64,000 nucleotides of DNA, from contig OZ024743.1 of assembly GCA_964016885.1 (NCBI GenBank), positions 336,474,001 to 336,538,000 on the forward strand. The letters are read 5' to 3'. The position numbers were made by a program, and so were the translations under genes. A model generated the notes under the pieces. It did no database searches and had not been told where the DNA came from. It worked only from the letters and a program-made list of their open reading frames with translations. This document shows positions 1-64,000 of the stretch, in pieces. This stretch comes from Eledone cirrhosa (taxonomy: Eukaryota). The first letter of the stretch is position 1, and every line of letters begins with the position of its first letter.

Positions 1-970
1 TCTGGCTTCCGACGCAGACATCATGTCTGCCATCAAGTCCTTCCCAGTCAGCAGCAGCGGAGATGCTGATGGTCTCCGATCTGACCACCTCAAGGAGGTC
101 CTAATCCTCCTCTCCGCTGAGGCTGGGAACCGCCTTCTGAGTGCAATTGTGGAACTCACCAATAGGCTCATCCATGGCGCCCTTGGCTTCGTTACATCTG
201 AACTGGGCGAGGTGCTCAGTCAGTTGGATCTGAGTGTCCCGTGGCTGTGAGGAAGCCGCACATGCAACCAGGCAGTTCTTCAATAGCTGCCTACTGGAAC
301 CGGCATCCAGGGACTCCAGGCACCTCATTGTCAAGCTTGACATGAGGAATGCCTTCAACTCTTTACGCCATGACCATCTGCTCGATGCCTGCCTCAGCCA
401 AGTCCCCCTTGCCAACCCGCTGGCCTACCTGTCATATGGAGTCCCGAGCATGCTCCTTGCTGCTGATACGATCATAACTTCAGCCACTGGGGTCCAACAG
501 GGTGACTTTTTAGGCCCCCCTCCTATTTGCTCTTGGCATAGACCACATTGCCCGGGGTATCACAGCCCCTCTCAATGTTTGGTACCTGGATGATGCTACG
601 TTGGGCGGGCCCGGGGAGACTGTCTGCCATGACCTACAATCAGTGGTTCCTGCTCTGGCGGGAATCTGCCTCCAGATCAACTTGTCCAAGTCGGAGGTGG
701 TGAATGATGTCCACCACGATGCTGAGAGCTTTGCAGCCTCCGTCTCGGACGTGCGGTCCATACTCCTCCAAGTACAGGTGACCCCCAAAGAGGATGTCCT
801 CATCCTTGGGTCAGCGATCCACCTGCCGACTGTCAGCTCTACCATTAGGTCCAGGCTCCAGCAAGTCAAGACCCTCACGAGCCGACTGGGCATGATTGAC
901 GCCCACCGATCCCTCTTCCTGTTGAGGAACTGTTTCGCTATGCTGAAGCTCCTGTATACTCTTATGTCAG
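1..970 (+). pseudogene. Decayed non-LTR retrotransposon RT fragment, CRE/R2-like type
   Basis: Frameshifted ORFs 234-593 and 601-1104 give LDMRNAFNS, GVQQGDFLGP and (across the frameshift) WYLDDATLGGP RT motifs. Confidence 0.8.
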
Positions 971-1573
971 GTCACCAGTTGGTGCTACTGGTAACATGTA
1001 TCCCAGTACAACCTGTCTCATGGTCGGGTCGTTGGCGACTAAACTGGCAACCCCACCAAGGTTTCTTGGTGAGGGGGGTGACTTTGGACATCCTGCAGGA
1101 CTAAAAACAAAATCTGTCAAAGGGGAAAGGAGTTCTTAAGAGTCAATGGCCATCCAAAATCACCGGGAGAGATGACCCCTTAGCCTTTGACAAGGCAGAA
1201 TTCTAGGAGAAGGAAAACTCTGATATAACACCTGCAACCCTGATGGTATCCAATGATATTGACTTGTTCTTCTTTTTGGTAAATATCATCTTGGTTAAGA
1301 GAGTGGGACTGGCTTTGTGCAGTGCCTTTGCTCACTATAAAAGCTTCACGGCACAGGCATTGCTTTATATCTGGAGATCTCTCTGCACTCGTCGTCACAT
1401 GGTACCATGGGCCCAGCACTATGTGTCAATAATTGTCACAAGTGTAGTGTTTGTACCAGAGTTTTCAAGTCGCTGGCTGGACTAAAAGGTCACACTCGTT
1501 CAGCGCATCAGTAGGAGTTCTCCTACATGGATATAAAGTAGTGGCCGTACTCGAAAACGAGTTGGCAGCCACC

Positions 1574-1630
<57 letters not shown>

Positions 1631-1932
1631 TTAGAAACACACAGATACATGCGGACACACACATATATACATGAATGCATCCGCACCCAACTGTGAGTTA
1701 AGGGTGCCAACTTCACCGATGTTGCTCAATGAATGACTGGGACAGACCAATTCAGTTTGAACCAGACTGAACCAGTATCAGAGTTAAAAATACATTATGA
1801 AGAGAGAAGAAACATTTAGATATAATTAGCAATAAAATGTATCATACCTAAACTGCTCCTAAATTCCTCGACTACGTAGTTTCGTGGCATAAACAAAAAC
1901 AATATATCAAAGATATAGAGTCCTTGCGATAT

Positions 1933-2882
1933 ATATATTGTTATGCTTTGGGAGGGTCATGTTGCCAATAAGAAACACACGCACGTGTTGCTTTCACTTC
2001 AATTTATTATAAATTAAATTAAATTTATAAATTTAAGAATTTATAAATTTCCGGTTGGTTGGTTGGTTCCACAACCAGACGATTGTTCGTATATTGTCAA
2101 AGTTCTTTCGTCACACATTCTGTGACCTCTTCAGTGACTGGGGATTCTTTTCTTTGTTTTTGTGTCTCTCCATTGTTCTGTCCTACGCCATCTTGTTTTT
2201 GTGTGTGTTGTGTGCTTAGTTTGCGAATGTGTTACATCCGGGTGTCTGTGTGTGTTTATATTTGTTTATTTATTTGTTTATTTACATGTTACTGGTTGGT
2301 TGTTTGTTCTATGTGTGTGTGTGTGTTCCTTATCTCCTTACTTGTAAGTTGTGATGTTGCTATTCCATTTATGTTTTCTATTTAATTTGGGTTGGAGTTC
2401 ATTTATGTTTATTGCCTCTGTGATTTGTCTAAACATTGCGTCTTTTATGTGTGTAGATTCTATTTTTATTTCTGTTCTCTAATTTACCCTTATGTTCTAT
2501 TTTAGCATGTTGGTGGAGTACAAATGATTCTTTACTATCTTGAAGCTCTCGCCAGTGTTCATTTATCCGTTCTCCTATTCTACAAGCTGTCTCACTTATG
2601 TACATTATATTCTTATCTCTACATTGTCCTTCAGTACATCTTGTTATATACTACATTTCTAGTTTTACAGTTAATATGGGGGCTTAGTTTACAGATTATA
2701 CATTTCTTATCTATACAGAGAGGTTTTTGAAAAGGGTATGTATTGCTGATAAGTGTTTTTATGAAGTGAAAGCAACTGGTGCGTGTGTTTCTTATTGGCA
2801 ACATGACCCTCCCAAAGCATAACAATATCAGTTTCAACACACGTTTTCAGATAAAGAATCTTGCTAAATAAATTCAGAAACG

Positions 2883-2885
<3 letters not shown>
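1933..2885 (-). mobile_element. 5'-truncated PLE family B1 (GIY-YIG C-terminus + pseudo-LTR) with an inverted 3'-end copy at 2761-2885
   Basis: Minus strand encodes CIDKKCIICKLSPHINCKTRNVVY; near-identical to 41590-42707 and 46573-47680; both ends abut (TA)n. Confidence 0.85.
2096..2138 (-). ncRNA. Type I hammerhead ribozyme (PLE B1 pLTR)
   Basis: gtca CTGAAGA g gtcaca-gaatg-tgtgac GAAA gaac TT tgac; stems I and II pair perfectly. Confidence 0.85.
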
Positions 2886-2960
<75 letters not shown>

Positions 2961-3338
2961 ATTTACATATACATAAAGTCATAGATATATATGTGGCAAC
3001 CGGTCACGTTGTGGTTCAATGAATAATTAATAAATTAAATAATCAGAGCAATATATCATAAATCATGTTCTTAGAATTATTAGATAAAATATATACCATT
3101 TCCTCTCCCAATTAGCATAATTAACCATATAAAAAATCAATTAGACCAGGCTATAAGAATAAAGGCTCCTATGAAGAAATATTTGACAAATAACCGAAAG
3201 CGGCCTCTTCGCGGTGACCCCAATAGAGTATTTATTCAACATTTCTACAGCATGTAGAAACTGACTAAATATACCGTCAACCATACACAATTAGGTGTAA
3301 ATTTAAACTTAGAAGAAACGTGTACATACCGTAATTAC

Positions 3339-3417
3339 ATCTCTACCATTGTTTCGTTCGTATTTTTAGGTATCCTATTGTTAGGATGGACCCAGAGTAA
3401 CAGATTCATCAGGAGAC
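3339..3417 (-). ncRNA. Type I hammerhead ribozyme with long stem II
   Basis: gtctc CTGATGA ...about 50 nt... GAAAC aatg GTA gagat; stem I tctc/gaga. Confidence 0.75.
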
Positions 3418-3700
3418 AAACTCAAGATTGGACAGTTAATTTTCCAAAGCGATCGCGCCAAAAATAGATTCAAAAATGGCTAAGAATCGTGACGTGGCAG
3501 TGGTCAAGTTAGAAAGAATGTGATTAGTTGCTTACGGCGGGTAGGCTGGTTGCTAGAAAGCGCAGCCCAATATCGCCCAATTGTATATCAACTCAGTGGG
3601 AGATTATTAAATATAAAGATTTACATATACATAAAGTCATAGATATATATGTGGCAACCGGTCACGTTGTGGCTCAATGAAGAATTAATAAATTAAATAA

Positions 3701-3797
3701 TTGTTTCTACTTTAGGCACAAGGCCAGCAATTACCCAGTGCATTACCGGTACTTTATTTTATCGACCTCGTAAGGATGAAAGGCTAAGTCAACCTTA
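3701..3797 (-). mobile_element. SINE 3' fragment (octopus OR-like, Nin/Deu-type core)
   Basis: Reverse complement of ...gcctttcatccttacgaggtcgataaaataaagtaccggtaatgcactggg. Confidence 0.8.
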
Positions 3798-3919
3798 AAT
3801 AATGAGAGCAATATATCATAAATCATGTCCTTAGAATTATTAGATAAAATATATACCATTTCCTGTCTGGGAGAGGAAATGGTATATATTTTATCTAATA
3901 ATTCTAAGGACATGATTTA

Positions 3920-3965
<46 letters not shown>

Positions 3966-4184
3966 TCAACCATTACAGAAAAATCGTGTAAAAGAGTGAA
4001 AGCGGCGATTCTTTGCTCAAACTTTAATTCGTACAAATAATTAATATTTTCTCTAAGGGTTTTTTATATACTGTATGTTTATCTAAAAGCTTTTTGAAGG
4101 CCATTCGCTGTGAATTTTAAAGTAGTGACTAACGTCACATGCCACGTCCCGGCTTCTTCTTAGCTTCGTATGGACCTATAATAA

Positions 4185-4288
<104 letters not shown>

Positions 4289-4515
4289 AATACGCACGTG
4301 CACAAGTATAGCTCTTTTAACAAAACGTTTTTTTTCCATTTCAGATAGACGCGCTCCATCATCCACTTTTCTAAAAGACAAATATTACACAAAACGCCAG
4401 CACCACCAGTTTTGCAAGAGATGTCACCATGAATGGACCTGTAATTTTTATCTAAAGACATTTTTTTACAATTCCATCCCGCTCGTTCCCTCAATCTATT
4501 TTATTCATCATTCTT

Positions 4516-4551
4516 TCTTCTGATGAAGGACTAACGTCCGAAACGTTAAGA
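4516..4551 (+). ncRNA. Minimal type I hammerhead ribozyme at the 3' end of a repeat (about 3962-4644)
   Basis: CTGATGA a ggac-taac-gtcc GAAAC GTTA aga; palindromic stem III (aacgtt) typical of PLE HHRs. Confidence 0.8.
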
Positions 4552-4639
4552 TCCTCTACCTGCTATATCAAGCGTTAACCTAATATATACCTTCCATATA
4601 ATGTACCGATTGTGTTGTTATTTCTGTTTACCTTTTACA

Positions 4640-4678
<39 letters not shown>

Positions 4679-4716
4679 TTGTAAAAGGTAAACAGAAATA
4701 ACAACACAATCGGTAC

Positions 4717-4779
<63 letters not shown>

Positions 4780-5351
4780 TAATTAATTTGTTAATTTACT
4801 TCTCGCACGAAAATGAACACAAAGGAATGTGTGGAATCAGAATATAAAATTTAAAAAAAAACGCTCTCACTTTTACTCTCCCTCTCTCTGCTAGCTACCC
4901 CGTACTTCCACCGTTTCTCTCAACTCTGCCTCTTGTTTTTCTACTCTCACGGAGGGCAGACCTGTCTCTTTTTTTTACTCTCTGTTTCACCGTATTCTCA
5001 GCCTCGGTCTTAAGTCCAGTAGCTGATGTTAACAGCCTTGTCTTTCTCTTCCGTTGTTACGAAACATGATTCTCGTGTTTCCCTCTTCGGTGTGTTTCTT
5101 TCCGTCTTTTTTCTTTCCTTTTCCCCTTCTGTTATATTTTTTCCTCTTTCTCCCTCGATTCTTTCCCCAGTGGCTTCCTTTAGTTATTGACGTACTAGAG
5201 CTGGGAATCTTGTCTTTAATGCGTAGAAATGTCCATGAGCTCCAGAAGACAACTGATGAAACGGAAATTACCCCCCGTTCGTGAATTCCTCTTATTTATA
5301 AATACACTTTATCCACCATCAACACAGCCCCGGTTCCTTCACAAATTTATA

Positions 5352-5392
<41 letters not shown>

Positions 5393-5395
<3 letters not shown>

Positions 5396-6512
5396 AGTTA
5401 ATATAAATTAATATATGATAAACACTAATACAATCATATAAGTGTTTGTATTGCAAATGACCAAGTTAGCTAGATTGAAAAATACTAATTAGATTAATAC
5501 AGTTTGCCTGTCTCGATTTAAAATAATAAATCAATAAAAACAAACCCATATTGGCAATAGCCGTGATACCTGGACAAATTTAAATTTCAAAACCCAAACC
5601 TGTTCCGTAGACAAATTTAAATTTCAAAACCCAAATAAGTTTCGCAACGATAAGTGAAATAGTGAAAAATTCCATTCTCTGTGCTCCTCGGCAGGTATCC
5701 AGAAAAATTGGTATGTTTCACCTCGAAATACTTAGGAGGACTGATAGGCAAGTGTTAACGCACATGGTTTTTCAGCTCCTAGCTATCCCCATACTCGTGC
5801 TGCTAGAAATAACAGCCGTTTTTATGGGACTAAAATTTAGCTCAACAAAAGGAGCCGTTAATACTATATATAGAGTTATAAACTCAAACAGTCTTTTACA
5901 ATTAAATAGCTCAAAGAAAGAAGTATTTCTGAGCCGTGATATACAAGTTAATATAAATTAATATATGATAAACACTAATACAATCATATAAGTGTTTGTA
6001 TTGCAAATGACTGTTATTTCTAGCAGCACGAGTATGGGGATAGCTAGGAGCTGAAAAACCATGTGCGTTAACACTTGCCTATCAGTCCTCCTAAGTATTT
6101 CGAGGTGAAACATACCAATTTTTCTGGATACCTGCCGAGGAGCACAGAGAATGGAATTTTTCACTATTTCACTTATCGTTGCGAAACTTATTTGGGTTTT
6201 GAAATTTAAATTTGTCTACGGAACAGGTTTGGGTTTTGAAATTTAAATTTGTCCAGGTATCATGGCTATTGCCAATATGGGTTTGTTTTTATTGATTTAT
6301 TATTTTAAATCGAGACAGGCAAACTGTATTAATCTAATTAGTATTTTTCAATCTAGCTAACTTGGTCATTTGCAATACAAACACTTATATGATTGTATTA
6401 GTGTTTATCATATATTAATTTATATTAACTTGTATTTCACGGCTCAGAAATACTTCTTTCTTTGAGCTATTTAATTGTAAAAGACTGTTTGAGTTTATAA
6501 CTCTATATATAG
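5393..6512 (-). mobile_element. ORF-less 550-nt-period unit with a about 500-bp inverted copy (6011-6512)
   Basis: Direct repeat 5393/5943; 6011 onward is the reverse complement; two degenerate HHR-like cores (CTGAAAA..GAAAC and CCGAGGA..GAAAC). Confidence 0.65.
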
Positions 6513-6529
6513 TATATATATATATATAT

Positions 6530-7540
6530 AAAATTGTGAAGGAGCCGAGGTCTGTAACTTGAGCAGAGTCCATGGATCCCATCGTAATATCGAATAAGTT
6601 GTTATATGTGTTCTTGTCCAGTATTCTTCCTGGAAGTTTAGTAAGGTTTTACTAGCGTGAGTTATGATGTTGATTTCCTCAGTAGATAAATCCGATCTAT
6701 TTCTGGCAAAGATCAGTGCTTTGTTTAAAAGAATTGGAGAAATCCAAGAATAGTAAGAATCGATGTCAAATTGAATGAATGAAGACGAGTTTCTATTTTC
6801 AATACTAGTGAACCATTCTCCTGCTATCATTAATTACATAGGAATAGCTCAAGGATTAATGAGAATAGTATAGGCACCCACCCCCAACAACCATCTTACG
6901 TATGGCTGTAATTGCAGAAATAGAAGCATTTGCCCCTTAAATGGCAACTGTTTGATTAATAATGTAATATATAAATGCACTGTGTCTACTACAGACTCCA
7001 AGACAACATATATAGGATCTACATCAAACACATTTAAGAAAAGACTTTACGCACACTCTAATAGTTTCAACAATACTAAACTAGCTAACACCACATCTTT
7101 AGCTGAAGCGGTAAATAATTATAAATCGGAAAAAATAGATTTCAAGTTATTGTGTAACACCATTCTACAAAGAACTCCATATCTTGGGAATAGGAGTGAA
7201 TGCAGATTATGTTCAGGGGAGATCTTGGAAATTACTAAATCTAAGGACGATTTATTAAATAAAAGGCAGGAACTGATCATAGTTTGTAATCACCGTATAC
7301 AAAGAACATTTAAATACTATAAACCTAATTAAATACTATAAACCTAATTAAATATTCGAAATAGCAACTCACTATAATTATATATAGAGTAACATTTATT
7401 AGTACCCCTTTCCCCTAATTATATGCATTCATGCTTATTTTTTACCTTTTATGTTTTAGTTTCCTTAGATTTATGCGTTAATGACTAAAGGCAAAAAGGT
7501 ACACAACCACCCGTAATTGCAAGAGTAAATATATATCTAT
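6530..7540. mobile_element. Rearranged PLE of YRDD type: inverted RT fragment (6530-6830, minus) + GIY-YIG (6850-7332, plus)
   Basis: FIQFDIDSYY RT motif A; VIYKCTV..YIGSTSNTFKKRLYAH and CRLC..E GIY-YIG motifs. Confidence 0.85.
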
Positions 7541-7608
7541 GTATGATATAGAAATATATTTACGTGTGTGTATATATATATATATTTATGTATGTTTATA
7601 TATGTATG

Positions 7609-7639
<31 letters not shown>

Positions 7640-7790
7640 GTATATGTATGTGTGAGTGTGTATGTGTATATATATGTGTGTGTTTGTGTGTGTGTATATG
7701 TGAGTATAGGTGTATGAGTGTGTGTACATGTATGAGGAGTGTACATACACACACATATATATATGTGTGCGTGTATATATATATATATAT

Positions 7791-7979
7791 AATTGTTTCT
7801 ACTTTAGGCACAAGGCCAAATATCACCCAGTGTATTACTGGTACTTTATTTTATCGACCCCGTAAGGTTGAAAGGCAAAGTCTACCTCGGCGGGATTTGA
7901 ACTCAGATCGTAAAGGGGCGTAACTATGCTGGAAAGCATGGCGTTCGACCCTCTACCGATTCTGCCAATCCACCGCCCT
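7791..7979 (-). mobile_element. tRNA-derived SINE (octopus OR-like)
   Basis: B-box gagttcaaatc and the conserved gtcgataaaataaagtaccagt core on the minus strand. Confidence 0.85.
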
Positions 7980-8137
7980 ATATATATATATATAATATAT
8001 ATATATATATATGTGTATATGTATGTATATATATATATATATATATAATGGAAAAATTTGAACAGGGACAAAACAGAGAGGCAGTACAATAAATGTTTAT
8101 TAATTTCACGCTCAGGAGAGTGGGGGGTAGGTGGGGG

Positions 8138-8171
8138 ACGACGTTTCGGGCATAAGCCCTTCCTCAGGTGA
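8138..8171 (-). ncRNA. Minimal hammerhead ribozyme (PLE A)
   Basis: cac CTGAGGA a gggc-ttat-gccc GAAAC GTC gt. Confidence 0.8.
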
Positions 8172-9610
8172 GAAGTGTGTGGGAACAGAGTTCAAAAGGT
8201 GTGTAGCGGAGTGGTGGAGAGACATATAGCGAAAGGAAACGGTGCGAATGAAAAAAAACAAATAAAGCATGATCAAAATACAAGGAATGAGAACATTTAA
8301 AAATAAAGACATGATCAAAATAGACAGAAATAAAAGGGGGGTAAACAGGTGGTGGAAGGGTGTGGGGTGAGTAGGGGTGGTGACGGGTGGAGTGGGGAGA
8401 GGGAGACGGGGGTGTCCGAGCGGGGAGGGCTGAATGTGGTGTGTGTGTGTAGGTGTGCGTGTGTGTGTGTGTGTATGTGAAAGTAAGGGTTGGGGGAAAA
8501 ACGGGGTTGCATGTTCAGGAAGAGGTGTGTGTGGGGGGTGTTTTGTGGGTTGGAGTGTCTGTGCGTGTGTGGATAGGGGGTGGGGGGAGAGGAATCAGGA
8601 GGCTGAGGGTGTAAATATGTGGTGGGAAGCACGTGTGTGTGGGGTTTAAGCGTGTTGTGGGTGTGGGTGGCGTGTGGAGAAAAAAATGTTGGGGGGTGTG
8701 TGTGCGGGTGAGTTATATAGGTGATTGCGCAAGAGGATGGTTGAAAAGTTGGTAAGTTCCAAGGATGTTTAGTAGATTGGTAGTAAATCAAATTCTGCGT
8801 GTGGGTAATCCATGAAGTGGTGGTTGGAAGAGGAGAGATGTGGGGTGCGCGCGCAACAGGAAGTGGTCAGCAGTGGGAGTGGTGTGGTCTGTTGGTGCTG
8901 GGAGGTGGCCAGAGGGCACAGCAGCAGTCAGTGGAATGGTAGGGGGCGGGGATGGGTAGGTGTGAAAGTTGGAGTGAGGAGGGTGTGTGTGTGTATTAGT
9001 AGAGGTGTTAGTGGGATGAGTGAGTGTGGAGCGAGGGTGTGGGTGGAGTGGGGAGAGATGGGTGTGTGTGGTTCTATGGAGGGGGTGTGGTGTACTGGTG
9101 TGTGTGTAGTTTGATGAAGAGGTGTTAGTGGGTGTTAGTATACGGGAGGTGGGGAGGGGTTGAATGCAGGTGTGAGTGGGGGTTAGTGGTGGTAGGGTGT
9201 GTAGAGTTGGTGGTGTACGAGGGTGTGTGAAACGTGTGCGTGGGGTTGGGGGGTGTTAGTGATGTTAGTTGCGTGTGGGGTGGGTGGTGTAAGTGGGTGC
9301 GTGTGTTCGTGTGCTTGGGGTTAGGGGGTGTTAGTGAGGTTAGTTGCGGGGTGGTGGGATGGAGGTGTGGGGGTGAGAGGTGTGGGGGTGAGGGTTACTG
9401 GTGGTAGTAGGGTGTGTGTTTAGTGTGAGCGCGTGTATATATGTGCCGGTGGGTGTGTGCGTGTGATAAGGAGGGGGGAGGAGGAGAAGAGGGGAGGGAA
9501 GGGATGTTAGTATGTTAGTTGGGGAAGGGTGGTCAGATGAGGGGTGGAGTGGAGGTGTTAGTATTGTTAGTGTGGGGTGGGCGGTGAAAAGGAGGGGTGT
9601 GTTAGTGGTG

Positions 9611-12432
9611 TTAGTGGGAGATAAGTGAGGGGAGGAGGGGGCGGTCGAACACTAAAGGAATAAGGGTAAGGAGTTCAGGCCGGGGGAGTGTGGGTCTGTA
9701 AGATGAAGATAGTTCGTTGTTCGACCGTAAGACGATGGGCGGGTGTTCCGTGGCACTGGAGTAGGCCACAGACTGTGAGATGGCGTGCGGAGTGTCCAGG
9801 GCCACCAAAGTGGCGGGCGATGGGGGAACTGCCCCCGAGACGAATATCCCGGAGGTGCTCCGTGACTCGGTCCGCCAGGCGACGTCCCGTCTGTCCGACA
9901 TAAGTCGAATTCCGTAGACTAGGTTGGAGGAGGTGCAGCGGAAGGCATGCCGGACGGAGAGAGAGTGGCCGTTGGGACCCTGGAAGGAGGTGGTGTTGGT
10001 GATGTGGGGACAGGTGTTGCAGCGGGGCCTAGAACAGGGAAAGGAACCGGGGGGAACAGAGCATGGGTTGGGGGTAGGGAGCTGTGGACGAGGAGGGTGC
10101 GGAGATTGCGTGCGCGTTTGAAGGAGGGGAGTGGTGGGGTTTGGAAGATGTGGGAGGTGGAGGGGTCAGACTGGAGGCGTCGGAAGAGGCGGCGGATGGT
10201 GCGGTGGTGGGTAAGGTGGAGGGGTGGTAGGTGATGGGGAAGGGGAGACGGTGGGTGGGTGTGCGGTGGCGTGGGGTGAGGGTGGTGGAGCGGGGGACAG
10301 CACGGGCGCGGGTGAGAGCGGTGTAGACGGGGGGGGGGGGGGGGGGGGTAACCTCTGCGGATGAAATGGCTGACTAGGGAAAGGGCCTGGGACTCGAAGT
10401 CAGCATCACGGCTACAGAGACGGCAGATCCTGAGAAGTTGGGAGTAGGGAATGGAGGGTTTAGTATGGGTGGGGTGGGAAGAGGTGAAGTCAATGTAAGA
10501 GTGGGAGTCGGTGGGTTTGAAGAAGGCGGAGGTGACGAGGGAGTGGTGGGAGGGGTCGAAGGCGACGGAGATGTCTAAGAAGTGGACGTGGGTGGTGGAG
10601 ATAGAGGTGGTGAAGTGGAGGGAGGGGTGGAAGGAGCAGAAGAAGGAGAGAAAGGAGTCGAGCTGTTCTCGGGTGAGGGTCGTGGCTCCGATACAGTCGT
10701 CAATGTAACGACCGTACAGTTCGGGCGTGGGGCCGGTGTACTGGGCAAAGATTTGGGCCTCAACATGGCCAACAAAATGGTTGGCATAGTTCGGGCCCAT
10801 TCTTGTACCCATGGCTACCCCCGTGACCTGTTGGTAAAACTCACCCGAGAAGGAGAAACAATTTAGGGTGAGGACCAGCTCGGCGAGGCGAAGGAGGGTG
10901 GGGTGGAGGGAATGGGGGAGGGGCGAAGGTCGAGGTAGTGTTTGAGGGCGCGAAGGCCGTCGGCGTGGGGGATGACTGTATAGAGGGACTTGATGTCTAG
11001 GGTGAAGAGGAAGGGCTGTGGGCCGGGTAGGTAGGTGAAGGAGTCGAAAAGGCGCAGGGCGTGGTTAGTGTCGGAGATGTGGGAGGGGAGGGTGGTGACA
11101 AGGGGGGCGAGGAGGGAGTCGAGAAAGGCGGAGATGAGTTCGGTGGGGCAGTTGCAAGCGGAGACGATGGGGCGGCCGAGGTTGTCGGGTTTGTGGAGTT
11201 TGGGGAGGAAGTAGATGGTGGGGGTGCGAGGGGTGCGGACGATGAGGTGGGAAGCGGTGGGGGGAGGAGGGAGGAGGCGATAAGGTCTTTGATGGTGGAG
11301 GAGACTTGTTGTTGGTAGAGGGGGGTGGGATCGGAGGGTAGAGGGCGGTAAAAGAGGGGGTTACAGAGCTGCCTGAGGGCTTCGGCCGTGTAGAGGTCCG
11401 CGCGCCATACCACTATTGCGCCTCCCTTGTCCGCCGGTTTGATGACGATGTCATCTCGTCTACAGAGGGAGCGGAGAGCGAGGAGTTCGCCCCGTGAGAT
11501 ATTGTGCCGTTTGGAACGGTGGCGGAAGTTGAAACGATTTACTGCGCTACGGCTGGCATCGACGAAGGCGTCCAGGGTGCTAAATTGCCCTGGGGCCGGC
11601 GTCCAAGAAGATGGTCGTCGGCCCAGGGCGAGAAACGGGTCTGGGGCGTCCGGAGCCGGTGGCGTTCGGCTGAAATGTGCCTGTAGCTTAGTGCGTCGCA
11701 CGAATCGCTCGACTTCCGTTCGGGTGCGGAACTCGTCGCTGTGCTGAGTGTGGGGTATGAAGCGAAGGCCTCTACTTAGGAGTGAGCGCTCAGGTGTGGA
11801 GAGGGGGAGGTCAGGGGTATGTTGACAACAAGGGGTGGTGTTTTGGGTGTTTGGGGGGATCGGAGCATGTGGTGAGGGGTGAGGTGGAGGGTGGAGATTG
11901 GGTAGGGGTGTGGGTCGGGGAGAGGTGGAGAGTGGTGGGCGTATGGGGATGGGCGGGTGGTGGTGGATGGGGGGAGTGAGTGTAGCTTGCGGGCTTTGGT
12001 GGAGCTGAGGAACGAGAAGAGGTTGTGGTTGAGGTTGTGGATGAAGGAGAGGATGGCTTCGGCGAGGAGGGGGTGGCAGATGGAGTAAAGGCGGAGGAGG
12101 GTGGGGGTCAGTTGGTGGTCAAGTAGGCGGAGGGTGGAACGGGAGGCGCGGATGGAGTTGCGCATCAGGAGGCGTGAGGATCGGGTGAGGATACGTTGCG
12201 TGGAGGGGGAAGCGGCGGGGGAGGGGTGGAAGTGTAGACGAAAGCCGAGGGGGATAAGGTGGAGGCGGAGGCAGTGGCTGAGGAAATGGATGTGGCTGGA
12301 GTGCCGGGTTTTGGCGAAGAGAAGGTAGGAGAGTTGAATGTCGGAGGGGAGATAGCAGTGTGGGAGGAGGGGGGTGAGGAAAAGTTTGAGGCGATTGTGT
12401 AGTTGGTGGAGAAAGGATCTCAGGTTGGGCAT
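9611..12432 (-). pseudogene. PLE RT-GIY-YIG polyprotein, frameshifted
   Basis: PADKGG, DIKSLYTVIPH, GVAMGTRMGPNYAN, YGRYIDD, Cys linker CSRPRCNTC, YVGQTGRRLADR..EH. Confidence 0.9.
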
Positions 12433-13896
12433 GATGGGCGTTGGGTGAAAGCAGGTGGAGGGATGAGAGGGCAGGGGTGTGAAGCGGGGTGGAGTGAACG
12501 AAGTGGTGAGTGCGAAGGATAGGCAGAGACGGGGAAGGGAAAATGAAACAGAAAAACGTAGGGAGTGGGGAGTAAACACAGGAAAATTAAAGACAAAAAA
12601 TCATAAAGGTAAAAACACAGGCGATCGTGAACAAAAAATCATAAAGGTAAAAACACAGGCAACCGTGAACAAAAAATCATAGAAATACAATTGTAAGAAC
12701 ACAGGCAAAGAATCTTATACGGAAAAAAAATGTACGGTAACAAAATCAAACAGAGGTAATGCGTGGAAGGAAAGACCAAGTGTGGGAAGGTGTGTAAAGT
12801 TCGAAGAAAGGTCACGGTATATGTGTGTATATATATATGTATATATGTGGGTATAGGTGTGTATATGTGGATATAGATATGTATGGATATGTGTGTATAT
12901 GATTATGGGCATGTAAATGTGTATTTAGGTTTGCATCTATTTGTGCGTATGTATATTTTTGGTCGGATATCAATATAACTGTACCTCTCTATATATAGTG
13001 TGGATATAAGCACTTTGTAATCTATGAAATTTATGTGTTTTAACTATGCCAACATGTATTTATCTGATTTTGATTAATTATGCATAAACATAATAGATAG
13101 TATTTTAGAGCGTATCATATGCTGTATTATACTAAGTGCAATTTACCACACCGTACTATATTGTGTTGGTTAAGTTGTATATTATCGCATTACTGTATTT
13201 CATTATCTTATTATAAATTTCCTCTTTTAATATACTATCTTTCCTAGCCATAATCTTAATTTATATTCACCTAAAAACTCAATACAACACTAATCACCAT
13301 TTATTTTGACATTCTTTTAAACTTCACTATACCAGATACATTCAACTATCAGTTTGACAATCCCTTTCCTCCTAATAGATTTTATGCCAATTCTACTATT
13401 AACACCATTCAACCATTCCTATCAAAGGGTCATGACCTTAACTAAAATGTATTACTTTTCATCTTAATACCATATGAAAAAAACAATGTGATTCGTTAGT
13501 TCTTCAACAACCTCCAAATAAGGACATGATACTAACATACTACTAATTCTGAATAAAATTATTATTGAATAAAATTATTATTGCTTTTGAAAACAGCTGG
13601 TGATATGCATGTAATTAAATATTCGCTTTATCTGATATTTTGTAACTAACCTTACATAGATCAATAACGGAGTATAGCTACAATGTATTATCATCATCTA
13701 GAAGCGATCGTAAAGCAGTGAAGTATATCTCTAATGACTTGATTTTTTATTTCATTGTTTTAACTTATATCATGACTCTGTTTTCCTTTTGATGTTTCAT
13801 TGTTTCTCGAGATTCATCTTAACCTACAACATTTTCACCATATGGATTACATCGAGTTCTTCATGCAGAATAGACCCCAAAACTTACTGTGGATAC

Positions 13897-13954
<58 letters not shown>

Positions 13955-13957
<3 letters not shown>

Positions 13958-14110
13958 TATCCCGGGTTGAATCGGGGGTAACCACAGTAAGTAAGGTACT
14001 CAATACATAGCAGAGTATAAATATTTAATATAGAAATAGCTTCTAAAGGCCTTTCCTGGTGATTTCCTCCGAATGGAACAGTTATAGCGCTGTAGAAGCC
14101 ATTTCTATAT

Positions 14111-14115
<5 letters not shown>
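13955..14115. mobile_element. Short inverted fragment of the HHR-bearing 19233 family
   Basis: Reverse complement of the 19293-19381 tail followed by a degenerate HHR (CTGGTGA..GGAAC..GTA). Confidence 0.7.
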
Positions 14116-14175
<60 letters not shown>

Positions 14176-14179
14176 TTGT

Positions 14180-14217
<38 letters not shown>

Positions 14218-14392
14218 CAATGATATTAAATAAATGGAAACTATATTTATAAAACCATATTTATTCTATTATATATTTTTCAAGGGTACCGAAACTTTGG
14301 TACGCTCTCATCAGTTAAAATACAAAGTTTGTTTTATAAATATTGACATAACCAGAAAAAAATACCTTAACGGTTCAAGTTTTTCCTGGATA

Positions 14393-14394
<2 letters not shown>
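14218..14394 (-). mobile_element. 3' fragment of the YRDD-type PLE family 27719 with an HHR-like motif (14242-14323)
   Basis: Homologous to 27719-27895; CTGATGA gagcgtacc..ggtaccctt GAAA. Confidence 0.7.
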
Positions 14395-14432
<38 letters not shown>

Positions 14433-14927
14433 ATACGAACTACAACACAAAAACACCTAAATGAAAATCACATATCCAACTCTATCACGTGCTTTGCATT
14501 ACACCTTACATAACAAATACCTGCATTATCACCACATGCCTCTCTAACAAATTGCACACTATCTTAAACATTTATAACAATTATAACATGCTTTAACACC
14601 CCCACACAAAATATGTTTATTTCAACTGCATTATAGCTCTTTCCTCATACATGCCTTATTGACTGTATTGACTCCTGCATTGTATACCAATTTTCCTTGC
14701 TTATAACTCTTTTGCATGTGTTTTTTTTTGCTTGTGATTTTTTTGGTTGTGCTTTTTACTTATACCTTTTACACTTTCAACCACTGCTGCCTGTAATTGT
14801 GTTCTTTCAAGCACAACATATTTTTAATTCCTGACTCTCCACATGATGCCTATGACACTAACAACAATTATGTACCCTAAATGTTCTAAATAACTAGGAT
14901 TTTAGTAACATGTTTCGACATTCCTTA

Positions 14928-14974
14928 TGCTCCGATGATTCCAGATTTCCCTCTGGAAGAAACAATTGTCAGCA
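14928..14974 (+). ncRNA. Hammerhead ribozyme with a U4C core change, at the 3' end of a PLE-like UTR (about 14425-15015)
   Basis: tgct CCGATGA ttccaga-tttccc-tctggaa GAAAC aatt GTC agca followed by AATAAA. Confidence 0.75.
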
Positions 14975-15034
14975 AATAAATGTTCTAAACTAAAATTTGA
15001 TCGTTTTAACACTTTGTATATATATATATATATA

Positions 15035-15749
15035 CAATACATAAACAGAGAAAGCCTGAAGCAATACTCCGACCAACCCCATCTCACTCAATAAACATTA
15101 GGATATACCTATGTATTATCCCACTTTAGTGTTTGGCGTGCTAACTAATCATTATTTCGTGGATAGCTGGTTGTATTATTTTATATGAGACATTATTAAA
15201 TAAATATCTCTTTCCTTCCAGACGGCCGTTTCGTTATAAGATTTCTACAATTTGGGATAAATAATTTCCAGGTTATATAGAAACTTGTATATAATCCATA
15301 GTTTTATACACAAGCGGGCTCTTATAAACTCATCAGTGGATGCCCAAATAATATCGATATAAGAATTATATCGACATTAATAGAATGGTGATGGTCTCCC
15401 TCACCGCTAAGAAGAGACTGGTAGATTAGAAAATCCAGCAGTCCTCCCAAAGATAAAATACACGCTGTCTCCAAAAGGGTAAAGGGAGGTCATCTTAAAG
15501 TAAAACAATATATACGCTGGTCATTTAAACCTGTTAGGTATTAACCACGTGTATAAGAACTCAATTGGATATTAAAAGAATAACCACATGTATACACAAC
15601 CAATGCACACACAGAGATATTAAAACATAATAAATACATGTATGGATCACCCATATACACACATAGCCATTCTCTAAGGCTAAATCAGACATGGGATACA
15701 AGGAAGTTCAATCAGTATTTCATATAAAAAATAATAATTATAAAGAGAG

Positions 15750-15752
<3 letters not shown>
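15035..15752 (-). mobile_element. ORF-less about 720-nt HHR unit bounded by (TA)n; HHR at 15217-15340
   Basis: tcca CTGATGA gtttataag...cttataac GAAAC ggcc GTC tgga; homologues at 16500-16870 and 55430-56092. Confidence 0.75.
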
Positions 15753-15806
<54 letters not shown>

Positions 15807-15810
<4 letters not shown>

Positions 15811-16230
15811 ATTAAATAAATGGAAACTATATTTATAAAACCATATCTATTTCATTATATATATTTCAGGGATATCATATTAACAATATGTTATGCCTTC
15901 CTCAGACAAAATACAATATAGACAGTTTTATAGATAAATAGATTTGACATACCGATTTGACATACTTTTTCAAATACAAGTCGATGTTGAACGGTATGTC
16001 AAATCTATTTATCTATAAAACTGTCTATATTGTATTTTGTCTGAGGAAGGCATAACATATTGTTAATATGATATCCCTGAAATATATATAATGAAATAGA
16101 TATGGTTTTATAAATATAGTTTCCATTTATTTAATATCGTAAATATACTCCAAATACTTGTTGAGTGCTTTTATATCAGTTATAAATATTTACTAGTTGT
16201 AACCCAACAATTTAAATATAATTTTCCATG
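15807..16230. mobile_element. Fold-back pair of 27719-family 3' ends (about 145-bp inverted arms), each with an HHR-like motif
   Basis: 15807-15954 is the reverse complement of 15992-16138; CTGAGGA aggcataacatat..atatgatatccct GAAA. Confidence 0.75.
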
Positions 16231-16257
16231 TATATATATATATATATATATATATAA

Positions 16258-16352
16258 AGTGTCTTGCTCAAGGACATAACGCATCGCCCGGTCCAGGAAA
16301 CAAACTGACAACCTCAAGATTGTGAATCCAATTCTCTAACCTCTCAGCCACA
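16258..16352 (-). mobile_element. SINE head fragment
   Basis: Minus strand ggcgtgtggctgagaggttagag...gttatgtccttgagcaagacac. Confidence 0.65.
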
Positions 16353-16499
16353 CGCCTTCACTAACTCCTTCTACCTGGAGTTGCCACCGATAGATAATAC
16401 TAGCAACTGGAAAGACCGGCGAAAACATTGTTTCCTCGGTCCGATTTGACGGAAGTCGATCGACGATCGATCCTTTATATATATATATATATATATAAA

Positions 16500-16866
16500 G
16501 GATCGATGTTGATTTGGTTATCAATATTAATGTTATTGGGCACCCACTGAAGATTTATAAGAGCCCACTTGTATACGTATCTGTTGATCTTATACCACTT
16601 GTATAAATATCTGTTGATCTTATACAAGCTTCTACATAACTTGGTATAATTTCACCAAACTTGTAAAAATCTTATAATGAAACGAGTCGTTTGGGAAATG
16701 ATATATTTGATATATCTCATATGAAATAATACAGCCAATTATCCACACAATACAATATAGTTAGCACCCCAAACGTTTAATTGGGAATATACTCAGGTAT
16801 TTCCTAATGTTTGTTGAGTGAGTTGGAATTTGGCCGGAGTATCGCTTTTAGCTTTCTCCGATTATG

Positions 16867-16870
<4 letters not shown>
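16500..16870 (+). mobile_element. Partial copy of the 15035 family; HHR at 16543-16695
   Basis: ccca CTGAAGA tttataag...cttataat GAAAC gagtc GTT tggg. Confidence 0.75.
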
Positions 16871-16940
<70 letters not shown>

Positions 16941-17003
16941 AAGTAATTCCGTCGGAAAAGTCCAGGAAAAAAGAGTGCTCTATGTAGGTAGCAGAGCTTA
17001 ATA

Positions 17004-17154
17004 GACAATTATTTCATTTACCAGTCGTTTCTTAAAAGCAAACAAATTTTGCTTTCAATCATCAGAAAGAAAAAATCCTGGATTTTTTCATTCTGATGAT
17101 TGAAAGTAAAATTTTTTTGCTTTTAAGAAACCACTGGTAAATGAAATAATTGCC
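17004..17154. ncRNA. About 150-bp palindrome made of two opposed hammerhead ribozymes
   Basis: Plus copy 17086-17147: tttcatt CTGATGA ttgaaagta..tgcttttaa GAAA cca c tgG TA aatgaaa; mirror copy on minus; centre near 17079. Confidence 0.8.
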
Positions 17155-17171
17155 TTATGTTGTTTATTACA

Positions 17172-17228
<57 letters not shown>

Positions 17229-17240
17229 GTGTTTGTGTGC

Positions 17241-17288
<48 letters not shown>

Positions 17289-17694
17289 ATATGCACCTCT
17301 CTCTCAGTTCGACAAAATAAAATATCTTTCAAGAACTGGGATTAGTATAATCGACTTCTCCCTTTCCCCTATTCAGCTTAAATTAGAATCATTTTGCTAC
17401 TTGTTCTTCCTTATCTGATTCTCCAACTGCCGTCCCCCGTGGAAACGCCTTCTCCATCCTGTCCGCCGGGGCTGTGGGGGGCTCCATCGCGTATCATTCC
17501 ATACTTAAGTATGTGCACTATCATATATTTTGGTTTCAAGAAACCTTATGGGAATGTTTCGTGTTGCACTTATCTTTTCATTTCAGACTCCATCCTTCAT
17601 AACTTCCTGTTATGTATAGTTAACGTGGCTACTGTTACTACTACTACTACTACTAATAATAATAATAATAATACTAATACTACTACTACTAATA

Positions 17695-18230
17695 ATAATA
17701 ATAATGTTTTCTTTATTAACCACAAGGGTTCACATAAAGTAGACATTAAGGACAGTACAGGACAATACAGGACGGTACAAATGGGCATTTCTGCGTGTAA
17801 AAAAAACAGAGGTTGAAATAAAATAACAAAGAAAAATTCCCCAATAGGGGGGAGACTTCCAAGGGACATTTGTGGAGAAAGCCCATTAAAAGACCACAGT
17901 GGCCCTGACCACCAGGGCAAGTGCCCTCTCCCAGTTTTCCACCTTTAATTTACAGACACATACTCAGAGAAGGCCCATTCATTCGGGCCATACTTGCTTC
18001 TCTCACCCATCTTTCAACAAAATGCTGGGAAGAGAGCACTTCCCTCTCTACCCTGATTTTCCTTTTCAAATGAAATTTGAAAAAGTTAATCAGGGCATCA
18101 CCGAAGAGGTAAGTGCTCGTCTTCAGCCCTTTCAAACGTGTCCACCATACTATCTCTTTCGCCATGGCCACCAGACAGATAAAAACTGCCTGCCCTTCCA
18201 GGCTAAAGGAAGGGGGCGGGGCAATCCTCA
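17695..18230 (-). mobile_element. 3' end of a non-LTR LINE (Tx1/L1-like) inside a (TAC/AAT)n tract
   Basis: AKEIVWWTRLKG..FFKFHLKRKIRVER..FVERW C-terminal pattern, AATAAA and (TTA)n tail. Confidence 0.65.
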
Positions 18231-18347
18231 CTAATAATAATAATAATAATACTAATACTACTACTACTACTTCTACTACTACTACTACTACTGTTACTAC
18301 TACTACTACTAATAATAATAATACTAATACTACTACTACTACTACTG

Positions 18348-18404
<57 letters not shown>

Positions 18405-18458
18405 TTACTACTACTAGTGTTACTATTACTGTTACTATTGCTAGTGCTGTTACTACTG
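18231..18458. repeat. (TAC/TAA)n trinucleotide microsatellite
   Basis: Direct reading. Confidence 0.95.
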
Positions 18459-18538
18459 ACACTTAGCTTGTTGCTAACAATTCACATTATTAGTTGTTTG
18501 TCATTGCTAATATTTATTGCCCTATCCATACTAATATG

Positions 18539-18575
<37 letters not shown>

Positions 18576-18629
18576 CTCTGTCTCTCCTTCCTTTTCTGTT
18601 TCCAGCTCTCGTTTCCTCACGCAACATAA

Positions 18630-18638
18630 TCTCTACAT

Positions 18639-18697
<59 letters not shown>

Positions 18698-19200
18698 TGT
18701 AGTTCCTGTCTGTTTGTTTATTTGTTTATTATTTACGAACTACTCCTATAATTTTGGAGATAGACCGCCATAACCATATATATTCTGAAACTACATTGCC
18801 CAGGGTACCTGGATAAGTATATTTCATTTTAATCAAAGGGTTCCCCGGGAGCCCAAACCCCCTGCTGCAAACCCCGCTGAAAATGTTTTCCCTTCGATTT
18901 ATATGAAATTTAAATCACAGGTAAATGACAAGATATGACGCCTATTCACAAAAGTTTTGAATTGATATTTTGAAAAAAATTATTTACAAGAAACAAAATA
19001 AGAATAAGATTTAATAATGTAATTTTGATTTGATATATTACAAAAAATAATGTTTTCCAATTTTTCATGCATTAAATTTTACATTGAGTAATATTGAAAT
19101 GCAGAGTTTTTCTCCATAAATTATATCACTGATTTAAAATCAATCATCATTTACTTACAAAGAAATGTGAATCGCAGCAAGGCGCGGGTAATTCGGCTAG
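18630..19200 (+). mobile_element. Non-autonomous Helitron-like element
   Basis: 5' TC after A; 3' GC-rich hairpin (cgcagcaaggcgcgg) then CTAG followed by T; architecture like 45485-46439. Confidence 0.65.
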
Positions 19201-19201
19201 T

Positions 19202-19232
<31 letters not shown>

Positions 19233-19235
<3 letters not shown>

Positions 19236-19380
19236 TTAATATAGATGAGATTCCTGATGATTTCTAATGAATGAAACAGTTCTAGTCCTGTAGAACCTCA
19301 TCTATATTAAAACTTTTATACTCTGCTATGTATTGAGTACCTTACTTACTGTGGTTACCTCCGATTCAACCCGGAATAAC

Positions 19381-19381
<1 letters not shown>
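19233..19381 (+). mobile_element. About 150-nt HHR-bearing insert in (TA)n
   Basis: gagattc CTGATGA tttc-taat-gaat GAAAC ag..ctGTA gaacctc; stem I extends 21 bp; homologues at 13955 and 34746. Confidence 0.8.
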
Positions 19382-19478
<97 letters not shown>

Positions 19479-19638
19479 GTCCCAAGGGTCTGATACCATC
19501 AACACTATACACACAGAGCTGGCATATCTAAGAACTGACTAACTGCCTGATCTGGTCATAGCCATTCAATGGCTATCATCGAAATATATATGGCAGAAAA
19601 TAAAGGATTATGAGTTCATACAATTGACTTATGTTTCG

Positions 19639-19685
<47 letters not shown>

Positions 19686-19686
<1 letters not shown>

Positions 19687-20210
19687 AATGGAAAAGAATG
19701 AAATGAAATTTCGTTTCTTACTCTTAGTACGGCTGATACTTAAATGTAAGTGTGTATACGTACATACATATATGTATACAGATGTAAAGTAGTATGTATA
19801 TATATACATACATGCACACATATATATATGTCCGTATGGGTTTACCGAATATTTATTATAATGTTCGGTTTGTTTGTAAACAAACAGCCCGAATTAAGCC
19901 GTACAGTGTTCGGCAACCATCGTCGCCCTTTTGTTCAACACTGACAAAGGAACGATGAACTAGTTTCAAGCTTATTAGCTATCGTCAGCATGGTATACCT
20001 TCCTGTCAGATGATTAAACGTTTGAAAGTATATACTTTCCTTATGCATATTAACGGCTGAGCAGCCTAATTTGCATATAGAGTGAGTTAGTCGGCCGGGC
20101 GTACCGATAACGATAAATGGAAAAGAATGAAATGAAATTTCATTTCTCACTCTTAGTACGGCTGATACTTAAATGTAAGTATGTATACGTACATATATAT
20201 ATGTATATAC
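19686..20210 (-). mobile_element. ORF-less 429-nt-period HHR unit (about 1.2 copies); HHR at 19952-19994
   Basis: Direct repeat 19686/20115; accatg CTGACGA t agct-aata-agct t GAAAC ta GTT catcgt. Confidence 0.75.
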
Positions 20211-20739
20211 GGCCCCTTGATTGTAGAGCTAATTCAGTTGAATGGACTCGGCTGCTATTTCTAGCTGTCGATAATCCTATTCACGCCATTGGGATGGCGC
20301 GGTGCGATGTCTGTATTTTTTATAAAATGCAACACGTGGTTCGAGTCATTCACAGATTTGCATTTGCTGTGTAAACGCAGGTGGTTGGATCTTCTCCTTT
20401 GGTGACCATACGGGATTTGACCGCTGTGATTTACTGGTTAATTGGTGAAATATATTTTTTATTTAAAGAAATATATACAAAGGAGATTAATCATGTTAAA
20501 AGGTATCTAAATTTGAAGTTCTAGTTAAACTTTAATTAGTTACCTACCTAGCTATGTGTGCTTACACACTTTACACATTATTCCCTCAGATTGATTCATG
20601 TGTTTATTTTATATATATATGTGTCAATCTATTTCTAGTTGATATGAAATGCTCGGATCTATTCATTGGAATCTTTGAGCTTATTCTGCAGTAAATATGA
20701 TGCATGTCTCTCAGACATGACAACCTTAATTTAATTTTG
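20211..20739 (+). mobile_element. One complete about 530-nt monomer of the 52130 family (permuted); degenerate HHR at 20393-20486
   Basis: Blocks homologous to the reverse complement of 52130-52790; stem I tctcctttg/caaaggaga, GAAA and stem III retained. Confidence 0.7.
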
Positions 20740-20749
20740 TATATATATA

Positions 20750-22566
20750 GTTTTGCGAGGTTTTTGATATAAAATCGTGTGTCGAAACAAATATTGTTAT
20801 ACTTGGGGAGGGTCATATTTGTGTAATAATATTGCCAGAATTAATAACAGAACACACTGTTTGGTTGGTTTTCGCTTCTGTGTCTTTTATATCGGTTAAT
20901 TTAATTTATTCGGTCCTCAATGTTACCAGTGACTGACCAACGGTCAAAAATACAGATACAATGTAGACACAAACACATATATAGTCTAACAAAGTTCTTT
21001 CGTTGCACATCTGCAACATCGTCAGTGGTGCTATTATGTTTCCTCCCGTTGCATTGTATGCTTACGCCATCTTTATTTAGTCTGTTTATTTATTTATTTA
21101 TTTATTTAATTTTTGTCTTCTCTGCGCATGCGTTTGCGTGTGTGTATAGTGTTTTGTTTGATGTGTTCTTGTTTGGGTGACTGTATAAAAACTCAGCAAT
21201 GTCCAGTAGTGCTAAGTTTAATATTCTGATCGCAGACTTGGTACGAGTGATGAAGAACGTGTCCCGCATGTGCGACCCAACAGAAATGGAAAGACACATC
21301 CAACACTTCATCAACTGCATGCAGTTCTCTGGCTACAACCAAAGAGACACAATCAGAGTATATGAAGGAGCCACAGAAAAGTATAAGACCCTCATAGAAC
21401 TGGACATGAAATGAATTTGCCCATTATACAGGAGCAAATCATGGAATAGCTTAGATAGGACTAGACATAAGATAGGGAAAGCCACCTCATGGTACGACAA
21501 CCAGAGATACCAGAGTCTCATGTTTGTAGACGCTACCCCTGGAGGGAAATTAGCTAACCAGTGTAGAAAGGCCCTGAGAAGGACCCACTTAAAGAAAAAG
21601 GTGGTAGAAAAGCCAGAAACCACCATAAAATCCCTGATCAGCAAAACCTACCCTTTTAAGAAAACCCACTGTACTAATAGGAAATGTATCATATGTAAAG
21701 TAAACCCCCTGATAAACTGTAAAACTAGAAACGTTATCTATAGCATAAGATGTACAGAGGGTACTTGCAGAAACATGACAACAACATACATAGGCGAGAC
21801 AGCTCGTAGCATAGGTGAAAGGATAGACCAACACTGGGGGAACTAAAAGGACGAAAAAACGGTTCAGTACTATACGAACATGCCAGACAACAACACGACG
21901 GTAACATAGACAACATAGAAATTAGAATAATATCTAAACAGAGAAATAACCCAGCAGATAGGCAAATCAGAGAGGCCAGCGAAATAGAACTTAGAAGGCC
22001 AAGGCTAAACTGAAAAAATGAATGGAATAACAACAACACCCAAACAAACAACACTGACCTTAGAGAAGTATAAGTAAATGAATAAATAAATAAATAAATA
22101 AAAACATACACCAGCACAATAACAACAAACACATATAAACACACACTAGTAAACTAAGATAGAATACAATAACCAATACACAGTCACCCAAACACGAACA
22201 CATATCAAACAAAACACTATAGACACACGCAAACGCATGCGCAGAGAAGACAAAAAAATAAACAAATAAATAAACAGACTAGATAAAGATGGCGTAAGCA
22301 TACAATACAACGGGAGGAAATATAATAGCACCACTGACGATGTGGCAGATGTGCAACGAAAGAACTTTGTTAGAGTATATATATGTGTTTGTGTCTATGT
22401 TGTATTTGTATTTTTGACCGTTGGTCAGTCACTGGTAACATTGAGGACCGAATAAATTAAATTAACCGATATAAAAGACACAGAAGCGAAAACCAACCAA
22501 ACAGTGAGTGTGTTCTGTTATTAATTCTGGCAATATTATTACACAAATATGACCCTCCCCAAGTAT

Positions 22567-22572
<6 letters not shown>
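20750..22572 (+). mobile_element. 5'-truncated PLE family B2 (RT thumb + GIY-YIG) with inverted pLTR at 20750-21185
   Basis: MFVDATPGG, CTNRKCIIC, VIYSIRC..YIGETARSIGERIDQH; HHRs at 20990-21027 (minus) and 22332-22369 (plus). Confidence 0.9.
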
Positions 22573-22633
<61 letters not shown>

Positions 22634-22806
22634 CATATATGTATATATATATGTGTGTATGTATGTATATATGTATATGTATATGGGTGAAAGCAGCGAT
22701 TCTTTGCTTAAACTTTAATCTGTTATTTTAATAAATATATATATACGTACACACACATATAGATATACATAAATTTATATATATATTTATATATATATAT
22801 ATATAT

Positions 22807-25800
22807 GAACTTTCCACACACCTTCCCACAACTTGTTTTTCCTTTCTTTGCATTACCTTTGATTGATTTATTTACTGTACTTGTTTATTTCTGTCTATAA
22901 TTTTTTGTCAATGATTGCCTGTGTTTTTACGATTATGATTTTTTGTCTATGATTTTCCTGTGCATACTCTCCTCTCCTTACGTTATTTCTCTTTGATTTT
23001 CCCTCCGCCGTCTCTGCCTATCATTCGCTCTCACCCCTTCATTCCACCCCCACCACCCCCGCTTCACACACCCTCCTTCTCATCCCTCCCCCTGCTTTCA
23101 CTCCATGCCCACCATGCCCAGCCTGAGATCCTTTCTCCACCAACTCCACACTAGCCTCAAACGTTTCCTCACCCCCCTGCTCTCACCCTGCTATCTCCCC
23201 TCGGCCCTTCAACTCACCTACCTTCTCTTCGCCAAAACCCGGCACTCCAGCCACATCCATTTCCTCAGCCACTGCCTCCACCTCCACCTTATCCCCCTCG
23301 GCTTCCGTCTGCACTCCCCCCCCCCGCTTCCCCCTCCACCCAACGTATCCTCACCCGATCCTCGCGCCTCCTAATGTGCAACTCCATCCGCGCCTCCCGC
23401 TCCACCATCCGCAAACTTGACTACCAACTGACCCCCCCCCTCCTCCGCCTAAACTCCGCCTGCCACCCCCCCCCCTCGCCCACGCCATCCTCATCTTCAT
23501 CCAAAACCTCAACCACGACGTCTTCTCCTTCCTCACCTCCACCAAAGACGGTAAGCTACACTCACTCCTCCCAACCACCCCTATCCAACACCACCCGCCC
23601 ATCCATATGAGCCCCCCACACCCACCCCACCCATCCCCACCACTCTCCAACCCTCCCCCAACCCACAACCCTACCCAATCTCCACCCTCCACCTCACCCC
23701 TCACCACACCCTCCCTTCCTCCCTCACACACCCAAACCCCACCATTTGTTGTCACCATACCCCCTGACCTCCCCCTCTCCGCACCTGAGCGCTCACTCCT
23801 TAGTAGAGGCCTTGGCTTCATACCCCACACCCCGCACAAAGACGAGTTCCGCACCCGAACGGAAGTCGAGCGATTCGTGCGACGCACGAAGCTACAGGTA
23901 CATTTCGGTCAAACGCCACCGGCTCCGAACGCCCCAGACCCGTTTCTCGACCTGGGCCGACGACCATCTTCTTGGACGCCGGCCCCAGGGCAATTTAGCA
24001 CCCTGGACGCGTTCGTCGATGCCAGCCGTAGCGCCGTAAATCGCCTTCGAGCGCCCCCCTCCCCCCACACATATCCCCCACTAACACCACTAACACACCC
24101 CTCCTTTTCACCGCCCACCCCACAACTAACAATGCTAACACCTCCACCCCACACCCGACCACCCTTCCCCAACTAACATACTAACATCCCTCCCTTCTTC
24201 TTCCCCCCTCCCCTTATCAAACGCACACACCCACCGTTACATATATACGGAATAACATCTCACGGAATAACATATCACGGGGCGAACTCCTCGCTCTCCG
24301 CTCCCTCCGTAGCCGAGATAACATCGTCATCAAACCGGCGGACAAAAGAGGCGCCGTGGTGGTGTGGCGCGCGGACCTCTACACGGCCTAAGCCCTCAGG
24401 CAGCTCCGTAACCCCCTCTTCTACCGCCCTCTACCCTCCGAACCCCCACCCCTCTACCAACAAGTTTCTTCTACCATCCAACACCTTGTCTCCTCCTCCC
24501 CACCGCTTCCCACCTCATCGTCCGCACCCCCCCCCGCACCCCCACCATCTACTTCCTCCCCAATCTCCACAAACCAGACAACCTCGGCCGCCCCATCGTC
24601 TCCGCTTGCAACTGCCCCACCGAACTCATCTCCGCTTTTCTTGACTCCATCCTCGCCCCCCTTGTCACCACCCTCCACTCCCACATCTCCGACACCAACC
24701 ACGCCCTGCACCTTTTCGACTCCTTCACCTACCCACCCGGCCCACAGCCCTTCCTCTTCACCCTAGATATCAAGTCCCTCTATACCGTCATCCCCCACGC
24801 CGACGGCCTACGTGCCCTCAAGCACTACCTCGACCTTCGCCCCAACCCCATCCGCTCCACCCCCACCCTCCTTCGCCTCGCCGAGCTGGTCCTCACCCTT
24901 AACTATTTCTCCTTCTCGGGTGAGTTTTACCAACAGGTCATGGGGGTAGCCATGGGTACAAGAATGGGCTCAAACTATGCCAACCTTTTTGTTGGCCATG
25001 TTGAGGCCCAAATCTTTGCCCAGTACACCGGCCCCACGCCCGAACTGTACGGTCGTTACATCGACGACTGTATCGGAGCCACGACCCTCACCCGAGAACA
25101 GCTCGACTCCTTTCTCTCCTTCTTCTGTTCCTTCCACCCCTCCCTCCACTTCACCACCTCTATCTCCACCATCCACGTCAACTTCTTAGACATCTCCGTC
25201 GCCTTCGAACCCTCCCACCACTCCCTCGTCACCTCCTCTTTCTTCAAACCCACCGACTCCCACTCCTACCTCGACTTCACCTCTTCCCACCCTACACACA
25301 CTAAACACTCTATTCCCTACTCCCAACTCCTCAGCATCCGCCGCCTCTGTAGCCGAGATGCTGATTTTGAGTCCCAGGCCCTTTCCCTAGTCAGCCATTT
25401 CATCCGCAAACGTTAACCCCCTCTCTCGTCCACACCGCTCTCACCCGCGGCCGTGCTGTCCACCGCTCCACCACCCTCACCCCACGGCATTGCACACCCA
25501 CCCACCGTATACCCTTCCCCATCACCTACCACGCCTCCACCATCCTCGGCTTCTTCCGACGCCTCCAGTCCGACCCCTCCACCTCCCACATCTTCCCAGC
25601 CCCACCACTCCTCTCCTTCAAACGTGCACGCAATCTCCGCACCCTCCTCGTCCACAGCTACCTACCCCCCCCCGATTCCCTTCCCTGTTCCAGGCCCCGT
25701 TGCAACACCTGTCCTCACATCACCAACACCACCACCTTCCAGGGTCCCAACGACCACTCTCTCTCTGTCCGGCATGCCTTCCGCTGCACCTCCTCCAAAC

Positions 25801-27660
25801 TAGTCTACGGACTTCGCTGCACGGAGTGCAGCTCAACCTACGTCGGACAGACTGGACGTCGCCTGGCGGACCGGTTTACCGAACACCTCCGAGATATTCG
25901 TCTTGGTGGTAGTTCCCCCATCGCCCGCCACTTTGGTGCCCCTGGACATTCCGCACACCACCTCACAGTCTGTGGCCTACTCCAATGCCACGGAACAAGC
26001 GCCACTCTCCTCAGGGTCGAACAACGAACCATCTTCACCCTACAGACCCACACTTCCCCCGGCCTGAACTCCCCAACCTTATTCCTTTAGCCTTCGACCG
26101 CCCCCTCCCCCCACACTTATCCCCACTAACACCACTAACACACCCCTCCTTTTCACCGCCCACCCCACAACTAACAATACGAACACCTCCACCCCACACC
26201 CGACCACCCTTCCCCAACTAACATACTAACATCCCTCCCTTCTTCTCTCCCCCCTTATCAAGCGCACACACACACCGGTACATATATACACGCGCTCACA
26301 CTAAACACACACCCTACTACCACTACTAACCCTCACCCCCACACACCCACCCCACCACCCCGAAACTAACATCACTAACACCCCCTACCCCACGCACACG
26401 AACACACACACCCACTTACACCACCCACTCTACACGCAACTAACATCACTAACACCCCCAAACCCTACGCACACGAACACACACACACACTTACACCACC
26501 CACTCTACACACCCTACCACCACTGACCCCCACTCACACCTGCATTCAACCCTTTCCCCACCACAAGTATACTAACACCCACTAACACCCCCTTCACCAC
26601 ACACACACACTCATCCAAACACGCACACACACACCAGTACACTACACTCCCTCCACCGGCCCCCACACCCTTCTTTCCCCGCTCCACCCACACCCTTTCT
26701 CACATACACACACATCCCACTAACACCTCTACTAATGCACACAACCCCTCCTCACTCCAACTTTCACACCTACCATCCTCTCCCCTGTCCACCGCACCTC
26801 CGCATACACTGACACACCGACTTTCTTCACTTACCATTCTACCCGACTGCTGCTATGCCCTTATCTCTGACCACCTCCCCGCGCACACAGACACACAACC
26901 CTCCTCCTGCCTTGACCCTCTGACCACTTCCTATTGCGCGCGCACCTCACATCTCCCCTCTTCCAACCAACCCAACCACGGATTACACTTATTGAACATC
27001 GATCCCTAGAATCCACCACATCCCAAGGATATTACCCAGTATTCCACCACATCCTCTACAGAACTACCTTAAGGACTCACCCACTGACATACACTAAAAA
27101 AAGAATTTTTCCCACACGCCACCTACATCCACAACACGCATAAACACACACACACACGTGCGTACCACCACATATTTACACACTCAGCCTCCGGAATCCT
27201 CTCCCCCACCCCTCACACCCTTCCCCATCCACACACGCACACACACACCGATCTACACCCCACCCCACACACACCTCTTCCTGAACATGCAACCCGTTCT
27301 TCCCCAAACTCTTACTTTCACATACACACATACACACACACGTACACCTACACACACCCGCCACCACCCCTACACGCCCCACATCCTTCCACCACCTATT
27401 TTACTTCATGTTTATTTTTATTTTTATTATGCTTTTATATTTAATTTCATTTGTACCGTTTCTTCTCACCCCCTTTTTTTCTATATGTCTCTCCACCACT
27501 CCCCTACACACCCTTAGAACTCTCTTCCCACACACTTTTCACTTGAAGAAGGGCTTATGCCCGAAACGTCGTTCCCCACCACCCCACCCCACTCACAAGA
27601 GCGTGAAACTAATAAACGTTTGTTCGTACTGCCTCTCTGTTTTGTTCCCGTTCAATTTTT

Positions 27661-27664
<4 letters not shown>
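22807..27664 (+). mobile_element. Near full-length PLE family A (Neptune-like), second copy
   Basis: Homologous to 8049-12815; HHR with TTGAAGA core at 27540-27573; ends in (TA)n. Confidence 0.92.
23114..26129 (+). pseudogene. PLE RT-GIY-YIG polyprotein, frameshifted and interrupted
   Basis: DIKSLYTVIPH, GVAMGTRMGSNYAN, YGRYIDD, LVYGLRCTECSSTYVGQTGRRLADRFTEH. Confidence 0.9.
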
Positions 27665-27718
<54 letters not shown>

Positions 27719-27724
<6 letters not shown>

Positions 27725-29086
27725 ATATTAAATAAATGGAAACTATATTTATAAAACCATATTTATTTTATTATATATATTTCAAGGGTACCAAGACATT
27801 GGTACGCTTTCATCAGATAAAATACAAATTTTGTTTTATAAATAGAGATATACCCATGAAAATCATACCTTAACGGTTGGATATTCACTGGATAGTGGAA
27901 ATATATTAGGGATTTTTCAAACTTATGTGTGAATATGCAAATGAATATGTAAATAATTGAAAAGCAACCGTTTATTTGAACGGCTATGGAGAGAGAGAAG
28001 AGATAAGAGGAGAAGGATAAAATAGTGCGAGAGAGAGCGAGAAGAAAGAAACAAGAGAAGATGAATAAAATCTCATATAACGTTAACCTGAGGGAAATAT
28101 ACTCTAAGTATATATCTTAATAGTACGTGTATTTACGATTATTAGTTGTTTAAAATTTGTTTATATTATATTTTTCTTCTGTTATAAGTAGATAAATAAA
28201 TAAATACATAAATAGATAAATAAATAAATAAATAAATAAATAGATAAATAGATAGGTATATCATGTTATAGATAATTGTTCTAATGAGTTATTAGGGATA
28301 TTGGTTTTGTATTTAATGTAAATAAATATTAATTAAATTAAATTAAATTAACTGAGTTAATAAGAATATTTATATTTATATGATTTAAAATGGGAAGATA
28401 CGGAAAAAACTCCGGTTTAATTTATTTATTCGTTAGTGTGAGACTATTTAAACAAAATAAGTAGAGATGTTGAAAGATACATTTAGCCAGAATCAGTTAG
28501 TGATTATAAATCTATTGGAAAATATTGAAAAAATATTGATAAAGTATTGAAAAAATATTGAAAAAGTATTGAAAAATATTGAAAAAATTTGAGAGAATTT
28601 TTTTTTTTTAAATAATTTATAAGCGATAAGTAATTTTTAAAGAAATAAAAATTAAAGAAATAAAAATTAAAGAAATAAAAATAAAGAAATACAAATTATT
28701 AAAATTATAATTAAAATTTAAAAAAAAGATTAAAATTATATACGTATATATTTTATGAAACTTTAAGAAGTGAAATTATAGCAAATGTTATAGATATTAT
28801 GATTTAGAGATATCAATATATTAAAACCAAGTAGATGAGATTGTTATGGAAATAAGTAGAAATATTATAAGTATAATTATAAGTTCTATATAGTTCTGAA
28901 TGTTGAATTTTAGCGATGTCTACAAGTTTGTCTAAATAAATTCGTTCTTAGATTAATAGAGTTTTTACATTTAAGTATGTAAAAAATGTCCTCACTACAC
29001 AATTTGCAGAATCTAGATAAAGCTGTGTTTCGGTACGCGGGTGCTTTTGAAACTGTTTCCCAAGCTAATGAATAGTCCATATTCTT
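27719..29086 (-). mobile_element. 3' part of a YRDD-type PLE (GIY-YIG C-terminus 28910-29086, AT-rich UTR, HHR-like motif 27744-27825)
   Basis: YSLAWETVSKAPAY..CKLCSEDIFYIL..CRHR matches the C-termini at 6952, 39816 and 53507. Confidence 0.8.
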
Positions 29087-29578
29087 GCAAATATTAGGTA
29101 TTAGGATTGTTGTTCTGAAATAGCGATGAATACATAAATGTATGTATAGTATATTTGGCAATATACTGTATGTTTAATTAAAAATATTTAGAAGACCATA
29201 CGCTATCGGTTTTAAAGTAGTGACTATGTCACTTACTTCTTTTCGGCGAAAGAAGGGAGAGAAGCTAACAGTCTGTTTGGCGATCATCAGAGCCACGCAC
29301 TACCCTGCTTTCGCCCGAATTATAGAAGCTGGATTCTTATAGAATTCCAGTAATAATCAGGAGCTGATTATACAGAGCGATTGCCGGTCCAGCAAATATT
29401 AGGTATTAGGATTGTTGTTCTGAAATAGCGATGAATACATGAATGTATGTATTGTATATTTGGCAATATACCGTATGTTTAATTAAAAACATTTAGAAGA
29501 CCATATCAGTTTTAAAGTAGTGATTATGTGACTTACTTCTTTTCAGTGAAAGAAGGGAGAGAAGCTAACAGTCTGTTA
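29087..29578 (-). mobile_element. ORF-less 305-nt-period unit (about 1.6 copies) with collapsed HHR at 29264-29293
   Basis: Direct repeat 29087/29392; gct CTGATGA tcgc CAAAC agact GTT agc. Confidence 0.65.
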
Positions 29579-29704
29579 CATTATAATTAATTTATATTTC
29601 TTTATTTTCGTAATAAAAAAATGTTTTAGTGTGTTTTTTACTTTAACACTTTTTCTGGGAATACTATGAGTCCTATAACCTAACAATTTCTTCAAAAGCA
29701 CCGA

Positions 29705-29875
29705 AGGCCAGCAATTATCCCAGTGTATTACTGTTACTTTATTTTATCGACCGCGTAAGGATGAAAGGCAAAGTTAACCTCGCCGAGATTTGAACTCAGA
29801 ATGGAAAGGGCCGTAACTCTATGCGTCAAAGCATGGCGTCCGACCCTCTACCGATACTGCCAATCCACCGCCCTA
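29705..29875 (-). mobile_element. tRNA-derived SINE (OR-like)
   Basis: Same family as 7791-7979. Confidence 0.85.
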
Positions 29876-30145
29876 CTATATTTATATATAATATGTATCA
29901 TTTGATATTATATATACTATGGTATCATCTCTTCCCCCAGCCCTCGGCCCCTTGGGCTTCAATGTACCCTAGACCTTCTCACCCCCCCCCCCCCCCCCGG
30001 TCGGGATGGTACCACCCACTTTGAGAGCATCTGAGCTAATGAGCTAAACGATTGAAATATATAACTTACATCCTTTATCACCTGTACATGTCCAATTAGC
30101 ACGGATTCTCGTAAGCTCAGCTTCCTGGATACAGGCTGGAATTGA

Positions 30146-30232
<87 letters not shown>

Positions 30233-30492
30233 TACACGCGCACACACATAGTGAAAGCCTTCAAAATACTTATAAATAAACATACAGTATATTATTATAT
30301 ATATGTTAGGTTATATTGGTGTTTATCAATATATGTTCTGATAAAGATTATAGAAACTCAATGCTAATCAGTTTCCTTGGTCATTAGTACTCCAAAAGGC
30401 AGAATGATTTTTCAATCTCTGTAGACTACGTTATGGACCCTTGTGGCACAATCTACATTGCTCAAAACCAGTTTAGACGTGTAACATGATAT

Positions 30493-30656
30493 TACTCAAC
30501 GAATGTTTCAATGTAGAACAGACGGCCGTACATCAATATATAACTGGGCGTATATTTATTTAATATTTATGTAATAAACATTTATTTAATATAACATTTA
30601 ATATAGTTATTTATTGTATTGTAATTAGCCTGCTGCTCTACATATCTTCAGGAGCA
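30493..30656 (-). ncRNA. Hammerhead ribozyme with very long stem II; partial inverted copy at 31398-31490
   Basis: tgctc CTGAAGA t atgtagagcag ... ctgttctacat t GAAAC attc GTT gagta. Confidence 0.7.
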
Positions 30657-30804
30657 TGAATGGTGTTACAAGCATCCAAATACAAACATACAAAAAGTGA
30701 CACCATGATACAGATTAGACTCATATGACAAAAAACAGCATGTGAAGCGTTATTAGATTTCTCTTTTCACAAGCTTCTTTTGCATGATTTAGCTATTCGT
30801 TATC

Positions 30805-31210
30805 ATTGTTTCTACTTTTGGCACAAAGCCAGCAATTATCCCAGTGTATTACTCGTACTTTATTTTATCGACCCCGTAAGGATGAAAGGCAAAGTTAACC
30901 TCGGCGGAATTTGAACTCAGATCATAAAGGGCCGTAACTCTTTGCTGCAAAACATGGCGTCCGACCTTCTATCGATACTGCCAATCCTCCGCCCTGTATG
31001 ATTTCTACTATAGGCACAAGGCTTGTAATTTGGGCGGAGAGGAAAGTCGATTAAATCAACCCCAGTACGTTACTGGTACTTTATTCTATCGACCCCGTAA
31101 GGATAAAAGGCAAAGTTAACTTCGGCGGGATTTGAACTCAGACGGTGAAGGGCCGTAACTCTATATTGCAAAGCATGGTGTCCGATTCTCTACCTATACT
31201 GCTAATCCAT
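30805..31210 (-). mobile_element. Two tandem OR-like SINEs
   Basis: Two B-box and core motifs (about 30805-30995 and 31000-31210). Confidence 0.85.
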
Positions 31211-31522
31211 AGGTATTTATTATATTATAACATTTTTGTAATTGAATTACTACACTAGAGTACTGCATTTTTATTTTACTGCTTCTAAACGTGCTTATAA
31301 TTACACCTTCTGTCGCTTTTAAATGTAATAACGCTCGACATACTGGTTTTATTTATTTTTATTTTTTTGCCATATGATGTCACTTTTGCATGTTTGAATT
31401 TGGATCGTTGCCACAACATTCATGCTCCTGAAGATATATAGAACAGCAGGCTAACATCCAGTATATATATTGAGGTACGGTCGACTCTCCTATATATATA
31501 TAGCTTGAACTTTAATCTGTTA

Positions 31523-31563
<41 letters not shown>

Positions 31564-31566
<3 letters not shown>

Positions 31567-32394
31567 CGGAGCAAGTAATCATCAAACGATCTTTTAAATA
31601 AATTAAAAAACGATTTAAATATTCACCTGTTCTATTGCCGTTACCGTTATACGCTTATAGTATGGAAATAGTTGTCTGAAGATCTAATTCTTTCCATTGG
31701 AAATTGTCTGGATTTCCAATTTTTTGATTAGTGAAACCGTCGGTAACGGCAATAGAACAGGTGAATATTTAAATCGTTTTTTAATTTATTTAAAAGATTG
31801 TTTGATGATTACTTGTTCCGCTCATTTTTATAGTTCTGGTATCTCAAATTAGTACCATCGAACCGCAACTATTATAAACACCATGCATATTTCTGCAGGT
31901 ACTTAGTGCCTGTCGGAATATCCATACCCTTTTATAATTTTTCTCCGATATGTAGAGAACAAAACGTTGTATCGCGCTGCTATTTCTAGCGGCATGATCA
32001 ACAAGTTTATAATAACCCGCTTTTGCTCATGGCCTATTTTTGTGTGAAGTCACTTTAACGGCTTGACCGTATGCAACGGTCGGGAAGCGAAATATTTACT
32101 TACTATGAGGCTTTATACCCTTATAGTGTGGAAACAGCTGTCTGAAGATTTAATTCTTTACATTGGAAATACTCTGGATTTCCAATCTTTTGATTAGTGA
32201 AACCGTCGGTAACGGCAATAGAACAGGTGAATATTTAAATCGTTTTTTAATTTATGTAAAAGATTGTTTGATGATTACTTGATCCACTCATTTTTATAGT
32301 TGTGGTATCTCAAATTAGTACCATCGAACCACAACTATTATAAACACCATGCATATTTCTGCAGGTACTTAGTGCCTGTCGGAATATCCATAAC

Positions 32395-32399
<5 letters not shown>
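31564..32399 (+). mobile_element. ORF-less 466-nt-period unit with two intact HHRs (31671-31750, 32137-32216) and a 5' inversion (31564-31646)
   Basis: gctgt CTGAAGA ... GAAA ccg t cgG TA acggc twice, 466 nt apart; flanked by (TA)n. Confidence 0.85.
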
Positions 32400-32443
<44 letters not shown>

Positions 32444-32657
32444 AGAATATTTTCGAAACAGCGAGCGGGTTTGAAATTATTATAAATGTAAGCTATCGCC
32501 GTATTTTGACTAAAGAAATTAAAGAAATTATTTAGCCTGATAGTGGTGTTAAGAAACCCCGGAGAAATGGAAAAAGATGAGTATTGACGTACATCGTTTC
32601 TTTTGCCTATTTATATATATATATATAAATATATATATATAGATATAGATATGGAAG

Positions 32658-33832
32658 AGAAACTAAAGAACGCTTACATACTCAAACACTCTTTATTCAC
32701 TAACAATGTTTCATCCTCACCTTTAGGCAGGAATCACCAGAGCTCAACAAATACCGTGTTGAGTATAAGCTCCACAATAACTGAGTCACTAGAATAATCA
32801 GAAAAATTGGAGATAGCTAACAAAGAGGTTCATACTGGGGTTACTAAGCATCACTGCAAAATACCAAGGTACAATTGGATTTAACAAGATGAAGACACAG
32901 TAGGTGGCACTCAAAAATGTAGGATGTAAAATCAAAAAGTGTGAAAGCATTCAAAAGTACATAATAAATACATAAAAATGCATAAAAATACATAAGAAAT
33001 ACATAAAAAAATACATAAAAAATACATAAACAATACATAAAGAAATACAGGCAAATGTTAAAACATAATATAAATTATATTAAACTAATAAAAAATATAA
33101 AAATAAAGATAAAAAATACTAATAGAGATAATATAATAAAATGAAATGAAGAAAATTAAAACAAAATAAAATAAAATAAAATAAAGTAAAATAATTAAAT
33201 AAAAAATATACTAAAAATTAATTAAAATACAATAAAGTAATATAAAAAGTATAATAAAATAATAATAAATGATTATAAAATAATAAAATAATATAATAAT
33301 AAGATAAAATTAAATTAAAAAGGATTAAAAATATTTAATAATTGAGAAAAAGTTATATGTTATGATCCCTTAAAGAAAATAAGTTATTACAAGCGCAGTT
33401 CCTAGCAACACAAGCGAGTAGGATGTCAGTAGTTTATATACAGGCGTGAAGAGATATTTTAGTACATCACAAAGGACCACAGTAATTCGAATGACCATCA
33501 TACTATACATACACAAGGTATATCAGTAGGTACCCGAACTAGGTAGCCAATTGGTGTTCACAAGTATATAGAAAGGTATCACAAAGGCATAGGCCTCACT
33601 CAAGTAAATATGGTTAATATATGGTATTGCTGAGTGAAACAAGTAAATACATTCAAGGCATGAATAGAAGCCATGCATAAGCAGGTTTAGCTTAGTGTGC
33701 GAAAGAATTTAAGCAGTCTCGATATATTAGTTATAAAAGTTGTTATAAAGTAATTGGCAAAGTTATTATTCATGCATAATTAGCAATACAAGCAGGACTA
33801 ATTGTTTACATATCTAATATGTTATATATTGG
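32658..33832 (-). mobile_element. PLE-like 3' UTR with variant HHR (32699-32743); inverted copy at 37450-38795
   Basis: gct CTGGTGA t tcct..agga t GAAAC att GTT agt then AATAAA; about 1.2 kb reverse-complement similarity. Confidence 0.7.
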
Positions 33833-33875
33833 ATAATTGCTGGCCTTGTGCCTAAAGTAGAAACAATTATATATA

Positions 33876-34668
33876 TTCAACTACCATCCTAGGATTTTAC
33901 CAACCATTCTACCACATCATCTTACGGAATCACCTTTACGACTCACCCACACACACACTCCCCAAAAAATTTGTTTTCCCACACGCCACCTACACCCACA
34001 ACACGCTTAAACACCACACACACGCACACGTGCGTCCCACGACATATTTACACATTCAGCCTCCGGATTCCTCTCCCTCCACCCCTCTATCCACACACGC
34101 ACACACACTCCGACCTACACCCCACCCCACACACACCTCTTCCTGAACATGCAACCCCCTTCTTCCCCCAACCCTTGCTTTCACACACACACAAACACAC
34201 ACACACACACGTACACCTACACACACACACCACCTTCAGCCCTCCCCGCTCGGACACCCCGTCTCCCTCTCCCCACTCCACCCGCCACCACCCCTACACG
34301 CCCCACAACCTTCCACCACCTGTTTTACCCCAGTTTAATTTTATTTTGATCATGCTTTTATTTTTATTTTTATTTTTATTTTTATTTTTATTTTTATTTT
34401 TATTTTTATTTTTATTTTTATTTTTATTTTTATTTTTATTTTTATTTTTATTTTCATTTCCACCGTTTCCTCCCACGCCCCTTTTTGCTATATGTCTCTC
34501 CACCACTCCCCTACACACCCTTTGAACTCTCTTCCCACACACTTTTCATCTGAAGAAGGGCTTATGCCCGAAACGTCGTTCCCCACCACCACCCCACTCT
34601 CAAGAGCGTGAAATTAATAAACATTCGTTGTACTGCCTCTCTGTTTTGTTCCTGTTAAAATTTTCCAT
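33876..34668 (+). mobile_element. 3' UTR fragment of PLE family A; HHR at 34547-34580; expanded (TTTTTA)n
   Basis: Homologous to 27010-27664; CTGAAGA a gggc-ttat-gccc GAAAC GTC. Confidence 0.85.
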
Positions 34669-34687
34669 TATATATATATATATATAT

Positions 34688-34745
<58 letters not shown>

Positions 34746-34749
<4 letters not shown>

Positions 34750-34938
34750 TTAATATAGATGAGATTCTACAGGACTAGAACTGTTTAATTCATTAGAAAT
34801 CATCAGGAATCCTGATGATTTCTAATGAATGAAACAGTTCTAGTCCTGTAGAATCTCATCTATATTAAAACTTTTATACTCTGCTATGTATTGAGTACCT
34901 TACTTACTGTGGTTACCTCCGATTCAACCCGGAATAAC

Positions 34939-34941
<3 letters not shown>
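34746..34941. mobile_element. Fold-back copy of the 19233 HHR family (about 125-bp palindrome)
   Basis: ...catcagga a tcctgatg... centre near 34809; plus-strand HHR core intact. Confidence 0.8.
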
Positions 34942-34989
<48 letters not shown>

Positions 34990-34996
34990 TATATAT

Positions 34997-37363
34997 ACTC
35001 CCGGGTTAAATATACGTAGTAGTATATTAAGCGTAACAATTACATCATAATCCAAGAAAATGCATGCTGGATTTACTACAATAAACAACCACTCCATGCA
35101 GAAAATATTTTAGTGTGGGGAGGTTGGAGGTGTTGTGGATTTGTTTAGTGAGGTGTGATATGTTGTTAAATATTGTAGTGTATCGGGGTGTGGTGTAGTG
35201 TATGGTGTAATATTTGTGATATAGTGTAGTGTAGTGTGCGGTGATGAAGGATGGTGTGGAGTGGTGTGGTGTATAGAGGTGTGGAGTGGTGTGGTGTATA
35301 GGGGTGTGGTGTGATATTTGTAGTTTATTGCGGTGTAGTGATGTATTGAGTGGTGAACTGTGATGTGTCTTATCGAGTTATTTAGTGGTGTACTATGGTA
35401 TGACATATGCGATGTCGTGTACTGTAGTGTAAGATAGTTTTATTTCGTTAGGGCCTGGAAAGAGATGATGTGCTGTTGTATACTTGGATACTGTATAGTG
35501 GGGTGTGGTTTGGTGTACTATGCCATGGTGCTTGGCATATTGGTTTAGTGTAGTGTAATGTAGTACAGTATCCTGTGGTGTAGTTAATAGGGTCGTGGGA
35601 CGTTTTGCGGTGTACTTGATTTGATTTGTTGTGGAGTGTATAGGCGTACTATAGTGTGTGTGTGTGTGGGGGGGGGACCCTGGTGTGGTTGAATCGAATG
35701 TGTGCAATTTGGTGGGATGTAGTGTAGTATAGCTAGGTGTTGAGTAGTATGAATAGGTGTCCAGTAGATTAGTGGGGTGGAGTGTAATGTAGTGTTATGA
35801 TGTGATGTGCTGTAATGTGATGATTAAAATAAGTTGTCGGACATTGTTGTGCAGTGGGGCAGTTTCAGCTGCTATACTCACTGGATTAAGGTGTGGAATA
35901 GTATAGTCTGCTGTGTTGAGTTTTTGAGTATTATGGAGTGGTGTGAGAAGTATGTGGTTGTGTTGTGTGGTAGTATAGTGTGGTATGTGGTGATGTGGCG
36001 GTGTGGGGTGTGGTGAGATTTAGTGTGTAGTAATGTAGTGCAGCGTGGTGAAGGGTGGTGTATTTTAGTGTGATGTGGTGTGTTGTAGTGTAGGGTGGTG
36101 TAAGGGAATAAGGCATGGTTTGCTGAGGTGTGGTGAGGTGTAGTATTATGTAGTGTTTGTAATTTTGTGAGGATTGGGTAGGGCGGTGGTGTGTGTTTTT
36201 AGTGTTGTAGTGTGGTGTACTGTAGTTTGGTGTGGTGTTGTGTGGTGTAACGCGGTCTAATTTTTCCCGATATTGAAGTGCGTAGTTTGAGGTTGGATAT
36301 GGTGTACTGGTCTTGGGGTAGTGAAGTTGGATGGGGTATACTGTGGTATAATGCTTTTGGGAGTGGTAGGGTATAATGGTGTGTGGTGTGTTTTCTTGTG
36401 GTGTGGCGTTGTATATAGTGGTTGAATCGGTGGAGTGGTATGGCGTGGTGTGGTGTCGCGTTGTTTGGTTGTCCGAGGGGTTTGTGTGGTGTGATGTGGT
36501 GGAGTATTGCGGTGTCTATGGGTGTAGGGGTGATATCCTGTAGTTTAGTGTACGGGTGTATTGTAATGTAGTTTGGCGGGGTGTGGTGTGGTTAGATCTA
36601 CTGGGGTATAGTGGGGTATGGGGTGGAGTAATGTGGTGGGATGTGGGTTAGTGCGGTGTTTGGTGGGGTAGGGTCTGGGGGTGCGATGGGGTGAGGTTAC
36701 TGAACTTATAATTTTCTCTTTATATTCCTTTCTCTTTAATTTGGTCTTAGTCTGAATTAATTACCTATTAGATGAATACTCATTCACCTCATGAGTGCAA
36801 CGTCATTTCTTTAACAACTAAAACGTCATCAATTAATGTACACAGAGACCACATGAGTTCAACGTTATTTTGTAACAATTAAGACGTCATCAATTGATGC
36901 TCACAGAGTTTAGTGGCGCGAAATAAAGTAAAATGTTCTAAGCTAGTATTAATTTAATTTAATTTTAGTGGTATTTAGACTGTATTTGTATTTTTATCTT
37001 TATTTTTGTATCTATTCCATTTCATCTCTGATTAGATATATGAATTTGACCATATTTAGCAAAAATGCTAAGGTATTTAGCGTATTTAACAACTTGTACA
37101 CGAGTGTTGATTTCCTTTTGTTTTGTTTAGACTGGTTGGCTGTGCTGATCGTATTTGCTGCGACCTGAAGTTCTATTCACAAGTTGGTGACAGAATGGTG
37201 TGTGCAGAATTGGCTTGAACTGATTCTTGAACAATTTTTTTATGTTGACCTGTGATTTTCTGCATGGAGTGGTTGTTTATTGTAGTAAATCCAGCATGCA
37301 TTTTCTTGGATTATGATGTAATTGTTACGCTTAATATACTACTACGTATATTTAACCCGGGAG
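34997..37363. repeat. Composite repeat with 110-bp inverted termini and a 1.6-kb G/T-rich low-complexity tract (35110-36700)
   Basis: 34997-35107 is the reverse complement of about 37254-37363; degenerate GTGTG/GTGTA pentamers. Confidence 0.6.
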
Positions 37364-37449
37364 CATATATATATATGCATATATATATATATATATATGT
37401 GTGTATATATATATATATATATGTATGTATATATATATATATATATAAT

Positions 37450-38795
37450 ATATTAGATATGTAAACAATTAGTCCTGCTTGTATTGCTAATTATGCATGA
37501 ATAATAACTTTGCCAATTACTTTATAACAACTTTTATAACAACTAATATATTGAGACTGCTTAAATTCTATCGCACACTAACCTAAACCTGCTTATGCAT
37601 GGCTTCTTTTTATGCCTTGAATGTATTTACTTGTTTCACTCAGCAATACCATATATTAACCATATGTACTTGAGTGAGACCCATGCCTTTGTGATACCTT
37701 TCCATATACTTGTGAACAATTGGCTACCTAGTTCGGGTACCTACTGATATACCTTGTGTATGTATAGTATGATGGTCATTCGAATTACTGTGGTCTTTTG
37801 TGATGTACTAAAAGATCTCTTCACGCCTGTATAAAAACAACTGACATCTGTCTCGCTTGTGTTGCTAGGAACTACGCTTGTAATAACTTGCTTTCTCTAA
37901 GGGCTCATAACTTATAACTTTTTCTCAATTATTAAATATTTTTAATTCTTTTTAATTTAATTTTATCTTATTATTATATTATTTTATTATTTTATTACCA
38001 TTTATTATTATTTTATTGGCAGTATCGGTAGAGGGTCGGACGCCATGCTTTCCAGCATAGTTACGTCCCTTTACGATCTGAGTTCAAATCCCGCTGAGGT
38101 TGACTTTGCCTTTCATCCTTACGGGGTCGATAAAATAAAGTACCAGTAATGCACTGGGTAATTGCTGGCCTTGTGCCTAAAGTAGAAACAATTATTATTT
38201 TATTATACTTTTTATATTACTTTATTGTATTTTAATTTATTTTAGTATATTTTTTATTTAATTATTTTACTTTATTTTATTTTATTTTATTTTGTTTTAT
38301 TTTTCTTCATTTCATTTTATTATATTATCTCTATTAGTATTTTTTATCTTTATTTTTATATTTTTTATTACTTTAATATAATTTATATTATGTTTTAACA
38401 TTTGCCTGTATTTCTTTATGTATTTTTATGTATTTTTTATGTATTTCTTATGTATTTTATGCATTTTTATGTATTTATTATGTACATTTTAATGCTTTCA
38501 CACTTTTTGATTTTACATTCTACATTTTTGAGTGCCACCTACTGTGTCTTCATTTTGTTAAATCCAATTGTACCTTGGTATTTTGCAGTGATGCTTAGTA
38601 ACCCCAGCATGAACCTCTTTGTTAGCTATCTCCAATCCCCCTATTATTTTTTCTGATTGTTCGTGTGACTAAATTATTGTGGAGCGTATACTCAACACGG
38701 TATTCGTTGAGCTCTGGTGATTCCTGCCTAAAGGTGAGGATTAAACATTGTTAGTGAATAAAGAGTGTTTGAGTATGTAACCGTTCTTTGATTTC
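37450..38795 (+). mobile_element. Inverted partner of 32658-33832, interrupted by a SINE at 38017-38195
   Basis: Reverse-complement similarity; degenerate HHR at 38711-38755. Confidence 0.7.
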
Positions 38796-39084
38796 TTTTG
38801 CATATAACGGCTCTGTCTCTGTGCATTGAGCTAACACAATACTGCAATTATACTACGGTGAGTAGGTGTTTATTCACATATGCTGCGAACTTTACGTAAA
38901 TAAATAAATATATGAAAATTTGCTCCGAAAGAATTGCATGTGTCCGAAGGAACCTGCAGCCGTAGAATCAGCCAGATCCATACAATGATCATGTCTCGAG
39001 CTACCTGCCGGCGAAACAATTGTAACACGCAGTAAACTCAATCCAGATGCATCACTGATTTTTCGTTTTTTATACTATATATAT

Positions 39085-41520
39085 ATAGTATAAAAGAGAA
39101 AACACAGGTAAGCATTAAGAGAAGGATTTTATCCAGGTATTTACGACCGTTTCATTGGTAAGTGCAACCTTATATTGCTATACTGCAAATAGCAGCCACT
39201 CAATTATAATTGTTGTTCACGTCCAAATTTTCAAAATAGTGAGTAAGTAACTCTTGAAAGAGTTCTTAATATATAGAGAAACTCATTTTTTTTGGAATTG
39301 TATTTACTAGTATAGAGAGAGAGGAAGAGGAATTAGAAAGTGATGGGACAAACAGAATAGTATATATAGAGAGAGGAAGGGGGAGAAGTGTTAGGAAGTA
39401 GAGAGACAAACTGAGATGGAGGGAGGGGTAGAGGTGGAAGGATTCCTTGAGCAGTTTTGATACGTAGACTTCATGTCGTCGGTTGTAGTGAGTTAAAGAG
39501 AATTAAATTGATCATAGTGGGAGGGATGGATATAGAGAGAGAGAGGGGAGAGAGATATAAAGAGATAAATATATATATAAAAAATAAAGATAAAAATAAT
39601 AATGATAAAAATAAAAGTAAAGGAGGGGGAGAAAGAAGAAAAGAAAAGATAGCCAAAAAGGGGAGGGAAGAAAGGAAGAAAACGAAGAAATAGAAGAGGA
39701 ATGAAGGTGAAGGGAGGGATATAGGTATTGGTTTTCGTGGGTAATTAAAGGGGTTAGATACAATAAGAGGGTATAATCTCTAAGTATATGCAGTTTGTCA
39801 GTTGGTAGTAAGAGGTTAAGGGTTCGCTTTGCACTTGTAGTGCGAACACTTTTCTTTGAGTCTATGGTTATAATAAATTGATCTTTCGATTTTATTGTTG
39901 AGTAACTTATTCTTCGAACTCAAAATGTGGAACAGCTCAAGGTCACATAATCGACAGCTTCTCATACCACTCCGATATGGGGGCGCGTTCGATAATTTTT
40001 TCCACTTCAGGGTGTATTGATGGTTACTTTCCCTCAGTTGCCAGGTCTTGCTAGCAAGGGTAGTTACATAACGATGCTGGGAATGTTTCATTGCGTAACG
40101 GTGTGTATACCAACGGGCTTTAAATGTATTCCCAGTCGCTCCGATGTAATTCTGGTTGTCTGATTCCACTGTGCATTGGTAAACCAGGTTAGACTGCATA
40201 CATTCATTATGTAATGGACAGGTTTCAGGTAGGTGGCAGTCATGGGCAACTTTGGCATTATTGGTGGGCTGCGATGCCTGTACAAGTGTGTTACGTTTTG
40301 TTTGCCTATTAGTGGGTGGTTGTGTATTAGATATTCTGTTGTGTTCAATGGTGATTGTATTGTTATTGTTATAAATTTGTGTTCTGGTGTTGTTATGTAT
40401 CTTTTTAGCGTTAAGCATCTTAATGTGTGCCTCTATATTTGGTGCCGTGGAGTAAGATAGTCTAATAGATTTAGTGTTAAGGATTTTGCTGTATCTATAT
40501 GAATCTGGAAAGTGCCTATTTATTATTCTAAAGAAGGTAGAGAGTAGGTTAGTACTAATAGAGGTTAAATATGGGGTTATACCAAATATATTTTCTACTG
40601 CGTGACTTGTTTGATTTCGATGTTGTATTTCTATTTACCGTATAATTTGTAGTTCTATGCTTAAATGCGCGTGTGCGTGTGTTTCTGGAGTTTGTGTTAT
40701 GCGTGTTCGTGTGCGCTTCACAGAGGCTTTCATCTATATATTCTACTCTATCTAAGTGGCCTGTCTTGTCTAATGCGGTATTGTAGTATTCTGCATGTTC
40801 CTCGAAGATTTGTCGGTTAGCCGAGAGGCGGGAGATCCTAAGGGATATGCTGCGTGGAATGGATTTAATTATGGATAATGGGTGGTTCGAGTTACAGTTG
40901 ATGTATGCTAAGTTTTCATTAATCTTGTGAAAAGGTCTTATAAGTCCCGTATTTAGGTTAAGCATCGCGTCTAGAAAGTTAACTGTTTTAGTGCTATACT
41001 CATACGTTATGCTAAGGCCTAGTTTCCCGAGAGTCTTTCTAATAGAAAGATTCTGTAAGAATATTAGAAAGACTCTCTACTTCCTAACACTTCTCCCCCT
41101 TCCTTTCTCTTTATACTATTCCGATTGTCCCATCACTTTCTAATTCCTCTTCCTCTCTCTCTCTATACTAGTAAATACAATTCCAAATGAATGTTTTTCT
41201 CTATATATTAAGAACAATTTCAAGAGTAACTTACTCACTATTTTGAAAATTTGGACGTGAACAAAAATTATAATTGAGTGGCTGCTATTTGCAGTATAGC
41301 AATATAAGGTTGCACTTACCAATGAAACGGTCGTAAATACCTGGATAAAATCCTTCTCTTAATGCTTACCTGTGTTTTCTCTTTTATACTTTATACTCCA
41401 AGATTGAACGGAATTCTAACAAACTTGTGGAGTTAACCCTAACGGTACTTTGAAACCATCATGAAACTGGCTTTCTTAACCACGAACTGGATCACAATAA
41501 GCAATTTTCTGCTTCCCTAA
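39085..41520 (-). mobile_element. 5'-truncated YRDD-type PLE (RT thumb + GIY-YIG, 39816-41040) with inverted pLTR at 41070-41520
   Basis: IWYNPIF, CHLPETCPL, LVYQCTV..YIGATGNTFKARWYTH, CRLC; degenerate HHR (GAAAC ggtc GTA). Confidence 0.9.
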
Positions 41521-41547
41521 CTATATATATATATATATATGTATATA

Positions 41548-41581
<34 letters not shown>

Positions 41582-41589
41582 AATATATA

Positions 41590-42707
41590 TATATATACAT
41601 ATATATATATTTCGTTTCTGAATTTGTTTAGCAAGATTCTTTATCTGAAAACGTGTGTTGAAACCGATATTGTTATACTTTGGAAGGGTCATGTTGCCAA
41701 TAAGAAACACACGCACCAGTTGCTTTCACTTCAATTTATTATAATAAATTTATAAATTTGGGAATTTATAAAGTTTCGGTTGGTTGGTTGGTTCCACAAC
41801 CAGATGGTTGTTTATATATTGTCAAAGTTCTTTCGTCACACATTCTGTGACCTCTTCAGTGACTGGGGATTCTTTTCTTTGTTTTTGTGCCTCTCCTTTG
41901 TTCTGTCCTACGCCATCTTGTTTCTGTGTGTGTGTTGTGTGATCAGTCTGCGCATGCGCCACATCCGGGTGTCTGTGAGTGTTTATATTCGTTTATTTAT
42001 TTGTTTATTTACATGTTACTGGTTGGTTGTTTGTTCTATGTGCGTGTGTGTTTTCATTTTGTCCTTAATTGTAAGTTGTGATGTTGCTGTTCCACTCATG
42101 TTTTCTATTTAATTTTGGTTGTAATTCTTTTATGTTTATTGCCTCTGTGATTTGTCTAAACATAGTGTCTTTTCTGTGTGTAGATTCTATTTTTATTTCT
42201 CTGTTCCTAATTTACCCTTATGTTCTATTTTATCATGTTGGTAGAGTACAGATGATTCTTTACTATCTTGAAGGTCTCGCCAATGTTCATTTATCCGTTC
42301 CACTACACTACGAGCTGTCTCACCTATGTACAATATATTTTTATCTCTACATTGTCCTTCAGTACATCTTATGCTATATACTACATTTCTAGTTTTACAG
42401 TTAATATGGGGGCTTAATTTACAGATTATACATTTCTTATCTATACAGGGAGGTCTTTGAAAAGGGTATGTCTTGCTAATAAGTGTTTTTATGGAGGTAC
42501 CTGGTCTTTCTACTATCTTAATATTGAGTTTATGTTTATCTAGGGCCCTTCTAAATGTGTAAGCTAATTCACCTCTAGGGGTTGTATCGATGAACATTAC
42601 ACTCTGGTATTTATTGCTATCATACCATGAGTTTATTCTATTAGCCTTATTCCTAGTTCTTTCTATTCTATTCCAAAATTTGCTCCTATACAAGGGGCAG
42701 GTCCCAT
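41590..42707 (-). mobile_element. 5'-truncated PLE family B1; HHR at 41821-41863
   Basis: MFIDTTPRGELA..VVYSIRC..YIGETARSVVERINEH. Confidence 0.9.
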
Positions 42708-42827
42708 CGTTGTTGACATGTTTGGGGAGGTGGTTTAAGAGGTCCAGATCGTCTCTTACAAGGCCTGGTATGTGTTTGAGAATTGGTTTTAGTAGTATGT
42801 CTATAAAGTTGCTCAGTCTGTGTGTTT

Positions 42828-42913
<86 letters not shown>

Positions 42914-42914
42914 C

Positions 42915-42955
<41 letters not shown>

Positions 42956-42960
<5 letters not shown>

Positions 42961-44674
42961 CACACAGACTGAGCAGCTTTATAGACATACTACTAAAACC
43001 AATTCTCAAACACATACCAAGCCTTGTAAGGGACGATCTGGACCTCTTAAACCACCTCCCCAAACATGTCAACAGCGACACTATTATTGTGTCTTTCGAT
43101 GTAGTAAATCTCTACACGACGATCCCTCACCAATACAGACTAGAAGCAATAGGATTCTGGCTAGAGAAATATCCCAATGAGATACCTGGCAGAATAGAAA
43201 AAAGCTTCATCACCGAGTGATTAATATTTATCTTACAGAACAACTTTTTTGATTTCGATGGCAGTACTTACAAGCAAATATCGGGGACTGCGATGGCTAC
43301 AAAAGCCGCTCCAACTTATGCCAACTTAGTCATGGCATACTTAGAAGTTCAGATATATGAACAGTCCAAATCAAAATACGGATTGAACTTCCACAAATAT
43401 TTATCAGAGAATTGGAAACGCTACTTGGATGATTGTCTCATTCTTTGGTCCCACACACTCGACCAACTGAAGGATTTCAAAAACTTAATAAACGGCATCA
43501 ATAACCACATCCAATTCACAATGGAATACAGCCAAGATCAACTGCCATTTCTGGACATGTTAATCTTAAAAAAAGACACAAATATTGAAACTGACATACA
43601 CTACAAACCAACAGATTCCAAACAATACCTGCTATTCACCTCCAACCATCCAAAGCACATGAAGACGAACATTCCTTTTAACCTAGCAAGAAGAATTTGC
43701 ACAATTGTCTCCAATTATGAAACGCGAAATAAAAACTTCAAGAATTAAAGGAAATTCTACTCGAAAGAGAGTACCCACTATTACTAATAAATGATGGAAT
43801 AGAAAGGGCTAAAGCAATAGGCATTGATGAATTACGAAAACAGAAACAAATTCAAGGTACGTCCAATATTCTATCATATATCTCAAACACAACCCAAGAA
43901 ATGCGGAAGCTTACAACACTATTCACAAGAACATCCCACTACTAAAACAAAACCTAAGAATGAAAAAAGCCCTTGAAACACACAAAATAAGCAAAAGCAA
44001 AAGACAACCGAAATCACTGAAAACATTACTCACCAATGCCAAATTACCTAGCAGAAACCCACAACCAAGTGTCAAAAAATGTGGTCACTCTAATTGTGGA
44101 ACCTGCACTCACCTCATTGAAGGCAACACGTATACATTTAAATCAGGACAAAATTTTACTGTAAAAAATCATTTCACTTGCTCATCAAAAAATCTAATTT
44201 ATGCCATTAAATGTAAAGGATGCAATGAAGATTATATAGGACAAACTAAACTCACACTCAGAAACAGAATGACAGTTCTCTCGCCAACAATTACGAGATC
44301 CAACCACGAGACAGATACCACTAAGCACACATCTAGACATATGCGCAAGTAATAAGAAACCCAAATTCCAAGTATTCCCATTTTACCTTTGCGCTAACAA
44401 TACAACAGAACAAATACGAATAAATAAGGAAAATATGTTTATTCAAAAATATAGACCAGCATTAAATATGGTTTAATATACATTATGTCAACACCATAAC
44501 ATGCTAACCATCCAAACAGACACATACACATATAACACCTTCTACTTTAGAAAATAAAAACCCGAACTAAATAAACCTTAACATACGTTTGCACTGACAA
44601 TACAACAGAACAAATACGAATAAGTAAGGAAAATATGTTCATTCAAAAATATTCCTACTAAAGAAATCATTTTC

Positions 44675-44715
<41 letters not shown>

Positions 44716-44859
44716 ATATATATATATATATATATATTCTCTTCATCTTAACATGCTAAACATACTCCCACATACATAACACCCATACACACACATAACA
44801 ACTCCCACACCTACACACACAACTCCCTCCCCCATTTCTACTAATAGAATCATCTTCCA

Positions 44860-44893
<34 letters not shown>

Positions 44894-45478
44894 GCACACA
44901 AATAAACATACAAATCTTTACTTTCTTTATTCAATAGAAAATCTGAATTCTGACACCCCAGCGAACTAACCATATTCACTGAACCAGAACAATTCTGCCA
45001 TCCAATTTCTCTTTTACTTGTCATAAAATTCTCTAAAAAGGCTACAGAATGGATTTCCAAATAAGGGCGCGAAAATTTAATGAAAACTTGTTCACTTTAC
45101 AGCCATAATTTCATTTATAACCAATCAAATTACGTTTATTAAAAAAAAGCCTTCGTGAGCCTCCTTTTTATTTTTATTTTATTTTTTTTTTTTTAAGTAA
45201 AAAGAAATTCAAACACTCATATATGAAAAAACAACCTGTGACCCCCCCCCCTTGTTTGAAGAACTTTGTAACGCGAACTGGCGCGAAATTTATTATAATT
45301 ATTGACCAACCAATCAAATTACTTCTCGAAAAACCTGGCATTTCGAGCCACTTTTTCCATATAAAACAAGTAACATTCAGAGACCAACCAGATGTAAGAA
45401 AAACCACAGACCCTCCATCTCAACTCTACTTTTGAAAAGCAGAAGAACTGCGAAACCGGTAAAGGAACCAAATAAATA
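42956..45478 (+). mobile_element. 5'-truncated PLE family D (Neptune-like), RT + GIY-YIG pseudo-ORF 42956-44475; degenerate HHR at 45429-45463
   Basis: SFDVVNLYTTIPH, GTAMATKAAPTYAN, WKRYLDD, CGHSNCGTC, IYAIKC..YIGQT; gcag-aagaa-ctgc GAAAC cg GTA. Confidence 0.9.
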
Positions 45479-45484
45479 TATATA

Positions 45485-46439
45485 TCTATATATATAAAAC
45501 TGTGGTTGTCTGTCTGTCTATCGATTTTTGGCACACATCTCCTCTTAGAATCTCTCACGGAATTGCACCGAAATTGCTATACTTGTACATTGAGCCCTGG
45601 CGAAGACATCGAAAAAAAAAAATTTCAAATTGACCCACCCTATGTGACGAAATCGAATATAATGTATCGATTTTTGAGCGTAAGTTATCAGTTATTTCCC
45701 TTTGTTCTGTTTACATTGAGCGTCTTACGTAAAAAATTACGCTGGCTTTCTCAGCGTTTAAAATGACATTAACACAATACACGAACAGACAGTTGTCGAG
45801 CCAGCAAAATATTGACCTGCAAAATTCATCAGTTCGAACACTAAGCTTCCGTTTTGCTTCATTTCCATTTAAAAGCATTTTAAAACAATATTTTTACTTG
45901 AAAACAAGTCTATTTAAAGACTACGTAAAACAAGCAAATATTTCGTCGTTAGGCGTGCAGACAGACAGTCGTGCAGACAGACAGTCGTGCAGAGAGGTGA
46001 TATACGCGTGCAGAGAGATAGTCGTGCAGAGAGCTGATATAGGCGTGCAGACAGATAGTCGTGCAGAGAGGTGATATAGGCGTGCAGACAGACAGTCGTG
46101 CAGAGAGGTGATATAGGCGTGCAGACAGACATAATAACTGATAATTTGGTTACGCTAATGTTTTTCTCTGCGTTGCAGTGTTTACATTTTCGATCTTTGT
46201 TAATAAATAACCAGTGCAGTTTCTATCCCCAGCATCCTCTTTTGTTATAACATTCGGGTTATCGTTATGTTTTCTTAACTTCATAAGGCATATTGTTGGT
46301 TGAGGGAATATTAATCAAAAACACCACATGCAAGTCTGCACAGTAGACACTACAGTTTTTAAGCCAAGAAAGAAACTTAACATTGTAACTTTAACACAGC
46401 TACTGAGCGACCCCGAGCAACGCCGGGCTTTACTGCTAG
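45485..46439 (+). mobile_element. Non-autonomous Helitron-like element
   Basis: 5' TC; 3' hairpin cccgagcaacgccggg then CTAG; inserted between A and T. Confidence 0.75.
45950..46131. repeat. About 37-bp minisatellite inside the Helitron-like element
   Basis: Unit gatataggcgtgcagacagacagtcgtgcagagaggt, about 5 copies. Confidence 0.9.
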
Positions 46440-46572
46440 TATTTTTTAAAATAAGACTCCAGTTGCATATTCGATTTCATCTTTTTTCCTTTATACTTTC
46501 ACTCGTGTAGGACACCTCGGTTATTTTTCATTTTGTAAAAAAAACCTCATTTTTAATATATATATATATATA

Positions 46573-47680
46573 TTTCGTTTCTGGATTTGTTTAGCAAGAT
46601 TCTTTATCTGAAAACGTGTGTTGAAACCGGTATTGTTATACTTTGGAAGGGTCATGTTGCCAATAAGAAACACACGCACCAGTTGCTTTCACTTCAATTT
46701 TTTATAATAAATTTATAAATTTAGGAATTTATAAATTTCTGGTTGGTTGGTTCCACAACCAGATGGTTGTTTATATATTGTCAAAGTTCTTTCGTCACAC
46801 ATTCTGTGACCTCTTCAGTGACTGGGGATTCTTTTCTTTGTTTTTTGTGCCTCTCCTTTGCTCTGTCCTACGCCATCTTGTTTTTGTGTGTGTGTTGTGT
46901 GCTTAGTTTGCGCATGTGTTACATCCGGGTGTCTGTGTGTGTTTATATTCGTTTATGTATTTGTTTATTTACATGTTACTGGTTGGTTGTTTGTTCTATG
47001 CGCGTGTGTGTTTTCATTTTGTCCTTAATTGTAAGTTGTGATGTTGTTGTTCCACTCATGTTTTCTATTTAATTTTGGTTGGAGTTCATTTATGTTTATT
47101 GCCTCTGTGATGTGTCTAAACATTGCGTCTTTTCTGTGTGTAGATTCTATTTTTATTTCTATGTTCTCTAATTTACCCTTATGTTCTATTTTAGCATGTT
47201 GGTAGAGTACAGATGATTCTTTACTATCTTGAAGGTCTCGCCAGTGTTCATTTATCCGTTCCCCTATACTACGAGCTGTCTCACCTATGTACACTATATT
47301 TTTATCTCTACATTGTCCTTCAGTACATCTTATGCTATATACTACATTTCTAGTTTTACAGTTAATATGGGGGCTTAATTTACAGATTATACATTTCTTA
47401 TCTATACAGGGAGGTCTTTGAAAAGGGTATGTCTTGCTAATAAGTGTTTTTATGGAGGTACCTGGTCTTTCTACTATCTTAATATTGAGTTTATGTTTAT
47501 CTAGGGCCCTTCTAAATGTGTAAGCTAATTCACCTCTAGGGGTTGTATCGATGAACATTACACTCTGGTATTTATTGCTATCATACCATGAGTTTATTCT
47601 ATTAGCCTTATTCCTAGTTCTTTCTATTCTATTCCAAAATTTGCTCCTTTATAACGGAGGCAGGTCCCATGTGTGTCATC
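46573..47680 (-). mobile_element. 5'-truncated PLE family B1 with intact GIY-YIG reading frame (47025-47558); HHR at 46780-46822
   Basis: VVYSIRC..YIGETARSIGERINEH..EAININELQPKLNRKHEW. Confidence 0.9.
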
Positions 47681-47719
47681 ATTTACCATTTTTTACAATT
47701 TGGTTCTGGCTCCTCTATT

Positions 47720-47890
47720 CTGGCTCCGGACCGGGTGATGTTTTGTTTCCTTGAGCAAGACACTTTATTTCACGTGGCCCCAGTTTACTCAGCTGTAGAA
47801 ATGAGTACCGGCCTGCCCGCCCAGCCAGTGGGATGGCGTTATCTTATGGCTAAAACAGCACGACATGCTGTGACCAGCAGCGGCGATTGG
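47720..47890 (+). mobile_element. SINE fragment (OR-like head/core)
   Basis: tttccttgagcaagacactttatttcacg..cagtttactcagctgtagaaatgagt. Confidence 0.6.
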
Positions 47891-48479
47891 CGCCCGACAG
47901 ATTGGTCGGTCAAGGTGATCAAGATGATATATATATATATATATATCACTTGCAATTGTTAATGACTTGCCCATGATGCAGTGCCGAGCAGACACAGGCG
48001 CTTTCTCAAACTGCCCATGTGGAATATTGAGGATGTGGCAACTGCATTTTAAAGACAACACATTCATCAGTTATTTATTTTTGACCCCAAAAGCACCTTA
48101 GATAAATTTGAACTCAAGTGTAATGTGTAGCAACGAACATCGCAACATATTATATCGGGTTCCCTAACAACCCCGCCAATCAGCTGCCTTTATGTATACT
48201 ACATGTGTGCATGTGTGTGTGTATGCGGGTGTGTTTGCGCAAATGTATGTGTATGTTCGTGCATGTGATTGTATTATGTATATAGATGCTATTTTATGTG
48301 TAGGAGTGCGTGTGTCTGTTTATAAAGATGAATATATATATGTGTGTGGGGGGTGCAGGCTATATATATGTGAGTGTGTGCAGGCTATATATATATATAT
48401 ACATATATACATACATTTATATGTCAATATATATATATATATATTGACACATAAATGTATGTATTGATGTATATGTATG

Positions 48480-48534
<55 letters not shown>

Positions 48535-49084
48535 CTTTATACTTTACTTATTTTCCATATGTCTTCGCGCTACATTTCGATTTATATTTATATATTTTAC
48601 TGTATCTTCTTTTCATATTTCTTTTTTTCTACTTTTATTTTCTTGTTTATAATGCAGAGTGGTGCGTTACATAGCCGCCCAGCAAATATTTGATCTGTCT
48701 ATAACCTTCTAGTTTGATTGATGATAACAATATCAGCCCGAAGAAGACATATTCGATACCGTTAAACTTTAGCCTACATCGGTCAATGTCTTTCGACTGA
48801 ACACAGAGTGTTATACTAACTTGTCTTATGTCTAGTCAATTATGTGCGACTCTCATATTACAGCCTTGGAAATGGAAACAATCGCTCGCTCACTAAATTT
48901 AATACAACCAAAGAAGGAGAATCTCCTCTAGAAATAGCCACCAAAGCTTCCTTAAAATATAACTCTCTTAAATAAGAGAACGACATTTTGAATGATGTAG
49001 TCTTCGATATACTTTTTTGAAAGCAAACTAGAGCTAACACGGTTAGAAAGACCTTGGTTATTGTTCTGTTTGATCAGGGCTGAT

Positions 49085-49445
49085 TGAATACTACTCTGTT
49101 TGACAATATAAGGAATGAAGAGATCCTCCAGCGTGCTGGTCTACCATCTATGATGGAAATACTTAGTGATAGAAATTTACGATTGTTGGAACACATCCAC
49201 AGGTTGGCGAGCAGCAGATTCCCCCAGAAAACTCCTTTACTCCCAACTATGAACTGCGAAAAGAAGCTAAGGAAGACATAGACTAAGATTCAAGGATACT
49301 ACAAAAAGAGATGCGAAGTGGAATGGAATTGACTATAACAAATGGCAAACTCAAGCGAATAACCGACCAGTGTGGAGAGAGCTTAACAAACCATGCCAAA
49401 GTCATGAACAGTCATAGTCGCATTGACTGACTGCTTGATAATGAT
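49085..49445 (+). mobile_element. RTE-clade LINE 3' fragment
   Basis: IRNEEILQRAGLPSM..RNLRLLEHIHRL..RFP, then LRFKD..KRD..W...A..RPVWR. Confidence 0.75.
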
Positions 49446-50680
49446 GTTGATCAGGGTTGACTAGAGCTAAAGACAATGGTAAACCTCGTTATGTAGTTCA
49501 TTGGTTCCCAACCTTTTCTACCACCATGCTCCACCTCAACATCTCAAAAATTGTTATGCCCCCTTTTAATATGAAAACAGCGATGATCAACTGCAAAGTG
49601 TAAATAAATAGTCGTATATGTGGTGCCAGATGTACAATAACATGTGTGAAGGAGGAGGTAAAACAGGAGTTTCTAACAGTATTATGCATCCCCTTGTTAG
49701 TAACAGTAGAGAAACCTACTTCATATGATATCATTGTGAGAGTCGTTAAAATAAGTGCCAGTCAGTTATGATTGGTCTAATTAATCAAGCAGTACCCATC
49801 GGTGGTGAGAAACTCTCAGGAGATCTGGACAACGGCAGGTCTTCTGAGAAGAAAAGCCCCCTCATGCGAGTGTTTTAGCTCACAATATTATCAGAATACG
49901 TACGAGGATTTCAGTGGAACATGATATACTAGGTTTACCCAACTTGTATACTTGAGGGGCCTAAGTAACGTGTTTTATTTTTTTTATTTTGTTTGCTTGT
50001 GTAAATTATTGTTAAAGGAGTTACTATATTGTTAAAGATTAAGTAAATTTATTCCACATACCTACCACCACCATAAATGAAATTTAAGGGTCAGTCGGCC
50101 TCTGTTAAGTTGATATAGTATCCGACTAAAACTGGTACGAATCACATTATAAGCACGGCATTGTGCATAAACTGAAGTCATTTAATTCTCAAATGTTCCA
50201 ACTAACGTTGTTGTTAATGAATTGACATTACGAGGTTTATCAAACGTTTAGATCAACAATGAAAATCGATGGATATAGGTTAATGGAAGTAAAACAAAAG
50301 CTATGTGGTTAATACATCACGCAACCTTAGCTTCGTTTTACTTTCTGTTCCTTTCAAATACTTTCTCTCTATTGGATTTATTTCGGCCACAATCAAAAGA
50401 GTCAGTTTGTCTGTCATAATTTCTATCTCGATCGTTTTATCGTTTGGATTTTAGCTATACCGACAATGTATTCCGGTTTTTAAATACATTCAAATAAATA
50501 TCCCTAAACTTTTAATGTATTAGATAAAATACTGCTTATATTTAAGGTTCTTTACTTATCAAGCTTTCATCTTCAAAGACATATTTTCGCTGCCAGAAAG
50601 TAATTACGCATGGAATCTAAAACCAGGAAGAATCAAGATTCTAATGGTGAGTTCATATCAGCCTAATACGTATATTTTAC

Positions 50681-50831
<151 letters not shown>

Positions 50832-50837
50832 AATAGA

Positions 50838-52084
50838 GAGAGAATTAGTACATCTACCAAGATATGTGTACAGATGTACACTCATGCTAGCAAATATAAG
50901 TTATGTCTTAGTACCTATGTGGTTCTATGCAGGGGGATGCAGAACAATTATATGAAAGACGTAAAATAAGAAAATTTAAAAAATTAAAAATCAACTTACT
51001 AAAATTTTCAGTCCAACTAATTAGTTTCTGTAATGGGATAAATATAGTTACATAATATAACTATAGAGAATTCATTACGTCATCGGGGAGTCTATTCTCA
51101 GCTAAGTTCCCAGGCAATGCGCGGACACTAGGAACCCATATAAAAATAATAATTCAGTGGATAGAATAAAGCTAGCGAGGACTAAATTCCGGAGCACTGA
51201 AAAAATTTCACTGCCTCTGGTCAGTGGCAGATTCTAAAGAATCAATCACGTGACACCGGGGTTAATCAGTTAGGAGCGGGGTGGTATTATGACAAGTGCC
51301 TACTACTACCATGAAACAGCAGTAAATTTTGGCAAGTTTTGTTCAACAAATAAGTTGGAGATAAATATAGAGAATTAGTACATCTACCAACATATGTGTA
51401 CAGATGTACACTCATGCTAGCAAATATATAAGTTATGTCTTAATACCTATGTGGTTCTATGTAGGGGGATGCAGAACAATTATATGAAAGACGTAAAATA
51501 AGAAAATTTTAAAAATTAAAAATCAACTTACTTACTAAAATTTTCACTCCAACTAATTAGTTTCTGTAATGGGATAAATATAGTTACATAATATAACTAT
51601 AGAGAATTCATTACGTCATTTTTAATTTTTTAATTTTCTTATTTTACGTCTTTGATGTACTAATTCTCTATATTTATCTCCAAATTATTTGTTGAGCAAA
51701 ACTTGCCAAAATTTACTGCTGTTTCATGGTAGTAGTAGGCTCTTGTCATAATACCACCCCGCTCCTAACTGATTAACCTCGGTGTCACGTGATTGATTCT
51801 TTAGAATCTGCCACTGACCAGAGGCAGTGAAATTTTTTCAGTGCTCCGGAATTTAGTCCTCGCTAGCTTTATTCCATCCACTGAATTATTATTTTTATAT
51901 GGGTTCCTAGTGTCCGCGCATTGCCTGGGAACTTAGCTGAGAATAGATTCCCTGATGACGTAATGAATTCTCTATAGTTATATTATGTAACAATATTTAT
52001 CCCATTACAGAAACTAATTAGTTGGAGTGAAAATTTTAGTAAGTAAGTTGATTTTTAATTTTTAAAATTTTCTTATTTTACGTC

Positions 52085-52090
<6 letters not shown>
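50838..52090 (-). mobile_element. ORF-less 530-nt-period HHR unit (about 1.5 copies) plus inverted copy from about 51620
   Basis: Direct repeat 50841/51371; HHR 51010-51091 (minus, CCGATGA) and intact HHR 51947-52028 (plus). Confidence 0.8.
51947..52028 (+). ncRNA. Type I hammerhead ribozyme
   Basis: attcc CTGATGA cgtaatg...cattaca GAAAC taatta GTT ggagt; palindromic stem III. Confidence 0.85.
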
Positions 52091-52129
<39 letters not shown>

Positions 52130-52132
<3 letters not shown>

Positions 52133-52835
52133 ACTAGAAATTGATTAGCATATAAATATACATGAATAATCACAGGAGATAATTTTTACACACGTGTAAC
52201 CACGCATAGCTAGTTTGGGTAATAATTAAATTTATACCTTTAAGTATGATTAACCTTCCTTGTATATATCCCATTAAAGAAATATATTTCACCAATTAAT
52301 CAGATGGTAAGTCACGGAAAGTGGATATTATTGGATTGTCAACAAGGAAGAATAATGTGACAGCTATCCATGCTCACACAACGAGTTCAAATCCTCATCT
52401 GGCCGCTACCACGTGTTGTGTCTACACATCACAGCAGCTTCGTTTCAGTGGCATGAATAGGTATTCGACAACTAGAAATAGCAGTCAAATTCCCTTCAAC
52501 AGAAATAGCTCTACAATTAAGGAGCCATATATATATATCTATATCCAAAATTAAGATAAATTAAATGAATGTAATCCAAATCGAAATTGGTGGGTGTCAT
52601 GCCATAACGGCATGCGCCATATCGCCTGGAAATAAGCTCAAAGATATATCCGAGCATTTTATAATAACTAGAAATTGATTAACATATAAATATACATGAA
52701 AAATCACAGGAGATAATTTTTACACGCGTGTAACGACGCATAGCTAGTTTGGGTAATAATTAAATTTATACCTTTAAGTATGATTAAATTCATTCAATTT
52801 TGGATATAGATAAATTAAATTCATTTAATTTTGGA
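52130..52835 (-). mobile_element. ORF-less 534-nt-period unit (about 1.2 copies + short inversions); degenerate HHR at 52255-52350
   Basis: Direct repeat 52131/52665; cttccttg TTGACAA tccaat..attggt GAAA tatatt..gatATA caaggaag. Confidence 0.7.
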
Positions 52836-52852
52836 TATATATATATATATAA

Positions 52853-55010
52853 AGAATGAATAATAACAGGTAGACATCATAAAAAGGTAATTTATTCCGT
52901 GTGCTTACAAGTGTTTCCACGGTGGTACTACAGCCTAGTTATGCTATGTGCAAATTTACAAGTACTTGCAGAACTCAAATATCCAATGCTGTGACCACTG
53001 TTTCCTCAGAGCAGAATGGTAAAATGTACAATGTAAATACCCTTAAGTGGGGTTGTTGGGGAAGATAGAGTAGAAAAGGAAGAGAGAAAAGTAGGGAAGA
53101 GGGAGAGAGAAAGAAAGATATGCAGGGGTTGGAGAAATAGGAGAGAGTGGCTTGTAGATATCTTAATCAAAATGTTATGGTAGGGGTTTTATTATACTGG
53201 TTACTTTTGGAGAGATGCGTTGATAGTTAAGGTCGGAATTATTTATTGCCCCAGAGGGCAGGTTCATAGATGTTGGGAGGGAGGTAGGCCAAAGGCGAGA
53301 GAGAGAGAGTGTAATGGATGTAGAGAGAGAGAGGTAGAGAGGGGACAGACGAAGTTTGTGTGGTGAGTGAACTTTGGGTTTGTAATAGTAATCTAGGAAT
53401 TGCACTGAGTTACCATGTATAGTGATAAGCAGTGTATTGTCTTGTAGTGTGGGGGGAAGAGAAGGTTGTTAGCTAGAAAGCGGTGTTATAGTTACGGGTT
53501 CGAATGTTAAGTTATTTTATAGTGAGAGTATTTAGCTTTTAGTTTGTGGTTGCAGTATAATGATCGTTCAATTCTATCGTTAAGTAGTTTGTTTTGGGAT
53601 TTTAATATGTAAAAGAGCTCAAGGTTACATAACCTGCAGTACTTCAATCCACTCCGATATGCACTTGCGCTGGAAAGTATATCCCATTTTAAGGTGAACT
53701 GTTGGTTGTGTTCACGGAGTTGCCAGGTCTTGTTGGCGAGCGTGGTCACAAAACGGTGATTCGGATGTTTGATTGAGAATCGATGACGGTACCAGCGAGA
53801 TTTAAACGATGTGGTGGTAGATCCGATATAATACCATTTCTGGTCGTTCGATTCAACCGTGCATTGGTAAACAATGTTGGACTTTAGGCATTCATTCTTC
53901 AATGGACATCTTTCAGGTAGATGGCAGTTACATTCTTTGTTGTGGGTAGCGGGTATACCATGGATAGGTTGTGATAGCGGTACAGGTGGGTTGTGTAATA
54001 CCCGTCTCCCATTTAGTGGTTGGCAGGCCGATATTGCGTTCTGCCCATCTGTTACTAAAATGTTTTGTTTTGTAGAGTTGTTTAATTGCCTTAAGTTAAG
54101 TTTTTTTATGTATGCTTCAAGGTTTGGTGCCGTGGAGTATGATAGTCTAATAGTTTTAGAGTTCAGAATGTTGCTGTATTTATGGGAACTAGGGAAGTGT
54201 TTGTTGATTAACTTAAAGAATGAAAGAGATAGTTTTGTACTAATCGAGGCATTAAAAATAGGATTGTACCAGATATACTTTCTACAACGTGATTTATTTG
54301 GTGGTGATCTTCTATTATTAGTATGTCTGGTAGTACTGTGTGTGTGTGCTTGTATTTTAGTCCCCCGGTTACGCATTCCTTGATTTCGTGTAGAGCTATG
54401 TGTGTTATGGAAATTCATATCAATGTATTCTATTGTATCCCGGTGGTCAGCATTCCTTAATGCATTATTGTAGTATTCAGCGTGTTCACTAAAAATATCA
54501 GAGTTAGACGATAGGCGAGAGATTCTAAGAGAAATACTCCGAGGAACTGATTTGATCATGGAGAGTGGATGGTTAGAGTTAAAGTTAATATACGTAAGGT
54601 TCTCATTTACCTTGTGGAAGGGTCGTATCTGTCCGGTATTTAAATTAAGAGTTACGTCCAGAAAGTTTACTACTTTAAGATTGTATTCGTATGTTATTTT
54701 TAGACCCAGTTCACTAAAAGATTTTCTAATATTTTTCCGTAGCCTTTCAAGATTTTGGTTATTCAAGTTATTAACTAATAAGAGCCCGTCATCTCTGTAT
54801 ATCCTCCCCCCTGTAGATTACTAAATTTACTATGTAATATGTGGGCTATGTAAATTCCCACGAGATCTGTGACCTCCGCCGAGTCGTTGGAACCCATGGT
54901 AATATCGAAATTTGTGGGTCTGTCCTTACGTTCCCAGTAGCAGTTATCGAACTTAATAATGGTTTTTCTAGCCTCGAGAATAATATTAATATCCAGTGTA
55001 GTAATTAACC
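52853..55010 (-). mobile_element. 5'-truncated YRDD-type PLE (resembles the Hydra clade); HHR at 52902-53013
   Basis: FDITMGSNDSAEVTDLVG, IYRDDGLL; tgct CTGAGGA..GAAAC actt GTA agca. Confidence 0.92.
53507..54800 (-). pseudogene. PLE RT C-terminal half + GIY-YIG endonuclease (over 400 uninterrupted codons, 5' truncated)
   Basis: VNFLDVTLNL, IWYNPIF, CNCHLPERCPL, IVYQCTV..YIGSTTTSFKSRWYRH, CRLCNLE, CNHK. Confidence 0.9.
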
Positions 55011-55100
55011 ATTACTACATCTTGGATAATCCTATACCTAATATATATATATATCCAAAATTAAATGAATTATATGTAAATATATATATATTAAATGAAT

Positions 55101-55173
<73 letters not shown>

Positions 55174-55213
55174 ATATATGTGTATATATATATATACACA
55201 CACATATATATAC

Positions 55214-55277
<64 letters not shown>

Positions 55278-55429
55278 GTATATATATGTATATATATATA
55301 TATGTGTGTGTGCATATATATGTATATGTATATATATATGCACACACACATTTATTTATATACATACATATATAATATATATATATATATATACATATAT
55401 ATATAAATATATAAATATATATATATTTA

Positions 55430-56090
55430 ATACATTAACAGAGAAAGCTTTAAGCAATACTCCGACCGACTTCCGTCTCACTCAACAAACATTAGGATAT
55501 ACCTTAGTATAATACCAATTATATGTTTGGGGTGCTAACTATACGTATTTTGCGGAAAGCCAGTTCTATTATTTTATATGAGACATAATTAAATACATCC
55601 CTCTTTCCAAACGATCGTTTCATTATAAGTTTTCTACAAGTTAGGAAAATAATGTCCAGGTTATGTAGAAGCCTACACATAGTCTATAGGAATATATGCA
55701 GGTGGGCACTTATAAATCATCAGTGGATGCCCAACAATATCGATATAAAAAAAACCTACCGATATTAACATTCAACAATGGTACCCGTCAGTGTTAGAGT
55801 GACCACCAAATTTGAAATTGCAGCAGTCTCACAAAGAGAAATCTCACACCGTCACCAAGCGGGAAGGGGAGGTCATCGCAAAACATAAAAGGATAAAATA
55901 ATATGCACGCAGGTCAATTAATTCTGTCAAGAATGTTAACCATGCGTGAAGAACTCAATTAGATATAAAAAAAAAAAATATATTCATGTATTATTTATAC
56001 ATGCATATAGGTATTTTCTCAGGCTAAAAACAGAGACAAGATACCGGAAAAACAATCAATATTTCATATAAAGAATAAATAAAGAAAGTC

Positions 56091-56092
<2 letters not shown>
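55430..56092 (-). mobile_element. Second full copy of the ORF-less 15035 family; HHR at 55606-55727
   Basis: tcca CTGATGA tttataag...cttataat GAAAC gatc GTT tgga; same two ends as 15035-15752. Confidence 0.75.
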
Positions 56093-56121
<29 letters not shown>

Positions 56122-56143
56122 TATATTTACACCTATATATATA

Positions 56144-57150
<1,007 letters not shown>

Positions 57151-57160
57151 ATATATATAT

Positions 57161-60155
57161 AGTTTTGCGAGGTTTTTTATATGAAATCGTGTGACGACAA
57201 AGCGGTTCACTACTATACGAACATGCCAGACAACAACAGGACAGTAACATAGACAACATAGAAATTAGAATAATATCTAAAGATAGAAATGACCCAGCAG
57301 ATAGGCAAATCAGAGAGGCCAGTGAAATAGAACTTAGAAGGCCAAGGTTAAACAGAAAGAATGAATGGAATAACAACAACACCCAAACAAACAACACTGA
57401 CCTAAGAGAAGTATAAATAAATAGATAAGTGAATAAATAAATACATACACAAGCACAATAACAACAAACACATATAAACACACACTAGTAAAGATAGAAT
57501 GCATTAACCAATACACAGTCACCCAATCACGAACACACATCAAACAAAACACTATACACACACGCAAACGCATGCGCAAAGAAGACAAAATAACATAAAC
57601 AAATAAATAAATATATAAACAGACTAAATAAAGAAGGCGTAGAAAATACAATGCAACGGGAGGAAACAATAGCACCACTGACGAGGTTGCAGATGTGCAA
57701 CGAAAGAACTTTGATAAACTATATATATGTGTCTATATTGTATCTGTATTATTTTTGACAGTTGATCAGTCAATGGCAATATTGAGGACCGAATAAATTA
57801 GATTACCGATATAAAAGACACAGAAGCAAAAATCGAAAACCAACCAAACAGTGAGTGTGTTCTGTTATTATTTCTGGCAATATTACACAAATATGACCCT
57901 CCCCAAGTATAACAATATTTGTTTCGACACACGATTTCATATCAAAAACCTCGCAAAACTAATTCATCGTCGTTATGGCATTAGCTTGTGCCAAGCTGAA
58001 AGGTTATTGAAAGACACTGTTTTCTGTTATATAAAAACTACAATAACAACAGAACAAATCCGCTTCTTAAAACACTGTTTCCTCCAAAATATACACAACA
58101 AACATATCAAAACAATAGATAATTTATTATTGAACAAAACACAAGCTGAACGACTAAAACACACAATAACAGTTAATATGAAAAGAACAACATACACAAA
58201 AGTCAACGAACTCTACAGACAGAAACGCATTAACGGTAAGGAAGTCCAAAATCTCACCACACTAAACGAAAGGGATGACTTCATGAGCGTCATCCGACGT
58301 GAAACGAAATACGCCTGAAACGAATGCAATAGGCATTTCAATAAGAAATTAGAATGGTTGAATAAGAAAAAAACTAGAAGAAAGGAAAATAGAATATTCT
58401 CAAAAATACCCAGATAACATCAACAATATACGTATGACTGATGCAAAACTACTGGAAGAATTTACCAATGACCACACAGTAAATATTTATGGGAACACTT
58501 TAATCAGTGAACAAGAACAACAAATCCTGCAGCTACCACCAAAATTTGCCATCTACAAAAAGATTAACCCTATTGAGTGCAAAACGGAGCTGGAAAAGTG
58601 TTTCACAAAAATACGCTGGAATGCAAAAGTAAACAACAACAGCAACAACAACAACAATAATAACGGTAGTAGTAATATAAACAATAACTCTGAGTATAGA
58701 AATAACAGCTATAATAGTAATAGTCATAACAATAACAATAGCAGGAGAGTGAGAAATAGCAATAATGGTAATATTATTAACGATAGACAGAACGACAACA
58801 ACAACCACAATAATAATAATAATAGAAACATTAACTACAGACACAGCAGCAGCGACCACAGTAGTAATAACGGTAACAATACGAATAACAACAACAACAA
58901 CCACAGTGGTAATAATAGAAATAATACATGTAGCAACATTAATGATAGACACAACAAAAACAAGAAACATATTAAAACTAACAACCACAATGGTAGAAAT
59001 AACAGTAACAACAACAATAACGGTGAAGAAAACAACTATCACAGCAACAATACATCTAGCAATCATAACAACAATACATCTAATAATCACAGCAACAATA
59101 CATCTAGCAATCATAACAATAATAATAATGCTAATGATAGGAACAACAACAACCACCATAATAACAATAATAGCAACACACACAACTATGACGATAGATA
59201 TAATGACAACCCCTTAGAGAAACTATTCTTCAACCCAGCTGCAAAACATATAAGATGGGTAATATCTATCCTACGAGGTTACCCTTTAATAAAAGAGTTT
59301 GCATACCACAACAAATAGATGACGAGACAGAGGCACAGTTCACCATATCTAGAAATAAGATTAGACAAATAGTAGACCGGTATACTAAGAGACAGAGCAG
59401 ACCAGAGGCTCAACAACTTGGGAGGAAACCTGTAGAAGGCTTGGTTAGCCTCAAGCAGCGCACAAGAGATGGTGAGGTAGTATGTCTACCCACGGATAAG
59501 TCTGGTAGGATGTCAATAGATAGCATGCCGAACTACATCAAGGCTATGTAACCCCACATCACCAACACGAGCGAAATTTCACAGCAAATACATGATGGGA
59601 GAGAGAAAATCCTCAACGCTCACATGATAATGTAGACCGACATCCTAAAGCAAAGCAGACGCACTGCCAACAACTTCCAGGCGTCTAACAATGGCATACA
59701 ACGCTTTTATGGGCTCCGCAAAGACCACAAGACAGTCAACGACCTGACAACAGGACCACCAACAAGACCCGTATGCGGAGCAAATATAGCTAGCAACTAC
59801 AGGATCTCCTACTTCCTCTCAAAGGTTATCCGCCCCATAATCAAGATGTCCCCAGATGTATGACAGTACAGAGGACCTCCTCAGCAGAATCAGTGAGTGC
59901 AACAAAAACAGGAACCTATCCAACTGCATAATAGGCAGCATGGATGTGGTATCACTGTACCCATCCATTAACATTGATTTTGCTGTGGAAAAATGTGTGG
60001 AGATGATCATTGAGAGTGAGGTGGAGTTCTGCGACGTCGACACAGACGAACTGGGCCTCCTACTTCGACTTACCTACGACACTGACTACCTAGACAGCCA
60101 TGACCTTAGACGTTTCTGCCCCAGTAGACCCATAAGAGGTAGACCCCCCACCTCA
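57161..60155 (+). mobile_element. PLE family B2: short inversion, upstream pLTR (HHR 57676-57713) and 5' half of ORF
   Basis: 57195-57960 homologous to 21855-22572; partial-tandem pLTR arrangement. Confidence 0.9.
57893..60155 (+). pseudogene. PLE ORF N-terminal half with Asn-rich insertion, broken after RT motif A
   Basis: MTLPKYNN start, LQLPPKFA, PTDKSG, GLRKDHK, PTRPVCGA, GSMDVVSLYPSI; several stops and frameshifts. Confidence 0.85.
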
Positions 60156-60544
60156 ATGAAACAATTAGACTGCAAATAAATCCCCTTTTCTGTACTGTTG
60201 ACCATGTTATTCTCCACTTTTTCAATTTTACATATATATATATATATATATATATTTCTGAATAGGGTCGCAAAATATAGATACGTGGTAACGAGAGAAA
60301 ATTTGGCTTTTATTTCTAGCGTGTCATCGGTTACTAGTTATAAAAAAGAGGGTCGAATGGATCCCCACCGTTTTCGGTGAGATTCAGCGTGATACATTAT
60401 GTGTCACAGTTCAACCAGCGGGCTTCCAAACCGTTTCCGCCAATAAATTTCACGTACGCGGCTCGGTCGACCCGAGGCTATGCTAAATAACACTTACGCA
60501 AGATGCATCGTAGTGAAATCAAACACGGATTATTATGATTGTAA

Positions 60545-60735
60545 AGGGCGGTGGATTGGCAGTATCGGTAGAGGGTCAGACGCCATGCTTTCTAGCATAG
60601 TTACGTCTCTTTATGATCTGAGTTCAAATCTCGCCGAAGTTAACTTTGCCTTTCATCCTTACGGGATCGATAAAATAAAGTACCAGTAATGCACTGGAAT
60701 AATTGCTGGCCTTGTGCCAAAAGTAGAAACAATTA
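60545..60735 (+). mobile_element. tRNA-derived SINE (OR-like)
   Basis: gggcggtggattggcag...gagttcaaatc...gatcgataaaataaagtaccagt. Confidence 0.85.
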
Positions 60736-61006
60736 TTATGATTGTAAAGCAACTTCCTTCAATGGATGCAAGCTCCTTAGTAAGGGGTAAGCTAACTATG
60801 TACATATCTTTATTTCATGTCATTTAGTGAAAGACAGCGTCATTAGTGACCAATCACTACTAGTTAACTACATCTTAACATTCACCAACAGGTCATTAGT
60901 GACGTTACTAGTGACCAATCATGAGTTAAATACATTGATCTTAACATTCATCAACAAGTGTATTAATACCGTATTTGCATCGTCATTACTATTTTTATTA
61001 TTACCA

Positions 61007-61845
61007 GTGGTGGATTAGCAAAATGCTTTGCGACATGTAGTTACAACAATCTACGTTCTGAGTTCAAATCCTGCCGAGGTTAACTTTGCCTTTCATCTTT
61101 AAGAGGTCGGTAAAATAAAGTAGCAGTCACGCACTGGGTCGATTTAATCGACTTCCCCCTCCCCCAAAATTGCTGGCCTTGTGCCTATACTAGAAATCAT
61201 TATTATTATCATTGGTGGATTAGCAGTAACGGCAGAGCGTCAGACAACATACTTTGCGGCATAGAGTTACGGCAATCTACACTCTGAGTTCAAATTCCGC
61301 TGAGGACAACTTTGCCATTCATCCTTCCGGGGTCGATAAATTAAAGTAACAGTAACACACTGGTGTTGATATAATCAAATTTCACTTTCCCCCTAATTGC
61401 TAGCCTTGTGTAATATTAGAAAGAATTGTTATTATTATACATATACTCAGGTCGTATTAGTAGAGCGTCGGACACTGTGCTTCAAAGCCCTTTGCTTTCT
61501 GAGTTCAAATCCTTTCATCCTTACGGGGTCGGTAAAATAAGTACCAGTAACACACTGGACTCGATTTAATCGACATTCCCCCTCCCCTTCAGATTGCTGG
61601 CCTTGTGTCTAAAAAAAAGAAACAATTGGTGCATTGGCAGTATGGTAGATCTTCGGACACTCTGCTTCGCGGCATAGATTTACGGCTCTTTATATTCTGA
61701 TTTCAAATCCGGCTGAGGCTAGCTTTGCCTTTCACCCTTACGGGATCGATGAAATAAAGCCTCAGTAATTCACTGGGATCGGTTTAATCAACATTCCCCT
61801 CCCTCAAAAGTGCTGGTTTTTGTGCCTAAGTCAGACACCATTACT
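61007..61845 (+). mobile_element. Array of four head-to-tail OR-like SINEs
   Basis: Four B-box/core units separated by (ATT)n tails. Confidence 0.85.
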
Positions 61846-62974
61846 ATACATATAATTTAAAAGATATATTCATAAATTAAATCTGAAATAGTTTAATTGC
61901 ACACATCTTTCTTTCTTTTTTCTAGAAAACTCTTTTATTCTAGATTCCTCTATTAAATGTACATATTTGATAATACAATGTACTCAAATTCTTCCTCAAA
62001 TATCTTTTTTATCGATTGTAAATAAGGGATAACATAATAATTAAGTATTTCCTATGGATAATAAAAATAACTGCGTTACATTCATTGAATAGTTTACGGT
62101 TATAGCGATTTGTTATTTAAAATTTTAAATGTAACCACTTATGTCATATTTTAAAGTAAAATTTCTCTTCGAAATAAATGCCGATCTCTAACTAAACAAA
62201 TGAAATTTAAATATCAAAGGTAGCCTAAAATGTGTTTGTAATGGGTGATATTTATGTATTGTACATTATATTATAGAATATCCAAACATCAATTAAATGT
62301 TTAATTATCTAAGAGTGTTTGGGCCTCAAACAATACAGGTGTTGTATGATTCTATTTGAAGGGCTAAAGAGGAGGGGTAATAATTCCCTTGTGTAGCAAC
62401 CACTGAGGTATTCAATGTACAAGAATATAATACGTTTGGAATCGATGTGTGAGTGTATTGATGTGTGTGTGTGTGTGTAATATACTAATATATATATGCG
62501 CATATGTATATATGTACGTAGGTATGTATGTGTCCGTGTATGCATGTGTATATGTATGTAGGAATTCATTCATACATATACACATGCATATCTATCTATA
62601 TATTACTAAAAGTATGGGATTACTTGCTTGTCTGTAATGTAATAGGGCGCATAATGGGAAAAAGAATTTGTCCCTGAAATGGGAATACAAATGAAATAAA
62701 ACAAGTTTCGCGTAAATCGAAGCACGGGTTCCCAAGATATGGCGTTTTCTGGGGACCTTCATAAACAGAAAGAGAGAAGGGTAGAGAGAAATAGATAGTG
62801 GTTGTGAGAGAGTAGATAGAAAGAGAGACATAGAGAGAGGGATAGGAGACAGAGAAGGAGAATGGAAGAGAGAGAGAGAGCTGGTGTTGTTGTTGTGTGT
62901 ATATATATATATATGTGTGTGTGAGTGTATGTGTGTATATATATGTGTGTGTGTATCTGTGTGTGTACATATTT

Positions 62975-63180
62975 GCCAGGCCTGCCAGACAGCCAGTAAA
63001 TTTGGATGAAGGGAAAACTTGATTAAATCAACTCCAGTACTTGATTGGTTCTTTATTTTATCGAACCAGAAAGATGAAAGGCAAAGTTGACCTCGGCAGA
63101 ATTTGAACTCAGAATATAAAGCTCCAGAACAAATACCGCAATGGCATTTTATTTGGCGCTCTACTAATTCTTCCAATTTA
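62975..63180 (-). mobile_element. OR-like SINE
   Basis: gatgaaaggcaaagttgacctcggcagaatttgaactcag. Confidence 0.8.
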
Positions 63181-63879
63181 TTAACTCTAACAGATGGATA
63201 ATATAGATGTGACGACACCGTACACTTATCAGTGTGGTCACTTCCCCTGTTATTAAAGCCTCATACGTACACGAAAATGTAGCAAGTTAGCCTATTTCAT
63301 GATGGCTCAGATCGACTATTGATTACATCGATCCCAGTACTGGGATCGTATCATAATTTATTTCACTTGATGAAAGGTACGGGTGGTTTCGGGGAGATAT
63401 GAACACAATAAGTAGAGAGCCGGAACAAAGACTGGTTACTAATTTATTAAATTGTGTATATTTCTATGTATTCTCATGTGTTGGTTGAAAATCTATCTAT
63501 AGATAGTCGCTAGTACAATATAATTTTGTAAATATTATTCACATTTTGTTTCAACTATTGGCATTATGCTTATTAAACATTTGCTCTGTAAACTTTGCCA
63601 ATATGTATTCAAGTATTCTTATCACCAAATATGGTTATTTTCTGTTAAAGGAGAAATGCAGATATGTGAAACGAGTTATCGTCGACGTTTCGTATGTCTG
63701 GGGAATTAACTTAGTTAATAATATTTTTTTTTTAAGTATGTTTAAAATATATTTTCAAGAACATTTTATTGGATTTACTTGTAATTTAAATAGAATTAGG
63801 CTCCGAAGAAGACTGGGAAAAGAAAAAAGAAAAAATTTTATATTCGGGTATATAAAATGGACCTCCATTGGTTTCGGCG

Positions 63880-64000
63880 ATAAGTGTTCAATCGGCGGAA
63901 CAGCCTGCTCATGAAATTAACATATAAGTGGCTGAGTATTCCAGAGGCAAGTATACTCTTAACGTATTTCTCAGGGAGATTCAGCATAACACCGTGTGAC
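63880..64000. mobile_element. Octopus OK-like SINE fragment
   Basis: gtggctgagtattcca..ttaacgtatttctcagggagattcagc..gtgtgac resembles the OK family as recalled; related decayed piece at 60350-60530. Confidence 0.55.

Follow-up and report, generated by a model that had tools for sequence, protein, structure and literature searches.

The window analysed here, a 64-kb stretch of AT-rich animal DNA, holds many microsatellites, one abundant SINE (which we take to resemble one known from octopus genomes) and many PLE pieces. Between 27664 and 29703, two elements of different kinds meet directly. Read along the minus strand, a flank is followed by a partial copy of part A of a repeat unit (A1, 29577-29392), part B of that unit (29391-29278), a second copy of part A (A2, 29277-29087) and then PLE sequence, which probably extends to a (TA)n tract. 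The features, in this order, are as follows.

29578..29703: outer 5' flank, single-copy, AT-rich, without (TA)n and without target-site duplication
29392..29577, minus strand: A1, incomplete outer copy, part A of the unit (the final 11 nt of the hammerhead with the cleavage site after 29567, then a structured tail)
29278..29391, minus strand: part B (two hairpins, 5' arm of the long helix I, CUGAUGA half of the hammerhead core at 29290-29284)
29238..29319, minus strand: type I hammerhead of the unit, broken here (10 nt gone near 29278; would-be cleavage after 29267)
29087..29277, minus strand: A2, inner copy of part A, abutting the PLE piece
28907..29086, minus strand: C-terminal 58 codons, with the stop, of the GIY-YIG endonuclease of a Hydra-type PLE
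27817..28906, minus strand: probable 3' UTR of the PLE, 1,090 nt, the whole of which we infer to be PLE sequence
27720..27824, minus strand: a further hammerhead, not related to the first (PLE type with a long helix II, core at 27816), and a short tail, the probable PLE 3' end
27664..27719: (TA)28, probable insertion target

From 29577 to 29087 on the minus strand, the repeat amounts to 491 nt or 1.6 units. The two copies of part A (29087-29277 and 29392-29577) are 92.7% identical over 191 columns (E 6e-78), with nine substitutions in 186 aligned positions and one 5-nt indel, owing to which they are offset by 305 nt at one end and by 300 nt at the other. The inner copy stops 180 nt past the cleavage site and abuts the PLE piece without spacer and on the same strand, with no (TA)n at the unit/PLE junction (29087), while the outer end of the unit, at 29577, falls inside the hammerhead, 11 nt ahead of the cleavage site. 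The initial annotation, which had placed 1.6 copies of a 305-nt unit on the minus strand, fused at about 29087 to a 5'-truncated GIY-YIG with no (TA)n in between and with the distal end inside the hammerhead, was thus accurate on all of these points, as confirmed by the repeat itself and by the endonuclease match described below.

Read contigs were aligned at 80% likeness, and the summed depths given throughout are no copy numbers. Mapping covered four of nine public runs (X1, X2, X5 and X7; X3, X4, X6, X8 and X9 were left out). X2, which is the same sample as X1, agrees with it, and X5 (organism B) gave only 33 aligned contigs. The outer flank is AT-rich and behaves as single-copy DNA (read depth 7.57). 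In a five-repeat test there is no (TA)n within 600 nt of the outer 5' end, and the outer flank and the sequence after the unit have not one 6-mer in common, that is, no target-site duplication.

An X1 contig is identical to 29549-29700 (0 differences) and spans the outer end, with 30 letters inside the unit; X1 may itself be the source sample. This contig, together with the private and paired variants of the two copies (see below), which argue for a real locus, makes it highly improbable that we are dealing with an assembly artefact at a repeat boundary, a reading to which the lack of any record bridging 29087 among the 24 listed of 14,027 lends some weight (two of them, records 2 and 9, stop at 29077 and 29082). 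No loose ends at 29087 are found among the 24 rows listed of 974.

The stretch 29580-29608 was considered as an inverted PLE UTR piece linking both partners, and was dropped, since scores as good came from 8 of 500 shuffles; the outer flank also has matches of about equal quality at two other AT-rich places of the window. On the plus strand, 29579-29646 resembles AT-rich low-complexity DNA at 33195-33255 and 38202-38261 (73-75% over 67 nt), a likeness that is probably compositional and possibly that of an old inverted UTR piece.

A retrozyme-like repeat family

The summed depth in X1 reaches 150,000-370,000 in the core regions of both parts, against 7.57 on the flank. Contigs of the family connect A with B and, across the hammerhead, B with A, and the unit is therefore a true tandem or circularly permuted repeat. 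It is non-coding (stop codons in all three minus frames, GC 37%), none of its frames matches a profile of 38 long Hydra-type proteins, and it is strongly folded (z -4.83, with 0 of 100 shuffles as good; z -4.2 when folded as a circle). Exact DNA patterns of the unit gave no hits in genome_contigs and viral_contigs, and 12 metagenome loci matching such patterns, over only 19-26 nt each, were rejected as chance.

Gaps of 10-15 letters are present in all seven records that span the inner hammerhead among the 24 listed of 14,027, and the 10-nt loss is therefore not the state of the family. The letters missing from the locus copy would form the 3' strand of helix II and the G in GAAA. By eye, the consensus of the loose ends at 29278 (45 and 49 contigs, 227 reads) contains a 4-bp helix II (ACGC/GCGT), a 6-nt loop and GAAA, and the window copy has a palindromic helix III, a UU cleavage site after 29267 and a long helix I. 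Judged from these sequences, the family carries a canonical type I hammerhead, as described in PMC4209133. Of the '305-nt hammerhead unit' that had been proposed, the spacing stands; the inner hammerhead itself is broken by the missing 10 nt, and the family unit measures about 315 nt, compared with 305 nt at the locus. Rfam gives no match at gathering level in the whole window, and four weak Rfam matches within 27600-30400 were discarded as microsatellite and chance. There are at least 18 hammerhead-core sites of several families in the window, most of them followed by (TA)n within 80-280 nt, and Rfam finds none of these.

By its sequence, the unit corresponds to what PMC7229834 calls a non-LTR retrozyme. 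Its length lies within the range of about 170-400 nt, and its GC content below the 45%, that mark the head-to-tail repeats of this class. It has in common with the metazoan non-LTR retrozymes (PMC7229834; bioRxiv 10.64898/2026.07.22.740005) (i) a tandem or permuted unit of ~300 nt with low GC (37%), no ORF and a strong fold (z -4.8), (ii) a type I hammerhead with a 4-bp helix II, an extended helix I and a palindromic helix III and (iii) great abundance and a location beside PLEs. Unlike these elements, it has a broken ribozyme in the locus copy. Two consecutive complete hammerheads (the 'active' copy of Li et al.) are not found at the locus, where one is truncated and the other is short of 10 nt. 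The locus copy is dead, but the family need not be.

Many copies of the family run into (TA)n some 135 nt past the cleavage site (seen as a loose end at 29435, in 31 X1 contigs and 255 X7 reads), an arrangement that would match the geometry of PLE 3' ends, the PLE RT being known to start inside the RNA, downstream of the hammerhead (PMC11167929). Even without a chimera, a very abundant retrozyme family in which the distance from hammerhead to terminal (TA)n resembles that of PLEs argues for PLE-type mobilisation.

A variant unit appears in loose ends at 29243 (X7) and 29332 (X1 and X5, hence organisms A and B), with a GUC cleavage triplet and with helix I arms that are altered yet complementary; we infer that these two loose ends lie on one molecule. 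Read ends of a RAD library at 29343 and at 29179/29484 fall at restriction sites, presumably those of EcoRI and MseI, and were set aside. The related sequence that had been noted at about 4060-4135 spans 4043-4131; these 88 nt resemble one part of the unit (66 nt at 82%) and are no free-standing copy. Diverged relatives of part A are found at 3963-4185 (minus strand) and 30249-30305 (plus strand), with 88 nt and 57 nt aligned, respectively. Both begin directly after a (CA/TG)n tract, and the one at 3963-4185 continues to (TA)n at 3962, which suggests further subfamilies keeping an AC-rich core, a candidate RT start signal.

The PLE partner

An HMM built from 100 endonuclease domains (relatives of the window's YRDD ORF) matches from 29086 (E 2e-10), that is, from the first codon past the junction of an open frame of 58 codons, and scores above 0 bits nowhere else among the frames of 28800-29700. 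A tblastn search with the YRDD ORF of the window also finds the endonuclease fragment (E 2e-6). The fragment keeps CxxC (CKLC) and CxH (CRH), around a conserved E and N, and the GIY-YIG half is absent. The last codons of the unit (HRYFRTT) were considered as an extension of the endonuclease and rejected, since the profile match begins at 29086. Close relatives of the 58-aa fragment were searched for and none was found (nor does Pfam give a match), because of which any microhomology at the junction is unreadable.

By its motifs, the fragment would fit with the Hydra clade of Craig et al. (PMC8557442). Among 38 long relatives of the window's YRDD ORF, CxCx4-6C is present in 29, DKT in 28, RW[KR] in 17 and YRDD in 36; these counts come from the relatives, as the CxCx5C linker, DKT, RWK and no-CCHH traits lie outside the truncated fragment. 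As in the members of that clade (PMC8557442), there are a C-terminal GIY-YIG with CxxC and CxH, a complex 5' joint and, if the downstream sequence belongs to the same element, a hammerhead and a (TA)n target (Hydra PLEs are reported in that paper to insert in (TA)n). What sets the locus apart is that only the last 58 codons are left and that the 5' partner is a foreign small RNA rather than the element's own tandem or inverted 3' end.

Downstream of the stop codon, the 1,090 nt of the candidate 3' UTR have more C than G (skew 0.47) and are free of TA runs longer than 6 nt, the UTRs of two other Hydra copies in the window having skews of 0.66 and 0.68. In the reads, the endonuclease and the first 160 nt of this UTR belong to one repeat family, and shorter copies of the 27720-27824 end lie at 14218-14394, 15799-15954 and 15992-16147 (the last two as an inverted pair). 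The PLE piece thus probably covers 29086-27720, through the UTR and its own hammerhead to (TA)28, the hammerhead at 27816 being linked to the endonuclease across 1.1 kb by composition and not by a second copy. This hammerhead has a long helix II, unlike that of the unit.

The summed X1 depth over the PLE piece is 2,300-11,200 and does not drop toward the junction in the endonuclease (7,195, 2,415 and 3,038 in the last three bins before it), which fits many longer copies or many composites. It could therefore be asked whether the joint is part of an amplified composite family, or an internally deleted PLE that has kept the unit as its pLTR, retrozymes being pLTR derivatives; indeed, Xenopus retrozymes match PLE pLTRs (bioRxiv 10.64898/2026.07.22.740005). 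We consider this unlikely, since a pLTR should recur downstream of the ORF, whereas the unit has no match in 27600-29086, the hammerhead that does lie there is a different one and, as mentioned above, the frames of the unit do not match the Hydra-type profile.

The initial annotation had pointed out that the missing upstream part of the PLE might lie beyond the unit, as expected if the unit were a later insertion. No such part was found: with the profile of 38 long Hydra-type relatives, there is no match above 5 bits on either strand of 29087-39837, and the rest of the PLE is therefore not beyond the unit.

How the two partners may have been joined

The two copies of part A probably go back to reverse transcription of a single template. 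Both carry, at three pairs of corresponding sites (29110/29415, 29113/29418 and 29129/29434), a letter that is absent in 97-99.6% of the family depth, and they should therefore come from a single template, a homogeneous array or a rare subfamily; differences private to one copy are seen at 29136, 29185, 29208 and 29453. Moreover, the 10-nt deletion ends and the outer copy starts on one and the same AAC at the foot of helix II (with an ambiguity of 2-3 nt). Since an RT moving 3'->5' meets the helix II hairpin at this point, a slip on the first pass and a stop on the second would be the simplest account, and an end-to-end jump on an RNA cut open within loop II is also compatible with it. As the copying went across both cleavage sites, the template must have been circular or else a multimer left uncleaved, and either explains the 1.6 copies equally well. 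The RT may, as claimed earlier, have gone round the small RNA, but an uncleaved multimer gives the same DNA and uncleaved RNA is what the PLE RT prefers, and mainly used, in vitro (PMC11167929).

The best single explanation for the locus, which we put forward tentatively, is a retrozyme-PLE chimera made in a single event of target-primed reverse transcription. The Hydra-clade PLE protein would (i) nick (TA)n at 27719 and (ii) copy a PLE RNA of ~1.37 kb (tail, hammerhead, 3' UTR and end of the endonuclease); its RT would then (iii) jump onto the retrozyme RNA, circular or multimeric and uncleaved, 180 nt downstream of the cleavage site, (iv) cross the ribozyme junction and slip over the helix II hairpin (10-nt loss, 2-nt AA microhomology) and (v) copy one further unit, recross the cleavage site and halt at the same hairpin. 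These copying steps are our reading of what is directly observed, namely the anatomy of the locus, the identity of both partners, the broken hammerhead and the shared variants.

In favour of one event, the partners are on the same strand, with no spacer, the truncation is exactly at the joint and there is no PLE beyond the unit. The single RT event with a switch, as first proposed, agrees with the same-strand fusion, with PLE homology starting at the junction and with the origin of both copies from one template, but the outer end, with neither (TA)n nor duplication, speaks against it. TA-free internal joints also occur in other Hydra copies of the window (at 41073, onto the inverted own 3' end, and where 6529-6818 lies inverted before 6886), which indicates that the Hydra machinery does jump templates. 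Against one event, the short hammerhead-tail insertions at 14314, 19254, 34812, 17065 and 17093 have (TA)n on both sides, whereas at the outer end here there is neither (TA)n nor duplication, and nothing encloses both partners. The lack of a listed record across 29087 also counts against it. Target-site duplications are, according to PMC8557442, often unreadable in microsatellite targets, which is why the missing one lowers the claim of a chimera without refuting it.

A deletion could account for the single site almost as well as a template switch. A longer retrozyme array and a longer PLE would have inserted separately in one (TA)n tract, to be fused by loss of the 3' part of the array, the tract and the 5' part of the PLE. 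Both families are dense (150,000-370,000 and 2,300-11,200, against 7.57 on the flank) and end in the same target, (TA)n, which makes such a fusion credible. In addition, A2 ends 43 nt beyond the usual (TA)n end, the outer end is also devoid of (TA)n, hinting at erosion, and the locus is several percent diverged, the 4.8% difference between A1 and A2 making it old enough for later deletions. We nevertheless judge this history to be possible rather than probable, because it requires an extra event and the right orientation, and it neither needs nor explains anything about the junction. For a single locus, the correct orientation arises by chance half the time, which also weakens the case for a chimera.

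The position of the 3' end of A2, 43 nt past the main end, can be read in yet another way, since it is near the 30-40-nt 'tail' spacing of two PLE RT start sites (PMC11167929) and may thus be a real initiation site. The retrozyme would then have inserted by itself at or near the 5' edge of a PLE copy that had been truncated before, duplicating little or none of the target. This seems to us more unlikely still, given that copies of the family mostly end in (TA)n, which the site here is not, that the insertion must land within a few bases of the truncation point (or need a deletion) and that no PLE sequence is left beyond the unit.

The template-switch chimera has its closest counterparts in the retrocopies WEIRD-MGL/Mg-SINE in Magnaporthe (PMC2104539) and U6-L1 in mammals (PMC4476161, PMC11838501). 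In these, an abundant non-coding RNA likewise forms the 5' part, with the 3' end of the RT donor downstream, joined directly and on one strand. There are three differences: (i) the RT partner is a LINE there and a PLE here, (ii) the 5' part here is more than one unit long and (iii) the enclosing target-site duplication that proves a single event in those systems is absent at our locus.

As mobilising partners of animal retrozymes, PLEs have been proposed on the basis of co-occurrence, shared hammerheads and pLTR homology (PMC7229834; bioRxiv 10.64898/2026.07.22.740005), and in the available portions of these reports the argument is made from co-occurrence and pLTR homology; the same portions contain no retrozyme fused to a non-homologous PLE 3' end, as found here. 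A literature search by title and start of abstract, in an incomplete collection, returned no report of such a fusion either. The retrozyme-PLE link was thus already proposed (PMC7229834), whereas fusion to a non-homologous PLE end was not met in the literature searched.

Chimeras of the U6-L1 type are footprints in the genome by which an RNA can be assigned to a particular RT. Several retrozyme-PLE chimeras would together provide such a footprint, point to the Hydra clade and define an RNA pair for an in vitro test. One locus is insufficient for that, but it defines a simple genome-wide test. It is suggestive of a chimera and does not amount to the 'direct evidence' that YRDD-type PLE RT uses such RNAs, as which it had been announced. 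More doubtful is the wider proposal that (i) in vivo, the Hydra-clade (YRDD) PLE RT leaves its own RNA for a non-homologous retrozyme RNA, of which it copies more than one round, (ii) chimeras recur here with a fixed order and name the mobilising partner of the retrozyme family and (iii) the paired skip and stop at helix II reflect an RT meeting a folded hammerhead on a circular template.

Other elements in the window

The longest Hydra-type copy, at 52850-55005 on the minus strand, has YRDD, an RT thumb and GIY-YIG (PF01541), with a hammerhead ~500 nt past the stop, the helix II region of which is ~90 nt long by eye, and then (TA)n. Another Hydra-type copy, at 39082-41395, has its 5' end joined to its own inverted 3' end (arms of 211 nt at 96%, 63 nt at 90% and 43 nt at 95%). 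At 5395-7330, an inverted RT piece (6818-6529) lies ahead of a Hydra endonuclease (6886-7323) and adjoins a long non-coding block, inverted or duplicated by eye, at ~5395-6500. A near-perfect inverted pair of a hammerhead-tail family (15799-16147; 156 nt, 99%) sits between two (TA)n tracts.

Two long, related, C-rich copies of YIDD-type PLEs, which we take to belong to the Penelope/Poseidon clade, occupy 9611-12600 (minus strand) and 22997-26221 (plus strand), with pieces of RT and GIY-YIG ORFs. ORF pieces of other PLE families are found at 42807-44352, 57815-60179, 21415-21846 and 47025-47648, and minimal hammerheads accompany some of the other-family pieces (2134, 21025, 22334, 41859, 46818 and 57678). 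Finally, several SINE copies are arranged in tandem at 61019-61780, with a spacing of ~226 nt.

Follow-up and report, generated by a model that had tools for sequence, protein, structure and literature searches.

An aged two-armed insertion of a 466-nt repeat with paired predicted hammerheads in Eledone cirrhosa: a likely non-LTR retrozyme copied by a Penelope-like element enzyme

Metazoan non-LTR retrozymes are described (PMC7229834; 10.64898/2026.07.22.740005) as short non-coding tandem units with a GC content below 50%. Each unit carries one type I hammerhead with a short palindromic helix III, the predicted circle is structured, and the units co-occur with Penelope-like elements (PLEs). 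The repeat reported here shares these features; it was found in a 64,000-nucleotide stretch of the Eledone cirrhosa genome (the window; contig OZ024743.1 of assembly GCA_964016885.1). Its unit of 466 nt compares with ~170-400 nt in PMC7229834 and lies inside the range of 51-972 given in 10.64898/2026.07.22.740005, and the locus contains two consecutive units with complete cores, the criterion used by Li et al. (10.64898/2026.07.22.740005). Unlike the retrozymes of these accounts, the Eledone family has a 50-nt stem II region, consists mostly of dispersed arms of less than 1.5 units, is strictly targeted to (TA)n and forms two-armed insertions. A circular template has been proposed for the coral, mussel, and axolotl retrozymes, circularised by RtcB in vitro. 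Mobilisation of retrozymes by PLE enzymes has been proposed rather than shown.

The axolotl ribozyme HHR_Amex2 (Rtz_353) is reported to reach 22% cleavage within one hour when monomeric and to cleave far better when dimeric (PMC7229834). The Eledone hammerhead shares with it the U·U at the base of helix II, a two-pair helix III, and the prediction that the dimer performs better; here, however, a 3-nt loop closes helix III, and an internal loop together with a 9-bp hairpin lengthens helix II. With the minimal PLE hammerheads of PMC4209133 it has in common the type I topology, a 5-bp helix I, a weak palindromic helix III, the dimer model, and an expected low activity in vitro, whereas the helix II region measures 50 nt here and 7-8 bp there. 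The EN+ PLEs of the Hydra and Neptune clades (PMC8557442) and Poseidon PAc (PMC11167929) share partial tandems, an inverted 5'-truncated arm, an optional 3' tail, a (TA)n preference, a hammerhead near the 3' end, and two start sites with the Eledone family. Hydra-1_Obim and Naiad_Obim are Octopus entries with a (TA)n preference (PMC8557442). In contrast to the EN+ PLEs, the Eledone repeat has no ORF, its tail is ~104 nt long instead of 30-40, and it shares no sequence homology with any tested end of a Hydra-like or Neptune-like element. Plant LTR retrozymes differ in carrying type III hammerheads in their LTRs, as opposed to the type I topology and head-to-tail units found here. By its sequence, the family is likely a metazoan non-LTR retrozyme, and it has the insertion anatomy of a non-autonomous PLE. 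We regard the family as new but its kind as known, be it that of non-LTR retrozymes or of non-autonomous PLEs, and published family tables may list relatives.

Sequence analysis of the 64-kb window places the element at 31564-32399, between two (TA)n runs, and divides it into three pieces (Table 1). We read it as an aged two-armed insertion of the 466-nt repeat, likely a non-LTR retrozyme that was copied by a PLE enzyme and that carries paired predicted hammerheads. A direct repeat of 290 nt with 95% identity recurs within it at a spacing of 466. The inverted arm at 31564-31646, which the original prediction had left undescribed although it lies inside the stretch concerned, is an inverted copy of 31741-31832 (92-nt arms, 96% complementary) and overlies the first cleavage site. 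Since both flanks are (TA)n, any target-site duplication is unreadable. The GC content of the unit is 36%. The original prediction had stated that the element contains no ORF, and this was confirmed: the longest stop-to-stop frames overlapping the region do not exceed 70 aa, and in the circularised monomer no ATG ORF, whichever the strand, is longer than 30 aa. An ORF with RT plus GIY-YIG is absent from the element, which thus does not qualify as an autonomous PLE.

Table 1. Coordinates of the element, its flanks, and its predicted features (window positions).
Feature	Position	Strand	Remarks
(TA)n target, left side	31528..31563	.	
Inverted arm, unit positions 95 to ~179	31564..31646	-	near family short 3' end; antisense to first cleavage site
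Unit 1, full 466-nt non-coding unit	31647..32112	+	repeat comparison
Hammerhead 1 (type I)	31671..31750	+	core letters and predicted fold
Predicted cleavage site 1, after GUA	31745..31746	+	placed by hammerhead consensus
Predicted excised monomer, 466 nt	31746..32211	+	from predicted cleavage sites
Possible retained intron	31761..31955	+	donor-like GTRA at 31761; acceptor-like, pyrimidine-rich TAG with its end at 31955
Family short 3' end (unit position ~186)	31826..31832	+	inferred reverse-transcription start 1
Conserved "box" hairpin, 7 pairs, 4-nt loop	31976..31993	+	common to other repeat families
Unit 2, partial	32113..32399	+	stops at the long 3' end of the family (unit position ~290), putative start 2 of reverse transcription
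Hammerhead 2	32137..32216	+	core at 32142-48; stem II with a private C>T (32150); cleavage predicted to follow 32211
(TA)n target, right side	32399..32440	.	

The "motif box" that had been noted between the ribozymes, a term left undefined, probably corresponds to the hairpin at 31976-31993. This hairpin is kept in all three subfamilies of the repeat (3/3), with changes that mostly preserve pairing; with 3-5 mismatches it recurs at three other sites of the window and in 5 of 48 GIY-YIG loci, where the surrounding repeats are unrelated. A two-armed repeat at window 5390-6400 has the same box hairpin at 5816 (-) and 6010 (+) and is kin to the repeat at locus L033.

Because PLEs are known to keep introns, the interval 31761-31955 could plausibly be a retained intron that would enclose both 3' ends. 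The donor-like site, 15 nt past the cut, and the acceptor-like site at 31955 are both kept in the three subfamilies, and both family 3' ends lie within the interval. No splice joint for it was present in the contigs of three sequencing runs from one sample. These contigs contain family variants, TA junctions, and the head-to-tail joint, and resemble genomic DNA; the runs possibly come from the assembly's own sample and were excluded from support.

The repeat belongs to a family of at least 300 copies. A 20-mer around the cut site has at least 301 exact matches in the 3.0-Gb genome and a neighbouring 27-mer at least 342 (controls, 0 in both cases); as exact-match counts, these are lower bounds. 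Three subfamilies can be distinguished, with B 82% and C 72-77% identical to the window unit. Locus L092, which looked like a partner end, proved to be a member of subfamily C. Copies are dispersed across many chromosomes and have fixed ends in (TA)n; one arm, at L019, comprises nearly three units. Multi-copy, dispersed, and low in GC, with tandem non-coding units, a type I hammerhead in each, and two or more consecutive cores, the family has sequence features by which non-LTR retrozymes are recognised.

The hammerhead consensus has a core of CUGANGA, GAAA, and UH, joined by three helices. In the element, the first core half is CTGAAGA at 31676 and 32142 and the second GAAAC..GTA at 31733-31745 and 32199-32211, and the conserved type I core is joined by three helices. 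The claim that two hammerheads lie exactly one monomer apart therefore stands, their spacing being the 466 of the direct repeat. In hammerhead 1, stem I (31671-75/31746-50) includes two G·U pairs, the core occupies 31676-82, the U·U lies at 31683/31732, stem II at 31684-88/31727-31, the inner hairpin at 31696-31720, and helix III at 31736-44. The predicted fold gives stem I five pairs and helix III an A-U and two C-G pairs with a 3-nt loop, while the 50 nt between the core halves form the U·U, a stem of 5-6 pairs, an internal loop, and a 9-pair hairpin. These ribozymes had been called canonical, a description at odds with their 50-nt core spacer, with the U·U at the base of stem II, and with Rfam, where no hammerhead match was obtained at the gathering score or at E<=10. 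A weak score for Rfam mir-8517 came merely from the inverted-repeat hairpin. Across the family, too, helix II is neither short nor closed by a Watson-Crick pair: 92 of 104 motifs have the U·U, and the spacer ranges from 49 to 54 nt. A minor variant, at L079, L088, and L098, has stem II closed by A-U in place of U·U.

A local tandem duplication, or satellite DNA with a hammerhead-like motif arisen by chance, would agree with the lack of an Rfam match and with the folding of the isolated 126-nt regions, which is no better than that of shuffles (z about 0). We consider such an origin extremely improbable, as it is contradicted by the dispersal over many chromosomes with fixed (TA)n ends, by the covarying stem II, and by a motif pattern beyond that of shuffles. 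The pattern core/spacer/GAAAC/GTH has four matches in the window, where shuffles average 0.10, and four matches were reached in 0 of 100 shuffles; the two cores of the element are duplicates and count as one independent motif. Covariation was assessed on 63 of the 104 motifs, hand-picked to span the subfamilies. Paired cells amounted to 91.9%, compared to 25-49% in slid-partner controls. Five of the six stem II pairs change on both sides, with pairs 19-64 and 20-63 unpaired in 20/63 and 24/63 motifs, respectively. In stem I covariation is poor: one of five pairs changes on both sides, and pair 7-82 is unpaired in 14 of the 63. Only eight pairs change on both sides in total, a number that 85 of 500 shuffles reached under a control that ignores relatedness. 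The hammerhead fold is supported because stem II covaries across the three subfamilies; cleavage itself is a prediction. Both core halves are kept in 36 of 53 ribozyme-spanning pieces of the closest loci, a count that leaves out L029 (the same place as L019) and 13 partial pieces. We think it reasonably likely that the ribozyme is active in fresh members of the family.

Helix III is self-complementary, and the palindromic stem III suited to dimer formation of the original prediction was borne out by calculation, with -11.3 kcal/mol for the dimer duplex versus +0.4 for the monomeric hairpin. The double-hammerhead fold was computed to be cheaper than two separate folds in 14 of 15 constructs. 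Since helix III favours the duplex and the double fold costs less than two single ones, the ribozymes likely act as a dimer, as far as folding models can tell. The active fold differs from the predicted ground state even for the isolated ribozymes, at a cost of 4.5 and 5.8 kcal/mol.

Ends and arms were mapped in 65 insertions picked solely by the 20-mer (25 initial loci and 40 among the first 100 matches listed; five duplicate loci were excluded from the counts). Their 100 arms include 52 with an end at unit position 176-190 and 34 with one at 285-296; of these 86, 79 run into (TA)n. The 5' ends, on the other side, are scattered over the whole unit. Two arms are present in 31 of the 65 insertions, and all 31 are arranged head to head. 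One short and one long end were found in 22 of the 31, two short or two long ends in none, and nine had one end unassigned. The window copy fits the short-plus-long arrangement, with the short end on the inverted arm and the long end on the main arm. The family therefore has two traits expected of a non-autonomous PLE, namely a partial tandem with an inverted 5'-truncated arm, and two alternative 3' ends (the optional tail); for PLE copies, the literature describes partial tandems together with a 5'-truncated copy in inverted orientation and a tail that may be present or absent. A purified lizard PLE is likewise reported to cut and extend both strands in vitro, with two internal start sites matching the tail. 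We are confident that the family is mobilised by a PLE. In the literature searched, with mostly open-access coverage, no publication on cephalopod retrozymes or on the short-plus-long rule was found.

The same rule holds in two abundant families of autonomous-type PLEs of this genome. The Hydra-like PLE has RWR, DKT, and CxCX5C motifs, 713-aa frames, and copies that are 98-99% identical; its ends lie ~89 nt apart, and all 8 of its 8 two-armed loci, one of them cut by the locus edge, combine a short with a long end (14 duplicate or overlapping loci were excluded from the comparisons of the tandem units and the Hydra-like element). The Neptune-like PLE, named by its CxxC linker, encodes RT and GIY-YIG and has 11632 exact terminal 27-mers. 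Seven of its nine two-armed loci are short plus long (eight duplicates excluded); the pair L310/L311, 3.5 kb apart, has two long ends and stands outside the nine counted. Members of the Neptune-like family were seen at L061, L062, L069, L070, and L072, and a broken copy lies at window 42706-44652. The Neptune-like hammerhead carries a U3-A8 core variant, which has been described for a Schistosoma PLE.

The shared short-plus-long rule supports, at the level of sequence, a PLE enzyme behind the family. It does not name that enzyme, as no autonomous element with the terminal sequence of the unit was found among the PLE families sampled. The unit matched only one of 48 GIY-YIG loci, as a separate insertion past a (TA)n run, with 150 of 10597 GIY-YIG candidates scored. 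Locus L062 was initially taken for an autonomous partner; the relative at this locus, however, is an insertion of its own on the far side of a (TA)n run. A comparison with 30 Hydra-like loci gave no match beyond one 19-mer. In end-to-end alignments with PLE ends, seven of eight were at shuffle level; the eighth (subfamily C versus the Hydra-like end of the window) was borderline, at 3/300 shuffles, and carries no weight here. The 35-50 nt "half core" spacing raised the idea of a Naiad partner.

The unit could instead be the pseudo-LTR of an autonomous PLE not yet found, with the copies as its 5'-truncated stubs. Xenopus retrozymes are described as homologous to pLTRs, PLE 3' ends of the window and genome also bear hammerheads with a long stem II (85 nt at window 53009), and the 150 scored candidates are a small part of the 10597. 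However, in the mapped insertions, arms upstream of the ribozyme continue into another repeat unit, and the nearby PLE proteins at L062, L102, and L121 lie beyond a (TA)n run, which makes this reading improbable. The sole exception is L152:900-2300 (- strand), where a subfamily C unit is fused to a 5'-truncated Hydra-like RT coding sequence with no (TA)n between them. The junction lies 2 nt after the predicted cut site. This single case could have arisen when the template was switched onto a cleaved RNA end or when such an end was ligated, and is only a hint.

If a PLE enzyme copies the family, its template may be a circle or an uncut multimer. Copies starting or ending at the cut site numbered 0/3, 0/7, and 0/30 in separate samples, and none occurred among the mapped arms. 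The template therefore spans the cut site, either uncut or re-ligated; by the same token, the DNA bears no trace of cleavage, and a multimer that was never cut would suffice as template. Within 54 tandem pairs, the median divergence between units of the same arm is 0.040, compared to 0.104 (upstream versus upstream), 0.108 (downstream versus downstream), and 0.107 (cross) between loci. Tandem units match each other at 327 of 343 diagnostic sites. In the tandems, the upstream unit is thus equivalent to the downstream one, and differences recur only at the transition of the end into (TA)n. Folded as a circle, the monomer reaches -121.9 kcal/mol (z -5.3), and 0 of 100 shuffles were as low. Interchangeable units, arms of nearly three units, and the circle folding fit a circle that is read repeatedly; they also fit a homogeneous linear source. 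Whether the circle is the template is, in our judgement, evenly balanced.

The ribozyme may also be a passenger of a non-autonomous PLE, weak or protein-dependent, with an uncut linear multi-unit RNA as template and no circle. This agrees with the lizard PLE, for which hammerhead mutants are reported to insert unimpaired and uncut RNA to be the main substrate, and with Xenopus retrozyme dimers, of which 1 of 9 is reported to have cleaved in vitro and eight not. The lack of genomic ends at the cut site and the presence of at most one full core in 99 of 100 sampled arms point the same way. Against a passenger role, the core letters and a covarying stem II are kept across subfamilies that are 72-82% alike, arms reach nearly three units (L019), and unit variants specific to a position are absent; moreover, copies could presumably only shorten if there were neither a circle nor re-use of the template. 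On balance we consider a mere passenger unlikely.

The preferred reading, in which a retrozyme is copied by a PLE enzyme, would proceed as follows. A source copy would be transcribed through more than one unit, and two ribozymes would pair via the palindromic helix III and cut after GUA. The monomer would probably be ligated to a circle by a host ligase; ligation by RtcB is reported in vitro for the axolotl and mussel retrozymes. The PLE protein would nick both strands of a (TA)n tract, reverse transcription would start at two internal sites ~104 nt apart, one per strand, and run backwards through the ribozyme without stopping, and the two cDNAs would join head to head. More specifically, and tentatively, the family may be the footprint of rolling-circle two-strand priming, in which a PLE dimer copies one hammerhead-made circle from two fixed starts. 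Should this be true, two-armed insertions would receive one short and one long end, a second arm reaching over the cut site would leave an insertion born with an antisense lock, as here, and the short-plus-long arrangement, present in Hydra-like and Neptune-like elements too, would hold for PLE integration in general. The small 466-nt RNA would then be a ready substrate to reconstitute PLE integration. The origin of tandem and inverted PLE insertions is named as an open problem in the literature. The family offers two fixed start-site coordinates and a defined target, together with young candidate enzymes whose open frames are long, and so makes the question of PLE copying testable with a 466-nt RNA. 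A probable cephalopod case would be gained as well, along with a hammerhead whose long stem II escapes Rfam.

The interest lies in this copying signature of the family; the locus itself is of little weight, being a decayed copy with a first ribozyme that is predicted to be blocked. Its two units differ at 15 of 290 sites, each of which has at least one allele that is rare in the family, and two other family-rare alleles are common to both units. Decay after insertion from one template would leave such a pattern. The ribozymes had been called intact, which is correct for the core letters but not for the stems: a private C>T at 31672 lies in stem I, where 82 of 90 family pieces have C, and another at 32150 in the first stem II pair, where 86 of 92 have C, so that one stem pair per ribozyme has become a wobble. 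Other private alleles of the window copy include 31947, 32025, 32070, and 32160.

In the fold of a read-through RNA, the inverted arm pairs with 31741-31823, and the pair probabilities of stem I and helix III are 0.00. Being antisense to the first cut site, the short arm is predicted to give the read-through RNA an 83-bp hairpin, by which the first ribozyme would be switched off. For ribozyme 1, the computed folding cost of 10.9 kcal/mol increases to 16.0 when the RNA is full-length and to ~24.5 when it is nascent, and that of the double hammerhead goes from 13.6 to 33.7 kcal/mol with the inverted arm; these costs are relative predictions that ignore tertiary contacts and folding kinetics. The retrozyme-like tandem unit of the original prediction was thus right in kind, and would, if active, release the predicted monomer, but two claims about the locus are not supported.

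The first of these was that read-through transcription would excise the monomer, which would then circularise. It is compatible with two letter-perfect cores one unit apart and with a double fold that is possible at 13.6 kcal/mol without the inverted arm, which a promoter inside 31647-31670 would avoid. Yet the arm predicted to lie over cut site 1, with its pair probabilities of 0.00 and the dimer cost of 33.7, the private stem mutations in both ribozymes, and the lack of a known promoter make release of such a monomer from this copy very unlikely, and we would be surprised if the locus made the RNA in the animal. The proposed T7 construct (31650-32399) omits the inverted arm and is hence no test of the locus. 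Even without the arm, that construct disfavours stem I of ribozyme 1 (0.00), and a 466-nt band from it is somewhat doubtful. The base rate of such assays is low, given the single cleaving dimer among the nine from Xenopus, and a Penelope-like hammerhead is reported to have required its protein.

The second claim, that this is the best experimental candidate, does not survive comparison with other copies. Arms with two full cores are rare (1 of 100 in the 20-mer-selected sample), which makes the window copy unusual; it is not the best, since it is aged, with 15 private differences, and 8 of 12 sister two-core loci fold more easily in equal-length constructs (2.6-10.4 versus 14.0 kcal/mol here; L167 was not included). 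The lowest costs among the sister loci were 2.6 for L119, 2.8 for L111, and 3.2 for L113.

The surroundings of the element contain further repeats. A 26-nt stub at 31505-31530 matches the short 3' end of the Hydra-like family and directly precedes the (TA)n of the element; the same Hydra-like stub is a neighbour at L024. Two tandem copies of an abundant short repeat, which we take to be an octopus SINE, occupy window 30840-31210. Broken PLE remnants lie at window 9866-11803 (-), 24263-26036 (+), 39837-41016 (-), 6597-7326, and 47034-47444 (-). At window 53009 (-), the hammerhead-like motif with the 85-nt stem II region ends an autonomous-type PLE copy, downstream of a Hydra-like ORF remnant at 53498-55008. 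The Hydra-like 3' end (L254-L283) has a stem II closed by U·U, GAAA, and a first core half CAGAAGA, with no normal helix III or stem I after it, and may be a variant or scrambled hammerhead. Other hammerhead-like motifs in unrelated repeats are found at window 3344-3412 (-), 17093 (+), 51952-52023 (+), and 2134, 41859, and 46818 (-); the motif at 3412 likewise combines a stem II region of 50 nt with an upstream box-like motif, as in the repeat at L071.
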